Shown here: positions 1-64,000 of the stretch, one piece after another | Numbering within the stretch: the first letter of the stretch is position 1 | Layout: each line of letters opens with the position of its first letter | IMG/VR virus record: IMGVR_UViG_3300037258_000279 | Location: 1-64,000 of that record | DNA: 64,000 nucleotides | Strand: one strand, 5' to 3' | DNA from: a virus | Made by a program: the position numbers and the translations under genes | Notes under the pieces: generated by a model | Databases searched by the model: none | The model's input: only the letters and a program-made list of their open reading frames with translations | Told to the model about the DNA's origin: nothing

Positions 1-305
1 GAGGCTCCGACATGTCAATGCCGTGAGCCTCGGGCGCGAACGGCATGTCTTTGTTTGGTGCGGCGAAATGCGAATAGCCGCTGAATATGGCGCTCGCTTG
101 GGCTATCAATTCGGCTGCGGAACGCGCGTCGTTCTCGGTCGAGAAGTCCTGCGCAAATCTGTTATCGACGCACAGCCAAAACGTATCCCCTTCGCGCCAG
201 CCGGTGAGACGCGGCACGAATCGCCCTGAGACCAAGACACGCCATCGCTTGAATGGCCCGACGAGCAGATCGGGCGGCTTCGGTGTTTCGAGTGTCACGA
301 CATTG

Positions 306-509
306 TCAGCCATTTATGCAGTTCCTAACATCGAAATCAGTTGCGTCCTCGACAACGGTGTAGGCAAGTTTACGCGCGGGCTTGCCGTGGAGTTCATACT
401 TGACCGCAATCTCCCGTGCCTCGTCAGGATCGAACGCCTTAACACACATTCCAGCGTCAACACCTCGACGTTTAGTTTTCCAGCCAACGCGAACGCGATA
501 GTAGGCCAT
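306..509 (-). CDS. hypothetical phage protein
   Basis: 67-aa ORF co-oriented with the leftward run. Confidence 0.4.
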   Translation of the reverse strand: MAYYRVRVGWKTKRRGVDAGMCVKAFDPDEAREIAVKYELHGKPARKLAYTVVEDATDFDVRNCING

Positions 510-606
510 CGGTGATCAGCCTTTCTGGGTGGCTCGGCGCGGTGCCTTGGGTTTGCCGATTTCATAGACCGTTACTCCATCGCGCGCGTGCCCCTCGTTA
601 GGTCCG

Positions 607-888
607 TCATTGGAGTATCGCGGCCGTACCCGCAGGTGTACGACACCAACAGACCGGCTTCTGATCATCGAGCGTTCGGACATAGCCGCGATCCTGCAAG
701 GCTAGCAATGTGCGGCGAACCGATTTACTAAAGATTCTGTTTCTGGTTGGTCCGGCAAAAGAGCGCGGCAGACATTTAGCAATGCGTCCTGTCGTAAAAC
801 CGCCCTGTTCATCAAGCGCACCAAGCACATCCTTCTGCAACTTGGTGAGAGGATGATCTGTCGTGTCCCTCGTGAGGTCGCCGGTCAT
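607..888 (-). CDS. winged-helix-like DNA-binding protein
   Basis: 93 aa, LTKLQKDVL..TTGRIAK..VRRTLLALQDRGYV pattern; 4-nt overlap with upstream gene. Confidence 0.6.
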   Translation of the reverse strand: MTGDLTRDTTDHPLTKLQKDVLGALDEQGGFTTGRIAKCLPRSFAGPTRNRIFSKSVRRTLLALQDRGYVRTLDDQKPVCWCRTPAGTAAILQ

Positions 889-1118
889 GCGCGGGCCTTT
901 TCTTTGAAATGTGCCACGGCTTCCGTCTTCACATCGTCAAGTGCGACACCGTGCCGCCCGGCCGTGTTGATGCCGTCGCCGTACCAGAACCATCCGCCGC
1001 CGCGATGCTCTTGAGCGTGCGCGAGTTCCTTCCCGCCAAAGTACAGCGTGTAGGAGTTTGCGTTTCGGTGCAGACCATCGTATAGCGGGTTGTGCCGCCA
1101 TGAATATCGTCCGCTCAT
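885..1118 (-). CDS. hypothetical phage protein
   Basis: 77 aa, ATGA overlaps at both ends. Confidence 0.65.
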   Translation of the reverse strand: MSGRYSWRHNPLYDGLHRNANSYTLYFGGKELAHAQEHRGGGWFWYGDGINTAGRHGVALDDVKTEAVAHFKEKARA

Positions 1119-1846
1119 GCGGCTAACGCAGGCGGGAAATTCTTGTGCTCAACGCCATCGACCAAACAGCCCGCATCCTTGCCGCGAACGCCGCCGTTCT
1201 GCTTGTGATGGAACGTGACACCATTTCGCGCGCACTGGTCGCGCATGAAGCGCACAGCATCCATATCGAGCGGCCTAAATTCCGCGCCGCTTTCCCCGCC
1301 CGTAATGATCCAGTCTGGGCGCGCTCCGCCGATGTCGATTCGACCCAGCAGCGGCTCGGCTGAAACGCCATGCCACGCCGCAGGGACGCGCATCAGTTTA
1401 CGGCAATCGCGATCCCATTCCTCCTGATTGGCAAGCGTCGCCATCAGTCCGGCGTTGGCGAAAGGCCAGTCGGCTGGCAGCATTGTCGTCGCGTTTCCGA
1501 TGCGCTTGGTCAGCAATATCCAGCGCAGATTCGATGTTTCGCGCAAAAGCTGCCAAAGGTCATCGCGCCACGATTGCTCAACCTCGTTATCGAAGATATC
1601 GGCGAGCGAGGCGCAAAAGACGCGCGGCTTGTAGCCGGTAAATTCGGCTTTGCGATTCCAACGTAGAGGATCGCCCCACGTCTTTGTCCGGCGGCGCGGC
1701 ACGCCCGTACCCCAACCAGCAACCCATTTTCTCCGCTCGTTGTCGCGAGCCGCATAGCAATGGTCACACGCGGGCGATATGCGCGTGCACCCGATCCATG
1801 GATTGAACGTCGCGTCCGTCCACGAAATCGCAGATTGTTCAGCCAT
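1115..1846 (-). CDS. DUF5131 / phage Gp37-Gp68 family protein
   Basis: ISWTDATFNPWIGCTRISPACDHCYA, SLADIF, LLTKR, SAEPLL, WIITGGESG, HKQ motifs. Confidence 0.92.
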   Translation of the reverse strand: MAEQSAISWTDATFNPWIGCTRISPACDHCYAARDNERRKWVAGWGTGVPRRRTKTWGDPLRWNRKAEFTGYKPRVFCASLADIFDNEVEQSWRDDLWQLLRETSNLRWILLTKRIGNATTMLPADWPFANAGLMATLANQEEWDRDCRKLMRVPAAWHGVSAEPLLGRIDIGGARPDWIITGGESGAEFRPLDMDAVRFMRDQCARNGVTFHHKQNGGVRGKDAGCLVDGVEHKNFPPALAA

Positions 1847-1929
1847 TTACCTTCTCCCTCCGCAGGCTCTCGGGTATCGGCTGCATGGCGCCGTGCGGGT
1901 CGTAGATAACGAAGACGCGGCTCATGCGG

Positions 1930-2568
1930 TCAGGGTCGAATCTCTGTGCCCATGTCGATGCCGAGCAAAAACAACTCACGCTTCAGAGTGTAGCACTCGT
2001 GCTCCATCGCCCGTAGGATTAGCGCGTTTGTTTCGCGCGACACCCTGGCGTCGTAGTTACCAACCGTAATCCTCATGTCGCCCTTCCAATCGGCAAGGCC
2101 CGACAAGAATTTCATGACCTGAAAATACCGCTCGCGCAGTTCGATCGCGTGCTCGAGCTGCGATGGCTGCATCAGGAGCGGCAGCGCCGCGGCCGGCGAT
2201 GCCGGTACGTCTACGTCGCTTTCCGTTGTGGGGCGCAGGCTAGCCTCGCGAATAGCAAATCGTACGTAGCCGCTGTAGATCATGGCGTTGCCGTCGCCAT
2301 GCAATGCCAAGCTGTCTGCCTCGGGGGGAGTATGAACGTGTATTTCGATTAATCCGGAGCGACGGTTTTGGTGCCAGGTCATCCAATGGGCACAGGTCAT
2401 ACATGTTGCCGTGTCAGGTCCGGTCAACTTGATGGCGAACCAGTGCCAGCCTTGGGTAGTGGAATGTGAGTCGTTGGAAGGCACGTCGTGCCGGATATAA
2501 CTGACCGTGCAATCGTTGGCCTTGGCAATCTCGTAGATGAGGTTGTCGACAGCCTTGTCTTCGATCAT
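1930..2568 (-). CDS. hypothetical protein
   Basis: 212-aa ORF in the leftward run. Confidence 0.6.
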   Translation of the reverse strand: MIEDKAVDNLIYEIAKANDCTVSYIRHDVPSNDSHSTTQGWHWFAIKLTGPDTATCMTCAHWMTWHQNRRSGLIEIHVHTPPEADSLALHGDGNAMIYSGYVRFAIREASLRPTTESDVDVPASPAAALPLLMQPSQLEHAIELRERYFQVMKFLSGLADWKGDMRITVGNYDARVSRETNALILRAMEHECYTLKRELFLLGIDMGTEIRP

Positions 2569-2572
2569 GGGG

Positions 2573-2743
2573 TCAGGTCCAGTCCTGTTGGCGGCGTAAT
2601 TCTTTCAATTCGGCTTCGCCGTCGACGATCTGACGCGCCGCTCGGTGCATGATAGGGCGAAGGTCGCGCCATGAAACTCGCTGACCCGGTCGATAGATTT
2701 TCATGCGCTCGATGGCAGAGGCGCATTCCTCGTCTTCGCTCAT
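2573..2743 (-). CDS. hypothetical protein
   Basis: start reassigned to MSEDEECA after GGAGGAAGG; overlaps upstream stop. Confidence 0.55.
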   Translation of the reverse strand: MSEDEECASAIERMKIYRPGQRVSWRDLRPIMHRAARQIVDGEAELKELRRQQDWT

Positions 2744-2970
2744 GCCTTCCTCCGGCGCTTTGGTACGGGCCGCGTCACAACGGCGTCCATCCACCGTTCC
2801 AGATCTGTGATGAATGATGCTTTTGCCAGGTGCGGCAGATTTGTTGTCATTGGCCCCATCTGCACCCATACCCGTTTGCCGCTGAAGTTGGCGAAGCCTC
2901 CTGCGTGGTTCGAATCGACGCGCCACATGCCAGAATCAGGGAAATATTCAATCGTTGCCTCGAATTTCAT
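2740..2970 (-). CDS. hypothetical protein
   Basis: start reassigned to MKFEATIE. Confidence 0.55.
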   Translation of the reverse strand: MKFEATIEYFPDSGMWRVDSNHAGGFANFSGKRVWVQMGPMTTNLPHLAKASFITDLERWMDAVVTRPVPKRRRKA

Positions 2971-3046
2971 TTCGTATCCCCATCTAACTCGGACGTGCTG
3001 GCGGCAAGCGCGAGCAGGATCAAGCCCCAGTAGAGCGTGTGTCGCT

Positions 3047-3379
3047 TCACGGCGCATCTCCCGCGCGGCGGAAGCCATGTCGCGCGGCGATCTCGGCGTA
3101 GCGGTCCGCGCCCGGCAGCGGCGGCGTCAAGAGGTCGGCGCGCCCGATCGCGACCATCGCTCGGTTCTGCCCGGCGACGTAGCCCGCCGCATAGGCCATG
3201 GCCTGCTTAACGTCGCAAATGCTCCCCGCTATCGCGACCAAGTCGCGCGGCACGCGCTCGACGATAGCCGGCTTGACGGCCAGCACCGCCGCCAGGGCGA
3301 GGGCGGTCCCGATGTTGGTCGCGGCGAGCGCAATCACGAGCCCGACCGGGAAGCGGCGGGGACCGAGGAGGTAGATCAT
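3047..3379 (-). CDS. hypothetical membrane protein
   Basis: start MIYLLG after GAGGAGG; hydrophobic N-terminus. Confidence 0.55.
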   Translation of the reverse strand: MIYLLGPRRFPVGLVIALAATNIGTALALAAVLAVKPAIVERVPRDLVAIAGSICDVKQAMAYAAGYVAGQNRAMVAIGRADLLTPPLPGADRYAEIAARHGFRRAGDAP

Positions 3380-3528
3380 GCGCTCTTCCTCCTCGTGCGG
3401 TGCTCGTCCACGATGCGCCGCACCATCTCCGACACGGTAATCCCGAGCCGACGTGCTTCCCGCTTGAGATAGATCGCCGCCGGATCGCTGAACGACACGG
3501 ACTGCCGCCGGTCTTTGGGCTTCGACAT
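3376..3528 (-). CDS. CopG-like ribbon-helix-helix protein (50 aa, not in ORF track)
   Basis: MSKPKDRRQSVSFSDPAAIYLKREARRLGITVSEMVRRIVDEHRTRRKSA; translationally coupled on both sides. Confidence 0.75.
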   Translation of the reverse strand: MSKPKDRRQSVSFSDPAAIYLKREARRLGITVSEMVRRIVDEHRTRRKSA

Positions 3529-3992
3529 CAGAGCCCGTGGCTCGCCAATAGCATTGCCAGCGCCTCCATGTCCTTACGGAAGGCACGGGGGTCCAAAATA
3601 TAGTCGGTAATCGCGACGATCGATTTAATCCAGCGGGGCTTCTTCATATCCATGTACATGAGCCCTTCTCGTATTCTACCTAACCGAAGACAGTCTAGGG
3701 CCAAAAGTTTGGACCAATGATGGTATGGCAGTTCAAAGGGCGTTGTGCGTGTATTGATCCGCGTCCTGAACGTCTTAGCCATCACCGCGCCGGCGAAACA
3801 GACGGCGCACTTTTTGCCGTATGGAAAATGGTAGTTATTCATATCCACGGCGTACCGCTTGTCCTTCTCTACGAGCGCAAGGTCGCGCAACGCTAAGAGA
3901 ATCAGCGCCGAAGGCTTATCCGGCAGCGTGACGACGGGCTTTGCCACCTTCTTCCGGGGTTGGGCGATCTTCCGTTTAGTTCTCGTGGCCAA
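3528..3992 (-). CDS. hypothetical phage protein
   Basis: 154 aa, LPDKPSALI..CAVCFAGAVM; GAGGTGA RBS. Confidence 0.7.
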   Translation of the reverse strand: MATRTKRKIAQPRKKVAKPVVTLPDKPSALILLALRDLALVEKDKRYAVDMNNYHFPYGKKCAVCFAGAVMAKTFRTRINTRTTPFELPYHHWSKLLALDCLRLGRIREGLMYMDMKKPRWIKSIVAITDYILDPRAFRKDMEALAMLLASHGL

Positions 3993-4061
3993 AGGCTCAC
4001 CTCGCGTCTATCCGATGTGCGACGCTACACCACTTTCGCACATGGCGGCAAGAGCGATGGG

Positions 4062-4253
4062 TTAGGCCGTTGTCGCGGCGCGCTCGGCCTTGACCATGCG
4101 CCAGGCACGCGCGACCCAGCCGTTGACCTGGTTCTTCGTGATCGGGTGCGTCTTGGTCGACACCATCCCGGCGATTTCCGTGTGGCTGTAGCCGATCAGC
4201 TTCAGCTCATGGGCGCGCCGGACTTGATCCTGGGTGAAGCGCGCTGGGCTCAT
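4062..4253 (-). CDS. small HTH protein
   Basis: start MSPARFTQ; GYSHTEIAGMV..ITKNQVNGWV. Confidence 0.6.
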   Translation of the reverse strand: MSPARFTQDQVRRAHELKLIGYSHTEIAGMVSTKTHPITKNQVNGWVARAWRMVKAERAATTA

Positions 4254-6400
4254 GTATTTCTCCGTTGTGCTGCTCGACCGACAGCGGCAAACGCGGCACC
4301 GCCCTTGGGCATGGGGATCGGCTTCAAGCCACGTTCTTCGAGCTGTTTGTTCAGGTAGACGTATAGTTTGGGCGTTGTCGTGCGCCAGCCATCGAGCAGC
4401 CAGTCGTCCTTCTTGGCATTCACCGGGCGCCACAGAACCCGCCCCATATCCTTCGCCGCCTGCACAATAGGCGCATGCACGCCCCAATCGATCTCGGTGG
4501 TGACACCGTGCTTCTTGATGTAGGCCGCTATCGCCGCAGCTTCCGCGTCTGGCTGGGACTTCACATGCGCAGGCGCCGGTGAATCGGCCCCGTTGGCTTT
4601 GACGAGTAGCGCGGGATTGCCGCGCAACTGCTTCGCCGCAGGGGCCGACGCGTTATCCTCGGATCGGTATACGGTCCTATGGTGCACCTCCTTTCCTTTG
4701 ACTGGTTCGGGTTTCGGCAGTGCCGGGATCGGCGGCTGGCCGTATGGCCTGAGCCCGCCAACGTCGGCCGTGAGCTTGCGCTGGTGAATGAGCCGGTCGA
4801 TGATCGGAACCGTCTCGGCTAGGGCGAAGCCGCACAACTTAGCGATATGTGCGTAGGTCGGCCGATCCTGGATACGGTACATCTCGGCGACGGCGTGGAG
4901 AACGCGGCTCTCGCCGGCGCCGCCGGGAGAAAGCTCGCTGCGCGCACTGTCAAGTGAGGTGTCAAGTGAGGTGGCGATAGCCGTCCCTGTTTTGACCAGC
5001 CTGATCCCGCCGCGCTCAGTCAGCTCGGCCGCATGCTCCTTGCCGGGCTTCAGGACGGTGATCTTGCCGCGCTCGGCCAGCGCGCGGATGCATGGCGCGA
5101 CGCTGCCCGCCGGAATGTTCATCACGTCGGCAACGGCCGGATAACTGATCTTCCAGCCCTTGCCGTCGAGCCACTGGATGGCGCGGTAGCAAGCGTCGAG
5201 CCGCTGTTCAAACTCAGCGGGGGTCATCGGATCGTGCGTGTTGCCGGGCCGTGCTGGCGGCGGTGCTTCTGGTTCCGGCTCGGCTTCTTCCTCGGCTTCG
5301 TGCGCCGGCGCAGACTCGCCAGCCAAGCGAATACCGCCAAGCCCGTCGCGCGCCGCGTTGCCGTTGAAGGTGATGACTTTGCCCTGGGCTTTGAGAATCG
5401 CCAGCGCCTCCGAGACATAGTGGGTCTTCAGCCCGGTTTGTTCGACCAGCGCCACGACGGAGATCTTGAGCCCGAGCGTCGTCATTTTCTCGATGGCCGA
5501 CAACACTGCGTCAGCACTTTGTTGTGCGCTAGCGACCGGCGGTTTCGTTCTGGTATAGAGCGTCGTCGCCGAGCCCGAGAGTTTGATCCCGCCGAACGGG
5601 CCGTCCTTCACGACTTCGATGTGACCCTGCTTCACCAGTTCGTGCAGCACCGGATCAAGTGGCGTCGGCGAGTGGTAGCCCATCTCTATCGCAAGAAGGC
5701 TGCGCGTGAGACGCACCTGGCGCTGGTCGAAGTCGCGCACAATCGCCAGCACGCGTTCCTCACGGTCGTGCCGCTCCTTCTCGGAGAGAATTAAACGCCC
5801 GGGCTTGCGTCCGGCGCCCGGCCGCTTACCGCCTTGCCCGTTTCCCTGGTTTTCCGGGCTTTCTTCCGGCAAGATCGACAAGGACGGCGCAGGAGAGGCC
5901 GGTTCACTCTCGGCCATTGGGGTAGCGGCACCCCCCTGACTTGCTCGCTGTGGAGCGTCTGTGTCGCTCGGTTTTCCGGTTTCCGGTGCGTCATTGGTGT
6001 TTTCCGGGGGAATTTGGTTTTCGACCGCCGTAATTGTTATCGGGCGGTTGTGCTCCGGTAAAGCCGTCAGCTCGGGCGGATTACGAAGCGCGCGGGTGAC
6101 TGTGTGCAGGGCCGAGCTTTCCGGGATAGCGGGAATATTCGGTGCTGTCTTTTCGTAGCGTGGGCCGTCACCAGCCCAATCTTCGATGAAGGTGTTCTCC
6201 ATCTCCGCATAGTCCTCGGCGCGGTCGCGTTGTGGGAACGTCGCGATGCGCTGCCAGACGGTGGGCGTGTCTCTCCGCTCGACCACGACGTGGTGCGTCG
6301 TCTCGTTCTCGGTCAGTGCGATATAACGGTGCGTGGGGTTGGGTGCTGTCATTTCCCGAACCAACCCGCGAACCAACCGACAGCGATCCTTCCCAACCAC
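4250..6400 (-). CDS. large protein with several winged-helix-like domains
   Basis: 716 aa; about four segments ending in L..L...G.I/L; true start may be MTAPNP. Confidence 0.7.
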   Translation of the reverse strand: MVGKDRCRLVRGLVREMTAPNPTHRYIALTENETTHHVVVERRDTPTVWQRIATFPQRDRAEDYAEMENTFIEDWAGDGPRYEKTAPNIPAIPESSALHTVTRALRNPPELTALPEHNRPITITAVENQIPPENTNDAPETGKPSDTDAPQRASQGGAATPMAESEPASPAPSLSILPEESPENQGNGQGGKRPGAGRKPGRLILSEKERHDREERVLAIVRDFDQRQVRLTRSLLAIEMGYHSPTPLDPVLHELVKQGHIEVVKDGPFGGIKLSGSATTLYTRTKPPVASAQQSADAVLSAIEKMTTLGLKISVVALVEQTGLKTHYVSEALAILKAQGKVITFNGNAARDGLGGIRLAGESAPAHEAEEEAEPEPEAPPPARPGNTHDPMTPAEFEQRLDACYRAIQWLDGKGWKISYPAVADVMNIPAGSVAPCIRALAERGKITVLKPGKEHAAELTERGGIRLVKTGTAIATSLDTSLDSARSELSPGGAGESRVLHAVAEMYRIQDRPTYAHIAKLCGFALAETVPIIDRLIHQRKLTADVGGLRPYGQPPIPALPKPEPVKGKEVHHRTVYRSEDNASAPAAKQLRGNPALLVKANGADSPAPAHVKSQPDAEAAAIAAYIKKHGVTTEIDWGVHAPIVQAAKDMGRVLWRPVNAKKDDWLLDGWRTTTPKLYVYLNKQLEERGLKPIPMPKGGAAFAAVGRAAQRRNT

Positions 6401-6609
6401 AGCGGATCAATCGTGCGGTAATGCGCCCGCCGCTCCTTGGCGAGCGCGATCTTCATCTCCATGAGATTGCCGCTCGCCTGTGCCGCGCGGAAATCGCGGA
6501 CAGCAGGCATGAACTCCCCGATGTGCACATACGCCGCCCGTCCTGCCACCTGGGCGACGAATACGAGAATCACCAACTCGGTCAATCCCAAGATCTCAAC
6601 CCAAGTCAT
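6349..6609 (-). CDS. hypothetical membrane protein
   Basis: 86 aa with hydrophobic ends. Confidence 0.5.
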   Translation of the reverse strand: MTWVEILGLTELVILVFVAQVAGRAAYVHIGEFMPAVRDFRAAQASGNLMEMKIALAKERRAHYRTIDPLWLGRIAVGWFAGWFGK

Positions 6610-7420
6610 CGCTGTTTTCCCGGTTTACCTGCTTTTCCCCCTGCGCGATTGGGTGATGCCGAAGCACCTAGGCAAACCTGGGCTCGCCGGTCGTCATGCT
6701 CGGAAACGCCAGGTAGTCGCGAGTTTGTCCGCGCCGCGCCCCAACATCACCCACCAACGACGCTACCACACCGGCACGATGCCCGCCAGCGCCACGAGGA
6801 TGCTCCCTGGCGCCCAAGTCACCGGTTTCGCACCCACGATGAGCGAGAGACGAGAGACGGCCCTCCCTGCGGCTTGTTCGCGCCTGTGCCCCAAATAGAA
6901 CAGCGAACACTGAAATCAAACATGTTCTATTTTAATGTTCGATTTGGCTGGGCGATGGCGTCGGCGCCGGAGATTAGGGGAAAAATCGAAAATCCCCTTA
7001 AATTTCAATGGGGCGTCGGCGGCGCGCCGGGGGGGTCGCGCGGCCGCATCTCGAACTTATGCATCTTCGCCCTGTTCGATGTGCCGTGTTGCGAGGTATG
7101 CGCGGACATGCCGTTCGGGTTGGGTCCGACTCTGCCTTCACGGTGTGGGCGGCTGCCTTTGCCCTATGTATGGAAGCGTTGGCGGAATACCATGGGTTGT
7201 GTCTATGCTGTACGAGTCTATGCAGGACTCAGTATTTCATACCATCCCATCATCTCACGGAGTGACCTATACCTTCCTCACTTCACTACAGGGTTTGGTA
7301 TCTAGGTTTTACAATGGGTTATGGTTAGAGAACGCTATATTTTCTTCAATGGTTGACCAAACACGGGCAGTGCGCTAGATCATTTGGCCTGAAACACGCT
7401 GAAAAACCGAGGAATATCTC

Positions 7421-7900
7421 TTGTCTGTGCCGGACGACAAAAACGAGCAAAAACCCTTCGATCTCTCGGCACTTCCGATGCCTCCAGTGCGTCCTGATCT
7501 GGTGCTCCGCAAGACCCTCGGATACGCTTTTGAGGCTGAGGATTTCTTCGGCGCTCCTGAATTTAATTGGGAGACACCATTCGCAGGGTTTATGGGGATG
7601 CGGCTCATAATCGCAAGTTGGGCGCGCATTCCAGCAGGGAGTTTACCGAACGATTTGAGGGCGTTACACCGCCTAGCGCGCTATGGAACGTTCAAGAAGT
7701 TCGCCAAGGCAAGAGACGACATCCTGCGAGGATGGACACTGCATTCCGATGGATTGCTCTATCACCGGCTGGTGACGATCCAAGCCCAACGCGCCCAACA
7801 GGCAATCGATCGGATACAGGCCCGCTATCGCAAGTCGCCATACCCTCCGAATATCCACCGCGCCAGTGGCGGCGATCCCGCAGATAACGTCGAGTTTTGA
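7421..7900 (+). CDS. DUF1376/YdaU-like phage protein
   Basis: SWARIPAGSLPND..L..LA and GWTLHSDGLLYHRLV. Confidence 0.7.
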   Translation: MSVPDDKNEQKPFDLSALPMPPVRPDLVLRKTLGYAFEAEDFFGAPEFNWETPFAGFMGMRLIIASWARIPAGSLPNDLRALHRLARYGTFKKFAKARDDILRGWTLHSDGLLYHRLVTIQAQRAQQAIDRIQARYRKSPYPPNIHRASGGDPADNVEF

Positions 7901-7913
7901 AGGACTTGAGACA

Positions 7914-8300
7914 ATGAAGCTCCCGCTCCCCCAACAGCCCGAGACGGCGCCGGCCGATCTCGATCTGCACCGCGCGCGCCGCGCCATCGAGCAGCGCCTG
8001 GGCCTGCCACGGGATCAGTACGGCATCCCTGGGCTCTTGATCCAAGCTGCCTTGGCGAACTGGCAAATCGGGGGCTATTTGCAGACGCGCACCCTCTCAA
8101 ACCGGGCAGAAATCGTGTCGGATTTCATTATGGTTTCGCAGTTTCTCACCAGCAGCCAAGCCCATGAAAGGCTTGAGAATTTCATTGCGCGCGCGCGTCT
8201 CTCCCAAATCGACCCGGACGAATCGGCATCGAATTTAGACGCAAATATGCGTCCCGTGCATCAAGCCGACCCGAAAAAGCGCGCTGGCGGACCGGATTAA
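7914..8300 (+). CDS. hypothetical protein
   Basis: start MKLPLP. Confidence 0.55.
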   Translation: MKLPLPQQPETAPADLDLHRARRAIEQRLGLPRDQYGIPGLLIQAALANWQIGGYLQTRTLSNRAEIVSDFIMVSQFLTSSQAHERLENFIARARLSQIDPDESASNLDANMRPVHQADPKKRAGGPD

Positions 8301-8447
8301 CGCCGGAAAATACCGGCTTTTATCCTTCAGGATCGGCGGCGCGCGGCCCCACACCAGGGGACAAACCCCCAACCGAATACCCGGCCCCAGAGAAACCCCG
8401 CGCCGCGTCTCAGACCTAATCCACGTAACTTTTATCCAACAATACCC

Positions 8448-8476
8448 TTGCGGTAATCATCCGACGCGCTTATCTT
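8448..8476 (+). promoter_or_regulatory. putative sigma70-type early promoter
   Basis: TTGCGG-17 nt-TATCTT upstream of a rightward run of small genes. Confidence 0.55.
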
Positions 8477-8524
8477 GTGGATGATAGACCCGGAATCCTT
8501 CCGGGAATAGGCAGGGGATTATCC

Positions 8525-8803
8525 ATGTTCGACCACAACAAACAGTTTGTTATCTTCAGGGAAAAGCTCGAAACCGCAGGCGTCACCATGCGAGTCCTGT
8601 GGACTGCCAAGCGCGGCATTACGGGGAAAACCCCAGACATCGCCTTTGTCTCATTCGTGGGAAATGAGTCTCCCCCTCACGTTAGCACCGCCGTTATCAT
8701 CGACTACGGCGAGCGCGATGGCTTTGGGCTATTCGTGAACGAGACGAGTCACACTATAGACGACTCGGTTTCGGCCATCGTCGGAAAGCAAAACCGCCAA
8801 TAA
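8525..8803 (+). CDS. hypothetical early protein
   Basis: start MFDHNK after AGGGG. Confidence 0.65.
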   Translation: MFDHNKQFVIFREKLETAGVTMRVLWTAKRGITGKTPDIAFVSFVGNESPPHVSTAVIIDYGERDGFGLFVNETSHTIDDSVSAIVGKQNRQ

Positions 8804-8860
8804 CCTCCCTTTTCGACGCGTTTCCCCGCTAGACCCACAAACCCGGAAAACGAGGAAAAC

Positions 8861-9121
8861 ATGACCCTTAACCAAGCCAAGCATCAACTCCGTGCGCTCG
8901 GGATTACCCTGCGCTCCATGCCGGAATATGGCGAATACCGGGTGAACTTCGCCAACGGCAACGAGGCAACCGCCTGTTACGAAACCGATCTGCAAGCCGC
9001 CGTGGATACCGGCATTGCCATGTCGAAGGAAGCTCACCCCGCCGATCTGCGCAGCACCTACGGCGAAGACATGCGGCGCGGCGAACTATCCGACGATCTC
9101 GGGGAAAGCCCGGATTACTGA
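8861..9121 (+). CDS. hypothetical early protein
   Basis: 86 aa, GAGG RBS. Confidence 0.7.
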   Translation: MTLNQAKHQLRALGITLRSMPEYGEYRVNFANGNEATACYETDLQAAVDTGIAMSKEAHPADLRSTYGEDMRRGELSDDLGESPDY

Positions 9122-9227
9122 ACTCTCATTAAACAACGTCCCTTCCGGCCCGTGTGCGTGATCGCAGCGGGCTTGAAGGCGTAGGGAAGCCATCTTGGCG
9201 CGACCCACAAAACACGGAGAACCCACC

Positions 9228-9416
9228 ATGCAGATGACCTACGAGAACGGCGAAATCGTAATCCGCATCCCCGCGAACGACGACGCGATCTTGAACGCGC
9301 CACTGTCCAAGTCCGGAAAGTCGCACATGATCGGCTCGACCAACAACGTCTTCGCCAAGGTCGCGGGGGCGCCCGAAGGGATCAGCGTCAAATTGTTCGC
9401 CATCGCCAAGGCGTAA
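9228..9416 (+). CDS. hypothetical early protein
   Basis: start MQMTYE after GGAG; APLSKSGKSHMIGST motif. Confidence 0.7.
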   Translation: MQMTYENGEIVIRIPANDDAILNAPLSKSGKSHMIGSTNNVFAKVAGAPEGISVKLFAIAKA

Positions 9417-9477
9417 GGACGAAACGCGGGGCGCCCCATACCCCGCGTATGCCGACCAGGTCGGCACTGACGAGTCC
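9417..9477 (+). ncRNA. type II hammerhead ribozyme
   Basis: GGAC-GAAAC-GCGGGG/CCCCGC-GUA-UGCCGAC/GUCGGCA-CUGACGA-GUCC: complete core and three stems; predicted cleavage after 9449. Confidence 0.93.
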
Positions 9478-9489
9478 ACGGAGGATTGC

Positions 9490-10617
9490 ATGGCAAAGTT
9501 CAAAGTAGGTGATCCCGTCTTTTATCGCGGTGCCTGGGGAACCGAAGCCCCGCGCGCTTGCCTCATCACCGGCATCGGCGAGAAGAACGGCCGGGTGGTC
9601 TACGACAACGATCTGCCGCATTGGGGCTACGAGGATCAGTACGCGGCCGCCCTGGGTGTCGATCTCATCACCGCCGGCATGATTAGCGCCGCCGTCGCGA
9701 CGCCCGACCTTGATGACGCGCTCGCGCCGCTCATGGCAAAAGCCAGGATCGAGGCTGGCGACTGCGCAGCCCAAGTATTTGACGATTCTTGGCCATTACT
9801 GAGCCGCGCCGCGCGTGTGAGAGCAGTAGTGGCGTGGCTCGAGTCGGAACACTCGCAACAGCGAGAGGCGTTCAACCGCGTCGAGGGCGTCGCGGTCACG
9901 CCGGAGAAACCGACGACCGCGCCGCCCGCCATCGAAGCGACCCCGCTCGACCGGCTGCTGTACGAATCGTCCGTGCTGCGGGCCGTTCTGCGCGCCCTTT
10001 TCGAATATGTCAACGCGAATAGCGAGCGCATCGTTAACGCGACCGGGGAATTGCCGACGCACAACGCTTTGCTGGACGACGCCAAGGCCGCGCTGGACGA
10101 AGCCTCGAAAGACGCAACCGTTGTCGAACACCCGCTTGCCAAGCTCGCGCGCAACATGGCCGACCGGATGCGCGAGATTGATTCGCTGAAGGACCGCTAC
10201 GGCGAAGCTCTGCCGCCGACAGGCGAAACCTACAACTCGCTTTGGGATGCGATCCTCGACGAGTTCAAGGCCGCTGGCGTCGATCTGGTCCCGATGCTCG
10301 AAGGTGCGAGCGAGACGATCCCCGCGCCGAAAGGCGAATATACGGCACTCGGGGTGCTGCGCGAGATTTACGGTTGGTGGAGACGCCATCGCGACGAGAA
10401 CATGCCCACGCAGATCGAGTACATGGCGGCGCAGGTGCTTGGTGAGACGCCATTGGCCGATCTGTTGCATCCATTCACCGTGTCGCTGCACGAGGACAAG
10501 GGCGACAAACACACGATCATCTTCGAGTGCCAAGCGGAGGATGCTGACCACGCCGCAGAGCAAGCGATGGACGCCTACCCGCGCGGCGAAGTCCTGAACT
10601 GCACCAAAACGGACTGA
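9490..10617 (+). CDS. hypothetical multidomain early protein
   Basis: 375 aa, GGAGG RBS. Confidence 0.75.
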   Translation: MAKFKVGDPVFYRGAWGTEAPRACLITGIGEKNGRVVYDNDLPHWGYEDQYAAALGVDLITAGMISAAVATPDLDDALAPLMAKARIEAGDCAAQVFDDSWPLLSRAARVRAVVAWLESEHSQQREAFNRVEGVAVTPEKPTTAPPAIEATPLDRLLYESSVLRAVLRALFEYVNANSERIVNATGELPTHNALLDDAKAALDEASKDATVVEHPLAKLARNMADRMREIDSLKDRYGEALPPTGETYNSLWDAILDEFKAAGVDLVPMLEGASETIPAPKGEYTALGVLREIYGWWRRHRDENMPTQIEYMAAQVLGETPLADLLHPFTVSLHEDKGDKHTIIFECQAEDADHAAEQAMDAYPRGEVLNCTKTD

Positions 10618-10689
10618 ATTTCACCACCGTGGCGCGGGCCTCGAAAACCCCGCGCCATCATGGTGCAATTCCCGGCACCTTTTTAACCG

Positions 10690-11115
10690 ATGGAGCAAAG
10701 CATGAGCCTCGTGAAACTGAAAAATAGCCTCGCTCGGTTGTTGGCGTCCAAGGTCGGCACCGATCTTCCCCACGGCACCACATTCGACACTGAACTGCGC
10801 CAAGGCCGACTCTCGGTCTACATCGCCTGTCCCGCGTTCGACCTGTTGAAGCCCGGCAAGCTCACACTCACCGATCACGGCTACCAAACCTGTATCGCCA
10901 TTTTCAGAACCGGCGAGGACAGCGACTATACCCACGATGCCGAAGCCATTAAGGCCAAGGTGCAAGAACTGTGTGCGGGATTCCTCACGAGCGAAGGTGC
11001 TACCGGCAAAGTCTATGTCGGCTTCGCGTCGTCGTGGATCGCCGCCCAAGCCCGCCGGATGCGCCAGGAAGCACAAGCCAGCGCCGCCCCTGCCGAACAT
11101 ACCGCCGCCGCCTGA
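10690..11115 (+). CDS. hypothetical protein
   Basis: 141 aa. Confidence 0.6.
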   Translation: MEQSMSLVKLKNSLARLLASKVGTDLPHGTTFDTELRQGRLSVYIACPAFDLLKPGKLTLTDHGYQTCIAIFRTGEDSDYTHDAEAIKAKVQELCAGFLTSEGATGKVYVGFASSWIAAQARRMRQEAQASAAPAEHTAAA

Positions 11116-11175
11116 TGCAGCGTGTAGCGGCTCCGCAGCGGGCCGCTATGCCGTGCAAACAGGAGCGGAAGCCAA

Positions 11176-11376
11176 ATGTCGAAATATTTGCGACCTATCG
11201 AAGATGCTAAGTGGACTGTGGTTCATCACGACTCGCGCCTTTGGGAGGCCGACGGGACGGGCATTTACGGGCCCTTCGACAAACGCGATCAAGCCTATCA
11301 CTTCATAGATGCTGAGGCTGAACGACTCGCTGTGTCGCGGTTGTTTTTCGCCGTCCTTCCAATCTGGACCCCATGA
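11176..11376 (+). CDS. hypothetical protein
   Basis: 66 aa, AGGAG RBS. Confidence 0.6.
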   Translation: MSKYLRPIEDAKWTVVHHDSRLWEADGTGIYGPFDKRDQAYHFIDAEAERLAVSRLFFAVLPIWTP

Positions 11377-11594
11377 CGTACACCCGAAGGATCGGACGAA
11401 TGGCACGACAGCTTCCACGGCTGATCTATTCGGACGCTGACTTGCCGCCCGCCGCCAAAACCGAGATCGACGCGCGCATCATCGCGCGCCGCCTCATCAA
11501 GATCGCGCGCGCGATCCAGCGGCGTTCCCCCGAAACCCGCTCGGCAGTGCTGATCCGCGCGGCGGACGACTATTACGAACATGGAGGTGCCTGA
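11373..11594 (+). CDS. hypothetical protein
   Basis: 73 aa, ATGA overlap. Confidence 0.55.
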   Translation: MTYTRRIGRMARQLPRLIYSDADLPPAAKTEIDARIIARRLIKIARAIQRRSPETRSAVLIRAADDYYEHGGA

Positions 11595-11790
11595 TATGGA
11601 CATGAGTTTTCTATGGCCTATCGCCGCCGTCGTTCTCGCCTTCGTCATCATTCTTGGCTTGGCCGGAGCGGTGTTGGCCGTCTATGCGGTCGTAACTGGT
11701 GTGCCGATTCTTGACGAGTAACCCCCTCGGCACACTGTTCGCCGACGCGCTCAAACGCTTCACCGGAAACCACAAGGAAAGTCATCGCCA

Positions 11791-12795
11791 ATGAAACCTT
11801 CGCAAATCGCCCTCGCCCTCGAAGCCTGCATCGAGGCAGATGTTCCGGCCTTGGTGAAAGGGCCTCCGGGCATTGGAAAAACATACCTCGTGCGGGAACT
11901 TGCCGCGCGTCTCAACCGGCCTTTCGTACATCTGTTTGCTGCGACCCTGGACCCCGTCGATCTGATCGGCGTCCCCTATGTCGATCGGCCCATGATCGAT
12001 GGCATCGCTGGCAATCCCGTGACGCGGTGGGCGGCGCCGGGCCTCTTGCCGCAAGAACCAAACCATATCATTCTCATCGACGAGATCGCGGCGGCCGAGC
12101 CCGCACTTCAAAAGGCGTTATTCTCCCTGATCCAGTTCGGCATGGCCGGCGATTACCGCGCACCCGAGAACACGAGTTTTATCGGGTGTGGCAATAACGA
12201 CACCGACCGCGCCGGCGTCACGCGCATGCTGACGCCCCTCAAATCGCGCCTCGTCCACCTCGACATGGAGGTCGATCACGGCGATTGGATCAAGTGGGCG
12301 CTGGCCAACGACATCCCGACCGAGATCATCGGATTCTTGAACTTCAAGCCCGGGCTCCTGCACCACTTCGATCCCAACGCTACGACGTTTCCTTGCCCGC
12401 GCACTTGGGAATTCGCCGGGCGCCTGGTGCGGAAGGGCATGCCGTCCGGCGTGCTGGAGTTGGCTATCCTCTCCGGCACCGTCGGCCAGGGCGCGGCCAT
12501 CGAGCTGACAGCGTTTCTCAAGATTTACCGCGAGTTGCCGAACGTCGACGCGATTCTGCTTAGCCCCGGCAAAGCGGAGGTGCCGAAAGACCCGACCGTG
12601 CTCTATGCCCTGTCGGCCGCACTCGCGCACCGAGCCACCCCGGCTAATTTCGAGAGCGTCGTGACCTACACCGACCGGCTGCCCAAGGAATTCGCGGTCT
12701 TGGCGACCACAATGGCAATTCGCCGCGACAACAAAATCCCGATGACGCGCGCCTTCTCGCAATGGGCCGCGAACAACCAGGACGTTCTTGCCTAG
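11791..12795 (+). CDS. MoxR-like AAA+ ATPase
   Basis: Walker A GPPGIGKT, DPVDLIGVP, Walker B ILIDE, CGN..DRAG, CPRTWE. Confidence 0.9.
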   Translation: MKPSQIALALEACIEADVPALVKGPPGIGKTYLVRELAARLNRPFVHLFAATLDPVDLIGVPYVDRPMIDGIAGNPVTRWAAPGLLPQEPNHIILIDEIAAAEPALQKALFSLIQFGMAGDYRAPENTSFIGCGNNDTDRAGVTRMLTPLKSRLVHLDMEVDHGDWIKWALANDIPTEIIGFLNFKPGLLHHFDPNATTFPCPRTWEFAGRLVRKGMPSGVLELAILSGTVGQGAAIELTAFLKIYRELPNVDAILLSPGKAEVPKDPTVLYALSAALAHRATPANFESVVTYTDRLPKEFAVLATTMAIRRDNKIPMTRAFSQWAANNQDVLA

Positions 12796-12824
12796 ATTCC
12801 TATCAAATAAGGAGACAGAAACCC

Positions 12825-13721
12825 ATGCCCGATGTCACCGAACGCGCGATGCTGGCGCGCCTCACGATCCACCAGTGGCAGGCCCGGAAGCACGACCGGA
12901 AGGCAACTCAGGCCGTCGCGGACGCCAACGCCGCGCGCTACGAGGCAGGCCGCTACATGAAGCGGCTCGTCGCCAAGGAATCGCTCGTCAAGATTGGTGC
13001 CGCCGCCGGCGAGCTGCGGCGGTATTTCACCGAGAACACGTTACCTTGGTTGGATGAGGGGCAGCGCATTCTACCGTCGCCGGAGTATTTGCGCGTGGCC
13101 CAGGGCGTCCGCGAGCGCCGCGTGCCGTTCGATAGCGAGGTGCGCGCCTTCATCGACGCCTATCCCGCGCTGCGCGACGCGGCGCCCTTGATGCTCGGCA
13201 ATATGTTTCATGAGGCGGACTATCCGGCCTTCGACGAAATCATGGCCAAGTTCGGCGTCGAATTCCGCGTGGCCCCCGTGCCGTTGGGCAAGGACTTCCG
13301 CGTCGGGCTCGACCAGGACTTGGAGCAAGAACTTCGCGCCCAGGTCACGCAGGACACGACCAACGCGCTCGCCGAGGCCCATCGCTCCCTGTGGCTGCGC
13401 GTCCACGAGACAGTCATCAACACCGTCAACCGGCTCAAAGCCTACGAGGTGGATGCGGACGGTAAGGTGATTCACACCTTCCGCGATTCGGCGATCGGCA
13501 ATTTGCGGGAGCTGGTGGACTTGCTCCCCCGGCTCAATATCGCGGGCGACACCGACCTTGATCGCATGTGCCAGCGGCTCCGGCAGGAGCTTTGCCAGCT
13601 TGAGCCGGAAACCCTGCGCGACAGCGAAGCCGCGCGCCAGGGCGCTATCGAGGCCGGCGGGCGCGTTCTTGCCGACATGGCTTGGCTGATCGGCCCGGCA
13701 CGTACCCAGGAGGCCGCGTGA
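12825..13721 (+). CDS. DUF3150-like protein of phage AAA/VWA modules
   Basis: start MPDVTE after AGGAG; TLPW.D.G.RILP, FRDS.I.NL..L..LLP.LN; position between AAA and VWA genes. Confidence 0.7.
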   Translation: MPDVTERAMLARLTIHQWQARKHDRKATQAVADANAARYEAGRYMKRLVAKESLVKIGAAAGELRRYFTENTLPWLDEGQRILPSPEYLRVAQGVRERRVPFDSEVRAFIDAYPALRDAAPLMLGNMFHEADYPAFDEIMAKFGVEFRVAPVPLGKDFRVGLDQDLEQELRAQVTQDTTNALAEAHRSLWLRVHETVINTVNRLKAYEVDADGKVIHTFRDSAIGNLRELVDLLPRLNIAGDTDLDRMCQRLRQELCQLEPETLRDSEAARQGAIEAGGRVLADMAWLIGPARTQEAA

Positions 13722-13920
13722 TGAAGCTCTTGGAAGGGCGACTTCTCATTGCCACGGCTCCAAAGGACGGCACACCGCGCTGCGATGACCGTAGCGTGAT
13801 CGGTGAGCCAGGACACAAAGAGAATCCCTATATTGGTTTTGGCGTAATTTTTTCACTGTTTGTTGTGGGAGGATTGATCTTCTGGCGCGCTAATCGATGG
13901 GTTAACCGGCAATGACCATC

Positions 13921-14175
13921 TCAGCACCCCTTCATCGCCTCGCCGAAGATGTCATCAACGTTCCGGTTGTTATACCGGAACTGAAATTCCGCCACGTAGA
14001 GCGGCATATATTTTCGGCTCATCTTGTGGAACGTGCCGACCGTGCCGCGCTTGAAGATCGACCAGAAGCCTTCAATCGTGTTGGTGTGAACCGCGCCGAC
14101 AACATACTGCCCGGCGGCGTGATTGATTGTTTCGTGCTGCGGAAATTCTTTGTTCAAATGCTTGTAGCCAACCCA
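13921..14175 (-). pseudogene. IS1595-family (ISXO2-like) transposase, C-terminal fragment
   Basis: GY..L...H.TINH...YV.G.VHTNTIEGFWSIFKR..GTFHKMS.KY..LYVAEFQFRYNNR; N-terminal part absent. Confidence 0.85.
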
Positions 14176-14456
14176 AGGAATGGCAGGCGTACCCGCTCCG
14201 ATGGACGATTGGACCGCCAAAGTTTATTCCCGACCCCACGCATTGGGAGCCAATCAAAGAACGCGCGTAACTTTTATCTTGAAATAGCTTTACAGCGGCG
14301 CATCGGGTTCTTATATTTTCCCCTGGTGCGCCGTTTTTGCACCCGGAATCCCTCGGCATCCCCCTGCCCCGGAGGTTCCGCGTTTCCGACAGGCCGGCGC
14401 CGTTGCCCTCCGTGGCGGCGCCGGCCACTCTCGGGGGAGAAGGCAGGGGAGCCTCG

Positions 14457-14897
14457 ATGGACGATAAGCCGCTCACCACCGCCCGCGCTGTCGGCGAAGC
14501 TGTACTGGCACTCCCGAAGGAAAAGCCCGACGCACAAATGAGCCGGATCACGGCCTTGATCGCGGAAATAGAATCGCGCCCGGGCGGCTTTTCTTTTCGT
14601 TCTCAAGAAGCGCCGGCGCCAGAAGGTGTTAAAGCGATTCTCGACTGGTGCATCAAACACGAAATTCTGGTGACGGATGGGGCTGCACTGATCTCTGGCG
14701 CCGCCGGATCGTGCCTTCCTATCCTGGTACAAATGTGCGCCGCGCTCAAGGTGATGAGCGACCGCAAGGACCAGGCCGTCACCTTTCGCGATGTGATCGA
14801 GACGTTCATCGGCTTTCCGTCGCACAAAGATTTCCACGACCTGTGGGACCAGCGAATCGATGTCATCGCGCTCGCCGACCCGGAGGCATGGCGATGA
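14457..14897 (+). CDS. hypothetical protein
   Basis: start MDDKPL after GGGGAG; ATGA overlap with next gene. Confidence 0.6.
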   Translation: MDDKPLTTARAVGEAVLALPKEKPDAQMSRITALIAEIESRPGGFSFRSQEAPAPEGVKAILDWCIKHEILVTDGAALISGAAGSCLPILVQMCAALKVMSDRKDQAVTFRDVIETFIGFPSHKDFHDLWDQRIDVIALADPEAWR

Positions 14898-16213
14898 ATA
14901 AGAGCGCTGTAGCGGCGCCGGACGCAGGCGCGTTCGCGATCTCCAAGGCGCGCAGCCAGTTGATCTTGCGCGCGCCATTTTTCGCGGTTCTGGTTCTGAA
15001 GCTCGATCCGAAACCCCATCGTGGCGTCGAGACATGCGCAACCGACGGTAATCGGCTTTGGTACAATCCAAAATGGGCCGCAGAGACTAGCCTCGACGAA
15101 CTCGTTGGCGTGCTGGCCCAGAAGGCCATGCGCGTCGCACTCGGGCATCCTTGGCGCCGGGGCGGCCGTGAGCAAGCCCTGTGGCAGCAAGCCGGCGACG
15201 CCGTGGTCAACCCGATCATCCGCGACAGCAAGTTCAAGTTGCCCGACAACGCGATCAACATGCCCGAATTCGAGGGCAAGTCCGCCGAGGAAGCCTACTC
15301 GGTTTTGTTGAAGCGCCAGCCGCCGCGGGACGAGAACGGCTCCCAGAAGCCGGAACAGGGCACGGGGCGCGGGCCCGGACAAAGCGGCGGTCAAAATCCG
15401 CCAAACCCGCAACAAGACGACGGAAGCAGCCCACCCCAAGAAGGACAAGGCGACGGACAAAGCGACGGGCCTCCGGGCGGCTTTGGCGGCGATTGTGGCG
15501 GCTGCGGCGAGATCCTCGACCAGCGCCACGAGGACGGTTCGGCGATGACCGAGTCTGAGCGCGACGAGGCCGAACAGGACTGGAAGGTCACGGCGATGCA
15601 GGCAGCGGCAATCGCTAAGTCCGCCGGCCAAATGCCCGGGAACCTTGAACGTCTGTTCGAGGAAGCCGAAAAGCCCAAGCTGGACTGGCGCTCGATGCTG
15701 CGCCGCTTCATGCAGGGCAAGAGACATGACGATTTCTCATGGCGCCGGCCTAACCGGCGCTTCATCGGTCGCGGTCTTTACCTGCCGTCGCGCGAGAACC
15801 CCGGCCCGGGCGAGATCGCCGTGGCGATCGACACGTCAGGCTCGATCAGTTCGCGCGAGCTGGCGGCGTTCTCGGCCGAGCTTAACGCCATCCTCGACGA
15901 GGTGAAGCCGAAACTGCTGCGCGTCATCTACTGCGACGCGGCGGTCAACGGCGTCGAGGAATACACGCCCGACGACTACCCGGTTAAGCTCAAGGCGATT
16001 GGTGGCGGCGGTACGTCGTTCAAGCCGGTATTCCAATGGCTCGCAAAGAATGAAGCCGCGCCGGAGGCCGTTATTTACCTTACCGACCTCGAAGGATACG
16101 GCGACGCCTTCGGGCCGGAATCTCCGTGGCCGACCTTGTGGATCACCACGGCGCGGGAAGAGGCACCATGGGGTGAAATCGCCCGGCTCGATCTCGAAAA
16201 GGTGGAGGCGTAA
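14894..16213 (+). CDS. DUF2201-type VWA protein with degenerate metallopeptidase domain
   Basis: TCATDG..LWYNP, SWRRPNRR, VAIDTSGSI, GGGGTSF, YLTDL; HExxH position reads QKAMR. Confidence 0.88.
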   Translation: MNKSAVAAPDAGAFAISKARSQLILRAPFFAVLVLKLDPKPHRGVETCATDGNRLWYNPKWAAETSLDELVGVLAQKAMRVALGHPWRRGGREQALWQQAGDAVVNPIIRDSKFKLPDNAINMPEFEGKSAEEAYSVLLKRQPPRDENGSQKPEQGTGRGPGQSGGQNPPNPQQDDGSSPPQEGQGDGQSDGPPGGFGGDCGGCGEILDQRHEDGSAMTESERDEAEQDWKVTAMQAAAIAKSAGQMPGNLERLFEEAEKPKLDWRSMLRRFMQGKRHDDFSWRRPNRRFIGRGLYLPSRENPGPGEIAVAIDTSGSISSRELAAFSAELNAILDEVKPKLLRVIYCDAAVNGVEEYTPDDYPVKLKAIGGGGTSFKPVFQWLAKNEAAPEAVIYLTDLEGYGDAFGPESPWPTLWITTAREEAPWGEIARLDLEKVEA

Positions 16214-16242
16214 GTGGCTGCCGCGCACCCCGAACAAACCAC

Positions 16243-16743
16243 ATGAATGTAGACGCCCGCATCCTCGCCGCTCACCAGTGGGCGGCCGACCACGCGACCA
16301 AGCGGTTCGGCGTCACCTGTTACGGCCTGTGCCGCCAGACCGTCATGGGGATGATCGCTGGCCAGGCGGCCTGGACGTACATGATGGTTTTCGCTCCAAA
16401 CTTTCATCAAATGCCAATTTGGCATAGCGCGATCATTCTTGTCGCTTCATGGGGATGGGTTGGCTTGATCGGATACCGCCAGTGGCGTGAGGCCGCGAGG
16501 CTGGAAGCCGCGATGTTGGCATGTCGGCCAGCCCTTTCTTACCTCGCAAGAGTCGGCCGGATACGCTTGGTATGGGTCGTCATGGGGACGATTTTTTTCC
16601 CGATCTTCAGGACGGAGATGGCCGCGATTACGTCAATCGAGTATCTGCTGGTCGCATCGGGCATTTACTGGCTCGCCTGCCGCCCGATGATGCCGCAACC
16701 GAAAACCGCCAAGGCGCCAGCTCGCGCGCTCCCACAAGCATGA
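16243..16743 (+). CDS. membrane protein
   Basis: 166 aa, about four hydrophobic segments. Confidence 0.65.
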   Translation: MNVDARILAAHQWAADHATKRFGVTCYGLCRQTVMGMIAGQAAWTYMMVFAPNFHQMPIWHSAIILVASWGWVGLIGYRQWREAARLEAAMLACRPALSYLARVGRIRLVWVVMGTIFFPIFRTEMAAITSIEYLLVASGIYWLACRPMMPQPKTAKAPARALPQA

Positions 16744-16762
16744 TCGTCGAAGAGGTGGAGGC

Positions 16763-17014
16763 ATGACGAAACGCCGCCCTGGCTGGCCTCGCCTACAACG
16801 CGATTGGGTGGGGCTTCGCGTGAGGACCACGCGCGACGTCAACAGCGGCCTGATGTTGGTGCCGAAGGGTACGTTTTGCACCATCAAGGCCGTCTCGGTC
16901 GGCTCGTGCAGAATATCGGCCGATCCCTGTAAGGGCGATTATGCACCTGTTGACTTGTGCCGGAATGCTGTCCTAAAAAGTCTCCGACAGGCCGTTACTG
17001 CGGGGGGCGTCTAG
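16763..17014 (+). CDS. hypothetical protein, possibly interrupted near 16934
   Basis: GGAGG RBS; IS-end-like GGCGATTATG at 16934. Confidence 0.5.
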   Translation: MTKRRPGWPRLQRDWVGLRVRTTRDVNSGLMLVPKGTFCTIKAVSVGSCRISADPCKGDYAPVDLCRNAVLKSLRQAVTAGGV

Positions 17015-17024
17015 ATGGGCGCTC

Positions 17025-17405
17025 TCAGATGGGTTCGGAGAAGTTTTTGCTGGCTTTCAGGACGCGCAGAATCTCGTCCTGAACTTCTTTCTGCTTTGCA
17101 GCAATATCTCCGTGCACTTGGGGTGAATAGAACTGGTCAATATCAACCTGCTCTAACTGCCGATAACCAAGTTCCCGCGCCATCACAGATAGAAGCGATA
17201 GATATTGATGATTCCAAGTCGCCTGAGGCATCGGGTGTATCTGCGCCGTCTGAAATAGATTGTGCCACGCTGCAACTACTGCCGGATTTTTCGCAAACAC
17301 CACATCGATTAGGTTTAAGGCATTCACCCATTCAGCCGCTGGTGGATTGGATTTTCTATGGGCCATAAGCGTCAGAAAAAGGCGCTGTTTAGCGGCTCTT
17401 TTTTC
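17025..17405 (-). pseudogene. DUF6680-like gene, probably 5'-truncated
   Basis: frame stays open upstream of the Met as EKRAAKQRLFLTLMAHR; ALNLIDVVF..VVAAW..LLSVMARELGY..YSP; lower GC, opposite strand. Confidence 0.55.
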
Positions 17406-17536
17406 GTCACCATCAATCGCGGCGGCGCCAAGATGTCTCCAACCGTGCCGCTGTGGAAGTGGCGCCTCGACATGCCCTATTTCTTCGCTCTGGGCACTCT
17501 CTTCGGCTGCATCATCAGTTTCGCTGTCCGGATGTT

Positions 17537-17824
17537 ATGACCGAGACCGAAGCCGCGCGCGTGCTCCAAGCGATCGCCAACACGCTCGGTACGAAGATGC
17601 GCCTGCGCCGGGTAATGGTCTTTCAATATCAGGGGATCGACAAATCCGGCATGCAACCGATCGGGCTGGCCCTTCTCAAGACAGATGCCGATTACGGCAC
17701 GGTCTACGAGCGCACGCCAACATGGACATGGACCGGTGGAGACAAGGAGATCATCTACCGCGCGCCCAAGGAAATGGTGAGCGCGGGGAAGGCGGTTATG
17801 TTCGGCGCCGTGAATCTATCATGA
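17537..17824 (+). CDS. hypothetical protein
   Basis: start MTETEA. Confidence 0.55.
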   Translation: MTETEAARVLQAIANTLGTKMRLRRVMVFQYQGIDKSGMQPIGLALLKTDADYGTVYERTPTWTWTGGDKEIIYRAPKEMVSAGKAVMFGAVNLS

Positions 17825-18150
17825 TCGCCGAAAAGCCCCTCATCTTCCGCTCGCCCCGGATCGCCCAAGAACACATGGAAACGATGGCGCAATTCATGGG
17901 CAAGCACGTCATGGCCGTGCTCCACGCCAATACCATCGTGGCCTACTCGATCGGTGCGCCCGCGCTCGACGAAGTCACTTGGTTCTGCGACGTGCCGCGA
18001 TCGTTTACCCTCGGCGGCGCGGGCCAGATCACCACGTTGCGCGCCATCACCTATCGCCACTGGCGCCGCGACTTCCTGGAGAAATACGGCGGCGGCGAAA
18101 TCGTGATCCGCCGCGCGGCCTCTTCGGCTTCCGCCGTCTATCACGTGTAA
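17821..18150 (+). CDS. hypothetical protein
   Basis: start MIAEKP, ATGA overlap. Confidence 0.6.
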   Translation: MIAEKPLIFRSPRIAQEHMETMAQFMGKHVMAVLHANTIVAYSIGAPALDEVTWFCDVPRSFTLGGAGQITTLRAITYRHWRRDFLEKYGGGEIVIRRAASSASAVYHV

Positions 18151-18156
18151 ACGCTC

Positions 18157-18585
18157 GTGAGTGACGACGAGAAACTCCGCGATGATCGCCAAGACCTGAT
18201 CGACGCCATGCAGGCTATCATCGCCGTGCTCGACGGCGTCGAGGGCGAGCTCCCCGCGAAAATCCGCGACTTGGCGCACAAGCCATTCGTCGCGATCGCG
18301 CTGCGCCGGCTCCTGGTCGAGGAAGACACAATAAAGAAAAAGATCGAAGACGACGAGGTCGAAGCACGCGCGCGGCTTCACGTGTATCAACAACACATGC
18401 GGCCGGGCACTGACAATGGCATTCAGTGGGCCGCCCTTGGGCAGCAGATGATGGAGCGGGCGCCGCAAATGCCTCACACCTGCCCGAAGTGCGACGCGAC
18501 CTATGCGACCAGCGGCCCGAGCCGGCACTGTATCATCTGCAACGAGTTGATTGTGAGATCTAGGACTTTTTTGCCAGCGGCATGA
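18157..18585 (+). CDS. hypothetical protein with C-terminal Zn ribbon
   Basis: CPKC...CIIC. Confidence 0.6.
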   Translation: MSDDEKLRDDRQDLIDAMQAIIAVLDGVEGELPAKIRDLAHKPFVAIALRRLLVEEDTIKKKIEDDEVEARARLHVYQQHMRPGTDNGIQWAALGQQMMERAPQMPHTCPKCDATYATSGPSRHCIICNELIVRSRTFLPAA

Positions 18586-18721
18586 TCTTCTCGATCTGGC
18601 GCACCAGATAGGCGTTAACCGATAGGTGCTCGCCGGCCGCCAGACGCTCGATCCGGCGCTTCAACGCCGGCGACATGCGCAAGTAGACACCCTCGGTCGG
18701 ACCTAGGGATTTTCTATTCAT
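18560..18721 (-). CDS. Arc/HicB-like ribbon-helix-helix regulator (53 aa, not in ORF track)
   Basis: MNRKSLGPTEGVYLRMSPALKRRIERLAAGEHLSVNAYLVRQIEKIMPLAKKS; divergent from the RAMP-like gene. Confidence 0.75.
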   Translation of the reverse strand: MNRKSLGPTEGVYLRMSPALKRRIERLAAGEHLSVNAYLVRQIEKIMPLAKKS

Positions 18722-18823
18722 CTTTTGCTCACTCTCGCTCTGTCAGCATTGTGTTGCGCGATCAATTGTCCTGTGATAACACGGTGAATGTAGATTGTCA
18801 CCTGAAACAGGAGATCCACCCAC

Positions 18824-19582
18824 ATGGACGGACACGATACCAGCCTTCTCGATCGCCCCATCACGGCCAAGCGTACCACCCGGCGCGGCGGTGCCACCCC
18901 CGAGCCGGAGAACGGCGCCGCCCAAGGCGATGCGGTTAAAGCCGCGGCGGCTGCCGGCAAGACCCAGCGCATCGCTATCGAAGCGCCGAAATTCCAGACT
19001 GTCGCGCTGACCATCCGGGGCATCGTTCCCTACGTCCAGCATCGCTTCAGCCGTAAGGCCCAGAGCATCATGGAGGAAAAGCAACGCGCCGGCAGCGTCG
19101 CCAACAAGGGCAAGGCGCGCAAGGCCAAGGATTTCGACGCGCTCTACGAAGAAGCGATGTATCGGGACAACAAGGGAAATCACGGCATTCCGGCATCGGC
19201 GTTCCGCAACGCGCTGATTTCCGCATGCCGGACGGTCGGCTTCAAGATGACGATCGCCAAGATGTCGTTGTTCTGCGAGGCCGACGCGTTCGATGAGGCC
19301 GACGGCACGCCGCTCGTCCTAATCCGAAAGGGTAAGCCGGAAAAACACATGGGCGCCGTGCGGCTCGCAACTGGTGTTGCCGACATAAGTTGCCGCCCGT
19401 TGTGGCGTCCCGGCTGGGAAGCGGTGGTGCGATTGAGCTTCGACTCGGATCAGTTTTCGCCGACAGACGTGGTCAATCTTCTACACCGCGCCGGGCGTCA
19501 AGTCGGCGTTGGCGAGGGCCGTCCGGACAGCAAAGATTCGGCCGGTTGCGGTTGGGGTCAGTTCGAGATCATCAACCTTTAG
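18824..19582 (+). CDS. solo Cas7/RAMP-like protein (putative guide-RNA-binding effector)
   Basis: LTIRGIVPYVQH strand, GIPASAFRNALISA helix, C-terminal Gly-rich loop AGRQVGVGEGRP..GWGQF; AGGAG RBS. Confidence 0.78.
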   Translation: MDGHDTSLLDRPITAKRTTRRGGATPEPENGAAQGDAVKAAAAAGKTQRIAIEAPKFQTVALTIRGIVPYVQHRFSRKAQSIMEEKQRAGSVANKGKARKAKDFDALYEEAMYRDNKGNHGIPASAFRNALISACRTVGFKMTIAKMSLFCEADAFDEADGTPLVLIRKGKPEKHMGAVRLATGVADISCRPLWRPGWEAVVRLSFDSDQFSPTDVVNLLHRAGRQVGVGEGRPDSKDSAGCGWGQFEIINL

Positions 19583-19599
19583 AAAGCAAGGATTGGTAG

Positions 19600-19940
19600 T
19601 CATTGTTTAGCGGAGCGAATCGGAGCAGGCAAGGCCAGGCTAGGCGGTGCTGGGTGGTCCAGTGCCAGGCAGGCTATTCCCGGCGTGGGGCGGCTCGAAT
19701 CGGCATGGCAGAACGCGGAATGGCATGCTCCGGCACGGCAGGCGCGTCATTGTTTGGGGTGGGCATAGTGCGGTCGGGTGCGGCAGGCTTGTCATTGTGC
19801 GGCATGGTAGGGAATGGGCTACGTGGCAGGCACACCGGGGGCTTGGTACGGCTGGGTACGGGATCGGCATAGCGTGGCGCAGATCGGCTGGGCAGCCGTG
19901 GGTAAGTGAGGGTAGGCGTGCGTGGCGATTCATAGCAGGC
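19600..19940 (+). repeat. pentamer (NN-GGY) array 1, punctuated by RGCAGGC; putative guide-RNA array
   Basis: 5-nt periodicity; boundaries at 19624, 19668, 19737, 19782, 19825, 19891 (GGCAGCC), 19911 (GGTAGGC), 19934. Confidence 0.85.
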
Positions 19941-19956
19941 AAGGAGTTGGAAAATC

Positions 19957-20418
19957 GTGACGATCAAAAGTGAGATTCTGGCGTTAAAGGGCCGGACTGG
20001 TGAAAAACTTCACGCCGGACAAGTGATCGATTGGGCGCGCGCGCATCCTAATTCTCGGCTGCACCGTGCAATCGAGTGGAACGACGCAAAAGCCGCGGCC
20101 GATTACCGGCTGTGGCAGGTGCGTCAGCTCATTCAGGTGCATGTTGTCGACGAGGACGACGCGCCGATCTTCGTGAGCCTGTCGGTCGATCGTACCGCTG
20201 GCGGGGGCTATCGGGCGATATCGGACGTGCTCAAATCGCGGACTCTTTCTGAGGTGATGTTCAGCGACGCCGCCGAAGAGCTTAAGCGCGTGCGCGAAAA
20301 ATATGAGTTGGTCGACGGCCTGATGGAGGTCTGGCGCGCGGTCGACAAGGTCAATAATCGCCGGGCGCGCAAGAAGGCCGCGGCGGAGAAGGGTGGTGGC
20401 GACGCCGCTCGAACCTGA
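19957..20418 (+). CDS. conserved phage protein between the two arrays
   Basis: AAGGAG RBS; SRLHRAIEWNDAKAAADYRLWQVRQLI, GGGYR. Confidence 0.8.
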   Translation: MTIKSEILALKGRTGEKLHAGQVIDWARAHPNSRLHRAIEWNDAKAAADYRLWQVRQLIQVHVVDEDDAPIFVSLSVDRTAGGGYRAISDVLKSRTLSEVMFSDAAEELKRVREKYELVDGLMEVWRAVDKVNNRRARKKAAAEKGGGDAART

Positions 20419-20878
20419 ACGGCACAATCTGGGAGGGCCGGACTGGCGATTCAGGGAATGGCTCGGTAGGGATAGAATCGGCAGGCAGCCCGTGGCTCGT
20501 CTTTGCAAGCCTCGGCTCGTCTTTGCGGGGCACGGCGTGGAAAAGCAGGCAAGACGCGGCTTAGCGGGGGGGGGGCAGGGCAGTTCGCGGCAGGCGATGA
20601 GTTGCCAGACATAACGGGGCGAGGTCCGGTACTGCGAAGCAGGCGTGGAGAAGCATCGCACGGCAGTGAGTAACGAAGTCCGGCGTGGTGTGGCTGGCCC
20701 TCCTTGGCGGGCAATGCTAGGCGGTGCGGGGCAGGGCAGGTAGTCGTATGGCAGACCTTGGCAGGTTTGGCGTTGTCTGGCATGGCAGCACTACCTAGCG
20801 TGGCCTTACAGGGCGATACTTGGCTAGGCGAAGCAGGCGAGGCAGACCGCGCGGCGAAGAGGTATCGGTAAGGCTGGC
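20419..20878 (+). repeat. pentamer (NN-GGY) array 2, punctuated by RGCAGGC; putative guide-RNA array
   Basis: fills the whole intergenic gap; boundaries at 20480, 20544, 20589, 20638, 20692, 20735, 20760, 20832, 20872. Confidence 0.85.
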
Positions 20879-21496
20879 ATGGAAGATCCCTATCTACGGG
20901 CCGATCGCGACGACAGTGTTCAGGCGTTGCAGGACATTCTCGCCGCGGTCGACGCCGGCGCGGATAGTGAGGCGCTGAAAGACCTGGCCCTTTCGGTTTT
21001 CACCAAGATCACCATGCGTCGCATGGGCGTGGCACCGCCGGACGATGACGACAACGCGGACCTGATTCCAATCAAAATCGGAGCCAAGACAGGCGTTAAA
21101 GCGTGGTGCAAGCGGCTCTTGGCGATCGACGATAGCGAGCATGGCGGCTATAGCTTTATCGGCCCGTTTCTGCCCTTGGGAACGACCGTCAGGCTGCCGC
21201 GTCTCACGCTGTTGCTGCGCTACGACCAGTTCAACGCCGACGCGAAATCCGTGTCGGCCAACATCAGCATGGTCGAACGCGATTCGGCAACCGGGATTGA
21301 GGGCTTCCAGAAACTGGTTGAATCCAGTGGTGCGCATTGGGCGGCGCCGCTGAAGGAAAAAGGTCCACAGCTCCTGAGCATCGTTGGTGAATACCGCCGG
21401 CGCGAAGGCATCGGGCGCCCGCTGTTCGTGACGCCGGAAACTCCGGAACTTCCTGGCGTCCTCGCCAAGGGCGGAAAGCTCAAGAATCGACGCTAA
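20879..21496 (+). CDS. hypothetical protein, last gene of the RAMP operon
   Basis: 205 aa; ATG directly follows the last array boundary; convergent with helicase. Confidence 0.65.
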   Translation: MEDPYLRADRDDSVQALQDILAAVDAGADSEALKDLALSVFTKITMRRMGVAPPDDDDNADLIPIKIGAKTGVKAWCKRLLAIDDSEHGGYSFIGPFLPLGTTVRLPRLTLLLRYDQFNADAKSVSANISMVERDSATGIEGFQKLVESSGAHWAAPLKEKGPQLLSIVGEYRRREGIGRPLFVTPETPELPGVLAKGGKLKNRR

Positions 21497-22671
21497 GGCG
21501 TTACCCATTCCTTTTCGCCAGGAAGAATCATGTCAGCGGGTCGGATGACGGCACGGCCCCGGATGTCAACCAGCCGCACCTGCCCCGATTTTATGAGCCG
21601 GTCGACGCTGTCGGCAAACTCGCGCACGGGCGCATCGAAGGCCGACACGGCGGCTTTCTTGGCGCGCTGTGGCAATGACATGGCCGAGGCGTCATCGACC
21701 GGCACGATGATCCCGGTTTGCACCAGCCGGCGCAGATAGGCCAGCATCCGATAGTCAAGATCCCGCCTGTCCTGCGCATTGACGACGTGCCGCAAGGGCT
21801 TGCGCGTCTCGCCGTCCATCACGAAGACGCCTTTGTCCCAACGTAGATCGTCGGCATGGTGCGCGGCCGTGTAGTTGGCGCCCAGGCTGCGCAGCACGCG
21901 TGTATTCGAAGGCTGCCCGGTTTCCTCGTCGTAATCCTTGGGGCGCTGCATACTCATGGCGAAGCGCGCCGAGCCCAGCCACGCCGTCGATCCCGAATAG
22001 CTGTTGGGGCCGCTTTTCGAAGGATGGGCCGACAGGATCACGCCGGCGCCATTGGCACGCGCCGCCTCGCGCACGATCTCGCGCATGAAGATCGTGACCT
22101 GGCGCCGGAAGTTCTCATTGCCGCCGAAGGTGGCGCCAGCCGTATCGATACCGACAAGCTGCACACCTTCGTCGCGGATGTAATTCCACATCTGGCGCCA
22201 GAGCGGCGTGAACACGGGCTTGTCCGTGTACTTTTCGAACTCGATAAGCGTGCTGTCCTGCTCGTCGCGCGCAATCCAGGAGAAGTCCAGCTCGAGATCC
22301 GCGGCATTCGATCCATAGTGCTTCAGAATATCGTGCTGCCGGCGCTCGAGCTCGTCCTGTGGATCCTCGGCGAAGAGGCCAAAGGTCTTGACCTTCTTGG
22401 TCTGGCGATCGAGCCATGGCTGGCCCAAGGCTACAGCCGTCAGTAACTGCTGAATCATCAAAGATTTTCCGGATTTTGGCGGCCCCGCGAACAGGCATAC
22501 CGTCTTTGCCATGACGACGTTGTCGACGATCCAGTCCCGCGGCTTGATGACCTTGCCTTCGATCTCGGCCGCGAAAAATGGAACGAAGGGCTCGAGTCGC
22601 GGTGCCGCGCGCTGGCGATCGCCGATATAGGCGATCTTGCTATTGCCCGGGGCACCTTGGCCAGTGGTCAT
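21493..22671 (-). CDS. RepA-type (AAA_25) DNA helicase
   Basis: start MTTGQG; AGPPKSGKS, AEDP..ELERR, IDT..FGGNEN, AHPSK, SGSTAW. Confidence 0.88.
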   Translation of the reverse strand: MTTGQGAPGNSKIAYIGDRQRAAPRLEPFVPFFAAEIEGKVIKPRDWIVDNVVMAKTVCLFAGPPKSGKSLMIQQLLTAVALGQPWLDRQTKKVKTFGLFAEDPQDELERRQHDILKHYGSNAADLELDFSWIARDEQDSTLIEFEKYTDKPVFTPLWRQMWNYIRDEGVQLVGIDTAGATFGGNENFRRQVTIFMREIVREAARANGAGVILSAHPSKSGPNSYSGSTAWLGSARFAMSMQRPKDYDEETGQPSNTRVLRSLGANYTAAHHADDLRWDKGVFVMDGETRKPLRHVVNAQDRRDLDYRMLAYLRRLVQTGIIVPVDDASAMSLPQRAKKAAVSAFDAPVREFADSVDRLIKSGQVRLVDIRGRAVIRPADMILPGEKEWVTP

Positions 22672-23783
22672 TCCGCCGCCTCGCGCGCGCCGGTCGTTTC
22701 TATCGTGATTTCGGCGAGACCGATGCGGCGGCGCGCCATGTCCACGTATTTCGGGTTGAGTTCGACGCCGATCCAATTGCGCTGTAGCGACTCGGCGACG
22801 AGGCCTGTGGTGCCGGCGCCGAAGAAGGGATCGAGCACAGTGCCGCCTGACGGACAGCCGGCCTTGAGGCACGGCTCGACCAGCGCTTTCGGAAAGGTGG
22901 CAAAGTGCGCCTCGGGAAACGGCTCGCTCGCGATCGTCCAGACCGATCGCTTGTTGCGCCCGCCGTTCTTGCTCGGGTCGATGTTGTTGGACTTGGTTAA
23001 CCCGTCCGTCCTGCCGCCGCGATTCCTTTCCGAAATCGGGCGCCGCGCGTCGCCGGCATTGTGCTCGATGGCGGAATGGGCGCCTGGCCCTTCGGCCCAG
23101 CCGCCAACCTTCTTCTGTTGCTGCGCGGCGCGCGTGAACCCTTGGCCGTAGGGCGACTTGATCTTATCGGGCGCGTTCGGCCGCGGATAGTCGGCGCCCC
23201 TCCGGCCATCGGCGAACGGCTCGCGGATTGCGGCAACATCGTAGAAATATCGCGGACTCTTGGTCAGGAGGAAAATGTACTCATGCGCGCGCGTCGGCCG
23301 GTCGGTGACGCTCTCCGGCATCGGCGCCGGTTTGGCCCAGATGATGTCGCTGCGGAGATACCACCCATCGGCCTGCAAGGCGAACGCGACCCGCCATGGC
23401 ATGCCGATCAGGTCTTTGTTCTTGATGCCGTTGAATTGAAGACCCGGCCGAAAGCCTTTGACGGCGTTCTGGACGTCCACGTTCGAGCGTCCGACGCGGG
23501 CCGATGACTTGCCTTGCGCCGAATGTCCGCCGCTCGACGCGAACATATCGCCCATGTTGAGCCATAGCGTTCCGTCGTCGCGCAGGACACGCCGCACCTC
23601 GCCAAACACGCCGATCATCACATCGATGTATTCCTGGATGCTGGACTCGAGTCCGATCTGGCCGTCCACGCCGTAATTGCGAAGCCCGAGATAAGGCGGC
23701 GAAGTTACCACGCAATGCACCGATTGGTCGGGCAGCATCGCAAGTCCGTCCCGGCAATCGCCAATGATGATGCGGCCTGTCAT
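22668..23783 (-). CDS. N4/N6 DNA methyltransferase (beta class)
   Basis: start MTGRII; VTSPPY, IIWAKP, HFATFP, VLDPFFGAGTT. Confidence 0.93.
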   Translation of the reverse strand: MTGRIIIGDCRDGLAMLPDQSVHCVVTSPPYLGLRNYGVDGQIGLESSIQEYIDVMIGVFGEVRRVLRDDGTLWLNMGDMFASSGGHSAQGKSSARVGRSNVDVQNAVKGFRPGLQFNGIKNKDLIGMPWRVAFALQADGWYLRSDIIWAKPAPMPESVTDRPTRAHEYIFLLTKSPRYFYDVAAIREPFADGRRGADYPRPNAPDKIKSPYGQGFTRAAQQQKKVGGWAEGPGAHSAIEHNAGDARRPISERNRGGRTDGLTKSNNIDPSKNGGRNKRSVWTIASEPFPEAHFATFPKALVEPCLKAGCPSGGTVLDPFFGAGTTGLVAESLQRNWIGVELNPKYVDMARRRIGLAEITIETTGAREAAE

Positions 23784-24886
23784 GCGATCGCTCCCAGCGT
23801 CTGAGCACGGAGCTGATCGGCGAAGTCCGACCAATCCTCGCTTTCGGGAAAGATGGCACTCGCCTGGATGAACTGTCCGTAGGCCCACGCGGCGTAATCA
23901 GCCACGCGCTCGCCCAGGACGCCACGATCGCCGAAGATCAGCAATTCCTCGGCCTCGGGCGGAATCCAGATCGAAGGCTCCCGCTCCGGCACGCGCGCTG
24001 TCTCGATGCCGTGCGGCGGCCGCTCACCCCCGAACCAGGTCCGCGCTGGCTCGCCCGGCGCCGGCCGCGTCTCGCGCAGATGCGCCGGATAGCCGAGCCG
24101 CGATAGGCCGCAGGTCGCCCACACCGGCACGCGAAACAGGATCTCTGCGGCGCGCGCCGTCTCGACGCCTTCGGCAAACCCCATGATCCGGTCCGGCGCC
24201 GACAGACGCACGCAGCCGTTGCGCATCGAGCCGAGCGTCTTCTTGGGCGCCTCCTTCAACCGAGTGCCCTTGGGATCGCCGGCGCCGTGCGCGCCACCCA
24301 CGTAATAGGCCCCGGGCTCGAGCCAGGTTCGCTGGATGGCGGTAACGTGGTTCTCGGAATCCTTCAAGGCCGCCACCAGCGCCGGAAGATTCTTGTCAAG
24401 ATCACGGCACCGCAGGGACGCATGCGCGCGCAAACTCGGCGACGGGCTGGCCCCGGCAATCATGCGCGATCGCAGGTAAAGGTCCGCTTGCGTCGTGCCG
24501 TCGAGCGGCACCGAGTCGGTCCATATGCGCCGCGCGGCGTCGATGCCGTCCTGCTCGTCTTCTTTGGGATCACGCGCCGGCGCCGCTTGGTGCTTGGCCT
24601 GGGGTGCCGTCACCGGCAGGTTGAGCAACTCGTTCATTGCGTCGACAAACGACAGGCCACGCTTCTGCATCACGTAGGCGATCGCGTCGCCGTGCGTCCC
24701 GCAGCCGAAGCAATGCATGAATCCCTTCTCGGGTACGACGTGGAATGAGGGTGTCTTTTCGTTGTGAAACGGACATAGCCCAACGAATTCTCGACCGCGC
24801 TGCTTCAGGGCGACATCGCGCCCGATCAGTTCGTTAAGCGGGATGCGCTCGCGCGCCTCTTTCCGCTGCTCTTCGGTGAACGCCAT
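23780..24886 (-). CDS. DNA primase (CHC2 zinc finger + Toprim)
   Basis: CPFHNEKTPSF..HCFGCG..GD; AEGVETA; IFGD; DFAD. Confidence 0.9.
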   Translation of the reverse strand: MAFTEEQRKEARERIPLNELIGRDVALKQRGREFVGLCPFHNEKTPSFHVVPEKGFMHCFGCGTHGDAIAYVMQKRGLSFVDAMNELLNLPVTAPQAKHQAAPARDPKEDEQDGIDAARRIWTDSVPLDGTTQADLYLRSRMIAGASPSPSLRAHASLRCRDLDKNLPALVAALKDSENHVTAIQRTWLEPGAYYVGGAHGAGDPKGTRLKEAPKKTLGSMRNGCVRLSAPDRIMGFAEGVETARAAEILFRVPVWATCGLSRLGYPAHLRETRPAPGEPARTWFGGERPPHGIETARVPEREPSIWIPPEAEELLIFGDRGVLGERVADYAAWAYGQFIQASAIFPESEDWSDFADQLRAQTLGAIA

Positions 24887-25073
24887 CTAGGTTGCCATTT
24901 CCGCCCATTGGCGCCTGGATACCTTGGCGCTCCCGGCTTTGTTTTTCCGATACCATGCGTCGCCCATGTCACGCTTGCAATTCAGGCAATAAGGCTGCCC
25001 CACCACGCGCGGGACGCCGCCGCAACACGCGCACGGTTTTGAATCCGAAGGACGCGGGCGCGCCATCGCCGGC

Positions 25074-26858
25074 TCAATTCTCGCAAGCCTTTGTGCCCGT
25101 TTCGGGATCGTAAAAGCACGCGGCGCCTTCCGGCTCGGCTTTCGGCGCCGCCGAAAAGATACTTCCTCGCTTTCCGTTTAGATTATAGGTCGCACAGGAT
25201 TTCGCGCCCCCTTCCCATGCCCGCAAGTAAAGCTGTTTGAACGCCGAGAATGGAACGCCAGGTCCTTCGCCCTTGATCTGACCGTTCACATTCACGGTCT
25301 TCGAGATCGCGTTATCGACGTAGCGCTGCGCCCGGCACAGCACGTCGACGTGTTCTTCGGCCGTTACCTGATCCGCCGTCTTGCCAGTGACGCCATAGAA
25401 TTCCTTGGCGTAGTCTCGAAAGTGAAAGGCGCGCGGGCCTTGCGGGGTTATCACGGTGCGATCACCTTCGAGCATCAGTACCGGTTCCAATCCCGAACTC
25501 ACATAGTCCGCTCCCTGACTGATCGTGCCCGTCGGAGCAATTGATGTGAGAAGTCCGTTCCGCAGGCCGTAACGCCGGATCTCGTCCTGAAGGTTTTCGT
25601 CGAGTCGCGTCTTGAAGAACTCACCAGCGCAGTATCTGTCGGCGTCCCACAGTGGAAACGTACTCTTCTCCTTCGCAAGTTCCATCGACGTGCGGTACGA
25701 GCGATTCAGGAGTCGTTGTAGGATCGTGTCCTGCATATCGAGATAGCCCGGCGAACCGTATGGCTGTCCGCATATTTCAAGAGCGTTGGCGAGGCCGGTC
25801 ACGCCGACGCCCATGCGGCGCTTCGCCATTTCCTCCTGCTTCTGTTGTTCGAGGGGATAGAGCGTGCGATCGATCACCGCGTCATAGGCGCGCACGCTGG
25901 CGTCTACCGCGTCGTCGAGGCGTTCCAGATCGATCTCGTAGCGAACCACCTGCTTGCCGCTTTGAGCTGCAATCTGAATGCCGTTCGACTCGTGGACGGG
26001 TTGCACAAGTTTTACCATGTTAATCGAGCCAAGGAGGCAACATCCCCATGGCGGCAGGAATTGCTCCGAGCACGGATTACTCGTGGCAATCGTCTCGCAA
26101 TAATTCAGTGGGTTAAGCTGGTTGACCCGGTCAAGGAATTGGATGCCCGGCTCCGCCCAGTCAAAATTGCTTTCCATGATCATCGCCCAGACATCTGCGG
26201 CGCGCGCCTGCCCGAATGTAGTTTCGCCGAAGCGCAGATCGTAGCTGCCGTCGTTGGCAAGCGCTTCCATGAAGGCGTCGGTCACGGTGACGGAAATATT
26301 GAAATTGGTCAGGCGATCGCCGTTCTGCTTCGCCTTGATGAAGTGGAGGATGTCCGGGTGGTCGATTCGCAGGGTGCCCATCATGGCGCCACGCCGCGAT
26401 CCGGCCGACATGATCGTGCCGCACATCGAATTCCAGACGTCCATGAAGCTGATCGGGCCGCTCGCAAGCGCACCCATGCCGAGTCCGCGAATCGGCTCAC
26501 CCGATGGCCGGAGCGACGAGAAGTCCATGCCGATCCCGCCGCCGGCGCGCATCGTCATCGCAGCGTCCGCCACCGCCTCGAAGATGCCGCGCGTGTTGTC
26601 TGGGATTGTCGACATGACAAAACAATTGAACGATGTCGCCTGGAAGGGTCTGCCGACCGATAGCTGCTGGCGCCCGGCCGGAAGGATGGTCTGGTCGCGT
26701 AAGTAGTGGAGAAGTCGCCGGAATTCCTTGGCATTGTCGCCGGCGGTAGTGCGGGCATACCGCACGCAATAGTCGTCGAAACTCTCGTCCGGCGCTCGGT
26801 ATTTCATCGCGTGAATGGTCTGTCCGAGTTCGCTGCGAGGGCCATAGATTTCCGGCAT
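25074..26858 (-). CDS. nrdJ: class II (B12-dependent) ribonucleotide reductase
   Basis: NCFV, GGGIG, RRGAMM, NFNISV, EPG, TSNPCSEQ, SIAPTGTIS, ISKTVN, C-terminal Cys pair; no nrdB nearby. Confidence 0.92.
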   Translation of the reverse strand: MPEIYGPRSELGQTIHAMKYRAPDESFDDYCVRYARTTAGDNAKEFRRLLHYLRDQTILPAGRQQLSVGRPFQATSFNCFVMSTIPDNTRGIFEAVADAAMTMRAGGGIGMDFSSLRPSGEPIRGLGMGALASGPISFMDVWNSMCGTIMSAGSRRGAMMGTLRIDHPDILHFIKAKQNGDRLTNFNISVTVTDAFMEALANDGSYDLRFGETTFGQARAADVWAMIMESNFDWAEPGIQFLDRVNQLNPLNYCETIATSNPCSEQFLPPWGCCLLGSINMVKLVQPVHESNGIQIAAQSGKQVVRYEIDLERLDDAVDASVRAYDAVIDRTLYPLEQQKQEEMAKRRMGVGVTGLANALEICGQPYGSPGYLDMQDTILQRLLNRSYRTSMELAKEKSTFPLWDADRYCAGEFFKTRLDENLQDEIRRYGLRNGLLTSIAPTGTISQGADYVSSGLEPVLMLEGDRTVITPQGPRAFHFRDYAKEFYGVTGKTADQVTAEEHVDVLCRAQRYVDNAISKTVNVNGQIKGEGPGVPFSAFKQLYLRAWEGGAKSCATYNLNGKRGSIFSAAPKAEPEGAACFYDPETGTKACEN

Positions 26859-27321
26859 GTTTCTTCCCTTCCTATTGAATTAGAACGCAAAAATAACCGC
26901 TCGCCACAATTCGTGGCGGGCGTATTCCCTAAAGCGCGTGGTCGAGTTTGTGGCGGTACTGGTTGGCGGCGCGCAGCGCTACCCGCGCGGCGGGTTGGCC
27001 GAGACGTTCGAACGGTTCGCTGTCGCTGTCGCTGCTGGCGAGCAGGGTAAGCTGGTCGATCTGGGAGTCGACTCGCCTGATCTCGGCAACAACCCCCGGA
27101 GCCGATAGAGCCCGTGCCATGGTCGCCCCCAATACCCGCCAAGGTTTACCATCGTCTTCGTGGCGAGCAGCTTGCCGGGAGCTTCGCGTGCTGTACCGAG
27201 CGGCTCTTTGTTTGTTGACGGCAACGATACGCGCGCGGTGCCTTTACGATCAAGAGGAACTATGGCGCCGGCACAATAATTTTCCGGTGGACGATCGCGC
27301 GAGACTGTGCGCGGCCAATGT

Positions 27322-27798
27322 TTATGCGGGAAGGAGAGGAAAATTCTCAAGCGGTGTGACAGTTACGACGTAGCGCGGCGCCGTCGAATAGCCCTTCACA
27401 ATGCGCGCATCGGTGATCTGTTTATCGTCGCGCCAAACCACCTCGTTCAAGGAATCCAAGACCTTCAGTAGATTGTCGGAATCGGGTTTGACCGTGGCAT
27501 ATACGAAACCGGCCTCCGCGGCGCTGCGTTTTTTCTTCGACCAGCTCGCAGGAATCGGAAAAAGAGCCGTAACTTCGACGCGGACCGGCCCCTCGATCGG
27601 CGCGCGGCCGTTCATTTCTACTTGGGCCGCGTAGCGCAGCACATCCTCGTAGCGCCGCGTTGACGCCGGAGTGAAGGCATGACCGGTCTTTCGAACAAAA
27701 CGCGGACGCCCTTTGCCGACAGGCGCGCCGGACAGCGTGATGGTGATGGGCTGCAATGGGACTCGGATTACGGCGAGGCTGGCACCACATTGGTGCAA
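27322..27798 (-). CDS. rusA: RusA-family Holliday junction resolvase
   Basis: GKGRPRF, KPDSDNLLK..DSLN..WRDDKQI. Confidence 0.9.
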   Translation of the reverse strand: MHQCGASLAVIRVPLQPITITLSGAPVGKGRPRFVRKTGHAFTPASTRRYEDVLRYAAQVEMNGRAPIEGPVRVEVTALFPIPASWSKKKRSAAEAGFVYATVKPDSDNLLKVLDSLNEVVWRDDKQITDARIVKGYSTAPRYVVTVTPLENFPLLPA

Positions 27799-28562
27799 CC
27801 GAGGGAATTTAATGCTTGGAACCGTTCACGCGATTTGGTCCGATTCGGATTGCCGCGTAGTCCCGGCATGCGTCCTGCTGCGATCGCGCGGGCAGCGCTT
27901 CGGTGTTTTGCCCTTTCGCGATTCCGTTGAGCCCGCAGTCGCTTAATTTCCTCAGTCGTCAGTCCGGGGTACATCTCGGCTATTTTTCTTCGATTCAATT
28001 CGTGGCCTCGAGCTAATCCCGCCAGCATCTTCGGGTGCGTGGCTGGGATTCCTCTCTTCGATGTGCTTATTTTTGCACAAGACTCCGGTGAGTGAGTCGT
28101 TCCCAGTTTCGCGCGCCGTAATTTCTCCCTGGTCGCTGAAGAAACCGGGGGCATTCTGCGCCCTGTCAGCGCAATGGAAAGTGCCGCGCGCTGTTCGGCG
28201 CTATACCGCCGTCCCTTTGTGGCAATGGAGATTTTTCGTCGAGCTTCGGGCGACATGACGGGGACAAAGCCGCCTGTCGATAAATTGTATCCGTTTGGGT
28301 GCATTGTGCCGTAACTTGCGATCAATGCGCGCTCGACCGCAGCAGCTTCTCTGGCATCTACAGCTTCATACAATATTTCGGCAGTAAAGGCGTTCCACCC
28401 ATAAGCGTGGATGGCCCTGCCGACATAAAATCGCTTGCCTCTTTTCGCGTCGGATCTGTGCAGGGAAAGGCGTCGGCTCAACGTGCACCCGGTCAATCCA
28501 ATGTATGATCTTCCGTTAACTGCGCAGCGAAGCCGGTAGACAATCCATTTCTTCTCGGTCAC
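27768..28562 (-). CDS. GIY-YIG homing endonuclease with NUMOD3-like repeats
   Basis: IVY..NGRSYIGLT, R..H, AIHAYG, NGYN, repeated S.E.R.KIS. Confidence 0.85.
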   Translation of the reverse strand: MTEKKWIVYRLRCAVNGRSYIGLTGCTLSRRLSLHRSDAKRGKRFYVGRAIHAYGWNAFTAEILYEAVDAREAAAVERALIASYGTMHPNGYNLSTGGFVPVMSPEARRKISIATKGRRYSAEQRAALSIALTGRRMPPVSSATREKLRRAKLGTTHSPESCAKISTSKRGIPATHPKMLAGLARGHELNRRKIAEMYPGLTTEEIKRLRAQRNRERAKHRSAARAIAAGRMPGLRGNPNRTKSRERFQALNSLGCTNVVPASP

Positions 28563-29068
28563 GGTGCGGCGCTTGTGTTGGTGGTCGCGCTTCGAGTTGG
28601 GGCGATAGTAGCCCTATTTGTTGCCTCACGTTCCTCTGCACCTCTCAACCAGCCGCCATCCCACGAACAAAAAAGTAACGTTCCCGGCGAATAACAATTC
28701 GACGCCCGCGCGCCGCCAAGGCGCCCAACAGTGTAGCCCGCCTGGTCCATGGCCTCGCGCTCGTGTTCGGTCATCACCGGCTCGCTCGGCATCGAGGCCC
28801 CGGTATTGCTCAGGCCCACCGGTTTCTTGAGCCAGGCCATCATCTGGCGGTAATCGGCGTCGTCGGCCTCGCGCGTCGAGCCGCTCTTTTCGGCATCCTT
28901 CATCGCGCGCTTCATGGCCTTGACGTTGTGGCCGGCTTTTTCGGCTTCGTCGAAGACCTCTTTAAGATCAACCTTGATTCCCTTGATCTCGTTCGTTAGG
29001 GCCACGGCCGTGTCGAATCGGGCCAGGAAGTCATCGGCCATGTTGTTGTCGCCGATTCGTGCGCTCAT
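28559..29068 (-). CDS. GapR/DUF2312-like domain fused to an RMF-like motif
   Basis: EIKGIKVDLKEVFDEAEKAGHNVKAMKR; AGY..G...NCY..WDGGWLRG. Confidence 0.65.
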   Translation of the reverse strand: MSARIGDNNMADDFLARFDTAVALTNEIKGIKVDLKEVFDEAEKAGHNVKAMKRAMKDAEKSGSTREADDADYRQMMAWLKKPVGLSNTGASMPSEPVMTEHEREAMDQAGYTVGRLGGARASNCYSPGTLLFCSWDGGWLRGAEEREATNRATIAPTRSATTNTSAAP

Positions 29069-29403
29069 CGGGATAATCCTTGGGTGCGGCCCTGCATGCG
29101 CTGGTGCAGCGGCGTCGGCTTGCGGCCGCGTTTCGGAGGTTGAGGATGGGGATGGTTATTCATGCCGCGCTCGAGCTGGTCGAGCACATCGAGCGAAGCG
29201 CGGAAATTCCGCGACTTGATGCCGCCGTTGCGACGTAGATAAAGAGAGTCCGAAAAGCCGCAGATATTCGCCATGGCGCTGATGGAAAGCCCATGCTTCT
29301 CCATGTAGACTTGCGCCCGCGCGATCACGCGCTGCGCGGCGTCAGAGATTGTTTCGGTGGGCTTCAGACGCGATATCTTCGGTTTGGCCGGACGGACTGG
29401 CAT
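29065..29403 (-). CDS. Cro-like HTH regulator
   Basis: GLSISAMANICGFS; first gene of the leftward replication operon. Confidence 0.6.
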   Translation of the reverse strand: MPVRPAKPKISRLKPTETISDAAQRVIARAQVYMEKHGLSISAMANICGFSDSLYLRRNGGIKSRNFRASLDVLDQLERGMNNHPHPQPPKRGRKPTPLHQRMQGRTQGLSR

Positions 29404-29530
29404 TGAGCCGTGAATTTAGCCTTATGCGATCCAAACTCAAGGAAATAATGTCTTGAAATAGAGACTTGAAACCCGCGGCGAAATGCGCGATATATTTTCC
29501 TCGTAATTCCCATCCCAAGGGATCACCGCC

Positions 29531-29692
29531 ATGTCATCCTATCTCGACCGGTCGACGCACAGTCTCGAGCAGCACCTGGAAGCCCTAACCAAGCGGCTGA
29601 AGACGCTCCCGCTCACCCATCCCGAGCGCGCGGATCTTACCCGGCAAATCGTGCAGACCGAAGACGCGCTCGCGGCGCGGGTGTCCCTCTGA
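29531..29692 (+). CDS. small hypothetical protein (53 aa, not in ORF track)
   Basis: MSSYLDRSTHSLEQHLEAL..; AAGGGA RBS; TGATG coupling. Confidence 0.6.
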   Translation: MSSYLDRSTHSLEQHLEALTKRLKTLPLTHPERADLTRQIVQTEDALAARVSL

Positions 29693-29970
29693 TGGGGGCG
29701 CTCCGGGTCAAGATCGTCGGCGCCAAGCACCACGAGGGCGCCGAGGCGCTGATCGGGACGCTGATGCCGGGAACGCCGATCACCCTGGTGCGCGAACCCA
29801 CGAACCCTTACGACAAAAGCTGCGTTGCCGTGCATATCGATGGCAGCATGGCGGGCTATGTGCCGCGTTACCGCAATCGCGACCTCGCCATCGCGCTGGA
29901 CACCGGCCGCGACGTGACGGCGGAAGCCACGGAAATCCCGGGCGAAATTCTGGTCAACTGGAAGGATTGA
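29692..29970 (+). CDS. HIRAN domain protein
   Basis: IVG..H, LVREPTNPYD...VAV, GYVPR. Confidence 0.88.
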   Translation: MGALRVKIVGAKHHEGAEALIGTLMPGTPITLVREPTNPYDKSCVAVHIDGSMAGYVPRYRNRDLAIALDTGRDVTAEATEIPGEILVNWKD

Positions 29971-30377
29971 AGATGACGACTCGAGTCGACGAATTACGGG
30001 CGGTTCTGACTTCCCGTGCAGCCGAAACCCAAGGCGACGTGACGGCAGCGCGCGGAAGACTAGCGGAGGCCGAGCGGGAAGCGCTTGTCTCCATTGCGGC
30101 GCTCAATGCCCATGACGCGGCCGTGGCGGCGATGGGCAGCGGAACTATGCCGAGTACCCAGGCTGGTGCTGCCCTGCCTGGCCGCGCACCGCGGCGCAGC
30201 ATGCCGGACGAGATCGAAAAGACCTTGCGCGCCTCGCCGACGCCGATGACGGTGAGCGACCTCGTCAAAGCGATCGATGGCTTGCGCGTCGCGCCGGCGA
30301 CCGCGGCCCTGACCAAGTTGCACAGTGAGGGCAAGGCCGTGGAGCGCGACAGCCGCTGGACGGTCCCGGCCGGCTGA
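29967..30377 (+). CDS. coiled-coil plus winged-helix protein
   Basis: 136 aa, PMTVSDLV..ALTKL..EGK. Confidence 0.6.
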   Translation: MKMTTRVDELRAVLTSRAAETQGDVTAARGRLAEAEREALVSIAALNAHDAAVAAMGSGTMPSTQAGAALPGRAPRRSMPDEIEKTLRASPTPMTVSDLVKAIDGLRVAPATAALTKLHSEGKAVERDSRWTVPAG

Positions 30378-30381
30378 TCCC

Positions 30382-30855
30382 ATGCCAGGAAGATACGCCC
30401 AGGAAACAACAGTCTCGTCGGAGCGGTCACGAGCGGAGATCGAAACCGTCCTGCGCAAGTATGGTGCAGGCGGCTTTCTCTCCGGCTACGACGAGAATCG
30501 CGCGTTCATTGCCTTTAAGATGGCAGACCGGCAAGTCAAGTTCTTCATGGATCTTCCGTCGCCAGCCGAAGCGCGTTTTACACACACGGCATCGAGGGGC
30601 AAACGCCGCAGTGCAGAAGATGTGCATCGAGGGTGGGAGCAAGCGTGCCGTCAGCAATGGCGCGCGCTGGCGCTCGTCATCAAAGCCAAGCTCGAGGCCG
30701 TGGCTGCCGGAATCACCATCTTCGAGGACGAATTCCTGGCACATATCGTTCTGCCCGATGGCAAGACGATAGCCGATCATGTGCGTCCTGCCCTCGTACG
30801 CGCATATGATTCGGGAAAAGTACCGCCGCTTTTGCCTAATTACAGTGACAAATGA
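30382..30855 (+). CDS. conserved phage protein
   Basis: YA..TTV..ERSRAEIE..L.KYGA; WRAL.LVIKAKLEAV..GI..FEDEFL. Confidence 0.8.
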   Translation: MPGRYAQETTVSSERSRAEIETVLRKYGAGGFLSGYDENRAFIAFKMADRQVKFFMDLPSPAEARFTHTASRGKRRSAEDVHRGWEQACRQQWRALALVIKAKLEAVAAGITIFEDEFLAHIVLPDGKTIADHVRPALVRAYDSGKVPPLLPNYSDK

Positions 30856-31238
30856 CTAGGCAGCCCTACGTCGCGCCGACGGCACTGGCCAGCATCGATA
30901 TCACCGCGCCACCGGTGGGATGGTGGATGGTGCGCCTGTCATCGCAGGGAGCCGAGGTGCCGGCGTGCTGCTTCTGGTGCGACTACGAACCTGGCGAGCC
31001 GGAAAACAAACTCGATCGAAAACCGTATCTGGTGGCGGCGATCGCCGGTACGGAGGTCGATCCGCTCGAGTTCCGGTATATCGGCCGACCGATCGCGCAA
31101 GAAGAATATGACAAGGCATTGCAACGCCTGCGCTGGCTGCAAGATCACCAGCCCGATCACCCGGCATGCAATCCCTACAAGCCGGTCGACGTCGCGAGCC
31201 TTCCCCTTCCAACTTTTCCAACGGACGCCGATCTATGA
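30852..31238 (+). CDS. hypothetical protein
   Basis: 128 aa, coupled on both sides. Confidence 0.7.
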   Translation: MTRQPYVAPTALASIDITAPPVGWWMVRLSSQGAEVPACCFWCDYEPGEPENKLDRKPYLVAAIAGTEVDPLEFRYIGRPIAQEEYDKALQRLRWLQDHQPDHPACNPYKPVDVASLPLPTFPTDADL

Positions 31239-32059
31239 CCGAAGATAACCAACTCGTAACCGACGAGACGCCCGGCATCGGCCACAATCAAGGTCCCGAG
31301 TTTCTTGAGGTGATCGACCTGCCGACACTCCTGGCGGACCTGCGCGAGGACCGCGCCCGCGGCGATGATCTGGTCGCGACCTTCAACAAGGCGCTGATCG
31401 TCGATGGCCCGACCGCGACTAGCGCCACCCAGCTTGCCGCGCAGATCAAGGAACATGGCGAAAAGGTCGATGCTCGGCGCGTCGATCGCAAGAAACCCTT
31501 TCTCGAGCAGGAGCGCCTGATCGACGAGCAATACGGCTCGATCATCAAGCCGCTGGAAACCGCCTATGCGGCGTTGCGCAAGATGCTCAACACCTTCATC
31601 CAGCGCCAGGCGGCGGAAGCGGCAGCCGAGAAGGCCAGGGCGCTGGAAGAACAGCGCCAACGCCAGATCGATGCTGACCGTCTCCGCGAGGCGGCCGAGA
31701 AGGCAGCCGCCAACCCGGCCGGCGATACGGCGCGGCTTCAAGCGCTGAGAGCTCAAGAGGATGCCGACAGCGCCGCGCGGCGGGCCGAGGCGATCCGTCC
31801 GGAGCCCATCCGCAGCGATGCGGGTTCGGTCGGTAGCGTGCGTGTCAGGCAGTTCGAGATCACCGACCCCAAGGTCCTCCTTGCGGCGCTCTTCAAGACC
31901 GAGCGCGCGGCGTTGCTCGAAGCGATTGAGCCCATCGTCAAACGCAAACTGGATGGTTTTTCGTTCGAGAATATCGAGAAAAACCAGGGCGGCGCGCTTG
32001 ATGGGTTGCCGGGCGTTCGCGCTTGGGTTGGTGCGCGCGCGGCGGTGCGCAGGCGTTAG
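31235..32059 (+). CDS. coiled-coil phage recombination-module protein
   Basis: start MTEDNQ; GIGHN, R...KKPFL...ID, LPGVR. Confidence 0.75.
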   Translation: MTEDNQLVTDETPGIGHNQGPEFLEVIDLPTLLADLREDRARGDDLVATFNKALIVDGPTATSATQLAAQIKEHGEKVDARRVDRKKPFLEQERLIDEQYGSIIKPLETAYAALRKMLNTFIQRQAAEAAAEKARALEEQRQRQIDADRLREAAEKAAANPAGDTARLQALRAQEDADSAARRAEAIRPEPIRSDAGSVGSVRVRQFEITDPKVLLAALFKTERAALLEAIEPIVKRKLDGFSFENIEKNQGGALDGLPGVRAWVGARAAVRRR

Positions 32060-32347
32060 ATGCTTGAATCGCGCGAAATCACCGTGGCCCAGGCATTGGA
32101 GCTTCACGCCGAAGCCGCCGAGAGCGGAATCTTGCTCTTGTGGACCGTCACCGACGGCACCAAGGACTATGGCGATCAGTATGTGGCTCGGCCGCATCAG
32201 ATCAACAAAGAGCGCTTTGGCCCCGCGCATATTCATCTGATCGCCGATTCGCTTGAGAACCTGCGCCTAAAACTGCGCGCGTTGCATCTGGTTCGCCTCG
32301 ATCGCCATGTCAAAGACGAGCCGATCATCGTCGAGGTCTGGCTATGA
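32060..32347 (+). CDS. hypothetical protein
   Basis: KDY..YVAR..DEPIIVEVWL. Confidence 0.7.
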   Translation: MLESREITVAQALELHAEAAESGILLLWTVTDGTKDYGDQYVARPHQINKERFGPAHIHLIADSLENLRLKLRALHLVRLDRHVKDEPIIVEVWL

Positions 32348-32414
32348 ACGATTTGCCGGCGACGTCCTGTGTCTTCTGCATGCTTATCCGGTTGACATCC
32401 ATGAGTGCTAAATC

Positions 32415-32951
32415 TTGATCGTCGCCGCGCACCGCTTCGATAACGCCAAGCGCCGCCGCTCGGACGGTCATGCCCGCAATGCGATGCTCACGCCGGGCTA
32501 TGTGCTTGAACCGATCCGGCTGTTACTTGGCGGTATTGGCCTCGATCCATGTACCGAACCGGATAACCCGACCGGCGCGGATGAGTTTTACGCGCTTCCG
32601 CAGGACGGCGCGACGCTTCCGTGGTCGCAGCCGACCGTATTCTGTAATCCACCTTACGGCGAGGCGCGCAACCGCTGGGTAGACCGCTGTATTAGCGAGG
32701 GAAAATTGCGTGGCGTGGTACTTTTGATCCCATCGCATACCGAAACGAAGATATTCCAAGTAGCCCTTCGTGCTTGTCGCTCAGTTGTTTTTGTGAGCGC
32801 CCGTTTGCGGTTTGGCGTCTTGCGAGAAAATCGCCGACAAGAAGCGGCGTCACACGGATCGGCCATCTTTGGCTTTGGTGTGGACGTTTCGCCGCTCGGC
32901 AATCTTGGCACACCGATGGTCGTCCCAATGAATGGTAGCGATGGGCGCTAA
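32415..32951 (+). CDS. phage Dam-like N6-adenine methyltransferase
   Basis: TP, LDPC, DG..LPW, VFCNPPYG, LIPSHTET, RLRF. Confidence 0.85.
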   Translation: MIVAAHRFDNAKRRRSDGHARNAMLTPGYVLEPIRLLLGGIGLDPCTEPDNPTGADEFYALPQDGATLPWSQPTVFCNPPYGEARNRWVDRCISEGKLRGVVLLIPSHTETKIFQVALRACRSVVFVSARLRFGVLRENRRQEAASHGSAIFGFGVDVSPLGNLGTPMVVPMNGSDGR

Positions 32952-33017
32952 CCGGATAAGCATGATCTTCTGTAATCACTGGCATCATATCGAACGCGGC
33001 AACTTTGCGAGGAAACC

Positions 33018-34499
33018 ATGAACGACACGGAAACCAACCAGAACCAGCAAGTCGCGGCCACATCGGAGCCGCGCGGCAACGCCATGGAGGCGTTCCGTGA
33101 ACAACTTGTACGAGTCGAACAGCAATTCGCTAGCGTGCTTCCAAGCACGGTGTCGATGGCCAAGTTCAAGGCGGTCCTTATGTCGGCCGTCAACCAGAAC
33201 CCGGACCTGATCTTTTGCGATCGCCGCTCATTTTGGAGCTCATCCGTCAAATGCGCCGCTGACGGCTTAGTGCCCGATGGCCGCGAGGCAGTCCTTCTAC
33301 CATTCAAGTCGAGGGTCAAGCGCCGCGATCCGGTTACGGGCATCGACCGGGAAATTTGGGTCGATCTCGTGACCTATATCCCCATGATCGCCGGCGTCCG
33401 AAAGCGCATGCGCAACAGCGGCGAGGTCAACTCGGCTGTTGCTGAAGTCGTCTTTCGTGGCGACAAGTTCAAGTATCGTCTCGGTGACGACGCCTTCATC
33501 GAGCATGAGCCGCCGCCCTTGGATCAGGACCGCGGCGATGCCGTGGGTGCCTATGCCGTCATCCGGCTTTCCAACGGCGAAGTGATTCGCGAGGTCATGT
33601 CGTTCAAGGAGATCGAGCGTATCCGCCTGTCGAGCAAAGCCAAGGACGGCCCCGCGTGGAAGAACCATTGGGGCGAGATGGCGCGCAAGACCGTGATGAA
33701 GCGCGCGTCGAAGTCGGCGCCGATGTCCGCAGACCTTAACCGCCTGATGAGCCGCGAAGACGAGCCTGCGGAGATCCCGGACGACGCTCCGCATACGGTC
33801 GGCGATCAAGACGAGACAAGGATGCTGGCGACCGGCAATGGCGAGCCTATCCCGAACGACGATCGGCCGGTCTACGAGGTGACGTCATGCGACGGCGAGG
33901 TGATCGGGTTCCGCACGATCAAGACGGCCGAGGATGCCCTCGTCATCGTGGCTGAAGAAGCCGGGCGCCAGGGGATCGACATCCTGCGCGGCATGCTCGA
34001 GAGCAATCAAGCCGTGATCGCCCAGATCCACGCCACGGACGCCGGCGCCGCGAACCGCATCGCTGCCGCATTCAACGAGCAGCGTGTCCGCATCGAAGGC
34101 ACGGCCCAGGCGCAGAAAACCGACGCACCGCAACAGCAGGAAAGCCGCTCAGCATCGGCGGCGCCGGTCCAGCAGGCCACCGTGGCGCAGTCCGAACAGA
34201 CGCGCGGCACGCCCCCGCCGGCCGGCACGGCGGCGGAGAGCGTGTCCTGGTTCGACAACACGCAGCAGGGTGATTTGCTACTCGGGGTTCCCCAGCGCGG
34301 CGGCAAGCCCGACTACCGCTCGTGGATGGTGGCGCTGTTCATGCCGCGGCTGAGACAAGCCGTCACGGCCGATCACATCACCTATCTGATGGGCGACAAC
34401 GAGAAGAACTTGTCGGACTGGCGCATGCAGGCGACGGAGCAGCAACGTCGCGAATTCGACGATCTCCTGCTGATCGAGCAGCGCCGCGTCAAAAGATAA
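33018..34499 (+). CDS. recT: RecT-family single-strand annealing protein with long C-terminal extension
   Basis: CAADGLVPDGREAVL, GAYAVI, PAWKNHWGEMARKTV. Confidence 0.9.
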   Translation: MNDTETNQNQQVAATSEPRGNAMEAFREQLVRVEQQFASVLPSTVSMAKFKAVLMSAVNQNPDLIFCDRRSFWSSSVKCAADGLVPDGREAVLLPFKSRVKRRDPVTGIDREIWVDLVTYIPMIAGVRKRMRNSGEVNSAVAEVVFRGDKFKYRLGDDAFIEHEPPPLDQDRGDAVGAYAVIRLSNGEVIREVMSFKEIERIRLSSKAKDGPAWKNHWGEMARKTVMKRASKSAPMSADLNRLMSREDEPAEIPDDAPHTVGDQDETRMLATGNGEPIPNDDRPVYEVTSCDGEVIGFRTIKTAEDALVIVAEEAGRQGIDILRGMLESNQAVIAQIHATDAGAANRIAAAFNEQRVRIEGTAQAQKTDAPQQQESRSASAAPVQQATVAQSEQTRGTPPPAGTAAESVSWFDNTQQGDLLLGVPQRGGKPDYRSWMVALFMPRLRQAVTADHITYLMGDNEKNLSDWRMQATEQQRREFDDLLLIEQRRVKR

Positions 34500-34546
34500 G
34501 ATGATCCCACGCGTCGAGCCCTGCCAGCGTTACTGAAAGGGAAGAA

Positions 34547-34894
34547 GTGATGGCTGATGTACCGGAGGCGCTGCGAGACGCGGTGCGGGAAGCGTTAGAC
34601 GCCGCGCTCGTTGAGGAAGGCGACGTAAAAGCCTGTGTCGAAATAGGTTGGAACGCCGCGCTCAACGCGATGGCGGCTTGGAATCTAAGTCAGGCAGCCC
34701 CGCTCTCCGCACGCAAAAAAAAACCGCTAGCCCCGCCGAGCGCTGCGGAGCGCCTGCGTATATACGCGGAAAAATTCGGGCTTCGGGACACTTTGCATAT
34801 GGCTAAGATCGTCAGTGGGGACGCTCTTTTCGTAGAGTTTTCGCCCATTCTCCGTAAGCAGTTGAGGCTCATGAAGGTAAAGCCAAAACATTAG
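34547..34894 (+). CDS. hypothetical protein
   Basis: 115 aa. Confidence 0.5.
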   Translation: MMADVPEALRDAVREALDAALVEEGDVKACVEIGWNAALNAMAAWNLSQAAPLSARKKKPLAPPSAAERLRIYAEKFGLRDTLHMAKIVSGDALFVEFSPILRKQLRLMKVKPKH

Positions 34895-35125
34895 TGCCGC
34901 TTCCTCATCGCTAGTCTTGTCGCCAATGCCTTCCAGCGCCACCAGGCAGCTACGACTTTGGCACTGCTGTGCGGCCCACGTCTTATGCATGAGGATAGAT
35001 TCTTTAGCTACGCAACGAGCGCCGCGCCACTCGGGGGATGGATAGCCGGGCTACTGATCACGTCAGGATATGAAGACGGATTTTCCTTTGCCCTCGACAA
35101 TGACTGCTCTCGAAAGGACTGAACG

Positions 35126-35365
35126 ATGCCTCTTGATGATACGATTGGACTGCTCGACCCCAAGGTGAAGCCCGAAGTTTTCAGCGTCGAAGGGCTGCGA
35201 GATTGGCCGCAGACAATGCCGCCAAATGATTATTACGATTTCCTCGACCCCCAAGGCAAATGTCTATTCGGGCTTTTTTACGTCGAGCACGCCTGGACTT
35301 TCGGCGCTGCCCTTGCTCGTTGCGAGGCATATCTCTCGACTACCAGCGGCGACGGAAGGGATTGA
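35126..35365 (+). CDS. hypothetical protein
   Basis: 79 aa, AAGGA RBS. Confidence 0.55.
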   Translation: MPLDDTIGLLDPKVKPEVFSVEGLRDWPQTMPPNDYYDFLDPQGKCLFGLFYVEHAWTFGAALARCEAYLSTTSGDGRD

Positions 35366-35469
35366 ATGACCACCCTTCGCTTCCTCGCTCGTCTCGTCTT
35401 GTCGCCGGTTCTGGTGTGGCCATGGCTCAAGGGCGTGGCGCGCGACTACAGGCTCGATCCGCATGGGTG

Positions 35470-35498
35470 AAACAAAAAGGCCGCCCCGAAGGACGGCC
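35470..35498 (-). terminator. intrinsic terminator at the convergence point
   Basis: minus strand GGCCGTCC-TTCG-GGGCGGCC-TTTTTGTTT. Confidence 0.7.
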
Positions 35499-35532
35499 TG
35501 AGTTTGCGCGCCAGAGGTCAATCAGGCGCGGG

Positions 35533-36414
35533 TTACGCTAGAACGGCTCTTGCTCGATCCAGATTTTCCGACGCCGCCATCGTCACGGCCGCAGTTTGAA
35601 TAGCGGCAATGTTCTCAGCGCTCGCATCATCGAAGTCAGAATCAACGCCAGGCGGCAACGTGATGGTGACGCGCTCGACCGCGGCGTTCGGCGACTCGGA
35701 CGCCAGGCGCTCGACCGGGCTGACCTGGAACGCCATCATTGCCGATACGATGTTCGGCAGTACGCCGATGAACCCATCATCTCTCAGTGAAATCGGCTTG
35801 GTGCGCTGGCCGGTCCCGAGGGATAACACCGCCAATTCGTCGCCGGGCCAAAGATGCCGAGCGTCAAGGATCGCGGCCAGCGTCGGGTTGTTAAGGCCCA
35901 TGCCGCCGTCCCAACAGTCAAACTGCTCGCCGGCGGCGCTCTTAATGGAGGCGTGGGGGAAGTAGGTCGGCGCCGCGCTGGTGGCTCGCGCCACGTCCTT
36001 TAGGGCGAAGTCGTGGGACGGCTTGGCCTTCGCGACCCAGGACTTAAAGAACATGACCGATACGGTGCCCAAGACGCACGTTGGCACGAGCAAGTTGGTA
36101 CTGGCGCTGCTCAGCATGGCATCGCCGAAAGTCTGCGCCAGGAACGCTTCCAGAGGTTCGGCGCTGTAGCGCGCATCGAAGGGGCGCAGCACGTCGCGCT
36201 GTAGGCTCTTGGCGAAGATCGTGCCCCCGTCCTGCACCAGCATGTTCTCGATCGCGGCGGCCGCTACCCCATGGGCGAGCCCGCACGCGATGATGCCGCC
36301 GATCGAGGTGCCGGACACCAAATCCCAATCGACGGGACCGAGCGCAGCCAAAAAATGCGCCGGCAGGATGCCGAAGATCCCGCCACCATCGATCGAGAGA
36401 ATCCGGCGCTTCAT
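35533..36414 (-). CDS. patatin-like phospholipase
   Basis: ILSIDGGG, GTSIG nucleophile, ATSAAPTYF, DGG..NNP, SLGTG. Confidence 0.92.
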   Translation of the reverse strand: MKRRILSIDGGGIFGILPAHFLAALGPVDWDLVSGTSIGGIIACGLAHGVAAAAIENMLVQDGGTIFAKSLQRDVLRPFDARYSAEPLEAFLAQTFGDAMLSSASTNLLVPTCVLGTVSVMFFKSWVAKAKPSHDFALKDVARATSAAPTYFPHASIKSAAGEQFDCWDGGMGLNNPTLAAILDARHLWPGDELAVLSLGTGQRTKPISLRDDGFIGVLPNIVSAMMAFQVSPVERLASESPNAAVERVTITLPPGVDSDFDDASAENIAAIQTAAVTMAASENLDRARAVLA

Positions 36415-36439
36415 CTTCAAGCTTCCGGTCGTCTTAAAC

Positions 36440-36988
36440 TCACGGAATCTTTGCCAGCGCGCTCATCAGCGATGTCAGGTCGGCGACCGTCCGAACCTGA
36501 TCCATCTGCACGTCGGCGATCAGCGGTCCGCATCCGTTGGCGAAAGTGGTACGCATCGCTGGCGTGATTACGCCGGCTTTGATCGTATCCGCCGCGTTGA
36601 GCGCGGCCTTGGCGATCAAGCGGGCCTCTTCGGCCTTATAGGCGAGCCCCGGTGTCACGCCGGCGGGAAGAGTCGGCTGGACGATGATCGGTGTCGGAAT
36701 GATCGGCGTGAACGAACTGACGATCGAATAGAGCGCCGCCGAGCAGTTATAAGACTGAGTGTCCTTATTCGCTGTCGCCAGCGCTTCCGTGGCGAGCAAG
36801 TCGGACGAAGAATATCCGACCAAGCCAGTGCCAGCCGAGCCTGGCGTTGCGGCAACGGCGGCCGTTGTCGTGGTGACGCCGTTCACGGTGGTGGTACTGG
36901 CCGGGGTGCCGGCTGTTGGCAGTGTCGCTGGCGTGCCGCAAGCGGCGAGCACAAGCAACACGATGAGCGCGGGGTAACGGTGTTTCAC
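36440..36988 (-). CDS. lipoprotein (possible spanin-like role)
   Basis: lipobox LAAC after a hydrophobic signal. Confidence 0.7.
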   Translation of the reverse strand: MKHRYPALIVLLVLAACGTPATLPTAGTPASTTTVNGVTTTTAAVAATPGSAGTGLVGYSSSDLLATEALATANKDTQSYNCSAALYSIVSSFTPIIPTPIIVQPTLPAGVTPGLAYKAEEARLIAKAALNAADTIKAGVITPAMRTTFANGCGPLIADVQMDQVRTVADLTSLMSALAKIP

Positions 36989-37011
36989 GTGTGCCTCCTT
37001 TTATGCCGAAT

Positions 37012-37221
37012 TTATGCCGCGCTGGCCGCGACGTCGTCGTACAGCTTCTCGCCGTCGGCAACGTCTTTTTCGACCACGGCGATGTCGTCCGCCGTGACGA
37101 CCGGCATCTGCCCGGCCTTGAGCGACGCGACCCACGCCTTGATGATCGGAACGGACTTGGCGAAATCGGGAATATCACCCGATGCGTCGCCGGCGAATTT
37201 GATGAGTTGTGCAGCGTTCAC
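37012..37221 (-). CDS. hypothetical protein
   Basis: 69 aa, AAGGAG RBS. Confidence 0.65.
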   Translation of the reverse strand: MNAAQLIKFAGDASGDIPDFAKSVPIIKAWVASLKAGQMPVVTADDIAVVEKDVADGEKLYDDVAASAA

Positions 37222-37265
37222 GGCTTGCTCCTTGACTGTCTTATTGGAATTGAGACAAGTAAATC

Positions 37266-37714
37266 CTATACCATAGGTGGTGCTGGCACGCCCCCGTTTT
37301 TGTTCAATTCAATCACTTGCGCGAGCGCGGCAGTATGGACGTCGTCCGGCACCGCAGCGATTGCCGCGTGGGTCAGTTGATCGGGAGCGACGCCAGCGCG
37401 CTCAGCGGCTACGGCAACACGGGTGGCGGCAGCCCCTTCGTTCTTGACCTCAACGACCTGCTGTTCAGTCTTCTGTGCGGCCCAGCGCTGCATCAGACGC
37501 GACAGCACGACGCCCGCGATTCCGAATGCACCGATCGCTGCTGGTTCGGCAGCCCAATGCCACGCATTTAGGGTTGTCGCGTTGACCCCGAGGTGCGTTA
37601 GCGCGCTGAAGGCACCGCCCCACATAATGCGTGTGAGTTGCAGAATGATCGTTTCGCGATGATCGGCCGCCAGCTTCGTCAGCTTGCGCGCCCCAGACAA
37701 CATGATCGCTTTCA
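37266..37714 (-). CDS. holin-like membrane protein
   Basis: start near MKAIML; two hydrophobic segments. Confidence 0.5.
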
Positions 37715-37947
37715 TGCGGTCAGCCCGGCGTGTCGCGTGCCGAGATTCGGAATCGCCATCGGATCCGACTGCGCCAACCCCAATCCCCCAGCGGAAAGAC
37801 GAGCCGGTTAGCCTGGAAGGTTCCCCACCCAACCTCCCCGGCTCAAGTTTAGGGAGGAAACGCCTAGAAGACGTACAGCATGATCATCGGGCGACGACCA
37901 AGCCGCGAACAATTTATACCGGATTTTGCGGTCGCTTGCTAGCGTGA

Positions 37948-38493
37948 TTAGCGCTCGAGCTCGGCCGACCAGTAAAGCCAATCGCCGAACGATTCTTTGA
38001 CGTCATTCGGCAGCAGCTCGAGCCCGGCCCGCAGCAACTCGCTGTGGGTCGGCTGCCGCGGGAGCGATAGCGGCTTCATCAAGTCGCCGTCCCTCTTCGC
38101 CAGATTGCATGGCGAGCACGACGTCAGGATGTTGTCCCAGGTCGTCTTGCCACCCCTGGCGCGCGGGTTAAGGTGATCGAACGTCAGATCCTGGCGCTCG
38201 AACCGCTCGCCGCAATATTGGCACCGGTAGCGATCGCGCAGATAGACCGACGCGCGGCAGAACTTCGGCTTGCCATGCACCGGCGCGAACTCGCGCAGCA
38301 TCACGACCTTCGGCACAGTGATCGTGGTCGACGGCGAGCGCAGTGCTTCCGGTCATTCGTCGATCGCGACGACGCGGTCCATGTAGATGGCGTGTACGGC
38401 GTCCTCGGCCGACCAGATGCTCAAGGGCCAGGTCGAGAGAGGTCTGGCGTCCGAATTGAGGACGAGACAGCGTCTTTGTAGGCCGGCGTTCAT
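37948..38493 (-). pseudogene. McrA-like HNH endonuclease with one in-frame TGA (38353-38355)
   Basis: LVLNSDARPLS..AIDE*PEALRSPS..VPKVV..RDRYRCQYCG..TFDH..GGKTTWDN..CSPCN.K in one frame. Confidence 0.82.
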
Positions 38494-38519
38494 GTCGAAG
38501 GCGTCCTTGGTGATGATGA

Positions 38520-38594
38520 TGGAGCCGGCGGAGGGAATCGAACCCGTCGTTGGGACGTTACGAATGTCCTGTCCTGCCACTGAACGACGCCGGC
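38520..38594 (-). tRNA. tRNA-Thr(CGU)
   Basis: cloverleaf, encoded CCA, loop UUCGUAA. Confidence 0.85.
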
Positions 38595-38599
38595 GATGG

Positions 38600-38673
38600 T
38601 GGTGGGCCTGCTCGGAATTGAACCGAGATCAACGCCTTAAAAGGGCGCAGCTTGACCTTCCAGCTACAGACCC
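38600..38673 (-). tRNA. tRNA-Lys(UUU)
   Basis: loop CUUUUAA, CCA. Confidence 0.8.
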
Positions 38674-38677
38674 GAAT

Positions 38678-38754
38678 TGGTGCGTCGCCTCGGATTCGAA
38701 CCGAGACTTGCCGGGATTTGAAGCCGGTGCTTCTGCCAATTGAGCGAGCGACGC
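38678..38754 (-). tRNA. tRNA-Leu(CAA), short variable arm
   Basis: loop UUCAAAU, CCA. Confidence 0.78.
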
Positions 38755-38758
38755 GAAA

Positions 38759-38833
38759 TGGTGGTCCCGCAAGGAATCGAACCTTGATCCCGAGATTCGG
38801 ATTCTCGGATGCTATCCGTTGCACTACGGAACC
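38759..38833 (-). tRNA. tRNA-Arg(CCG)
   Basis: loop AUCCGAA, CCA. Confidence 0.85.
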
Positions 38834-38910
38834 GGCACCGGTGACAGGAGTCGAACCTGCATCGTCCAGTTATGCACCGACCGCTTAGAAGGCGAGGCCA
38901 ATACACCGGC
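38834..38910 (-). ncRNA. D-armless tRNA-like RNA with UCU anticodon loop
   Basis: acceptor GCCGGUG/CACCGGU, T-arm GCAGG-UUCGACU-CCUGU, loop CUUCUAA, 7-nt linker in place of D-arm, 19-nt variable region, ends GCC. Confidence 0.65.
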
Positions 38911-38918
38911 AAAAAGTC

Positions 38919-38995
38919 TGGCGCACCCGGAGGGATTCGAACCCCCAACCTCTCGATCCGTAGTCGAGCGCTCGGTCCAGTCGAGCTGCGGGTGC
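38919..38995 (-). tRNA. tRNA-Arg(ACG)
   Basis: loop CUACGGA, CCA. Confidence 0.9.
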
Positions 38996-38999
38996 AATC

Positions 39000-39075
39000 T
39001 GGCGCCTCGTAGCGGATTCGAACCGCTGTCTCCGGAGTGAAGGTCCGGCCACCTAGCCGCTAGTAAGAACGAGGC
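39000..39075 (-). tRNA. tRNA-Glu(UUC)
   Basis: loop CCUUCAC (C33), CCA. Confidence 0.85.
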
Positions 39076-39079
39076 AATC

Positions 39080-39154
39080 TGGTAGGCGCGGGCGGGGTTG
39101 AACCGCCGACCTCCTGCGTGTCGAGCAAGCGATCTACCGCTGATCTACGCGCCC
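39080..39154 (-). tRNA. tRNA-Val(GAC)
   Basis: loop UCGACAC (C33), CCA. Confidence 0.85.
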
Positions 39155-39158
39155 AAGC

Positions 39159-39233
39159 TGGTACCCCGCGACGGGATCGAACCGCCGACATCCTCGGTGT
39201 AAACGAAGCGCTCTACCTCTGAGCTAGCGGGGC
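39159..39233 (-). tRNA. tRNA-Val(UAC)
   Basis: loop UUUACAC, CCA. Confidence 0.88.
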
Positions 39234-39238
39234 ATGTT

Positions 39239-39315
39239 TGGTCGGAGTGAGTGGATTCGAACCACCGGCCCCAGCGTCCCGAACGCTGTGCTCTGCCATG
39301 CTGAGCTACACTCCG
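39239..39315 (-). tRNA. tRNA-Pro(CGG)
   Basis: loop UUCGGGA, CCA. Confidence 0.9.
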
Positions 39316-39320
39316 TCATC

Positions 39321-39396
39321 TGGCGCTCTTGGTGAGGCTCGAACTCACAACCCCCGAACTAGGATTTCGGTGCTCGTCCGATCGAGCTGCAAGAGC
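39321..39396 (-). tRNA. tRNA-Arg(CCU)
   Basis: loop AUCCUAG, CCA. Confidence 0.85.
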
Positions 39397-39400
39397 AAAT

Positions 39401-39478
39401 TGGTGCGGGCGACAGGATTCGAACCTGCGACTTCCCGGTCCCAAACCGGGCGCTCTGGCCTGACTGAGCTACACCCAC
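39401..39478 (-). tRNA. tRNA-Pro(UGG)
   Basis: loop UUUGGGA, CCA. Confidence 0.85.
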
Positions 39479-39487
39479 GAACGAAAC

Positions 39488-39561
39488 TGGCGCTTCCAGT
39501 CGGGATCGAACCGGCGTTGACGGCGTGACAAGCCGCTCTCCTACCATTGGAGGATGGAAGC
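39488..39561 (-). tRNA. tRNA-Asp(GUC)
   Basis: loop UUGUCAC, CCA. Confidence 0.85.
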
Positions 39562-39570
39562 AAACGAATT

Positions 39571-39645
39571 TGGTGGGCTGCCAGGGACTCGAACCCTGAA
39601 CCTACGGATTAAGAGTCCGCTGCGCTACCATTGCGCCAGCAACCC
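39571..39645 (-). tRNA. tRNA-Lys(CUU)
   Basis: loop CUCUUAA, CCA. Confidence 0.9.
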
Positions 39646-39648
39646 GAT

Positions 39649-39724
39649 TGGTGGGCCAGTACGGGGTCGAACCGTCATCGGACGCTTATCAAGCGTCTGC
39701 TCGCAGCCGTTGAGCTACAGGCCC
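39649..39724 (-). tRNA. tRNA-Ile(GAU)
   Basis: loop UUGAUAA, CCA. Confidence 0.85.
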
Positions 39725-39725
39725 G

Positions 39726-39810
39726 TGGTGGGTCGGCGTGGTGTCGATCCACTCCCCCGCAGGGACGGGTTTTACAGACCCGCTGCCGGATCCGCCGGCT
39801 TTGCCTTCCC
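39726..39810 (-). tRNA. tRNA-Tyr(GUA)
   Basis: loop CUGUAAA, long variable arm, CCA. Confidence 0.8.
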
Positions 39811-39816
39811 GTGATC

Positions 39817-39891
39817 TGGTGCCCGGTGACGGATTTGAACCGCCGGCCTCTCCCTTACCGAGGGATTGCACTGCCGCTGTGCTAACCGGGC
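39817..39891 (-). tRNA. tRNA-Thr(GGU)
   Basis: loop UCGGUAA (C33), CCA. Confidence 0.85.
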
Positions 39892-39896
39892 ATACC

Positions 39897-39988
39897 TGGC
39901 GGTGCCGGAGGGATTCGAACCCTCGGGCCGGCTTTCACCGGCCAACGGTTTAGCAAACCGCCGCCTTCGGCCACTCGGCCACAGCACC
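39897..39988 (-). tRNA. tRNA-Ser(GCU)
   Basis: loop UUGCUAA, long variable arm, CCA. Confidence 0.9.
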
Positions 39989-39992
39989 ATGT

Positions 39993-40082
39993 TGGAGGAA
40001 CGTGATGGCATCGAACCATCAGCCGCTCGCGCGGCGCCCCGGGTTTCAGAGCCGGTGAAGGAGCCAACCTTCGGCACGTTCC
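39993..40082 (-). tRNA. tRNA-Ser(UGA), atypical D-arm
   Basis: loop UCUGAAA (C33), D-stem GAAGG/CCUUC, U discriminator, CCA. Confidence 0.75.
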
Positions 40083-40085
40083 AAT

Positions 40086-40173
40086 TGGCGGTTGGGGTGA
40101 GATTCGAACTCACGGTGCCCGTAGGCACTCCGGGTTTCGGGTCCGGCGCAATCGGCCACTCTGCCACCCAACC
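40086..40173 (-). tRNA. tRNA-Ser(CGA)
   Basis: loop CCCGAAA (C33), long variable arm, CCA. Confidence 0.82.
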
Positions 40174-40182
40174 AAACGAATC

Positions 40183-40272
40183 TGGCGGACGGTGAAGGAT
40201 TCGAACCTTCGGTGCCCAGAACGGGCACGCCGCGATTCCAACGCGGTGCAATCGCCACTCTGCCAACCGTCC
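40183..40272 (-). tRNA. tRNA-Ser(GGA)
   Basis: loop UUGGAAU, long variable arm, CCA. Confidence 0.88.
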
Positions 40273-40276
40273 GAAC

Positions 40277-40360
40277 TGGTGTCCCCGGGGAGAGTCGAAC
40301 TCCCACGCCGCGAGGCACAGGCACCTCAAGCCTGCGCGTCTACCATTCCGCCACGAGGAC
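40277..40360 (-). tRNA. tRNA-Leu(GAG)
   Basis: loop UUGAGGU, CCA. Confidence 0.9.
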
Positions 40361-40365
40361 AATTT

Positions 40366-40450
40366 TGGTGCGAGCCGGGAGAGTCGAACTCCCATGTCTT
40401 GCGACACTCGGTCCTGAGCCGAGCGCGTCTGCCTATTCCGCCAGGCTCGC
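40366..40450 (-). tRNA. tRNA-Leu(CAG)
   Basis: loop CUCAGGA, CCA. Confidence 0.9.
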
Positions 40451-40456
40451 GTGATC

Positions 40457-40532
40457 TGGTGCGGGCATCGGGAGTCGAACCCAATGGAAGCCAGGGTTTA
40501 GGCCCGGCCGCGTCACCGTGCGCCATGCCCGC
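40457..40532 (-). tRNA. tRNA-Leu(UAA), short variable arm
   Basis: loop CCUAAAC (C33), CCA. Confidence 0.72.
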
Positions 40533-40536
40533 ATAT

Positions 40537-40612
40537 TGGCGTCCCGCGGGGGAATTGAACCCGCCGTTTCCCGAGTGAGAGTCGGGGTTCCTGACCGCTA
40601 GAAGAGCGGGAC
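40537..40612 (-). tRNA. tRNA-Glu(CUC)
   Basis: loop CUCUCAC, CCA. Confidence 0.85.
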
Positions 40613-40617
40613 ATGGT

Positions 40618-40693
40618 TGGCTGCGGCGGAACGGATTCGAACCTTCGACCTGCGCGCTCAAAACGCGCTGCTCTACCGCTGAGCTACGCCGCA
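40618..40693 (-). tRNA. tRNA-Gln(UUG)
   Basis: loop UUUUGAG, CCA. Confidence 0.85.
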
Positions 40694-40699
40694 ACAAAT

Positions 40700-40773
40700 T
40701 GGCAGGGCGGCTCGGATTCGAACCGAGGCGAACGGAGTCAGAGTCCGTTATGCTGCCGTTACATCACCGCCCA
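40700..40773 (-). tRNA. tRNA-Gln(CUG)
   Basis: loop CUCUGAC, CCA. Confidence 0.88.
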
Positions 40774-40780
40774 TCAAAAC

Positions 40781-40855
40781 TGGTGCCGGTAGAGAGGATT
40801 GAACTCCCGACCTTCGCATTACAAATGCACTGCTCTGCCGCTGAGCTATACCGGC
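40781..40855 (-). tRNA. tRNA-Thr(UGU)
   Basis: loop UUUGUAA, CCA. Confidence 0.9.
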
Positions 40856-40932
40856 TGGGGTGAGTAGTGGGGATCGAACCCACGAATGATCGGTTCACAG
40901 CCGACCGCGTTAGCCACTTCGCCATACCCACC
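40856..40932 (-). tRNA. tRNA-His(GUG)
   Basis: loop CUGUGAA, G-1/C73, CCA. Confidence 0.88.
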
Positions 40933-40943
40933 ACGAAAATGCT

Positions 40944-41015
40944 ACCCGGTGGTCTTGCCTTGAAACGACGCCCCACGCGTGAGACGGACAGGTATCGAAA
41001 CCTGCATCACCGGGT
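40944..41015 (-). ncRNA. circularly permuted tRNA-like RNA (Y RNA/YrlA-like topology)
   Basis: ACCCGGUG, T-arm, loop-closed acceptor-like stem, D-arm with GG, CACCGGGU. Confidence 0.65.
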
Positions 41016-41020
41016 TCTTT

Positions 41021-41094
41021 TGGAGGTGCGCCGCGGAGTCGAACCGCGATTGCGGGATTTGCAGTCCCGAGCCTAGCCGTTCGGCCAGCGCACC
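41021..41094 (-). tRNA. tRNA-Cys(GCA)
   Basis: loop CUGCAAA, U73, CCA. Confidence 0.9.
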
Positions 41095-41098
41095 AATC

Positions 41099-41174
41099 TG
41101 GCACCGGGGGAGGGATTCGAACTCTCGACACGCGGTTTTGGAGACCGCTGCTCTAGCCACTGAGCTACCCCGGT
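41099..41174 (-). tRNA. tRNA-Trp(CCA)
   Basis: loop CUCCAAA, CCA. Confidence 0.9.
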
Positions 41175-41177
41175 AGA

Positions 41178-41771
41178 TCAATAAACTCCGTTCCTGCTGT
41201 CGGTGCGAAGCCATTTTCTGACGGCCGCTTCTGATACGCCATATCTCGCGGCGACTTTGACTCGAGATGCCCGCACCACCATTTCCCGAAGCCGCTTTCC
41301 TTCGGGTCTGTCCGGGACCTTAGCTTTAGCCTGAGACCGACATCGATTGCTGCAAAACTTTAAGCCGGCTCGCAAAGGGGCGCCGCACTTTTCGCATGCT
41401 GCCCCATCGTCACGCGGGAGGGTCGCAATGTTCCTTCTCGTGACGCGACCATTACGCATAGATAGCGGGATTGTTGCCTCGTCAAAGCGCCGAATATTGT
41501 CTGGGATTCTGGTGCTCCCCTCATGCACCTCGTCGTGGCAGTTGTGACATAGCATCACACATTTTCTTGCCTCGTCCGCGACCCGCTTCCATGATCGCGG
41601 GACACCGTTGGACGCCATGCTAAATTTTTTCTGCGCCGGCTCGACGTGATGGAACGTCAAGGCGCGCATCGACTTCGCGTAACCGCAAATTCCACAACGG
41701 CCGCCGAACGCGACGACGAGCTTTTCTTTCATTCGTTGCCGCCAACGAACGACCGCAGCGCCACCGCTCAT
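41178..41771 (-). CDS. HNH homing endonuclease inside the tRNA array
   Basis: start MSGGAA; CGICGY..ALTFHH..KCVMLCHNCHDEVH; CEKC..FCSNRC; C-terminal HTH YGVSEAAVRKW. Confidence 0.88.
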   Translation of the reverse strand: MSGGAAVVRWRQRMKEKLVVAFGGRCGICGYAKSMRALTFHHVEPAQKKFSMASNGVPRSWKRVADEARKCVMLCHNCHDEVHEGSTRIPDNIRRFDEATIPLSMRNGRVTRRNIATLPRDDGAACEKCGAPLRAGLKFCSNRCRSQAKAKVPDRPEGKRLREMVVRASRVKVAARYGVSEAAVRKWLRTDSRNGVY

Positions 41772-41773
41772 TT

Positions 41774-41848
41774 TGGCTCCCCGAGCTGGACTCGAACCAG
41801 CGACCTGCCGCTTAACAGGCGGTTGTTCTACCACTGAACTACCGGGGA
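41774..41848 (-). tRNA. tRNA-Asn(GUU)
   Basis: loop CUGUUAA, CCA. Confidence 0.9.
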
Positions 41849-41957
41849 AAAAACTGAAAGAGAGTTGCCGAAGCTCCCACTGCCCGGGCTTTTCCGCGCG
41901 GGTTCGCCACACGATTTCTCGCTGGCGTGGCCCCGACGGACGGCTGCCCGTGTCGGA

Positions 41958-42032
41958 TGGAGCGGGCGACGAGAATCGAACTCGCGACATTCTGCTTGGA
42001 AGGCAGAAGCTCTACCCCTGAGCTACACCCGC
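41958..42032 (-). tRNA. tRNA-Gly(UCC)
   Basis: loop CUUCCAA, CCA. Confidence 0.92.
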
Positions 42033-42106
42033 AATCTTGTGCTCGCCCCGGTCGGCGCTGTCGTGAACAGCATGGAGTGACTTGGCCACAACCGACCGGG
42101 ACGAAT

Positions 42107-42182
42107 TGGTGCCGAAGAGTGGAATCGAACCACTGACACCCACGCCTTCAACGTAGTGCTCTACCTGCTGAGCTACTTCGGC
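42107..42182 (-). tRNA. tRNA-Phe(GAA)
   Basis: loop UUGAAGG, CCA. Confidence 0.88.
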
Positions 42183-42418
42183 AAATTTCTCGGGGCTGGA
42201 TTTGTCATTCCTCCGTTCCTTGCTAGCAGGGGGAGTCGCAGATACCAGCATACAGGATTGCGGCACAGCCACCTTTAGGCTGGCGCTACCAGCCGCTGCG
42301 TCCTTGGTGTTTGGACGACCCGAGAATCTTCCGGCGACCGGACCAAGTTCTCATGCAGGAGATCCCGCCAAGGTCCGAACATTTGCATCATTGACGCCTT
42401 AGGGGCGTACCGCCGAGT

Positions 42419-42495
42419 TGGTTGCGCTGGCCGGCAATCGAAGCCGGCGACCTTCGGGTTATGGACCCGACGAGCTACCTCTGCTCCACAGCGCG
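42419..42495 (-). tRNA. tRNA-fMet(CAU)
   Basis: C1:A72 mismatch, GGG/CCC anticodon stem, loop UCCAUAA (C33). Confidence 0.85.
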
Positions 42496-42500
42496 TCAAA

Positions 42501-42576
42501 TGGTGGCAGGGGTGGGAGTCGAACCCGACGACCTGAGCGTTATGAGCGCACCGATCTACCGCTGATCTACCCTGCT
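42501..42576 (-). tRNA. tRNA-Met or Ile2 (CAU)
   Basis: loop CUCAUAA, CCA. Confidence 0.8.
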
Positions 42577-42583
42577 ATCGAAT

Positions 42584-42658
42584 TGGAGCGGGCAATGGGA
42601 GTCGAACCCACGACCTCAACCTTGGCAAGGTTGCGCTCTGCCCCTGAGCTATGCCCGC
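42584..42658 (-). tRNA. tRNA-Gly(GCC)
   Basis: loop UUGCCAA, CCA. Confidence 0.92.
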
Positions 42659-42662
42659 AAAT

Positions 42663-42738
42663 TGGTGGAGGTAGAGGGACTCGAACCCACGACATCCTGC
42701 TTGCAAAACAGGCGCTCTCCCAACTGAGCTATACCCCC
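42663..42738 (-). tRNA. tRNA-Ala(UGC)
   Basis: loop UUUGCAA, G3:U70, CCA. Confidence 0.92.
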
Positions 42739-42914
42739 GGAAAAAATCTGGCGCATCTGGCTTTCAAGGGACCACCGGATCGCCCGGCCGTCTTCCTAGT
42801 GGTGTGGCCCGGCGCACGCGGCGCCAGTTGTCCCGATGCAGAGCCGGGGAAGGTCGAACCAGACCTTGCTTGCCGGTGGTCTACAACCCCTACGCCTTCG
42901 ACAAACCAATAACG

Positions 42915-42950
42915 AAAAAACCTCCCGCGGTTTCCCGGGGAGGCTCTTCG
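42915..42950 (-). terminator. intrinsic terminator in the tRNA-operon leader (attenuator)
   Basis: CCUCCCCGG-GAAA-CCGCGGGAGG-UUUUUU. Confidence 0.85.
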
Positions 42951-42973
42951 ATCTTTCGATCTGATCCGAGTAT

Positions 42974-43111
42974 TTATTTCTCGGACGAAGCCTCCCTGCG
43001 GGCGGGTTGCCGCTGCGCGCTATTACCCATCGGGTGATGGATAAAGGACGTGCGCGACCACCCGAATGTTTCGGATAGTTTCGCTCGCAGATTTGAGGCC
43101 GTTAAGAGCAT
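42974..43111 (-). CDS. putative 45-aa leader peptide of the tRNA operon
   Basis: MLLTASNLRAKLSETFGWSRTSFIHHPMGNSAQRQPARREASSEK; ATG 7 nt after the -10 box; 3' end carries the antiterminator strand. Confidence 0.65.
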   Translation of the reverse strand: MLLTASNLRAKLSETFGWSRTSFIHHPMGNSAQRQPARREASSEK

Positions 43112-43118
43112 GGCGGGA

Positions 43119-43147
43119 AACCTAGTGTCTACCGACCGACTTGTAAA
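43119..43147 (-). promoter_or_regulatory. putative sigma70 promoter of the tRNA operon
   Basis: TTTACA-17 nt-TAGGTT. Confidence 0.7.
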
Positions 43148-43175
43148 GGGGGTTTCTCGCGATATTTTTTACGAA

Positions 43176-43601
43176 CTATTTCACGTTGGCGAAAAACATG
43201 GTGCTGCCTTGTTTCCCCGTCATTGTGGCACCTTGCGTCCATGCCGGCGCCGCGATGGTATCGGCGTAGAAATTGACGGCACCGCCGGTCGGATCCCCCT
43301 CGCCCGCCACCACCGCCGCCAAGACTTCATCGTAGGCTGCGAGCGCGTCGAGGATCACCGGATCGTCGGGTGCTTTCGCGGCCACGCGTTCGAGATTGGC
43401 ATTGTCTGCCGAATCCGCGTTCCATTCGCTGAACTGCATGCGCTTCAGACACACCGCCGCTGGCGTCGAGCCATAGCGCGCCGGATTGATCTGAGCACGA
43501 TTGAAGATCACCCAGACGATCCAGCGCCGTGCCGTTGGGTCATTCTCTTCGCATGCCGCCGTGATGGCGCACACGATGCGATCGGCAAAGCCCGTGTTCA
43601 T
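43176..43601 (-). CDS. SleB/Hydrolase_2-family cell wall hydrolase (endolysin)
   Basis: VI.NR, VCLKRMQFSEWN, DPTGGAVNFY, PAW. Confidence 0.85.
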   Translation of the reverse strand: MNTGFADRIVCAITAACEENDPTARRWIVWVIFNRAQINPARYGSTPAAVCLKRMQFSEWNADSADNANLERVAAKAPDDPVILDALAAYDEVLAAVVAGEGDPTGGAVNFYADTIAAPAWTQGATMTGKQGSTMFFANVK

Positions 43602-43978
43602 ATGCGTGCCGGCCTGTTCTGGCCGAGGTCGGTATTCTTGAGCGCCAGAACCAGAATCTCGTCGAAGCGCTCGCGCAGGGCGTTCAGCGCCACCGTCTGG
43701 TCGCGCATGCCGAACTCAAGGCGAGTGATATCGCCATCGAGATCGTCCCGGCGCACGTAGTTGTCTTTCACGGCCGATATCTCGTTGCGGGCGATGTTGA
43801 ATTTGCCGTCAAGAGAGGTCGCTACTCCTTCGATCTTCTCGAGCAATATTTGTTCGCCCTTTTCGCGGCGTTCGTCAACGCGGTTGATGTACGCGATGAG
43901 ACGCCACGCCACCGTTCCAAGCGTACCGGCACCAGTCCCGACCAGCGCCACAAGCGCTATGATTTCGCCGGCTCCCAT
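43598..43978 (-). CDS. single-TM coiled-coil protein (holin-like)
   Basis: N-terminal TM, NYVRRDD; coupled to the endolysin gene. Confidence 0.6.
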   Translation of the reverse strand: MGAGEIIALVALVGTGAGTLGTVAWRLIAYINRVDERREKGEQILLEKIEGVATSLDGKFNIARNEISAVKDNYVRRDDLDGDITRLEFGMRDQTVALNALRERFDEILVLALKNTDLGQNRPARI

Positions 43979-44065
43979 CTCTTATTCTCCCAATCGATGG
44001 TTCGGGCCCAATAAGCAGGTGAGGCGATTAAGCCCCACCTGTTCTCGGCGATCAGACTGGAAGTG

Positions 44066-44566
44066 TTAGGGTGCGAAGTAGGCCGCGACGCGGATGCACT
44101 CGATCAGGTGGTTTTCCTGAGCCGATGGAACGAACGTCACGGCAACGCCGGCCGCCGCGCTTTTGAGAGGCGTGGCGTAGGTTTCCGCGAGCTGGCGGAA
44201 GGTGCCGTTGGCACCGGCCGTCGGAACCAGCGTCGCCAACGACCAGAACGGGGCGCCGGTGATGTTGGTGGTCGACAGCGTCGAAACCTGCGTGACGCCG
44301 GTGACATCCGCGGTCAGATCGATATAGACGCCGGTGATGTAGACATACTGTCCGCCAGGCGGCGTGATGGTGACGGTAGCGTTGGCCGCCGTGGTATTGA
44401 CGGTCGCGCAGGTGGTGGCGCCGCCGAGCGGCCCATAGAGGCCGGTTGCCGCATCGGCGCGTGTGCCGGTTTGCTGGACGGCGGGCGCCTGTTGTGCACT
44501 TGCAAAGCCGATTGCCGAGATCGCCAGGAGCCCGGCAAGGGCCAGAGACTTGAAGAACCGAGTCAT
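44066..44566 (-). CDS. signal-peptide protein, probably virion or secreted
   Basis: N-terminal signal sequence, beta-rich body. Confidence 0.65.
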   Translation of the reverse strand: MTRFFKSLALAGLLAISAIGFASAQQAPAVQQTGTRADAATGLYGPLGGATTCATVNTTAANATVTITPPGGQYVYITGVYIDLTADVTGVTQVSTLSTTNITGAPFWSLATLVPTAGANGTFRQLAETYATPLKSAAAGVAVTFVPSAQENHLIECIRVAAYFAP

Positions 44567-44654
44567 CTCTTAGTCCTCATTGACGCGCCGGGCTGTTTTG
44601 GCATCGCCGCGTCGATCCGACGCGCAATCTCGTCGCAGCGATGTTCATGACGGG

Positions 44655-45347
44655 TCAGCAAATCGGTATCAGACCGGGCTGCCCGTAATAGTCCTTAATC
44701 AGCAACCATCTTCCTCCCACTGTCGGCGCCTTCGTGACATTGACAGGAATGGTTGGTGCCCCCACGCACGCGGCGAACGGATAGGCGCCGGAAATAACCG
44801 ATGCCGGGGCCGTGAATTGCAAAATGCCGGGAGGCAAGAAAAACGTGGCGCTGTTCGATGCGAATGTGCCGGGCACGACACCCAGATTGGGATTGGACGC
44901 GGGCGCTTGGGTCGGCGATCCGACGGTCCAATAATTGTTACCGTCGCTGACCAGATTGACCGTCTCGCCCTGCACCAATGCCGCCGTCGCGCGGCCATTG
45001 ACGAGTCCGGCCGCCGTGGTGATCGTCACCCCGCCGGGGCCTCCCGGAATCAACGTCACGAAATAGCCCTGCGGCGTGTTTATTGCCGCCGGCGCCGACA
45101 CGATCGTGCCGGTCAGATTGACGAAAACGAAGACATTGCAGCCGTTTTGTGACGTGAGTTGGAGGGTGGCGGCGGTGATGATCTTCGGCGTCATCGACGC
45201 GATCGGGCAGGCAGCACCGCCACCTTGCGCCCAGGACGTCCCCTGGAACAACATCCCGGCAAGTGCGGCAATGCCGATCAGTCTCAAGAGCTGGCGCACT
45301 GCAATGTCCTCCCCCGCCCGGATTAACGGCGCTGGCCGATAGTACAC
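44655..45347 (-). CDS. signal-peptide / tail-accessory-like protein
   Basis: hydrophobic N-terminus; LVSDGNNYW motif; start uncertain. Confidence 0.6.
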   Translation of the reverse strand: MYYRPAPLIRAGEDIAVRQLLRLIGIAALAGMLFQGTSWAQGGGAACPIASMTPKIITAATLQLTSQNGCNVFVFVNLTGTIVSAPAAINTPQGYFVTLIPGGPGGVTITTAAGLVNGRATAALVQGETVNLVSDGNNYWTVGSPTQAPASNPNLGVVPGTFASNSATFFLPPGILQFTAPASVISGAYPFAACVGAPTIPVNVTKAPTVGGRWLLIKDYYGQPGLIPIC

Positions 45348-45419
45348 CGCGCTCGCTGTAAATTGAAGCCCGATATTTTAGGGGTTCGCGGACAATCCCT
45401 CGGCGCGCCGCAACAGCGA

Positions 45420-48400
45420 TTATGGATAAGGGTTCTGCGTGATCCCTTGAGCTTTTTGGGTCTTTTTCATTTCATAAGCGCGCGGGTCACTCATCTGCTC
45501 AACAGATTTTCTGATGGCCTCGATGATGTCAGAGGGCTTCTTAGCAAGCCCGGGATTCGCAATAACGAGACGCTTTGCTTGATCTGTCAGCTCGGCTGCC
45601 TCGTTGGCATCGCCGGCAATGCGCGCGCGGGCTGCTCGCGTGATAAGCAATGCCGCATCGCGCTCGACACGCTGACGCAGTTCATCGTTTTGATGTTCAA
45701 GCCGATAGGCGTAGTCGGACTGTGCGTATTCCTGTTCCTGTTGGAGCGGTTGGAAGCCAAGCGCCTGCTTGGCTATATCCGCGCCCGGCATGTCGGCAGG
45801 ACGGTCGAGCATAGTACCTTTTTGCGAAATTCGGCCTTGGTCGGATTCAAGCAATGCACGAGCCGGATTGCGAAGCGCCGATGGCAGAAGCTCCGCTGCG
45901 GCCGCGCCAGCACCCTGGGTCTGATCGCGCGTATAAGCGGCCTGCAACCGCTGATACAGCATCGAGGGAATGGTGCCAATGACATTGGTTGGGTCCATTT
46001 CTCTGGAGATGACATCGCCGAAACCGATTCGGCTCGAGAGATTTACACCTGCGAGCGAGGCGATTGGGCCACGTAGCATGACGTCGGCCCCGGCCTTTGA
46101 AAATCCGGCATCAGACATCATCTCGCGCAGATGGGCGTCCGTCATCGGATCGCTGCCCCCATTTAGCATGCGCCCCAGGGCATCAGCGGCGGACTCGGCG
46201 TCTTGCGTGAATGGAAGTCCATAGGCGCCAGCGCCGAGCATCAGAGTCCCCATCATCCAAGCAAACGCCGTCTTGCCTTCCGGGCCCATGTTTTTCATCA
46301 AACGAAAAGCCGTCGAGAGATAGCGCGTCTGAAAGCCGTGCAGCGAGAACAGGAGCGTTCCCATCGGGCCGCGCATTACGGGAGAACGGTTTTCGCTACC
46401 CCACTCGTAGGCACCTTCCGACAGCATGAACCGGGAGAAATTCTCCGGCGTCAAACCATCACGCTCAACCATATCGCGGAACAAGGCACTGTGTTCGGCG
46501 AGCGGCTTCGCCATCGCCGCCAGCGTTTTTGGATTGCTGGCGAGCCGGTAAGAAGACAGTGCGACAGCGGCACGATTGGCTTGGTCGACGATGCCGATAT
46601 TCGAGGTGGCAATATCCATGGCACGGCGAAACCGCCCCGCCGCATCGCCAAACGTCGAGGCTTGCCGTTCGCTCAACGCACGCAGATCGTCGGCACCGAG
46701 CGCACGCAAGCGCCCCTCATTAGCGAGAGATGAGATGAGGGCTTTTTCGTCGGGCGTGCGTCCCATTCGATCGAGATTGATGAAGAATCCATTCTTACGG
46801 TCAGCACCGGCGTGCCCATAAGCCTCGCGCAGCGCGCCAGCTAATGCGGCGCCGGCGCGCACCATGCCAATGCCGGTCGAGAGTACGGGAGCCGCTGCCA
46901 TCGGGGTATGCAGCGCGATTACCAGAGTCGACGATGGATTCATGGCGAGCGCGTAGGAAAACCCGATCTGAGCAGCATGCGTCGAGGCGCGCGAGAGAAT
47001 GCCTTTTTGGTCTTCCTGCGCCCCACGCCACTTTTGCCAATAGTCGCGCACGCTTTGATGCGGATGATTGTCTTGGATGTTATCGTAGGCTTCCTCCACG
47101 GCGTTATGATGCACCATGTTGGCCGCGTTGTGCGATACCTGCCAGATATGCGTGCCGATCGCGCGATCAAAATCCTGCGAATAACCCGGTGTGAGGTCGG
47201 CTCGGCGTTTGAAGCCAGCAGTCAGCGCCTCGTAGATCGAGTCCAGCAACGCTTCTTTCGCGGCACCCGTTGTTGCCCGATAGCGGTCCAATGCCTCGCC
47301 GCCGACGAGGCGTCCGGATTTATCGTATTGAGCAGCTTCGCCTTTCGCCTGCTTGGTTTGCGTTCGGGTAAGACCCTCCGGCGGAGTCTTTTCCTGCATG
47401 ATCTGCGAAATCATTTTGCCAGTGGCATCGCGTTCCATGAGCGCGAACAGTTTTTCGAGCGCCGGCATATCGATTTCGCGCAGGATGTCCGGCTTGCGGC
47501 GCAAATCTCCCGTTTCAATTATATGTGTCGGCGATTCCCATCGTCCCGGTCCGACGCGCTGGAAAGCACCAAATGCCGGCGCCCCTGTGTTATCTGGCAT
47601 TGTGCCAAGTGCGGCGATACGGTTTTTGACTGCGGCAATATCGTCGGCGTTCCGCCGCGTGGTGCCGAGCCAGTCTTCCATCGAGCTTTTCTCAACGGTT
47701 TCGAACCATTTCACCTCGGGATAACCGCCGAGCGATTCAGGGTCTTGACCTTGTTTCGGCCGCACGGCGACATAATAATCGCCAAAGCGCATGGCCGGAA
47801 AATAAGGGCGGTCCAACGCCCGCTGAGCCTCATGGAGCGCTGTCGCGAGGCGTGCCAGTCGATGGCCCTCCGGTGTACCGATACCTGCCTCGCGAGCCCC
47901 AGCGCTCACGGCGGCAGCAGTTAGATCGCCATTCCAGCCTTCGCGTTTCGCCATCGCCGACATGATGGTGCGCCAGCCTTCGTCACCTAGCCGCAAGCTA
48001 TCGTGAAACGCCTTTGTCTCTTGCGGTGATAGGAGATAGTCGTCACCAGGTTTTGACATGCGCGCTTGCCAGAACGACGTATTGTGCACGCGGATCGGCG
48101 CGCCATCATCGGGAGGGCGCCAGTTCCATTTTCGGGCAAGTTCGAGCGCCGCATAGACGCGATTTCGCGACGGCGAATCGAGGCTCACCAGCGAATCAGC
48201 GACAATTTTCCGTAGATTATTGCCATTTCGTGCCGCCTCATCGTCACGGGCGCGCCACGCATTCCAAAAGCGTGCCGACATATCATCCAGCGTTGCGAGC
48301 GTTCGCGGGAAGATCGAGAATCGCTCTACCGGATTAAGATTTTTGATCTGTCGCGTACCACGTCGAGCAAGTTCCGGAAGTGCCCGTTCCTCGGTCGTCG

Positions 48401-51400
48401 GTCCTTTACCGGAAGGTGCTCCGGGTGATCCCGATACTGAATCGATCAGTCCGGAAACCGCGTCGCGGTGGAGAGCCTCTTCCGGTGTCAGCCGTTGTTC
48501 TGGCGAAGTATTTCGTTCCGCTGCAAAATCGGGGCGGTCTTCGGCTAGACCGGCGACTGCTCCTTGCGCTTCGCCAGTTCCTGCTCGGCTCTCGATCGTT
48601 CCCGCTTCACGTCCGGATCGTCCTGCGGCAGGTTGTCTAATTCCTTCAGAAAGTCTTGCCATGCTTTCGTCGGGGCGAATGGTGTCGGCGGATCGATCAG
48701 ACCGTGCATTGGCATCCTCTCTAGGCTTAGCATCAAAAAATGTCTGGGCAGCTCGCTGCACCCTGTCAGCTGCCTCCCGAATGATGTCACGAGCACCCGG
48801 CACGTCGGCCAGATCGCGTGACGACATGTAATCAATCACACCGCCGGAATCCAGTGCCCGATTAATCAGGTCGGAATAAATGGAGTCCGCGTGTTCTTGT
48901 GTAATCTCCGCCGAATTAACAAGACGGTCTAGCCCACGAAAGACGGCATTTTCCGCAGTGGCATAGAGGCCGCCGATTGCTCGCTCGGCGTCCCCCTGAC
49001 TTCCCAACCATTCCTTGGCTTCCGGCGTCAACTGGGCGACATAGGTGTTTCCATCATGGCCGTGAGCAACGATAGTTCGAAGGCCCGGAAAGGCCAGCTG
49101 TCGCATGTCCTGTTCACTCAGGGAATTACCCAACGGGTGGTTGTGATGGACCACCATCGTACTGGACTGATCCTCAAGGCGCCCCACGAGGTCTGGTGTA
49201 AAAGCGACGTATTTCGGCGATGCCATCGTGTAGGCATGAGTCAGTTCACCGCGGTCCTGATCGATCGCAGCCAAATGTTCATGGCCAGAGTTTTGTCCGT
49301 GATAGATGGTCCAGTTGCGCGCGGCGGTATGCGGATCGCCGGTCTGAGCGAAATCATCACGCAGGTCTGTGATGGCCGCACCGACGGGTGCCTCTTTGTC
49401 GTTGCCCTCGAACAGCGCCTGCCCTCGCATGACGCTTTCGCGCATCTTCGGGGTGATCTCGACGGAGTGGACCAATTTATTCGCTGGACCAGAAGCAAAA
49501 TCTCGTGCGCCTCTTTCCGTGTTAAATTCCCGATAATCATACTGGTCGCCCGGCATGTATGCGATCCATGTACCTTCTGAGTCCTGCGTAACTTTATACG
49601 GGCGCTGCTGCGCATTGATTTCGGAATCCTCGGCCTTCGCGCCCCACTTCTTGCTAAGGCTGTTCACGATCTGCGGCAATTGACGATCATAGAACGCCAC
49701 CATGCCAGCACTGCCAACCTTCAGATCATCACCGCGCAGCGTTCCAGCGCCTTCCGGCTCGCCGTGGTCGCGGCCAACATTATCGACGATCTTTTTGGCG
49801 GCATCCTTGCCGACGATGTCCTCAAGCTGTTGCGGCGTGAGATCGCGGCGACCGAGCACTTCCTCGAAATCACCGGAGCGAGGACTGCCGCGCTTCCTGG
49901 CGCTGATCGTGTAGCGTCCGTCATCTTGCTTCGCGTATCTGATCTCGTCGATTTGTTTGCTCAGGTCGTACCGGTCCGCGTTCGTCGCGCCGGTATCCCA
50001 GGACAATTTTTGGTAGCCGTTTTCGGCGGCGTATCTGAGCAAACGCTTAACCGCAAGCTCCGGCCATGAGGTTTTGAAGGGAGCGTCCGGGACTAGATCG
50101 CCAGCCTCTGCCGCGTAGGCTGCATTGCGTTCACGTTGCAGCTCCTGGTTCCTCGCCAGCAGATCTGGGTGCCTCTGCCAGGACGCCATTAGCGCAGCAT
50201 CGCTGTGAAGGTATTTCGCCTCGGCGCGGATTTTCGCTTCGTCTTCGTTCGCGGCATCTACTTCGTAGCGATGTCCGGTGCGGGCATCCGTAACAACCCA
50301 CTCTCCAAGCTCGTAGCCGTGAGTTTTGTTGACCCCAACCTTTTCTGCCAAAAGCTGCGGCGCGTCGCGGCGTTCAAGTTCCATCAAGACGCCATCCATA
50401 TCATCGTCAATTTCGCTGACTGAGCGCCCTTTGTGTTGCCCCCGATACCCGCGCTTTCTTCCGGCCTGATGGAGATCGCTCTGAATCTCCGCGACGTGCA
50501 GCACCCTCTCGCCGTTCGGCCCAGTGCGATCGTCAAAACGGACATGCGCCAGGACGTTCGGCTCTTGCCAGTGACCTGAGCGGTAATCCTGCCGTTCAGC
50601 ACCGCGCCGATTGCGCGCGAGCATCTGCGCTGTGTTGGCGATAACGGCCTCGTCGTCCGAAACGGAGTCATGCGTGATGGCGACGACCTCACCCTTCGCG
50701 TCCAGCACCTCGGCGCCATCCGGCCCCTTGTCACGGACCGTCCAGCCGGTTGTATCAATTTTTGGCTCGCGCTGCGGCATCGTGAGTAGAAGTTCGCGGT
50801 AATTCTCGCCACCAGGAAGACGGTAGTGGCCGTACTTTGCCGGGGCGCCGCTGAGTCCTTGGCGCGCCATTGTCTCGTCAACCATGCGACCGTGTAGCGC
50901 TTCGCGCTCTGCTGAAAGGCGGCCGCCCTCGTGGCGCAGGTCAGATGCGCGCTGCGTATCGTTGGCGTAGTGTGCGCTGCGCTCTTCGGTATCGACATCG
51001 TGAATGCGGCGGTTCAAATCCTCAAACGCTGCGGCATGTTCTTGTTGCGCCCGCGCATCTGGCACGGTTTCGTCTCGCACTGGGCCGTGCATCACCTCCT
51101 GCACTTGGACATTGTTCTCGCGAACGGCTTGGAGCAGATCAGCCTTCGTCACCGCGCCCTTTTTGCTGTCCAAGAAATCGTTCACGCCCGTCCAATCGAC
51201 TTCCTCTTTTTTGATCCCCGGCATGTTGCGGATCATGCCCTTCCAGGATTCAGGCGAGGCTTTGTCTAGCTTGGCGTTCTCGATGCCGCGTTCAAGCGCC
51301 GAGTAAAAGATTGGCGATGCTTCGGCCAATCCGCGCCGTGTTGGCGGCTCTCCAAAAGGCAATTCCGCCGTATTGTCTATGGGCTTGAACAATCCCTCAT

Positions 51401-54400
51401 CGGCGTCTTTTTGCTGAACACGGGACCGGATGCGCCCACGCCCTTCCGCTTCGCGCGATGAGGCCGCCTGGCGCGCCGATTGTTCGGCGCCAGGAAGGAC
51501 TACTTGTTCTCCGGCTGCGGTTGATTCTGTTGCCGGCTCGCGCCCAATGCCTTCACCGCGGACTTGATCGCCGCGAGTTGCGATCGCACCAGATTCTTCA
51601 CGACGCGTCTGCGCTGCTGATTGAGCGGCTGATTCTGCAAATCGCGGAGTCGTTTCAGGCGCTCGCGACTGTGGTTCAGGTGTTGCTGAGCTTCGTTCAT
51701 CGTCACCAATCCAGGGAATATCTTCTGCCGCAGCCACGGCGTCAATATCGCGCTCAATCTGGGCTCGGACTGTATCCGAATGAGCACCATCCGCGATGAT
51801 TGCCTCACGCTCATGAATCATGGCGAGAAGATCGTCATTATGGGGATGGCTGGCCGGATCGATGCCCAGCGCTGAAGCGCGCGCTTCTAACTCGTTGTGA
51901 TAAGGATTGCCCTCGTAGGCGCGTTTATGGTCTTCCCAATCCCGTAGTGCGCCAACATCGTCGGCGGAATAGCGCGCATTGCCGCGGAGCGTGTCATCGA
52001 TCGCACTGTAGAGATCGCTAATGGTCGAATCGCTGGGCCGATTTGGATTATCGCGCGGGAGATACCCGGCTTCCTGGGCGATTTCGCGCGCGTGGTCGTC
52101 GTTCATTCCGCGCCCGTCTTTGCGCACCAGCATGCCGTATCCCGGAATGAATTTCTTATGTGCATCCATCGCGCGCAATTCGCCGGAAGGGTTAAGACCG
52201 CCGCGCGACGCCAGAAACTCCACGATGTTCATGGGACGCCGGGGGGCGTTCTCTCTTGAAGAAGGTGGCGTTGTTGCTGTCTCGGCAGCAACCGGTTTGG
52301 TGGTGTCGCCCTCTTTCAGCCAGGTCTTCAGCTCATCGAGCGACATCGGCGTGACATTCCCGATGCGCTGTTCGCCTTTGCCATCGGAAAATGCCCCGAC
52401 ATAAGCTTGGTGCGCGCCCTGCCAGTCATTGAAGCCAAGCATAACTTTAGCTTCGTCGTAAGCGCCTGACGCCGGATCGATTTGGTCTATAACAAAAGCG
52501 CGCTGGCTATCATGGTTCGGCCCCATATAGGCATCCACATGTTCGCCGTCGGCAGCTTCGGTTTTTGATATGTAGCCGTAGTCGCTTGGAAGCTGTGCTG
52601 TCCAAGGTTGACCATCGGCACCGACACCATGACGTACTGAGCCTTCCGGGTTTTCCATGACGAACGGAATCCCATGAAATGAGACGCGGCCCTTGGAATA
52701 ATTCCCAGAATCAATTTGTCCTGGCGTGGGATTTGTTTCGGTTGTCGCGCGCGCCTGATCGATCTGCTGCGCGATTTCTTCCGGCGTGCGAGTACCGCGC
52801 GTCAGGGGTAGTTCGCCTTCAGGTCCAGGAGGCGACGGGGAAGGGGCCGCACCCCCCACCGGTAACGGCGCCGACTTGTCCGGTGCCTCCTGGATTGCTG
52901 GCGGCTGGTTGATTTTTAAGTCAACCGGTGATGCCACAATAGGTTGATCCGGCGCCGCCGCTTGCGCTGGCTGGGGCTCTACCGGTTGTGCCTGACGGCG
53001 CGCCGCGATTTGATTCAGATCTTCGGCATATTGCCCGGCCGCTTCGGGTGTCGGGACGATCTGGCCAGGGTGAGTCGTCTTCGTCGCTTCCGCCTGCTGG
53101 ATGATATCCTGTGGCGTGACCGGCGGCTGTGGTTGGGCCTGCGCCTCGAGTTGCGCCTTCGCCGCAGTCAGGCGTGCCTCAACCGGGGCGGCTGGCTGCC
53201 CGCGCGCGGCGGCCGCCGCGCTGGTCGCCTCGCCCTTAAGCGCGTCGAGCGCCGGGGATTGAGGCTTCGGTATCGGTATTGGTACCAATGGGGCAGGCCC
53301 GCTCGGCGGACCGCTTTCTGGAGAACCTCGATACCTTGAGACGGCATAGGCATTAATGCTGTACTGGTTGCCGCTTGGATCGCCCAATATCACATCGTGC
53401 GCGGGGGTAAATCCCTGCACCTGCATCGGGATAACGTCATTACCGACCGGCATCGGGATCATTTCGCCAATCTTAGGCGTTCCTAGACCACCACGGACAG
53501 ATGGTGCGGGCTGCGATTCCGCGGCGATGGCGGGCGGCGGCGGCGCTGGTGGTGGCGGATTAACGCTCGCTGCCGCTGCTTCTGGGGTCGGATGTCGAGC
53601 ATCTGTCACGATCCCGTCGGGGCCGCGTAATCCCCAAAGTCCCGTGGCCGGATCAAGCGCCACATCCGGTTTTTCAGTCGGCGCTGTTTCGGGAGGGCCA
53701 TGCGCGCGGTCCGATCCTGGAATATTGCCTGGTGGTGGAGGCCCAGGTGTCGATCTCAATGCGTGCGCGATACCGGCATGGACAATTGCGGGCGCGGCAG
53801 TCCCAACCACCGCGCCCGGAACGCCTGACAAGACGTCTTGGCCGATCGGCTTGCCTTCGGCGACATTCTCGACCGCTTTCTGACCGACTGCCACGGCAGG
53901 CTGCAACCCGAACGCCTGAAAGACGGCGTCTTTCAGCACATTCTTGAACGGTGCGAAACCGAATAATCCATAGGACACGCCAGCGGCGCCGGATTCGATG
54001 CCGGTGCGCTTCAAGGCCAAACTCCATGCCGCTTCGTTGTCGCCCTTGGTTTCCTGCAATGCCTGGCCGAAATTCACGCCAAGACTCTGAATCGTGTTAC
54101 CTGCCGCAGCGCCAGCCGCGGTGCCGGCGATGCCTGTCGCCCACGAAATCGGGTCTTCAGGGCCACCACCCAGAGCAATACCGGCCAACCCGCCGCCGTA
54201 AGCCGCTGCCGCCGTCGGCGCCGCGGCGGCAAACTGATAGAGCGTCTTTTTCAGCAACGTAAGCGGCTTCCACAGATCACTCCCCTCGATCGGCTGCGCG
54301 GCCAGAAGATCTGGCTCCTGCACGTCCGGTTTTCCCCCCGTCACGGCTTGGCCGGTTTGCATGACGCTCCGGCCAGCCTGAAAAAGACCGGCGATGGGGG

Positions 54401-54854
54401 CGCCCAGCAAGCCCGTGTCGCGCAGCGCTGGCTGAAGACCCGCCGCGGTATAGTCGATCGGCGGCGGGGCGGTCTGTCCGGTCTTCGTTTCTTTCGTCTC
54501 GACCGCCGGCGCTTCCTTGGTGCGCATCAGACCGTTCGGCGTCTGGACGAAACTTCCCGGCGCTAATGCGCCGATCTGGGCAGCATAATCTTCCTGCGAA
54601 AGTCCCTGGGTTGGAACAAAGGGTTTATCTCGCGTCCATTGCGCCGGCGTAGGTGGTTCATCCAAGAATTTAGCACCCGAAGGCAGCGGTGGAAGTCCGG
54701 GCGTTGCCGCTTGCGGTTCAATGAAACTTGCGCCTTTGGGAAGCGGTGGGAGAGTTGGTTCCTGATCGGCAACCGGAATGGCACCTGCTGGCAGCGGCGG
54801 AAGGTCGCCTGATCCAGAATCAGGTATAGACGAATTGTCAAGCGGCGCTGCCAT
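45420..54854 (-). CDS. large polyvalent virion/ejection protein (PPase-like, LPD-like, JAB-like, PLxRFG domains)
   Basis: GNY.KG..ENP.GS.R..DYGYI..DGEHVD..DE.KVMLGF; LPGGENYRELL..EIQSD; HHNHP..SLS..D; YFPAMRFGDY. Confidence 0.88.
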   Translation of the reverse strand: MAAPLDNSSIPDSGSGDLPPLPAGAIPVADQEPTLPPLPKGASFIEPQAATPGLPPLPSGAKFLDEPPTPAQWTRDKPFVPTQGLSQEDYAAQIGALAPGSFVQTPNGLMRTKEAPAVETKETKTGQTAPPPIDYTAAGLQPALRDTGLLGAPIAGLFQAGRSVMQTGQAVTGGKPDVQEPDLLAAQPIEGSDLWKPLTLLKKTLYQFAAAAPTAAAAYGGGLAGIALGGGPEDPISWATGIAGTAAGAAAGNTIQSLGVNFGQALQETKGDNEAAWSLALKRTGIESGAAGVSYGLFGFAPFKNVLKDAVFQAFGLQPAVAVGQKAVENVAEGKPIGQDVLSGVPGAVVGTAAPAIVHAGIAHALRSTPGPPPPGNIPGSDRAHGPPETAPTEKPDVALDPATGLWGLRGPDGIVTDARHPTPEAAAASVNPPPPAPPPPAIAAESQPAPSVRGGLGTPKIGEMIPMPVGNDVIPMQVQGFTPAHDVILGDPSGNQYSINAYAVSRYRGSPESGPPSGPAPLVPIPIPKPQSPALDALKGEATSAAAAARGQPAAPVEARLTAAKAQLEAQAQPQPPVTPQDIIQQAEATKTTHPGQIVPTPEAAGQYAEDLNQIAARRQAQPVEPQPAQAAAPDQPIVASPVDLKINQPPAIQEAPDKSAPLPVGGAAPSPSPPGPEGELPLTRGTRTPEEIAQQIDQARATTETNPTPGQIDSGNYSKGRVSFHGIPFVMENPEGSVRHGVGADGQPWTAQLPSDYGYISKTEAADGEHVDAYMGPNHDSQRAFVIDQIDPASGAYDEAKVMLGFNDWQGAHQAYVGAFSDGKGEQRIGNVTPMSLDELKTWLKEGDTTKPVAAETATTPPSSRENAPRRPMNIVEFLASRGGLNPSGELRAMDAHKKFIPGYGMLVRKDGRGMNDDHAREIAQEAGYLPRDNPNRPSDSTISDLYSAIDDTLRGNARYSADDVGALRDWEDHKRAYEGNPYHNELEARASALGIDPASHPHNDDLLAMIHEREAIIADGAHSDTVRAQIERDIDAVAAAEDIPWIGDDERSSATPEPQSRAPETTPRFAESAAQSAAQTRREESGAIATRGDQVRGEGIGREPATESTAAGEQVVLPGAEQSARQAASSREAEGRGRIRSRVQQKDADEGLFKPIDNTAELPFGEPPTRRGLAEASPIFYSALERGIENAKLDKASPESWKGMIRNMPGIKKEEVDWTGVNDFLDSKKGAVTKADLLQAVRENNVQVQEVMHGPVRDETVPDARAQQEHAAAFEDLNRRIHDVDTEERSAHYANDTQRASDLRHEGGRLSAEREALHGRMVDETMARQGLSGAPAKYGHYRLPGGENYRELLLTMPQREPKIDTTGWTVRDKGPDGAEVLDAKGEVVAITHDSVSDDEAVIANTAQMLARNRRGAERQDYRSGHWQEPNVLAHVRFDDRTGPNGERVLHVAEIQSDLHQAGRKRGYRGQHKGRSVSEIDDDMDGVLMELERRDAPQLLAEKVGVNKTHGYELGEWVVTDARTGHRYEVDAANEDEAKIRAEAKYLHSDAALMASWQRHPDLLARNQELQRERNAAYAAEAGDLVPDAPFKTSWPELAVKRLLRYAAENGYQKLSWDTGATNADRYDLSKQIDEIRYAKQDDGRYTISARKRGSPRSGDFEEVLGRRDLTPQQLEDIVGKDAAKKIVDNVGRDHGEPEGAGTLRGDDLKVGSAGMVAFYDRQLPQIVNSLSKKWGAKAEDSEINAQQRPYKVTQDSEGTWIAYMPGDQYDYREFNTERGARDFASGPANKLVHSVEITPKMRESVMRGQALFEGNDKEAPVGAAITDLRDDFAQTGDPHTAARNWTIYHGQNSGHEHLAAIDQDRGELTHAYTMASPKYVAFTPDLVGRLEDQSSTMVVHHNHPLGNSLSEQDMRQLAFPGLRTIVAHGHDGNTYVAQLTPEAKEWLGSQGDAERAIGGLYATAENAVFRGLDRLVNSAEITQEHADSIYSDLINRALDSGGVIDYMSSRDLADVPGARDIIREAADRVQRAAQTFFDAKPREDANARSDRSADTIRPDESMARLSEGIRQPAAGRSGREAGTIESRAGTGEAQGAVAGLAEDRPDFAAERNTSPEQRLTPEEALHRDAVSGLIDSVSGSPGAPSGKGPTTEERALPELARRGTRQIKNLNPVERFSIFPRTLATLDDMSARFWNAWRARDDEAARNGNNLRKIVADSLVSLDSPSRNRVYAALELARKWNWRPPDDGAPIRVHNTSFWQARMSKPGDDYLLSPQETKAFHDSLRLGDEGWRTIMSAMAKREGWNGDLTAAAVSAGAREAGIGTPEGHRLARLATALHEAQRALDRPYFPAMRFGDYYVAVRPKQGQDPESLGGYPEVKWFETVEKSSMEDWLGTTRRNADDIAAVKNRIAALGTMPDNTGAPAFGAFQRVGPGRWESPTHIIETGDLRRKPDILREIDMPALEKLFALMERDATGKMISQIMQEKTPPEGLTRTQTKQAKGEAAQYDKSGRLVGGEALDRYRATTGAAKEALLDSIYEALTAGFKRRADLTPGYSQDFDRAIGTHIWQVSHNAANMVHHNAVEEAYDNIQDNHPHQSVRDYWQKWRGAQEDQKGILSRASTHAAQIGFSYALAMNPSSTLVIALHTPMAAAPVLSTGIGMVRAGAALAGALREAYGHAGADRKNGFFINLDRMGRTPDEKALISSLANEGRLRALGADDLRALSERQASTFGDAAGRFRRAMDIATSNIGIVDQANRAAVALSSYRLASNPKTLAAMAKPLAEHSALFRDMVERDGLTPENFSRFMLSEGAYEWGSENRSPVMRGPMGTLLFSLHGFQTRYLSTAFRLMKNMGPEGKTAFAWMMGTLMLGAGAYGLPFTQDAESAADALGRMLNGGSDPMTDAHLREMMSDAGFSKAGADVMLRGPIASLAGVNLSSRIGFGDVISREMDPTNVIGTIPSMLYQRLQAAYTRDQTQGAGAAAAELLPSALRNPARALLESDQGRISQKGTMLDRPADMPGADIAKQALGFQPLQQEQEYAQSDYAYRLEHQNDELRQRVERDAALLITRAARARIAGDANEAAELTDQAKRLVIANPGLAKKPSDIIEAIRKSVEQMSDPRAYEMKKTQKAQGITQNPYP
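48545..48709 (-). CDS. putative nested out-of-frame gene (54 aa)
   Basis: GAGAGGA RBS; MHGLIDPPTPFAPTKAWQDFLKELDNLPQDDPDVKRERSRAEQELAKRKEQSPV. Confidence 0.5.
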   Translation of the reverse strand: MHGLIDPPTPFAPTKAWQDFLKELDNLPQDDPDVKRERSRAEQELAKRKEQSPV

Positions 54855-54863
54855 TTCGCTCCG

Positions 54864-57800
54864 TTATTGCACGGGCGTATGATTGGCGTCGTACCAGCCC
54901 TTGCCATCACTGTAGATAATCTGGCCGTTCGGCATGGCGGCTGCTTTGCCAATGGCCCACGAAGGAGGTGCTGCCGCTTTCTGCGGCGACTGACTCTTAG
55001 GTGCAGTCCCTGGCGTTGTGATCTTGGGGGCAGTAGCAGACGTTTCTCCCAGCATCGTCTGCACATTCTTTTGCGCCATAGCCGAAATCTCGGTTGGCGA
55101 TTTTCCGATGTTTCCAACGTTGCCTTGGAGTGTTTTTTCTTCGGCCTGCACAAGCCGCGTGTATTCCGCGCTGTGTTGGAACCCTGTCGGGTCTTTCTGG
55201 TACGCCGCACGCTTCTGGTCGGCGTCGGCAAGATCGGTAGCTTCGCCTTTTGCAACCATCTCCTGCAAAACGGCGTTGGCGCCGGTGGCTGGTTTTGCCG
55301 TGCCGACGTTGGGGAAAAACTTCGCGCCGCCGTTGGGTTCGTTTGGACTGGGGAATTTCAGCGAATACCAGAGGCCGTTGGTCTTTTGACCGGGATGATC
55401 TGGATCGTCACCGGGGCCATAGACCGGCGGATTGTATTCCCCGAGTTGCACTTTGATCCCGGCGAGTTGGAGATTTGCCGCCGTCGCTTCCGCCTTTGAC
55501 TGCGCCGCGGCTTGGCGATCGGCGAGTTCGGCGGTGCCATGCGCCATCTTCCACTCAAGATCAGCATTGCGCTGCTGATAAAGCCTGTCAGCGGCCGTTG
55601 CTTGATCTGCGACACGTTGCGCTTGGATGTTCAGGCGCCCTTCGGTATTTGCAGAACGCTCTGCATTCATCTGCCCCATCATCTGGGTTCGATTCTCGCT
55701 TGCTTCTGCGCGTTCTTGCCCTTGAAAATAGGGAGACGCCGCGCGGAAACCTTCGGCCACTGCGTTCGGCGAACGCGAACCCAAGGCGGAAAGGCCCGCC
55801 ACCATCAGCGGCATCCAATTGTTGGACAACGAGAAACCGCGTCGCGCGCTGTCCGGATAATCGCTGGGGCCGAATCCTTGCCCTTGCGTCATCATGCCCA
55901 TGCGCCGGCCCATGCCAGGCTCCGTCGCCTGTGCTGTGTCGGGGACGCCGGCCGCGGCGGGCAAGAGACTGAGGCGCGTGTTGCGCGGCGCCGCCGTGTT
56001 GCTGCCGGCCAGTGACGGCCACTCGCTGCTGAGCGCCTGGCGGATCTGATCGGTTTTCCCGGCCTTGAAATCGTCCACCAGGTTGCCGCCGGTGACATCG
56101 TTGTAGCGCTTCTCGGCCCAGGACAGTCCCGCCTTGACCTGCGAGGGCGCGCTGAAATCGTTAACGCCAGCGAGCGCAGCCGCTTGGTGCCACGTTCCGG
56201 GCTCGAGTTGTGGGATTCCCGCAGCGTGCGTCGGCTTTCCATCTGGGCCAACACCGCCTTGCCAGCCAGCATCAGCCGGATGCTGCCTCATGTCGCTGAA
56301 AGTGCCTCCGCCATAAAGCGTGTTCGCCTTGGCGCCCTCGCCTTTCCACAGGAAGTTGGCGAGCGCCGTCTGAGTCGGATCAAATCCCGCCGCTTTGGCA
56401 AGATCCGGCGACACCGGACCTCCGACGGCACCGCTGCTCGATGCTGGCGGCTGGGCTGCTATCGGCGGCATGGCCGATGCCGGTTCGGAAGACCGCGCCG
56501 CCGGAGGTGCCGCAGGCGTTGCCGCGGGCGTAGTTGGCGGTGGGCTGGCTCCCATGCCGGCTGCTGGGGGTGCCGCTGTGGGCGGTGCTGCCGATGCGGT
56601 GGCTACCGCGCCGCGCATTGCCGGGGCTGCGCCCATGCCCATCACCCCAACGCCAGCGTCAGGACCGGCGGCGTCGCGGGCCTTGAGCGACTCATGACTG
56701 CCTTCCCACGGTGTTTCAGCCGAAGATCCAGCACTTCCGGTCCAATCGGCGCCATGCGGCCGCGACGTGAAGGAACTTGGCTCGGCCGGTGCCGGAACTG
56801 CGTCCGGCGACGGCGAATCTTGTGTCAGTCCCGACTCATACCATTGCACCAACGGGCCGTTGAAGATTTCCGATGGTGACGCATCTCCCGGATTTGGTGC
56901 GGCGACATCACCGCCATCGTCGAAATGAGCGCGCCCACCACGGTGGTAAAAGTTACCATAGCTCAGTGGTATCCCGTTCATAAATGAATCTGATGCTGGA
57001 CTGCTTGGAGCGCCATTACTGCCTGCACCGCCTGCCCAAGTCGGGATCGATGCGCCCGGGCTGAGCGCACTGATAACCCCGGCCATCTGTGGCTCAGAAG
57101 CGATGGTATTCGCGCCGGTCGCGCCCTGTTGTGGCAGAGGGACATCCCAATTGCCTAGACCTTCGCCCGGTACTGCATTGGGCGGCGCGTAGAGTGAATT
57201 GCTGAGTTGCGGTAGCGCGACGCCGTTGCCGGTCGGAAGACTCGTCACAAAAGGCGTGGCGCCGGGACCTCCACTTTCGCCCGATGACGTACCAAGAAGC
57301 GGCGCATTATCCGCCGGGCCAGCCGGTGCCGACGTCGCGCCAGGCTTAGTTGTCCATTGGCCGCTCGAGAAGGATGCCTCGGGATAAAGTCCCGCGGCGC
57401 CTCCCGCTGCGTAACCCGAGCGTTTCAGCGTCGGCAATCCGAGATCCAGCACCGTGCCTTCGGATGGGTAGCGCACCTTCACCGTATCGCCGGAATGATC
57501 GACGATCGGGTGAGGGTCGAGCTCGCTCTCTGTGACGTAGCCAGGTGTGGTATCTCCACCCGTCGCGAGACTTGCTCCCGGAACCGGTTGCGACATCGCT
57601 ACCTGCGCTGTTCCGCCGGATGCCGGCGGGGCCGCCGTTGCACCCGACGCGCTGGCACCAAGGGCGCCGATCCCGGCATAGCTCGGCGACACCGGCGCGG
57701 TTTGCCCCATGCCCATCTGCTTCGATTTGAGCGCGCGCTGGATGTATTGGCCCTGCGGGCTTGTCGGCGGGACCGCACTCGCCAACTCCTGGAGTTTTTC

Positions 57801-59363
57801 CGTCGGCATCGTCATAAGCTGCTGATAATAGCCCTGGGCATTCGGCGAACCGCCCATGACACCGGTAGCCGCCGCAATATCCGCGGTGCCTCCATCTTGC
57901 AGACGAATCGCACCACCGCGCTTGTCACCCGACAGAAGACCCGATTTTTTTAGCTGCTCGGCACCCTGCAAGAATTGCGTGCCGTTCTGCGTTCCGAATC
58001 CCTGATTGGCGGCGCTTGCTGGCATCTGTGGAGCCTTGGGCGGCCCACTGCCTTTGACGGCCGGTCCTGGCGCCGAGATGTAGTCGAGGCTGAGCCTCGG
58101 CACAGTCGGCAATTGTCCGTTGGTCGCTTGCGGTGCCGGCGCCGAGCCCATGCCGATCGAGCCGCCACCATCGAAGTGGATGCGGCCACCGCTCTTGATG
58201 AACTTTGCGGCAAGACCCGCGAGACTTAAGAGATCGCCAAGCCCACCACCGCCGCTGCTCTGAGTCTGAGTCACGTCGGGCTGGAACGGGCTAAGACCCG
58301 ATTTGGTGGAAATGCCGCCCGGTGCGCCTTGCGGGATGTAGGAGAGATTGATTTCCGGCACGCTGTTTCCCATGCCAGGCACGATCGGCAAACTCAGGCC
58401 ACCACCACCAGCGCGATGGATACGGCCACCCTGTTTCGCGAGGCCATTATAGGCATCGACAGCGTCTGTACCGATAGAGCCGACAGCGTTGCTGGCACCC
58501 GACAAATTGTTATAAAGCCCATATGCGCCCAGCCCCGTCAGGCCGAGGCCCGTGAGCTGCGACAAGGCGCTTTGGCCTGGCGTCGTCGTCGATCCCGTGC
58601 CGCCGGAAAGCGAGCCGGTGCCCTCGACGATCGGCGCCAAGAAACCAAGCTGCTGATAGGGATATGCCTGCTGCTGGACAAACTGCTCGTAGGGAATGTT
58701 GAGATTTTCCTGCGCGAGCTGCTGCTCCAAGCCACCGGCTTGAAGTTCGGCTGAAGCGCCGGTGAGCGCCTGGTTCTGCGCCTGCGTGCCCAGGCCCGCC
58801 ACGCCAAATCCTGCCTGCGACGAAAGCCAATCCTGCGCTTCGTTCGCGCCAAGCGCTGTTTGGTAGCCCTGCTGCAAGGTGTTCGCCATCGTCGGCGCTT
58901 CGGCCAAGCCTTGCTGTTGCGCCGTGAGCGCCTGCGCGACGGCTTCGCGATCGCCGCCATATGCGTTTGCGAGAGTGGCGTTGCCGGCGACTTGCTCGAG
59001 TTGTTGCGCGTTCTGTTGGTTAAAGAGATTGCCGAGCGAGCTTGTGACGGCGCTCGTGTATGGGCTCTCGTAGTTACCAACGGTATTGTAGAGCGGTGCG
59101 GTCGCGGCGCCGAATTCCTGCGCCGCCGAGTTGATGTAGGGTGTCCCGATGCCCTGTGAATTACCGATCGTGCCGAAGGCTTGCTGTTGCGCCGGCGTGA
59201 AACCGGCAACCATCGGACCGCCATACTGCGACAATGGCTGCTCGGCAACATTGGTCGCCGCGCCGGTCAGTCCTTGATATGCCTGAAGGACTTGGGGCGG
59301 CGGTCCGCTCGTGGTCGTTGCCGTGTTTGTGCCGGCGGTCAAGCGCCATCCCCCGAATTTCAC
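54864..59363 (-). CDS. internal virion / DNA-transfer protein with lambda-R-like lytic transglycosylase domain
   Basis: Gln/Ala/Gly-rich N-terminus (AYGGDR, QQQAYPYQQL); GEG..LYGG..AAG.PQ..TW..DFS..SQ..EWPSL. Confidence 0.82.
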   Translation of the reverse strand: MKFGGWRLTAGTNTATTTSGPPPQVLQAYQGLTGAATNVAEQPLSQYGGPMVAGFTPAQQQAFGTIGNSQGIGTPYINSAAQEFGAATAPLYNTVGNYESPYTSAVTSSLGNLFNQQNAQQLEQVAGNATLANAYGGDREAVAQALTAQQQGLAEAPTMANTLQQGYQTALGANEAQDWLSSQAGFGVAGLGTQAQNQALTGASAELQAGGLEQQLAQENLNIPYEQFVQQQAYPYQQLGFLAPIVEGTGSLSGGTGSTTTPGQSALSQLTGLGLTGLGAYGLYNNLSGASNAVGSIGTDAVDAYNGLAKQGGRIHRAGGGGLSLPIVPGMGNSVPEINLSYIPQGAPGGISTKSGLSPFQPDVTQTQSSGGGGLGDLLSLAGLAAKFIKSGGRIHFDGGGSIGMGSAPAPQATNGQLPTVPRLSLDYISAPGPAVKGSGPPKAPQMPASAANQGFGTQNGTQFLQGAEQLKKSGLLSGDKRGGAIRLQDGGTADIAAATGVMGGSPNAQGYYQQLMTMPTEKLQELASAVPPTSPQGQYIQRALKSKQMGMGQTAPVSPSYAGIGALGASASGATAAPPASGGTAQVAMSQPVPGASLATGGDTTPGYVTESELDPHPIVDHSGDTVKVRYPSEGTVLDLGLPTLKRSGYAAGGAAGLYPEASFSSGQWTTKPGATSAPAGPADNAPLLGTSSGESGGPGATPFVTSLPTGNGVALPQLSNSLYAPPNAVPGEGLGNWDVPLPQQGATGANTIASEPQMAGVISALSPGASIPTWAGGAGSNGAPSSPASDSFMNGIPLSYGNFYHRGGRAHFDDGGDVAAPNPGDASPSEIFNGPLVQWYESGLTQDSPSPDAVPAPAEPSSFTSRPHGADWTGSAGSSAETPWEGSHESLKARDAAGPDAGVGVMGMGAAPAMRGAVATASAAPPTAAPPAAGMGASPPPTTPAATPAAPPAARSSEPASAMPPIAAQPPASSSGAVGGPVSPDLAKAAGFDPTQTALANFLWKGEGAKANTLYGGGTFSDMRQHPADAGWQGGVGPDGKPTHAAGIPQLEPGTWHQAAALAGVNDFSAPSQVKAGLSWAEKRYNDVTGGNLVDDFKAGKTDQIRQALSSEWPSLAGSNTAAPRNTRLSLLPAAAGVPDTAQATEPGMGRRMGMMTQGQGFGPSDYPDSARRGFSLSNNWMPLMVAGLSALGSRSPNAVAEGFRAASPYFQGQERAEASENRTQMMGQMNAERSANTEGRLNIQAQRVADQATAADRLYQQRNADLEWKMAHGTAELADRQAAAQSKAEATAANLQLAGIKVQLGEYNPPVYGPGDDPDHPGQKTNGLWYSLKFPSPNEPNGGAKFFPNVGTAKPATGANAVLQEMVAKGEATDLADADQKRAAYQKDPTGFQHSAEYTRLVQAEEKTLQGNVGNIGKSPTEISAMAQKNVQTMLGETSATAPKITTPGTAPKSQSPQKAAAPPSWAIGKAAAMPNGQIIYSDGKGWYDANHTPVQ

Positions 59364-59397
59364 AGAACCGGGGCGTACTTTACCCGAATGACGACGC

Positions 59398-59940
59398 TCA
59401 ATCCACTCTGAACAAGGCTCCTACCTGCCGACCGCCCCATCGGCGCCAAAGCCGGAGCATCCCCTCGAAGTGCTCGCCTTGGTGGACAAACCCGGTGAAT
59501 AGCGGAAACGGCAGTTTGTAATTCTGCTTCTCGAGATCGGCCCTCATCGAATCGTGCGCCCAATGCGCGAAGGCGCGAAGGTCGGCTTCGTGATTCTCCC
59601 GTGCTTCAGGCCGGAGAAATACCCACAACTCCGTCAGACTTGTTCCAGGGTCGGTGAACCACATCGCGGGCTCGAGGAAGAGGCCGATACTGCCGACCAG
59701 GCGCCCGTCTTTGCCGTCGATGATCCCGACGATGCCCATGCGCTCGTCACTCGGCGTCGTCCGTGTCGCCAGATTTTGCCTGGTTGCCGTCTCGATCCGC
59801 GCGAGCACGATCTCGGGACGAAACGGAAATCCCCAACCATTCTCGTTATTTTTCCACATATCGACAAGCAGCGCGTAGAGCGCGCTCTCGTCGGCCATAC
59901 CGGCTACGCGGACGCTTTCAGGCTTCGGTGTGAGCACCAC
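59398..59940 (-). CDS. GNAT-like virion-module protein
   Basis: VGSIGL..WF..LTELWVFLRPEAR; position typical of podovirus tail modules. Confidence 0.65.
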   Translation of the reverse strand: MVLTPKPESVRVAGMADESALYALLVDMWKNNENGWGFPFRPEIVLARIETATRQNLATRTTPSDERMGIVGIIDGKDGRLVGSIGLFLEPAMWFTDPGTSLTELWVFLRPEARENHEADLRAFAHWAHDSMRADLEKQNYKLPFPLFTGFVHQGEHFEGMLRLWRRWGGRQVGALFRVD

Positions 59941-60893
59941 TACTTCTTCGGCGGCGGCGCGTTTTTCAGGAATTTTTTGGTGTGATCGCGGACACGCTTA
60001 ATCATGTCGTCTATCGTTGCATGGCCTTTCTTGAAGTCGCCGTTGCCGAACGATCGCACGCCGCGGTGCAGGTAGAGCTTGCCGTCTTCGGGGTCGCGCG
60101 CCACCCAATTCTCCGGCGGCCAGACGAATTCGCCGCCCGCCGCCAAGATGCCAACCCGACCCGGATAGCCGCCGCGCGCCATCATGGTAGCTTGCTCGGA
60201 CGGCGGCCGCGGAATGGTGTGGCCGTGATCCTCACGCGGGAGCGCCGTACCCCAGGGACCGATGCGCGATGCGAGCGTCAGGATGCGCGCGCCGGCGAGC
60301 GTGTTGCCCTGGCCGACGCCGCTCACGACATCGGCGGGCGCCACATGCGCTTCCGTGCCGACCGCGAGCGGCAAGCGATCGGTGCGGCCGGCGATCGAAG
60401 AGTCGATCAATCCCCCATGGAAGGGGATATCAGCTTGGCGCGCCTCGCTGCGCTCCCACCAGGGATTGTCCTGGCCGAAGGACGGCTGGCCGCCGCTGTC
60501 GAAATGGGCTCGAGTCCCCATACCGACGTCGCCGCCGGTATAGAATCCCGTATGCGCTCCGCCGGCCATGCCGCGCGCTTCCGATCGCTCCCACCAGGGC
60601 GATGCTTGGCTCGGACTGATAGCTTTACCGCCGCCACCGCCCATGCCTCCGGCGCCCCCAGCACCGGTCATCTTGACCGTGCCAGGCGCCTCAAGGTGAA
60701 ATGCCGGCGCATGGTGCATGCCGGGAATACCGCCAGCGGCAAGCCCCTTCGTCGCGGCGAATTCCCGGATTTTGGCAAGGCTCATCGAGTCGGAAAGTTT
60801 TCGCACCTCGGCGCTGGCATGAGCCAAGTGGCCGCGCTTATAGGCATCGGCCATCCCGAATAGATGTTGTTGGGCCGCGCTAACCGCCGGCAT
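59940..60893 (-). CDS. putative internal virion protein (DUF3008-like N-terminus)
   Basis: MPAVSAAQQ..REFAATK; GRTD.L..VAPADVVSGVGQGNT..G; repeated xxGG and PWWERSEAR. Confidence 0.75.
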   Translation of the reverse strand: MPAVSAAQQHLFGMADAYKRGHLAHASAEVRKLSDSMSLAKIREFAATKGLAAGGIPGMHHAPAFHLEAPGTVKMTGAGGAGGMGGGGGKAISPSQASPWWERSEARGMAGGAHTGFYTGGDVGMGTRAHFDSGGQPSFGQDNPWWERSEARQADIPFHGGLIDSSIAGRTDRLPLAVGTEAHVAPADVVSGVGQGNTLAGARILTLASRIGPWGTALPREDHGHTIPRPPSEQATMMARGGYPGRVGILAAGGEFVWPPENWVARDPEDGKLYLHRGVRSFGNGDFKKGHATIDDMIKRVRDHTKKFLKNAPPPKK

Positions 60894-61170
60894 CTTGGTT
60901 CTCTTGTTCGGTGCCTACAGGTCCAGAAATTCCGGGATACGGCGGCTTCAGCGGCGCGATGAACTCGACCCAGCCCTGCACCTGCACGTCCATGCCCGTC
61001 GCGCGCGACAACGCATCCCGAACTTCGATCGCCATGCGGAACGGCGTTGGGCGAAGAATCACGACATTGCCGCCCTCGGATGCATCTCTCCCCTGTTGTA
61101 CAGCGATCAACACCGCTTCGACAGCTTTCGCGAACGCATGGCGCTCGATATAGACCGTACCGTTGCTCAC
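60880..61170 (-). CDS. hypothetical protein
   Basis: 96 aa, overlaps neighbours. Confidence 0.55.
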   Translation of the reverse strand: MSNGTVYIERHAFAKAVEAVLIAVQQGRDASEGGNVVILRPTPFRMAIEVRDALSRATGMDVQVQGWVEFIAPLKPPYPGISGPVGTEQENQDAGG

Positions 61171-61466
61171 GAACCCCTCGCGATCTGGCGCGTAATGTCC
61201 ATGATGTCGGGCTTTGGCGACTCTTGCGCAAAGCGACCCGGAAAACTAGCGAACATTCCTGCGTCAATGAGGACACAAAGCGTATCCATAAGTTCTCGTG
61301 ACGGCCCTTTGTAGGGCAGCGTGTCCATCACGGTTTTAGCGCCAATGCCCTGTAATCCATGGGCATAGGCTTTTACCCATTGATCGCGCGCGACAGCTTC
61401 CTCTTTGCACTGTTTGCACGTGTCAAAAAAGATCCTGCCGTGTGGACAGCGGTTGAAGAGTGTCAT
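61167..61466 (-). CDS. hypothetical protein
   Basis: 99 aa, CPHG..CKQC. Confidence 0.55.
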   Translation of the reverse strand: MTLFNRCPHGRIFFDTCKQCKEEAVARDQWVKAYAHGLQGIGAKTVMDTLPYKGPSRELMDTLCVLIDAGMFASFPGRFAQESPKPDIMDITRQIARGS

Positions 61467-61957
61467 CAGGCGCTCCGGCTGATATGGCTCCGGCGCGGCC
61501 CGAGCACGCGGCGATGATCACCTTCGCCGACAGGTACGTCCATCAAGGCCGGCGCCGGTGTACCAATCTCGGTGCCGACAGGCGCCAGCGGAGCGGCTTC
61601 GGGCTCTGCGCGCGCGGCATCCGGACCGGATTTGCCCGATGCCTTCATCGCGCGCTCGCGCTGTTCCTGTTCCGCCACTTCGCGATCGCTGACGGGAATC
61701 CATTCCTCGGTCAGCTCATTTTTCTGGGACCGGCGCACCGCAACCAGATCGCCGGTCTTTTGCGTAGCACCGCCCTTACCCAGGACGACACCTAGGATCT
61801 TGACCATCACAACATCGCGTCCGAATGTTTCGATGACTTCCGAGCGCACCATCTCGCCGGGGAGCGTGACGGTCAAAAAACCGCCGACCTCCGGAGTGAA
61901 CTCGCCGCGGCGCGCATGAACGGGCCGGACAGGATCAAGATATGTGGGATTGGGCAT
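61466..61957 (-). CDS. hypothetical protein
   Basis: 163 aa, AGGA RBS. Confidence 0.7.
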   Translation of the reverse strand: MPNPTYLDPVRPVHARRGEFTPEVGGFLTVTLPGEMVRSEVIETFGRDVVMVKILGVVLGKGGATQKTGDLVAVRRSQKNELTEEWIPVSDREVAEQEQRERAMKASGKSGPDAARAEPEAAPLAPVGTEIGTPAPALMDVPVGEGDHRRVLGPRRSHISRSA

Positions 61958-62026
61958 CGGCTTTCCTGTGCGTTAATTCGCGTAAGAAATTTAGTACAAA
62001 ACCGCCCATCGTGTCGAGAACCAATG

Positions 62027-63118
62027 CTACGCGCTGGTGCCTCCTAACATAGTTTGCCACTGGCCGGTGGTCAGACAGAACACGAAAATCCTCTTGCCAT
62101 TGGTCAGAGCGACTCCTACCGATCCCGCAATCCCGTCGATCGTATCTGTGCCATTGCCGAAAATCTGCGCGGCTGCGGCGCCATCATTGATGACCACACG
62201 GAAATCCGTGGCCACAGCCGCCGGCAAGACGGCGCTGTTTGCCGCTGTCGCGCACACGGCGATCCTGTTCATCTGCGCGGCCAGTACCGGCGCGCCAGGT
62301 CGGCCGCCACCGACAAGCGCCGTGATGCCGTCGAGCGCCGACGGCATGATCTCGCCCGTCGCCGAGAGATTGGCAAATCCGGCCGTTCCGGTGAATGTCG
62401 GCGAGGCCGACAAGGCAACGTCGCCGGTGCCGGTGACGGCAATCTCGGATGGCGGCGCGGGTCCCCCGGTCAGGTTGCCGAGGATCTTTGCGGAACTGAC
62501 ATTCTGGATGAGCGGGTAGGTGATATTGGCAAGCGAGATGTCGGCCGTAACGATCGGGCCGAAACTCGGCATTCCGCCGACATTGCCGTGGAGCACGGTC
62601 GTTGTGGCTCCAAGACTGCCCAGCGTAAATGGCGCCACCCCTGCGCCGCCGCCCAGCATGATCTGGTTTGCTTGCAACAGACCGGAAGAGCCGATTTGCT
62701 CCACCCCGGTAAAGGCCAGGACGCCGCCGGATGTCCCGCTCGTCAGGCCGGTGCCGCCCTGCAATACCGGCAGTGCCGCAGCGAGGTGCACGGACTGCAC
62801 GAACGGATTCGGATAATCGCCGCTCAAGTCGCCACCGGCCGCCCCTGAGGGCTGGCCAAACGCGTTGCCGGTGCCGCCCTGCGTCAGGGGCAGCGGGAGC
62901 GCCAAGTGCGTAGCGACGACGAATATCGGCCCTGGATAGATTCCCGACAGATCTCCCGATGCTTTCGCGCCAAGGTTCGATTCGATGACCTGCGCCTGTG
63001 CATTCGTGGCGTTGACGAGGTCCTGTAGCGTTTGCAGAAAGAGTGCCCATGGCGGACCGCCAGGACCAGGCTGGACCGGTGGCGGACCGATCGGCGGGGC
63101 GCCAGAAGGTTCGGCCAT
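62027..63118 (-). CDS. tail fibre-like structural protein
   Basis: repeats ASGDLSGIYP / AGGDLSGDYPNP and LP..QGGTG. Confidence 0.75.
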   Translation of the reverse strand: MAEPSGAPPIGPPPVQPGPGGPPWALFLQTLQDLVNATNAQAQVIESNLGAKASGDLSGIYPGPIFVVATHLALPLPLTQGGTGNAFGQPSGAAGGDLSGDYPNPFVQSVHLAAALPVLQGGTGLTSGTSGGVLAFTGVEQIGSSGLLQANQIMLGGGAGVAPFTLGSLGATTTVLHGNVGGMPSFGPIVTADISLANITYPLIQNVSSAKILGNLTGGPAPPSEIAVTGTGDVALSASPTFTGTAGFANLSATGEIMPSALDGITALVGGGRPGAPVLAAQMNRIAVCATAANSAVLPAAVATDFRVVINDGAAAAQIFGNGTDTIDGIAGSVGVALTNGKRIFVFCLTTGQWQTMLGGTSA

Positions 63119-63121
63119 AGC

Positions 63122-64000
63122 CTATAGTTTCCCGTCCGGCTGAACTCTGACGCGTGGCGTGCCGAAACGCGCCCATGATCCGAGTGCGCTGAAATCGAGT
63201 CTGAGCGCCATCTCGCGCGCCCTGATGCCCATGATCGGATAGGGCACAAGGCGCCCGATACCGACGAGCTGCGTCGTCGGCGTGATATTGAAGGGACCCA
63301 CCTCCGTTGGCGCCTCGCCGGGAAAATTCCGGAAGAGGAAATTCACGTTGAGATTTGGCGTCTCTCCCTCCCACAAAAAATCCGGAATGAATCGATTCGC
63401 CAGAACGATCTCGCCGCCGCTTGAGATATCCGTGTACCCCGACTGCACGAACGAACCCGCCATCGCTACGCCATCGGCGTCAAAGCCGGTGTCCTGCTGC
63501 TGGATTAAATTGTTGAGGTCCACACTCAATGGAGGGCCAGGCTGGTTGAAGTCGGTCCACGCCGTGCGCGCCAGGGGCCCGCTTCCCTTGTCCCAGGTAT
63601 TTTCGGCAACGTTGTATTTGACGTAGGAATCGATCTCTCCTGTCCCTCCCGATTTCGAGGGAAAGAAGAACATGACTTCGGAATAATGATAGTCGGTCGC
63701 GGCGACGCATTTGTCTTGGTTGGCTTGGTCCAGATCCTTGAAGACGAAATCCCAAACCGTGCACGGGATCTGTTCGGCACCGCTTGAGCCCATGCGGAAA
63801 AAGCCGTGGTCACTCATCCAATACGGCACCGAGCCCAGAACTGTCACGGCATTTTGCGCAATCGCGCCGCAGTTCGATCCGATCTCGACGAACGAAAACA
63901 CCAGCGGGAAGCCGATGTATTGCATTGCCCAAACATCAATGTCCGTCCAGATGAAGGCCCCGAGCGGCGTCTGAATTCCGGCATTGATTCGGCTGCCGCG
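63122..64000 (-). CDS. podovirus tail / head-stabilisation protein (gp10-like), cut by the window end
   Basis: beta-propeller-like WMS..GFF, IPCTV.DFVF, EV.FFFPS, LARTAW, RFIPDF, PDG C-terminus. Confidence 0.8.
   Translation of the reverse strand, partial: RGSRINAGIQTPLGAFIWTDIDVWAMQYIGFPLVFSFVEIGSNCGAIAQNAVTVLGSVPYWMSDHGFFRMGSSGAEQIPCTVWDFVFKDLDQANQDKCVAATDYHYSEVMFFFPSKSGGTGEIDSYVKYNVAENTWDKGSGPLARTAWTDFNQPGPPLSVDLNNLIQQQDTGFDADGVAMAGSFVQSGYTDISSGGEIVLANRFIPDFLWEGETPNLNVNFLFRNFPGEAPTEVGPFNITPTTQLVGIGRLVPYPIMGIRAREMALRLDFSALGSWARFGTPRVRVQPDGKL

Follow-up and report, generated by a model that had tools for sequence, protein, structure and literature searches.

Organisation of the locus

The window (the whole stretch of DNA analysed here, 64,000 nucleotides long) covers the first 64 kb of a viral record that is complete at 93,664 bp and carries direct terminal repeats. 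Two unusual gaps between genes lie within it: one of 374 nt (19583-19956), between rightward ORFs of 252 and 153 aa, and a second of 460 nt (20419-20878), following the 153-aa ORF. In both, the + strand is G-rich, with GC skew reaching +0.34. The features are listed below under the names suggested by the interpretation that we favour:

18824..19582, + strand: putative vipr gene, for a 252-aa minimal RAMP protein (Cas7-like), judged from an AF2 model, fold matches and a profile match to phage SUSP1
19583..19956, + strand: putative vrRNA array 1, NN-GGY pentamers in five units
19957..20418, + strand: vap-like accessory gene, for an all-helical 153-aa protein whose C-terminal tail is basic
20419..20878, + strand: putative vrRNA array 2, with boundaries at 20480, 20544, 20589, 20638 and 20832; the second half is degenerate

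Directly upstream of vipr, on the opposite strand, is an ORF for a 53-aa ribbon-helix-helix protein of the HicB/Arc-like kind (18560-18721, - strand), possibly a regulator of the operon. The 205-aa ORF located 3' of array 2 was considered as a further part of the system and rejected, as it was present in none of 56 loci. Elsewhere in the window, a tightly packed set of 35 tRNA genes covers nearly all amino acids (38520-42738, - strand); tRNAs were all that Rfam recovered at gathering thresholds. Scans for promoter and terminator consensus sequences around the locus gave background levels, and blastn of the region against phage records gave one short match, inside the vipr gene. No cas families were seen among the neighbouring genes in Pfam and PHROGs searches, nor any CRISPR-like repeat-spacer array in the tandem-repeat output for the window.

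A RAMP protein related to Vipr

VIPR, a CRISPR-like phage weapon, was first described in 2026. As set out in that preprint, its parts are a minimal RAMP protein (Vipr), an accessory vap gene and vrRNAs made up of 9-16 YNNGG repeats, in which GGY is conserved and NN is variable; double-stranded DNA is read with one base skipped between successive NN pairs (bioRxiv 10.64898/2026.04.26.720920). Those systems reported as characterised bind dsDNA, are able to hit either strand and silence transcription (bioRxiv 10.64898/2026.04.26.720920; 10.64898/2026.04.26.720927). Among them is the type II system of Escherichia phage SUSP1, which has been studied experimentally (bioRxiv 10.64898/2026.04.26.720920, 10.64898/2026.04.26.720927, 10.64898/2026.10.15.759431).

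The family of the 252-aa protein is large and unnamed, with 3472 database proteins at E <= 0.001, and its conserved core corresponds roughly to residues 50-252 of this protein. The N-terminal 50 aa or so (18824-18990) are unaligned and are modelled with low confidence (pLDDT for the whole AF2 model, 80.7). Homologues are typically of 210-240 aa, and the true start of the ORF may lie further downstream. The best 40 or so PDB fold matches of the model are all to CRISPR RAMPs (VIA Z from 10.5 down to 6.0, Foldseek probability 1.0), comprising Cmr4, Csm3, the Cas7 proteins of types VII, I and IV, and then Cas6. Vipr proteins are characterised by an RRM core, a glycine-rich loop and a thumb, and the fold matches agree with this. 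The glycines of the C-terminal loop GVGEGRP...GCGWG are invariant in the family, and in the model the beta-hairpins at residues 163-207 would correspond to the thumb.

When the family profile was run against phage SUSP1, a single ORF was matched, its Vipr (ALH47069.1; E 1.7e-5). A comparison by hhalign of the 252-aa family with SUSP1 Vipr gave a probability of 85% and E 6.7e-6 over 47 columns, spanning the C-terminal hairpin, helix and glycine loop, and the two proteins are about 21% identical over 177 aligned columns. In SUSP1 Vipr, the GGY contacts are made by H17, R138, D177 and R179 (bioRxiv 10.64898/2026.04.26.720927). These residues are aligned by MAFFT to H73, R191, E231 and R233 of the 252-aa protein, all of them invariant or nearly so within its family. 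The tryptophan W178, which stacks on the second G in SUSP1 (bioRxiv 10.64898/2026.04.26.720927), is not kept, being aligned to G232; we would guess that an invariant tryptophan nearby, W244, may replace it. The SUSP1 vipr gene is itself flanked by pentamer tracts of the GGT type, one upstream and three 3' of the next gene, which matches the layout given in the preprint. In view of the RAMP fold of the 252-aa gene product and its homology to SUSP1 Vipr, we therefore assign the locus to the VIPR systems.

Pentamer periodicity of the two gaps

Imperfect NN-GGY pentamers run through both gaps and are confined to the + strand. The first gap (19583-19956) contains 43 GGY triplets. When pairs of triplets no more than 40 nt apart were counted, 79 were separated by multiples of 5, compared with 21.6 +/- 6.0 in 2000 dinucleotide-preserving shuffles, none of which reached 79; 22 of the spacings between consecutive triplets were multiples of 5 (6.2 +/- 2.3 in shuffles). 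The corresponding number of pairs in the gap containing array 2 was 73, against 21.5 in shuffles. Across the genome (93.7 kb), these two gaps are the best-scoring period-5 windows, again only on the + strand. The genome has a third GGC-dense stretch outside the window (G000 82000-82400), where the spacings are multiples of 3 and which looks like a coding region on the - strand, rich in Gly, Pro and Met, rather than an array.

A register parse of array 1 yielded 72 pentamers, including 33 with perfect GGY and 22 matching it at two of the three positions, together with 18 slip bases. If a candidate vrRNA is taken to be a set of at least four tandem YNNGG units flanking vipr, array 1 contains in-register runs of 8 and 13. 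Both runs had been described in the first-pass annotation, and the letters and the parse bear out its account in full: eight pentamers occupy 19631-19670 before an AGGC, thirteen occupy 19675-19739, and the NN strings are those it had quoted (given in the list below). The single-base slips that it had reported in the later units are also seen in the parse.

Three ORFs of 89-108 aa overlap the array. A coding function was rejected, as a 5-nt period is incompatible with it and the arrays of relatives vary freely in length.

Units and their boundaries

The heptamer RGCAGGC is not enriched in the window as a whole (30 copies found, 26 expected), and 11 of the 30 are on the + strand within 19624-20838. 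Six of these subdivide array 1, at intervals of 44, 69, 45, 43 and 109 nt, as follows:

19624..19630, + strand: boundary AGCAGGC, the first of array 1
19631..19670, + strand: unit 1, 8 pentamers, NN = AA CA TA GG TG GG AG CA
19668..19674, + strand: boundary GGCAGGC
19675..19739, + strand: unit 2, 13 pentamers, NN = TA CC GT GC TC TC AT AG GC AT AT CC AC
19737..19743, + strand: boundary GGCAGGC
19744..19786, + strand: unit 3, degenerate, with a one-base slip past the boundary; includes GTCATTGT
19782..19788, + strand: boundary GGCAGGC
19789..19829, + strand: unit 4, degenerate; includes GTCATTGT
19825..19831, + strand: boundary GGCAGGC
19832..19938, + strand: unit 5, long, 20 pentamers with four +1 slips; best in-register run at 19859-19913 (11 NN)
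19934..19940, + strand: boundary AGCAGGC, the last of array 1, abutting the AAGGAG ribosome-binding site of the next gene

The spacings of GCAGGC in array 2 include 64 and 49 nt, and five of the boundary spacings in this locus (44, 69, 109, 64 and 49) are of the form 5k-1. We consider the boundary to be real. Read as GGC-A-GGC, it would be a place where neighbouring pentamers overlap by a single base, with a -1 shift of register. The first-pass annotation had proposed RGCAGGC as a processing or boundary signal dividing the array into discrete, guide-sized units; as a unit boundary it has held, through the recurrence of GCAGGC in related loci and the extent of the match of unit 2 to its target (both described below). 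Its estimate of about 6-8 RNAs was somewhat high: six boundaries with five intervals between them fit better with 5-6. Two of the units, 3 and 4, are degenerate.

The folding of the array RNA was no better than that of shuffles (z +0.54), and a conserved tail between units is absent. With their slips and poor GGY, units 3-5 may be decayed, as may array 2 in its second half.

Some smaller repeats were also seen. Three copies of the octamer GTCATTGT lie within 200 nt of sequence (19601-19610, 19747-19756 and 19791-19798), one of them 5' of the first boundary and the others near the starts of units 3 and 4, in differing registers; these copies may be the trace of unit duplication or a separate signal. 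Within the first unit of array 2, GGCTCGTCTTTGC is duplicated in register, 20 nt apart (20497-20536). Another unit of array 2 has a run of 9-11 G (20562-20574) and a boundary spacing of 45 nt, which is not 5k-1; the run could reflect a genuine slip or an error in homopolymer length.

Arrays and accessory genes in related loci

A survey with one genome per prokaryotic species gave 50 loci with a homologue of the 252-aa protein, from Planctomycetota, Verrucomicrobiota, Bradyrhizobium, Roseococcus, Azohydromonas, cyanobacteria and others. A period-5 GGY array adjoined the vipr homologue in 41 of the 46 loci analysed, representing many bacterial phyla. Among consecutive GCAGGC spacings of up to 120 nt in these 46 loci, 158 of 227 were of the form 5k-1 (4 mod 5), with modes at 44, 49, 54 and 59 nt, equivalent to 8-11 guide pentamers per unit. 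GCAGGC is a recurring feature of the arrays next to homologous RAMP genes, at over 40 independent loci. In a logo of 148 units, positions 3-5 of the pentamer were G, G and C at 90%, 92% and 80%, positions 1-2 were free, and the register shift at the boundary was evident. Since the guides in these >40 loci are unrelated, the maintenance of the 5k-1 spacing argues for selection on the boundary itself.

Related viral contigs carry the same type of array at the syntenic place. In one of them (L006, 2560-4145), an uninterrupted pentamer array of 1.6 kb lies directly 3' of vipr; it includes near-identical 49-nt units, has a strong intrinsic terminator at its end and is followed by a vap-like gene. 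In a relative of lower GC content (L007, 4652-5014), the 5-nt period has GT or GC at pentamer positions 4-5 (NNRGT-like), not GGC, a variant consensus of a kind that is mentioned in the text of the VIPR preprint (bioRxiv 10.64898/2026.04.26.720920).

The 153-aa accessory protein matches phrog_15946, and its homologues are found beside vipr homologues in 43 of 56 loci, almost always directly downstream and on the same strand. Its AF2 model (pLDDT 79.6) is all-helical. Fold searches with this model gave Foldseek E values above 1 and VIA Z scores of at most 6, on a helical hairpin, and BLASTP detected no similarity to SUSP1 vap1.

A target for unit 2

The first-pass annotation had suggested searching for gapped patterns built from the NN strings, and with unit 2 this was rewarded: the pattern TAnCCnGTnGCnTCnTCnATnAG... 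picks out, in 19 viral contigs, a conserved motif of a gene. The seed scanned across IMG/VR consisted of the central nine NN pairs (18 bases), under the one-base-skip rule. It was found at 21 viral loci, compared with 2-3 each for three other 18-base seeds from the locus. In 19 of the 21 (in 19 viral contigs) the match extends over the whole unit, with no more than one of its 26 NN bases differing; ten of these matches are perfect, and the skipped bases vary among the target loci. All 19 targets are in frame in a single gene family (P63C/phrog_2384), in which the opposite strand reads VGIIALIDEATGY or a one-residue variant of it. The P63C domain (PF10546) was present in all five target proteins tested, and the three scanned against PHROGs were all phrog_2384, a family of unknown function. 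The NN pairs correspond to codon positions 1-2 of the target and the skipped base to the wobble position, so synonymous changes would provide no escape from unit 2.

The pentamers on either side of unit 2 (the CA of the preceding CAGGC, and the one that follows) are mismatched to the target. The complementary stretch is therefore exactly that between two boundaries, beginning just past one and stopping at the next. As a control for register and skip, each nine-pentamer window of both arrays was compared in five registers, with skips of 0-3, to five complete target genomes; 18/18 matches were obtained only for the true register of unit 2, under a skip of 1. The 19 targets are homologous to one another, and so amount to one independent 26-base match, not nineteen; given a background of 2-3 matches per 18 bases, a match over 26 bases is not expected by chance.

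The P63C gene is absent from the phage's own genome, and there was no self-target in that genome, the best matches there being equal to those of shuffled guides. Conversely, vipr is absent from the five target records tested. Two of these five are flagged as proviruses, and one has its P63C gene two ORFs from an integrase gene. In a complete target phage of 56.6 kb (G001), the P63C gene lies between tail-fibre-like genes and a gene for a tyrosine integrase (L034, 3901-7114), from which we take this phage to be temperate. Judged by its complementarity, unit 2 has a natural target, and appears to be a guide directed against the best-conserved motif of the P63C-domain genes of other phages, most of them temperate.

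Six units were tried in all, by exact-seed scans with a one-base skip, which miss targets with mismatches in the seed; a recognisable target was found for one. Unit 1 (16 bases) matched 25 loci, which were mostly copies of one sequence, and none of which was in a real reading frame. The best run of unit 5 (16 bases) matched 11 loci, with extension at chance level, and with a 20-base seed gave a single match in metagenomes, to an 812-aa bacterial ORF and without extension. From array 2, 18-base seeds of the units at 20487, 20596 and 20645 matched 3, 2 and 2 loci, respectively, with chance extension and no common gene family. The guides of relatives, compared with five P63C-bearing phage genomes and with all the loci collected for the analysis, gave matches equal to background under all four skip rules.

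Interpretation and alternatives

Together, arrays 1 and 2 very probably make up the guide-RNA array of a VIPR system encoded by the phage. The gene order is vipr, array 1, accessory gene, array 2, and transcription would presumably be rightward. By analogy with the published systems, from which we infer transcription, processing at boundaries, filament formation, DNA binding and silencing, one protomer of the Cas7-like Vipr would be bound to each NN-GGY pentamer, sequestering GGY and presenting the two variable bases, and the filament assembled on a single unit would read dsDNA by the one-base-skip rule (NNxNNx...), with silencing of the bound gene as the expected outcome. The units, parted by GGC-A-GGC with its one-base overlap of pentamers and -1 shift of register, would form a tail-less array of the staggered kind; the fact that the unit 2 guide ends exactly at boundaries supports this reading.

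It is possible to go further, and to imagine that no cleavage takes place at GGC-A-GGC, where the shift of register would instead end one Vipr filament and start the next, and that unit 2 acts as a broad-spectrum guide. If this were so, a single long, tail-less transcript could carry several independently phased guides, and unit 2 would silence P63C genes in temperate phages of widely differing hosts, because only the amino-acid-determining bases of an almost invariant motif are read. Taken together these two propositions are speculative, and we think it rather unlikely that both will prove correct.

Of the competing explanations, the most serious accepts that this is a VIPR locus, and supposes that array 1 is mostly decayed or a decoy, with one or two working guides and with RGCAGGC as a leftover of duplication. 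The slips and weak GGY of units 3-5 would be in keeping with this, as would the five units without a target, and growth by duplication is suggested by the occurrence of GTCATTGT in both units 3 and 4 and by the internal 20-nt duplication of array 2. However, unit 2 includes four poor pentamers and nevertheless has a perfect target, so poor GGY need not signify a dead unit; exact-seed scans are an insensitive means of finding targets; and the 5k-1 spacing of GCAGGC has been kept, among unrelated guides, in more than 40 loci across phyla. On balance, we regard general decay of array 1 as unlikely, though worth keeping in mind.

A second explanation is that the guides act on RNA, with unit 2 as an antisense silencer of P63C mRNA within a Cas7-like filament such as that of type III CRISPR. 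All 19 target genes are indeed matched by unit 2 in the orientation antisense to their mRNA, and the closest solved folds, Csm3 and Cmr4, are of RNA-targeting proteins. Against this, the VIPR systems described as characterised in the preprints bind dsDNA, hit either strand and silence transcription, and one guide provides no statistics on the choice of strand. It seems very unlikely that RNA is the target.

We give scarcely any credence to a third idea, in which the 153-aa protein wraps the repeats as DNA, in the manner of an iteron, centromere or operator array. It would account for the flanking of the 153-aa gene by both arrays, its co-occurrence with them and the basic tail of its product, but a 5-bp period would set successive sites on opposite faces of the duplex, and it would be left unexplained why the pentamers keep strictly to one strand, why a RAMP gene adjoins them and why unit 2 has a gapped match in a foreign gene. 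Moreover, the 1.6-kb array of L006 ends in an intrinsic terminator, as a transcript would. Finally, nothing besides the simple look of the sequence speaks for a functionless slippage microsatellite or compositional artefact, which can to all intents be dismissed, as the first-pass annotation had argued in the former case: the NN positions vary while the register is constant, no shuffle in 2000 reached the observed periodicity, and the feature is conserved in kind at a syntenic place across phyla.

Several other candidates had been entertained for the G-rich gaps, namely an RNA sponge of the TRAP-like or CsrA-like type, iterons or a centromere, G-quadruplex or R-loop elements, and Rho avoidance. 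The RAMP fold and the gapped target led us to drop them all.

With the guide-array interpretation, the nature of the G-rich gaps is settled, and they provide a natural example, from an uncultured phage, of the VIPR code beyond the E. coli and Pseudomonas systems that the preprints report as tested. As the VIPR class is already in print, in three preprints of 2026, the gain is incremental; its code, the wobble logic and the choice of conserved catalytic motifs as targets have likewise been published, as far as the text of the 2026 VIPR preprints shows. Particular to this locus are the P63C target class, the breadth of GGC-A-GGC across phyla and a guide that ends at boundaries. By reading VGIIALIDEATGY, unit 2 marks out the P63C genes, of unknown function, as important to rival temperate phages, and the presence of GGC-A-GGC across many phyla, with a decoded guide extending exactly from boundary to boundary, provides comparative evidence for the staggered layout.

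Comparison with known systems

The nearest counterparts appear to be the 'staggered' VIPR arrays, in which neighbouring vrRNAs overlap by 1 nt, the end of one being the start of the next (bioRxiv 10.64898/2026.04.26.720920, legend to fig. S18). Like this locus, staggered systems, as presented in that preprint, have a lone minimal RAMP gene, an accessory gene and arrays of GGY/NN pentamers; their one-base overlap of units would be equivalent to GGC-A-GGC with 5k-1 spacing, an identity that we infer from the figure legend. The preprint states that sRNA-seq confirmed the ribozyme-interspersed and single-guide layouts, without saying the same, in its main text, of the staggered one (bioRxiv 10.64898/2026.04.26.720920). 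The GCAGGC boundary motif has no occurrences in the main text of that preprint, and its spread across phyla is likewise absent from this text.

With the type II system of SUSP1, the locus shares a homologous Vipr in which the key RNA-contact residues (H, R, D/E, R) are kept. As the SUSP1 system is presented in the preprints, it also shares GGY/NN guides of 9-16 repeats in which the one-base skip falls on codon wobble positions, and a guide aimed at a conserved coding motif of a rival mobile element. The differences lie mainly in the guides. Those of SUSP1 are described as individual RNAs about 100 nt in length, all of them ending in a structured, invariant 3' tail of some 40 nt, and are placed one upstream of vipr and three after vap1, whereas the units here are contiguous, of 43-109 nt, and without a tail. 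The pentamer is GGC-rich here and GGT-rich in SUSP1, and the target here is a P63C gene, unlike those in the published VIPR main texts, in which P63C is not named as a target (bioRxiv 10.64898/2026.04.26.720920, 10.64898/2026.04.26.720927, 10.64898/2026.10.15.759431). Because the units abut through GGC-A-GGC without a tail, and without excess folding, we have not placed the locus in type II.

More distantly, VIPR resembles the Class 1 CRISPR-Cas systems, in which filaments of Cas7, Csm3 or Cmr4 are assembled on a crRNA. The RAMP fold and the glycine-rich loop are common to both, as is the arrangement by which one protomer is allotted to each short step of RNA and bases are flipped at a fixed period. 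In Class 1 CRISPR-Cas this period is of 6 nt, with five bases read, whereas in VIPR it is of 5 nt, with two bases read; the information in the guide is non-contiguous, and the system is phage-encoded. With no cas families among its neighbours and no repeat-spacer array, this locus has the minimal two-gene context of VIPR, and of the hallmarks of CRISPR-Cas only the RAMP fold is shared.

Follow-up and report, generated by a model that had tools for sequence, protein, structure and literature searches.

How the large tRNA arrays carried by some phages are switched on is poorly described, and the question arises at a locus where a promoter candidate, a boxA-like motif, a four-way RNA junction, and an intrinsic terminator all lie within 235 nt, directly ahead of 35 phage tRNA genes. 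Because the element is this small and self-contained, competing models of its function could be separated with a few point mutants. Were a conditional terminator to lie between a late operon and a nearly complete set of tRNAs, tRNA supply would be coupled to the transcription-translation state of the host, a kind of control that is relevant to codon-usage takeover and to the escape from tRNA-cleaving defences. If any of the gated readings discussed below is true, the element would represent a variation on known antitermination or attenuation control, acting on a phage tRNA array. Full-text literature searches retrieved no paper on boxA in connection with phage tRNA genes and none on leader-peptide attenuation of a tRNA operon.

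Genomic context of the tRNA array

The element is located in the IMG/VR phage record IMGVR_UViG_3300037258_000279, a 93,664-bp genome of an uncultured phage with direct terminal repeats that is rated complete and has a GC content of 60.8%. The window analysed here comprises the first 64 kb (64,000 nucleotides) of this record. On the minus strand, a late structural-lysis block of 47 kb runs from the small and large terminase, portal, and head genes through the genes of a 1499-aa and a 3144-aa protein to a Hydrolase_2 hydrolase. The 1499-aa protein has no Pfam match and, in a tblastn search against phage records, no match in cultured phages. Residues 712-847 of the 3144-aa protein of the virion block (45420-54854, minus) correspond to an InPase domain (PF18823).

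A 437-nt intergenic stretch, which holds the element under study, separates the hydrolase gene from the tRNA array (Table 1). The tRNA block spans 4.2 kb, is untranslated except for one embedded HNH-like ORF, and is unique in the phage as a long non-coding transcription unit; the last tRNA is followed by further minus-strand genes, with no terminator between them. A clear HNH gene is located just past the array, at 37948-38316 (minus). Within the array, a gap that is empty in the ARAGORN predictions contains a tRNA-Sec-like Rfam match (39997-40082, minus; 37.9 bits, i.e., below the gathering score), which may represent an extra long-arm tRNA.

Table 1. Features of the region between the late genes and the tRNA array, in minus-strand order
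Feature	Coordinates	Strand	Basis or remark
Cell-wall hydrolase (endolysin-like), last late structural-lysis gene	43176..43601	minus	Pfam Hydrolase_2 PF07486, E = 2e-9
Sigma-70-like promoter candidate TTTACA-17-TAGGTT	43119..43147	minus	TTTACA 43147-43142, 17-nt spacer, TAGGTT 43124-43119
45-codon ORF (P0001)	42974..43111	minus	ATG 43111-43109, TAA 42976-42974
boxA-like motif UGCUCUUAAC	43101..43110	minus	overlaps ATG 43111-43109
Four-way-junction RNA domain; 12-bp P1 with AAA bulge closing three hairpins	42989..43100	minus	MFE and centroid folds
Switch segment GGGAGGCUUCG	42986..42996	minus	3' strand of P1, or partner of terminator 5' arm
Two small hairpins; UAA stop codon in the loop of one, the other GAUC-GAAA-GAUC	42950..42986	minus	fold
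Intrinsic terminator: GC-rich hairpin, GAAA loop, then U6	42915..42950	minus	fold and T-run/hairpin scan
174-nt spacer, terminator to tRNA-Ala	42739..42914	minus	fold ordinary, z = 0.37
Array of 35 tRNA genes with embedded HNH-like ORF	38520..42738	minus	ARAGORN, Rfam
HNH-like endonuclease ORF within the tRNA array, GGAG ribosome-binding site	41178-41771	minus	marginal Pfam HNH match

A structured RNA ending in an intrinsic terminator

The RNA fold is clearly the best-supported feature of the element and its strongest signal. The leader RNA of ~200 nt has a minimum free energy (MFE) of -91 kcal/mol, corresponding to z = -5.1 and, in a re-run, to z = -6.5 on the minus strand, compared with -3.7 antisense; it is the most extreme among the genome windows sampled (66 random 200-nt windows, mean z -0.14, sd 1.3). 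From 5' to 3', the fold comprises an unpaired 18-nt tail, a junction domain closed by helix P1, two small hairpins, and the terminator, with the junction domain alone reaching z = -5.4 vs -3.4 for its antisense. Within the region 42730-43180, Rfam contains no matching family at E values up to 10, the sole match being a chance RNAI terminator-like one (E = 3.2). A tRNA-like cloverleaf was dropped upon inspection by eye, as P4 carries a 4-nt loop and no T-loop is present. A T-box was dropped as well, given the lack of an Rfam match and of a UGGN bulge in the antiterminator (by eye).

The terminator hairpin (42943-42921) consists of a 9-bp stem with one bulge, has a free energy of -16.5 kcal/mol, and is followed directly by U6 at 42920-42915, an arrangement of GC-rich hairpin and U tract that is diagnostic of intrinsic terminators. 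The stem can be extended by the upstream AAGAG. The original prediction had placed a U6 terminator ahead of all the tRNAs, and it indeed precedes each of the 35, at a position 225 nt past the last late gene. An automated promoter/terminator scan called neither the promoter candidate nor this hairpin, the latter omission being attributed to the bulge in the stem. In a hairpin-plus-T-run scan, it is one of only four clean terminators on the minus strand, with no other found from about 90.8 kb to 43.2 kb.

The stretch upstream of the terminator can pair in more than one way. The switch segment GGGAGGCUUCG (42996-42986), described in the original prediction as complementary to the terminator 5' arm, does have its complement there (CGAAGAGCCUCCC at 42950-42938, minus). 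The resulting 2:3 duplex has a free energy of -18.4 to -20.6 kcal/mol and is moderately beyond chance (P = 0.012-0.03, dinucleotide shuffles). In pairing 1:2, GGCCUC..CUGCGAG (codons 4-9 of the 45-codon ORF) is bound to CGCAGGGAGGCU (codons 38-41); pairing 3:4 is the terminator itself, while pairing 2:3 is the proposed antiterminator, and the three compete with one another. A structure with the antiterminator forced lies 6-8 kcal/mol above the terminator state, and in thermodynamic models the antiterminator wins only with about the first 35 nt masked. The element is a functional structured RNA that ends in a real terminator, directly ahead of the tRNA array, and is equipped with switch wiring. 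The folded leader probably gates transcription of the tRNA genes.

One possible gate is suggested by the architecture of P1, whose 3' strand (43000-42989) overlaps the antiterminator segment by 8 nt. In a riboswitch-like attenuator, the P1-closed four-way junction would sense a small molecule, a protein, or an RNA, and the 3' strand of P1 would double as the antiterminator. OFF-type transcriptional riboswitches likewise contain a P1-closed junction with a P1 3' strand that competes with the terminator, and the stability of the junction domain on its own is in agreement with such a role. The element differs from them in matching no Rfam class and in the high stability of its P1, a GC-rich helix of 12 bp that gives way to the antiterminator only upon masking of the 5' end. 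Ligand-dependent P1 helices are much less stable. Together with the absence of homologues usable for covariation analysis in the collections searched, these differences make a riboswitch very unlikely.

The position of the hairpin is also compatible with a plain operon end, in which the hairpin and U6 terminate the late structural-lysis operon and the tRNA genes are transcribed from a promoter that goes unrecognised in the 174-nt spacer. The folded 190 nt would then act as a 3'-UTR stabiliser or as a separate small RNA, and the boxA match described below and the alternative pairing would both be due to chance. In favour of this explanation, the terminator follows the last late gene by 225 nt and closes a series of co-directional genes in which no second clean terminator was found. 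Moreover, in the Caulobacter phage CcrColossus (L010, JX100810.1 53478-71619), all three tRNA blocks are preceded by an annotated rho-independent terminator, ~230 to ~800 nt upstream; therefore, a terminator ahead of tRNA genes is ordinary in itself. A plain operon end leaves unexplained, however, the extreme fold, the uniqueness and accessibility of the boxA-like motif, and the 2:3 complementarity, and scans of the spacer revealed no promoter-like site. Altogether, a plain operon end appears somewhat unlikely, albeit a serious contender.

The 45-codon reading frame

According to the original prediction, the element could be a leader-peptide attenuator that senses the tRNA pool. Its sequence elements, i.e., a minus-strand promoter TTTACA-17-TAGGTT, an ATG 7 nt later, and a 45-codon ORF, are all found where it located them, and the codon count bears out that the first 20 codons are all different and that 34 of the 45 are distinct. 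In such an attenuator, a leaderless mRNA would start from the A of the ATG, which requires transcription to begin at 43111; an early stall of the ribosome would mask segment 1 and release segment 2 for pairing with segment 3, leading to read-through, whereas smooth translation to the stop codon would result in termination. In favour of this model, 7 nt separate the -10 element from the ATG, which puts its A where the +1 purine is expected, and the 18 nt at the 5' end are unpaired. All three pairings (1:2, 2:3, and 3:4) are present, and the stop codon falls between segments 2 and 3, an arrangement with a probability of about 0.10 given the ATG. In a ribosome-masking model, the MFE structure flips to the antiterminator with the P site at codons 5-12, and at no other codons.

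The codon content of the ORF is mildly unusual, as noticed post hoc. The number of distinct codons has a probability of 0.13 among composition-matched random codons and of 0.01-0.02 among the ORFs of the genome, i.e., it belongs to the top 1-2% of these ORFs. The first repeated codon occurs at codon 21, and a repeat that appears no earlier than this has a probability of about 0.02. The codon diversity is weakly beyond chance.

Translation of the ORF, which the original prediction presupposed, finds no positive support. No Shine-Dalgarno sequence precedes the ATG, while among 97 crude gene calls one is present in no fewer than 37, vs a background of 9%. The codon-usage score of -0.035 per codon is similar to those of non-coding small ORFs, and only the bottom 4% of true-gene windows reach values this low; the GC content by codon position (0.51/0.56/0.67) also looks non-coding, in comparison to the typical ~0.65/0.47/0.75 of long, likely-real ORFs. 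The length of the ORF is unremarkable, as the probability of an open frame of at least 45 codons after an ATG amounts to 0.29 in leader shuffles. No homologue of the encoded peptide (P0001) was found, and the peptide is absent from a protein collection that lists the neighbouring hydrolase. A small lysis protein was considered for the peptide and dropped, as it contains no hydrophobic segment.

The claimed trp/his-type attenuation geometry holds in part: the three mutually exclusive pairings exist, while clustered regulatory codons are missing from the ORF and the three very stable hairpins inside it have no role in the scheme. As in the trpL, hisL, thrL, and pheL attenuators, an ORF overlaps segments 1 and 2 of three exclusive pairings upstream of an intrinsic terminator. 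The putative leader ORF differs from these in a start that would be leaderless, in lacking a Shine-Dalgarno sequence and a run of regulatory codons, in its length of 45 codons, and in the three extra hairpins; the genes controlled are tRNA genes rather than an amino-acid operon. Classical leader peptides comprise ~14-32 codons. The idea that loss of almost any tRNA would be sensed conflicts with the masking model: a ribosome whose P site is at codons 15-46 lets P1 form again and leaves both pairing 1:2 and the terminator in place, so that about 8-10 codons at most could be monitored. Besides, codons 1-3 double as the boxA-like motif, which provides another reason for their sequence. On this evidence, leader-peptide attenuation is unlikely, and the 45-codon ORF is probably incidental.

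A boxA-like motif in the unpaired 5' tail

The 5' tail of the predicted RNA reads A-UGCUCUUAAC, and the same nucleotides form codons 1-3 of the ORF (A-UGCUCUUA), with the motif beginning at the second base from the predicted start site. The boxA of rrn operons is UGCUCUUUA and that of lambda is CGCUCUUA (PMC2724277). The motif has the same first base as the rrn boxA and the GCUCUUA core of the lambda boxA; relative to the rrn boxA, one U is missing. The pattern [TC]GCTCTT(T)AAC occurs just once in the 93.7 kb of the genome. By chance, [TC]GCTCTT(T)A would be matched within the 437-nt intergenic stretch with a probability of 0.0086, a post hoc value for a motif that was spotted by eye. The motif is single-stranded, with a probability of being unpaired of 0.96 vs a mean of 0.32 for the whole RNA, and is located in the leader upstream of the 35 tRNA genes, as is characteristic of boxA elements.

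The match is imperfect in several respects. The motif misfits GYTCTTTAANA (PMC5725501), a gamma-proteobacterial boxA consensus that may not be that of the host. Neither boxB nor boxC is present: no hairpin follows within ~10 nt of the motif, and no boxB-like hairpin is found at the lambda spacing. A leader-trailer helix of the rrn style is not above shuffled sequences (P = 0.19-0.31).

The explanation that we tentatively prefer, and regard as possible rather than probable, is an untranslated leader of the boxA type, whose conditional terminator would be bypassed by Nus-modified polymerase. The untranslated, tightly folded RNA of ~200 nt would constitute a conditional stop at the junction of the late block and the tRNA array. 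Its unpaired 5' tail would offer the boxA-like site to the NusB/NusE(S10) dimer of the host, and polymerase that acquires an antitermination complex of the Nus type there would be expected to pass the intrinsic terminator, as well as any stops due to Rho, and to continue into the 4.2-kb tRNA block; polymerase lacking the modification would halt at 42915-42920. The 45-codon ORF would be a by-product of GC-rich structured sequence. The fold, the terminator, the position, and the boxA-like match with its uniqueness and accessibility are shown by the sequence analysis, whereas binding of Nus factors, passage through the terminator, and the place where transcription starts are inferred. A complex of Nus factors and SuhB nucleated by boxA suppresses both intrinsic and Rho-dependent termination in vitro (PMC6614801), which provides a precedent for the bypass of an intrinsic terminator.

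The boxA-type leader is favoured by the extreme fold, by a motif that is both unique and accessible, and by its location at the head of the only long non-coding unit of the phage. The absence of other clean minus-strand terminators along the late block and of a promoter-like site between the terminator and the first tRNA gene also agrees with it, as does the parallel at an IMG/VR locus described below. What processive antitermination does not explain is the 2:3 alternative pairing. The shortened motif, its deviation from the gamma-proteobacterial consensus, the lack of a boxB-like hairpin and of a leader-trailer helix, the weakness of the promoter candidate, and the post hoc nature of the P value count against it as well.

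Compared with the boxA antitermination systems of rrn operons and the lambda nut sites (NusB/NusE, NusA, NusG, SuhB), the element shares a boxA-like 8-mer in an unpaired leader at the 5' end of a long unit of stable RNA, as well as a downstream terminator that could be bypassed by a modified polymerase; the order of promoter, nut site, and terminator is that of lambda. In contrast to these systems, the motif lacks the additional U of the rrn boxA, no boxB, boxC, or leader-trailer helix accompanies it, and ~190 nt of structure and an intrinsic terminator precede the RNA genes, which are phage tRNAs and not rRNA. The put RNAs of phage HK022, two stem-loops of about 65-70 nt, offer another comparison: like them, the leader is a phage-encoded folded RNA between a promoter and a terminator that could act on the transcribing polymerase. 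The leader differs from put in its four-way junction plus two hairpins, and it has no sequence or Rfam similarity to put.

Should the transcript start at the AUG, which overlaps the boxA-like motif, the antitermination and translation models might also be combined. Leaderless loading of a ribosome and binding of NusB-S10 would then compete for the 5' tail, and slow progress of a ribosome through about the first twelve codons would release the antiterminator, thereby turning on the 35 tRNA genes. Such a translation-sensing gate is decidedly unlikely; if true, it would be a sensor of the tRNA pool or of translation capacity, useful against anticodon-nuclease defences.

The promoter candidate and the spacer

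The promoter candidate upstream of the boxA-like motif is weak. It agrees with the consensus at 8 of 12 positions, and 164 sites across the genome reach 8 or more. On the other hand, it is one of only two TT[GT]ACN-N16-18-TANNNT sites genome-wide, both of which are intergenic. The TAGGTT hexamer is followed by a GC-rich discriminator of 7 nt (TCCCGCC, 43118-43112), and an A6 tract is located at 43170-43165. A GC-rich discriminator and an A-tract upstream of the -35 element are traits of stable-RNA promoters in E. coli; the resemblance of the candidate to them may be taken as weak evidence for a promoter of this type.

Matches to E. coli-type promoters lie mostly in coding DNA and do not separate intergenic from coding sequence in this genome; a real promoter could therefore go unseen, which favours the plain operon end insofar as the tRNA genes might have a start site of their own in the spacer. 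No sigma-70-like site matching at least 7 of 12 positions is found within the 174-nt spacer. The spacer ends in a T6 run directly before tRNA-Ala. A repeated phage promoter motif was sought by k-mers and by scans with E. coli-type and Caulobacter-type consensus sequences, which yielded nothing convincing, the matches lying mostly inside coding DNA.

Two sites elsewhere in the genome stand out in these scans. The only other TTTACA-17-TAnnnT site (TTTACA-17-TATATT; 14289-14340, plus strand) is located inside a 12-bp perfect hairpin followed by T5, i.e., promoter-like and terminator-like signals overlap there. In a divergent intergenic region, TTGACCA-N14-GCTAGATC occurs at 7353-7389 (plus strand). 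It fits the Caulobacter-type sigma-70 consensus and might hint at an alphaproteobacterial host, with the scan being too noisy to trust.

Relatives and comparable arrays

The collections searched contain no relative usable for a conservation check of the element, which also limits the case for a boxA-type leader. A blastn search against 50,697 phage records retrieved matches to the tRNAs only, and the leader alone had no match at E values up to 1. Searches of IMG/VR with the hydrolase, a neighbouring 230-aa protein, and the terminase returned either no relative or no syntenic locus, and neither a terminator pattern nor a tRNA-Ala/tRNA-Gly junction pattern had any match in IMG/VR. The tRNA-Ala/tRNA-Gly junction pattern gave three irrelevant matches in JGI metagenomes. 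Alignment of the hydrolase led to nine IMG/VR loci with 41-51% identity, none of them with tRNAs or the leader. The closest relative (P0003), located on a 73-kb Logan contig, has a hydrolase 66% identical to that of the phage (alignment A1).

The rrn-type 14-mer TGCTCTTTAACAAT was surveyed in IMG/VR for an association with tRNA genes. Only 1 of 119 sites has tRNAs downstream on the same strand, vs 0-2 in control orientations; hence, there is no general enrichment of boxA ahead of tRNAs in this survey, a point against the boxA-type leader. A single locus nevertheless provides a clear parallel (L023; IMGVR_UViG_3300025736_000014, 1050-1534, minus). It consists of a TTGACA-18-TATACT promoter and a leader of ~170 nt, followed by TGCTCTTTAACAATTTA, which is identical to the E. 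coli rrn boxA plus spacer and is located 22 nt before at least six tRNA genes (His, Gly, Thr, Asn, Asp, and Ala). Therefore, phage tRNA arrays with boxA leaders do exist.

In the tRNA blocks of the phages DSS3_MAL1, RcXuper, and CcrColossus, a search for boxA upstream gave scattered matches only. In CcrColossus, the motif TGTTCTTGA occurs between tRNA-Gln and tRNA-Asn.
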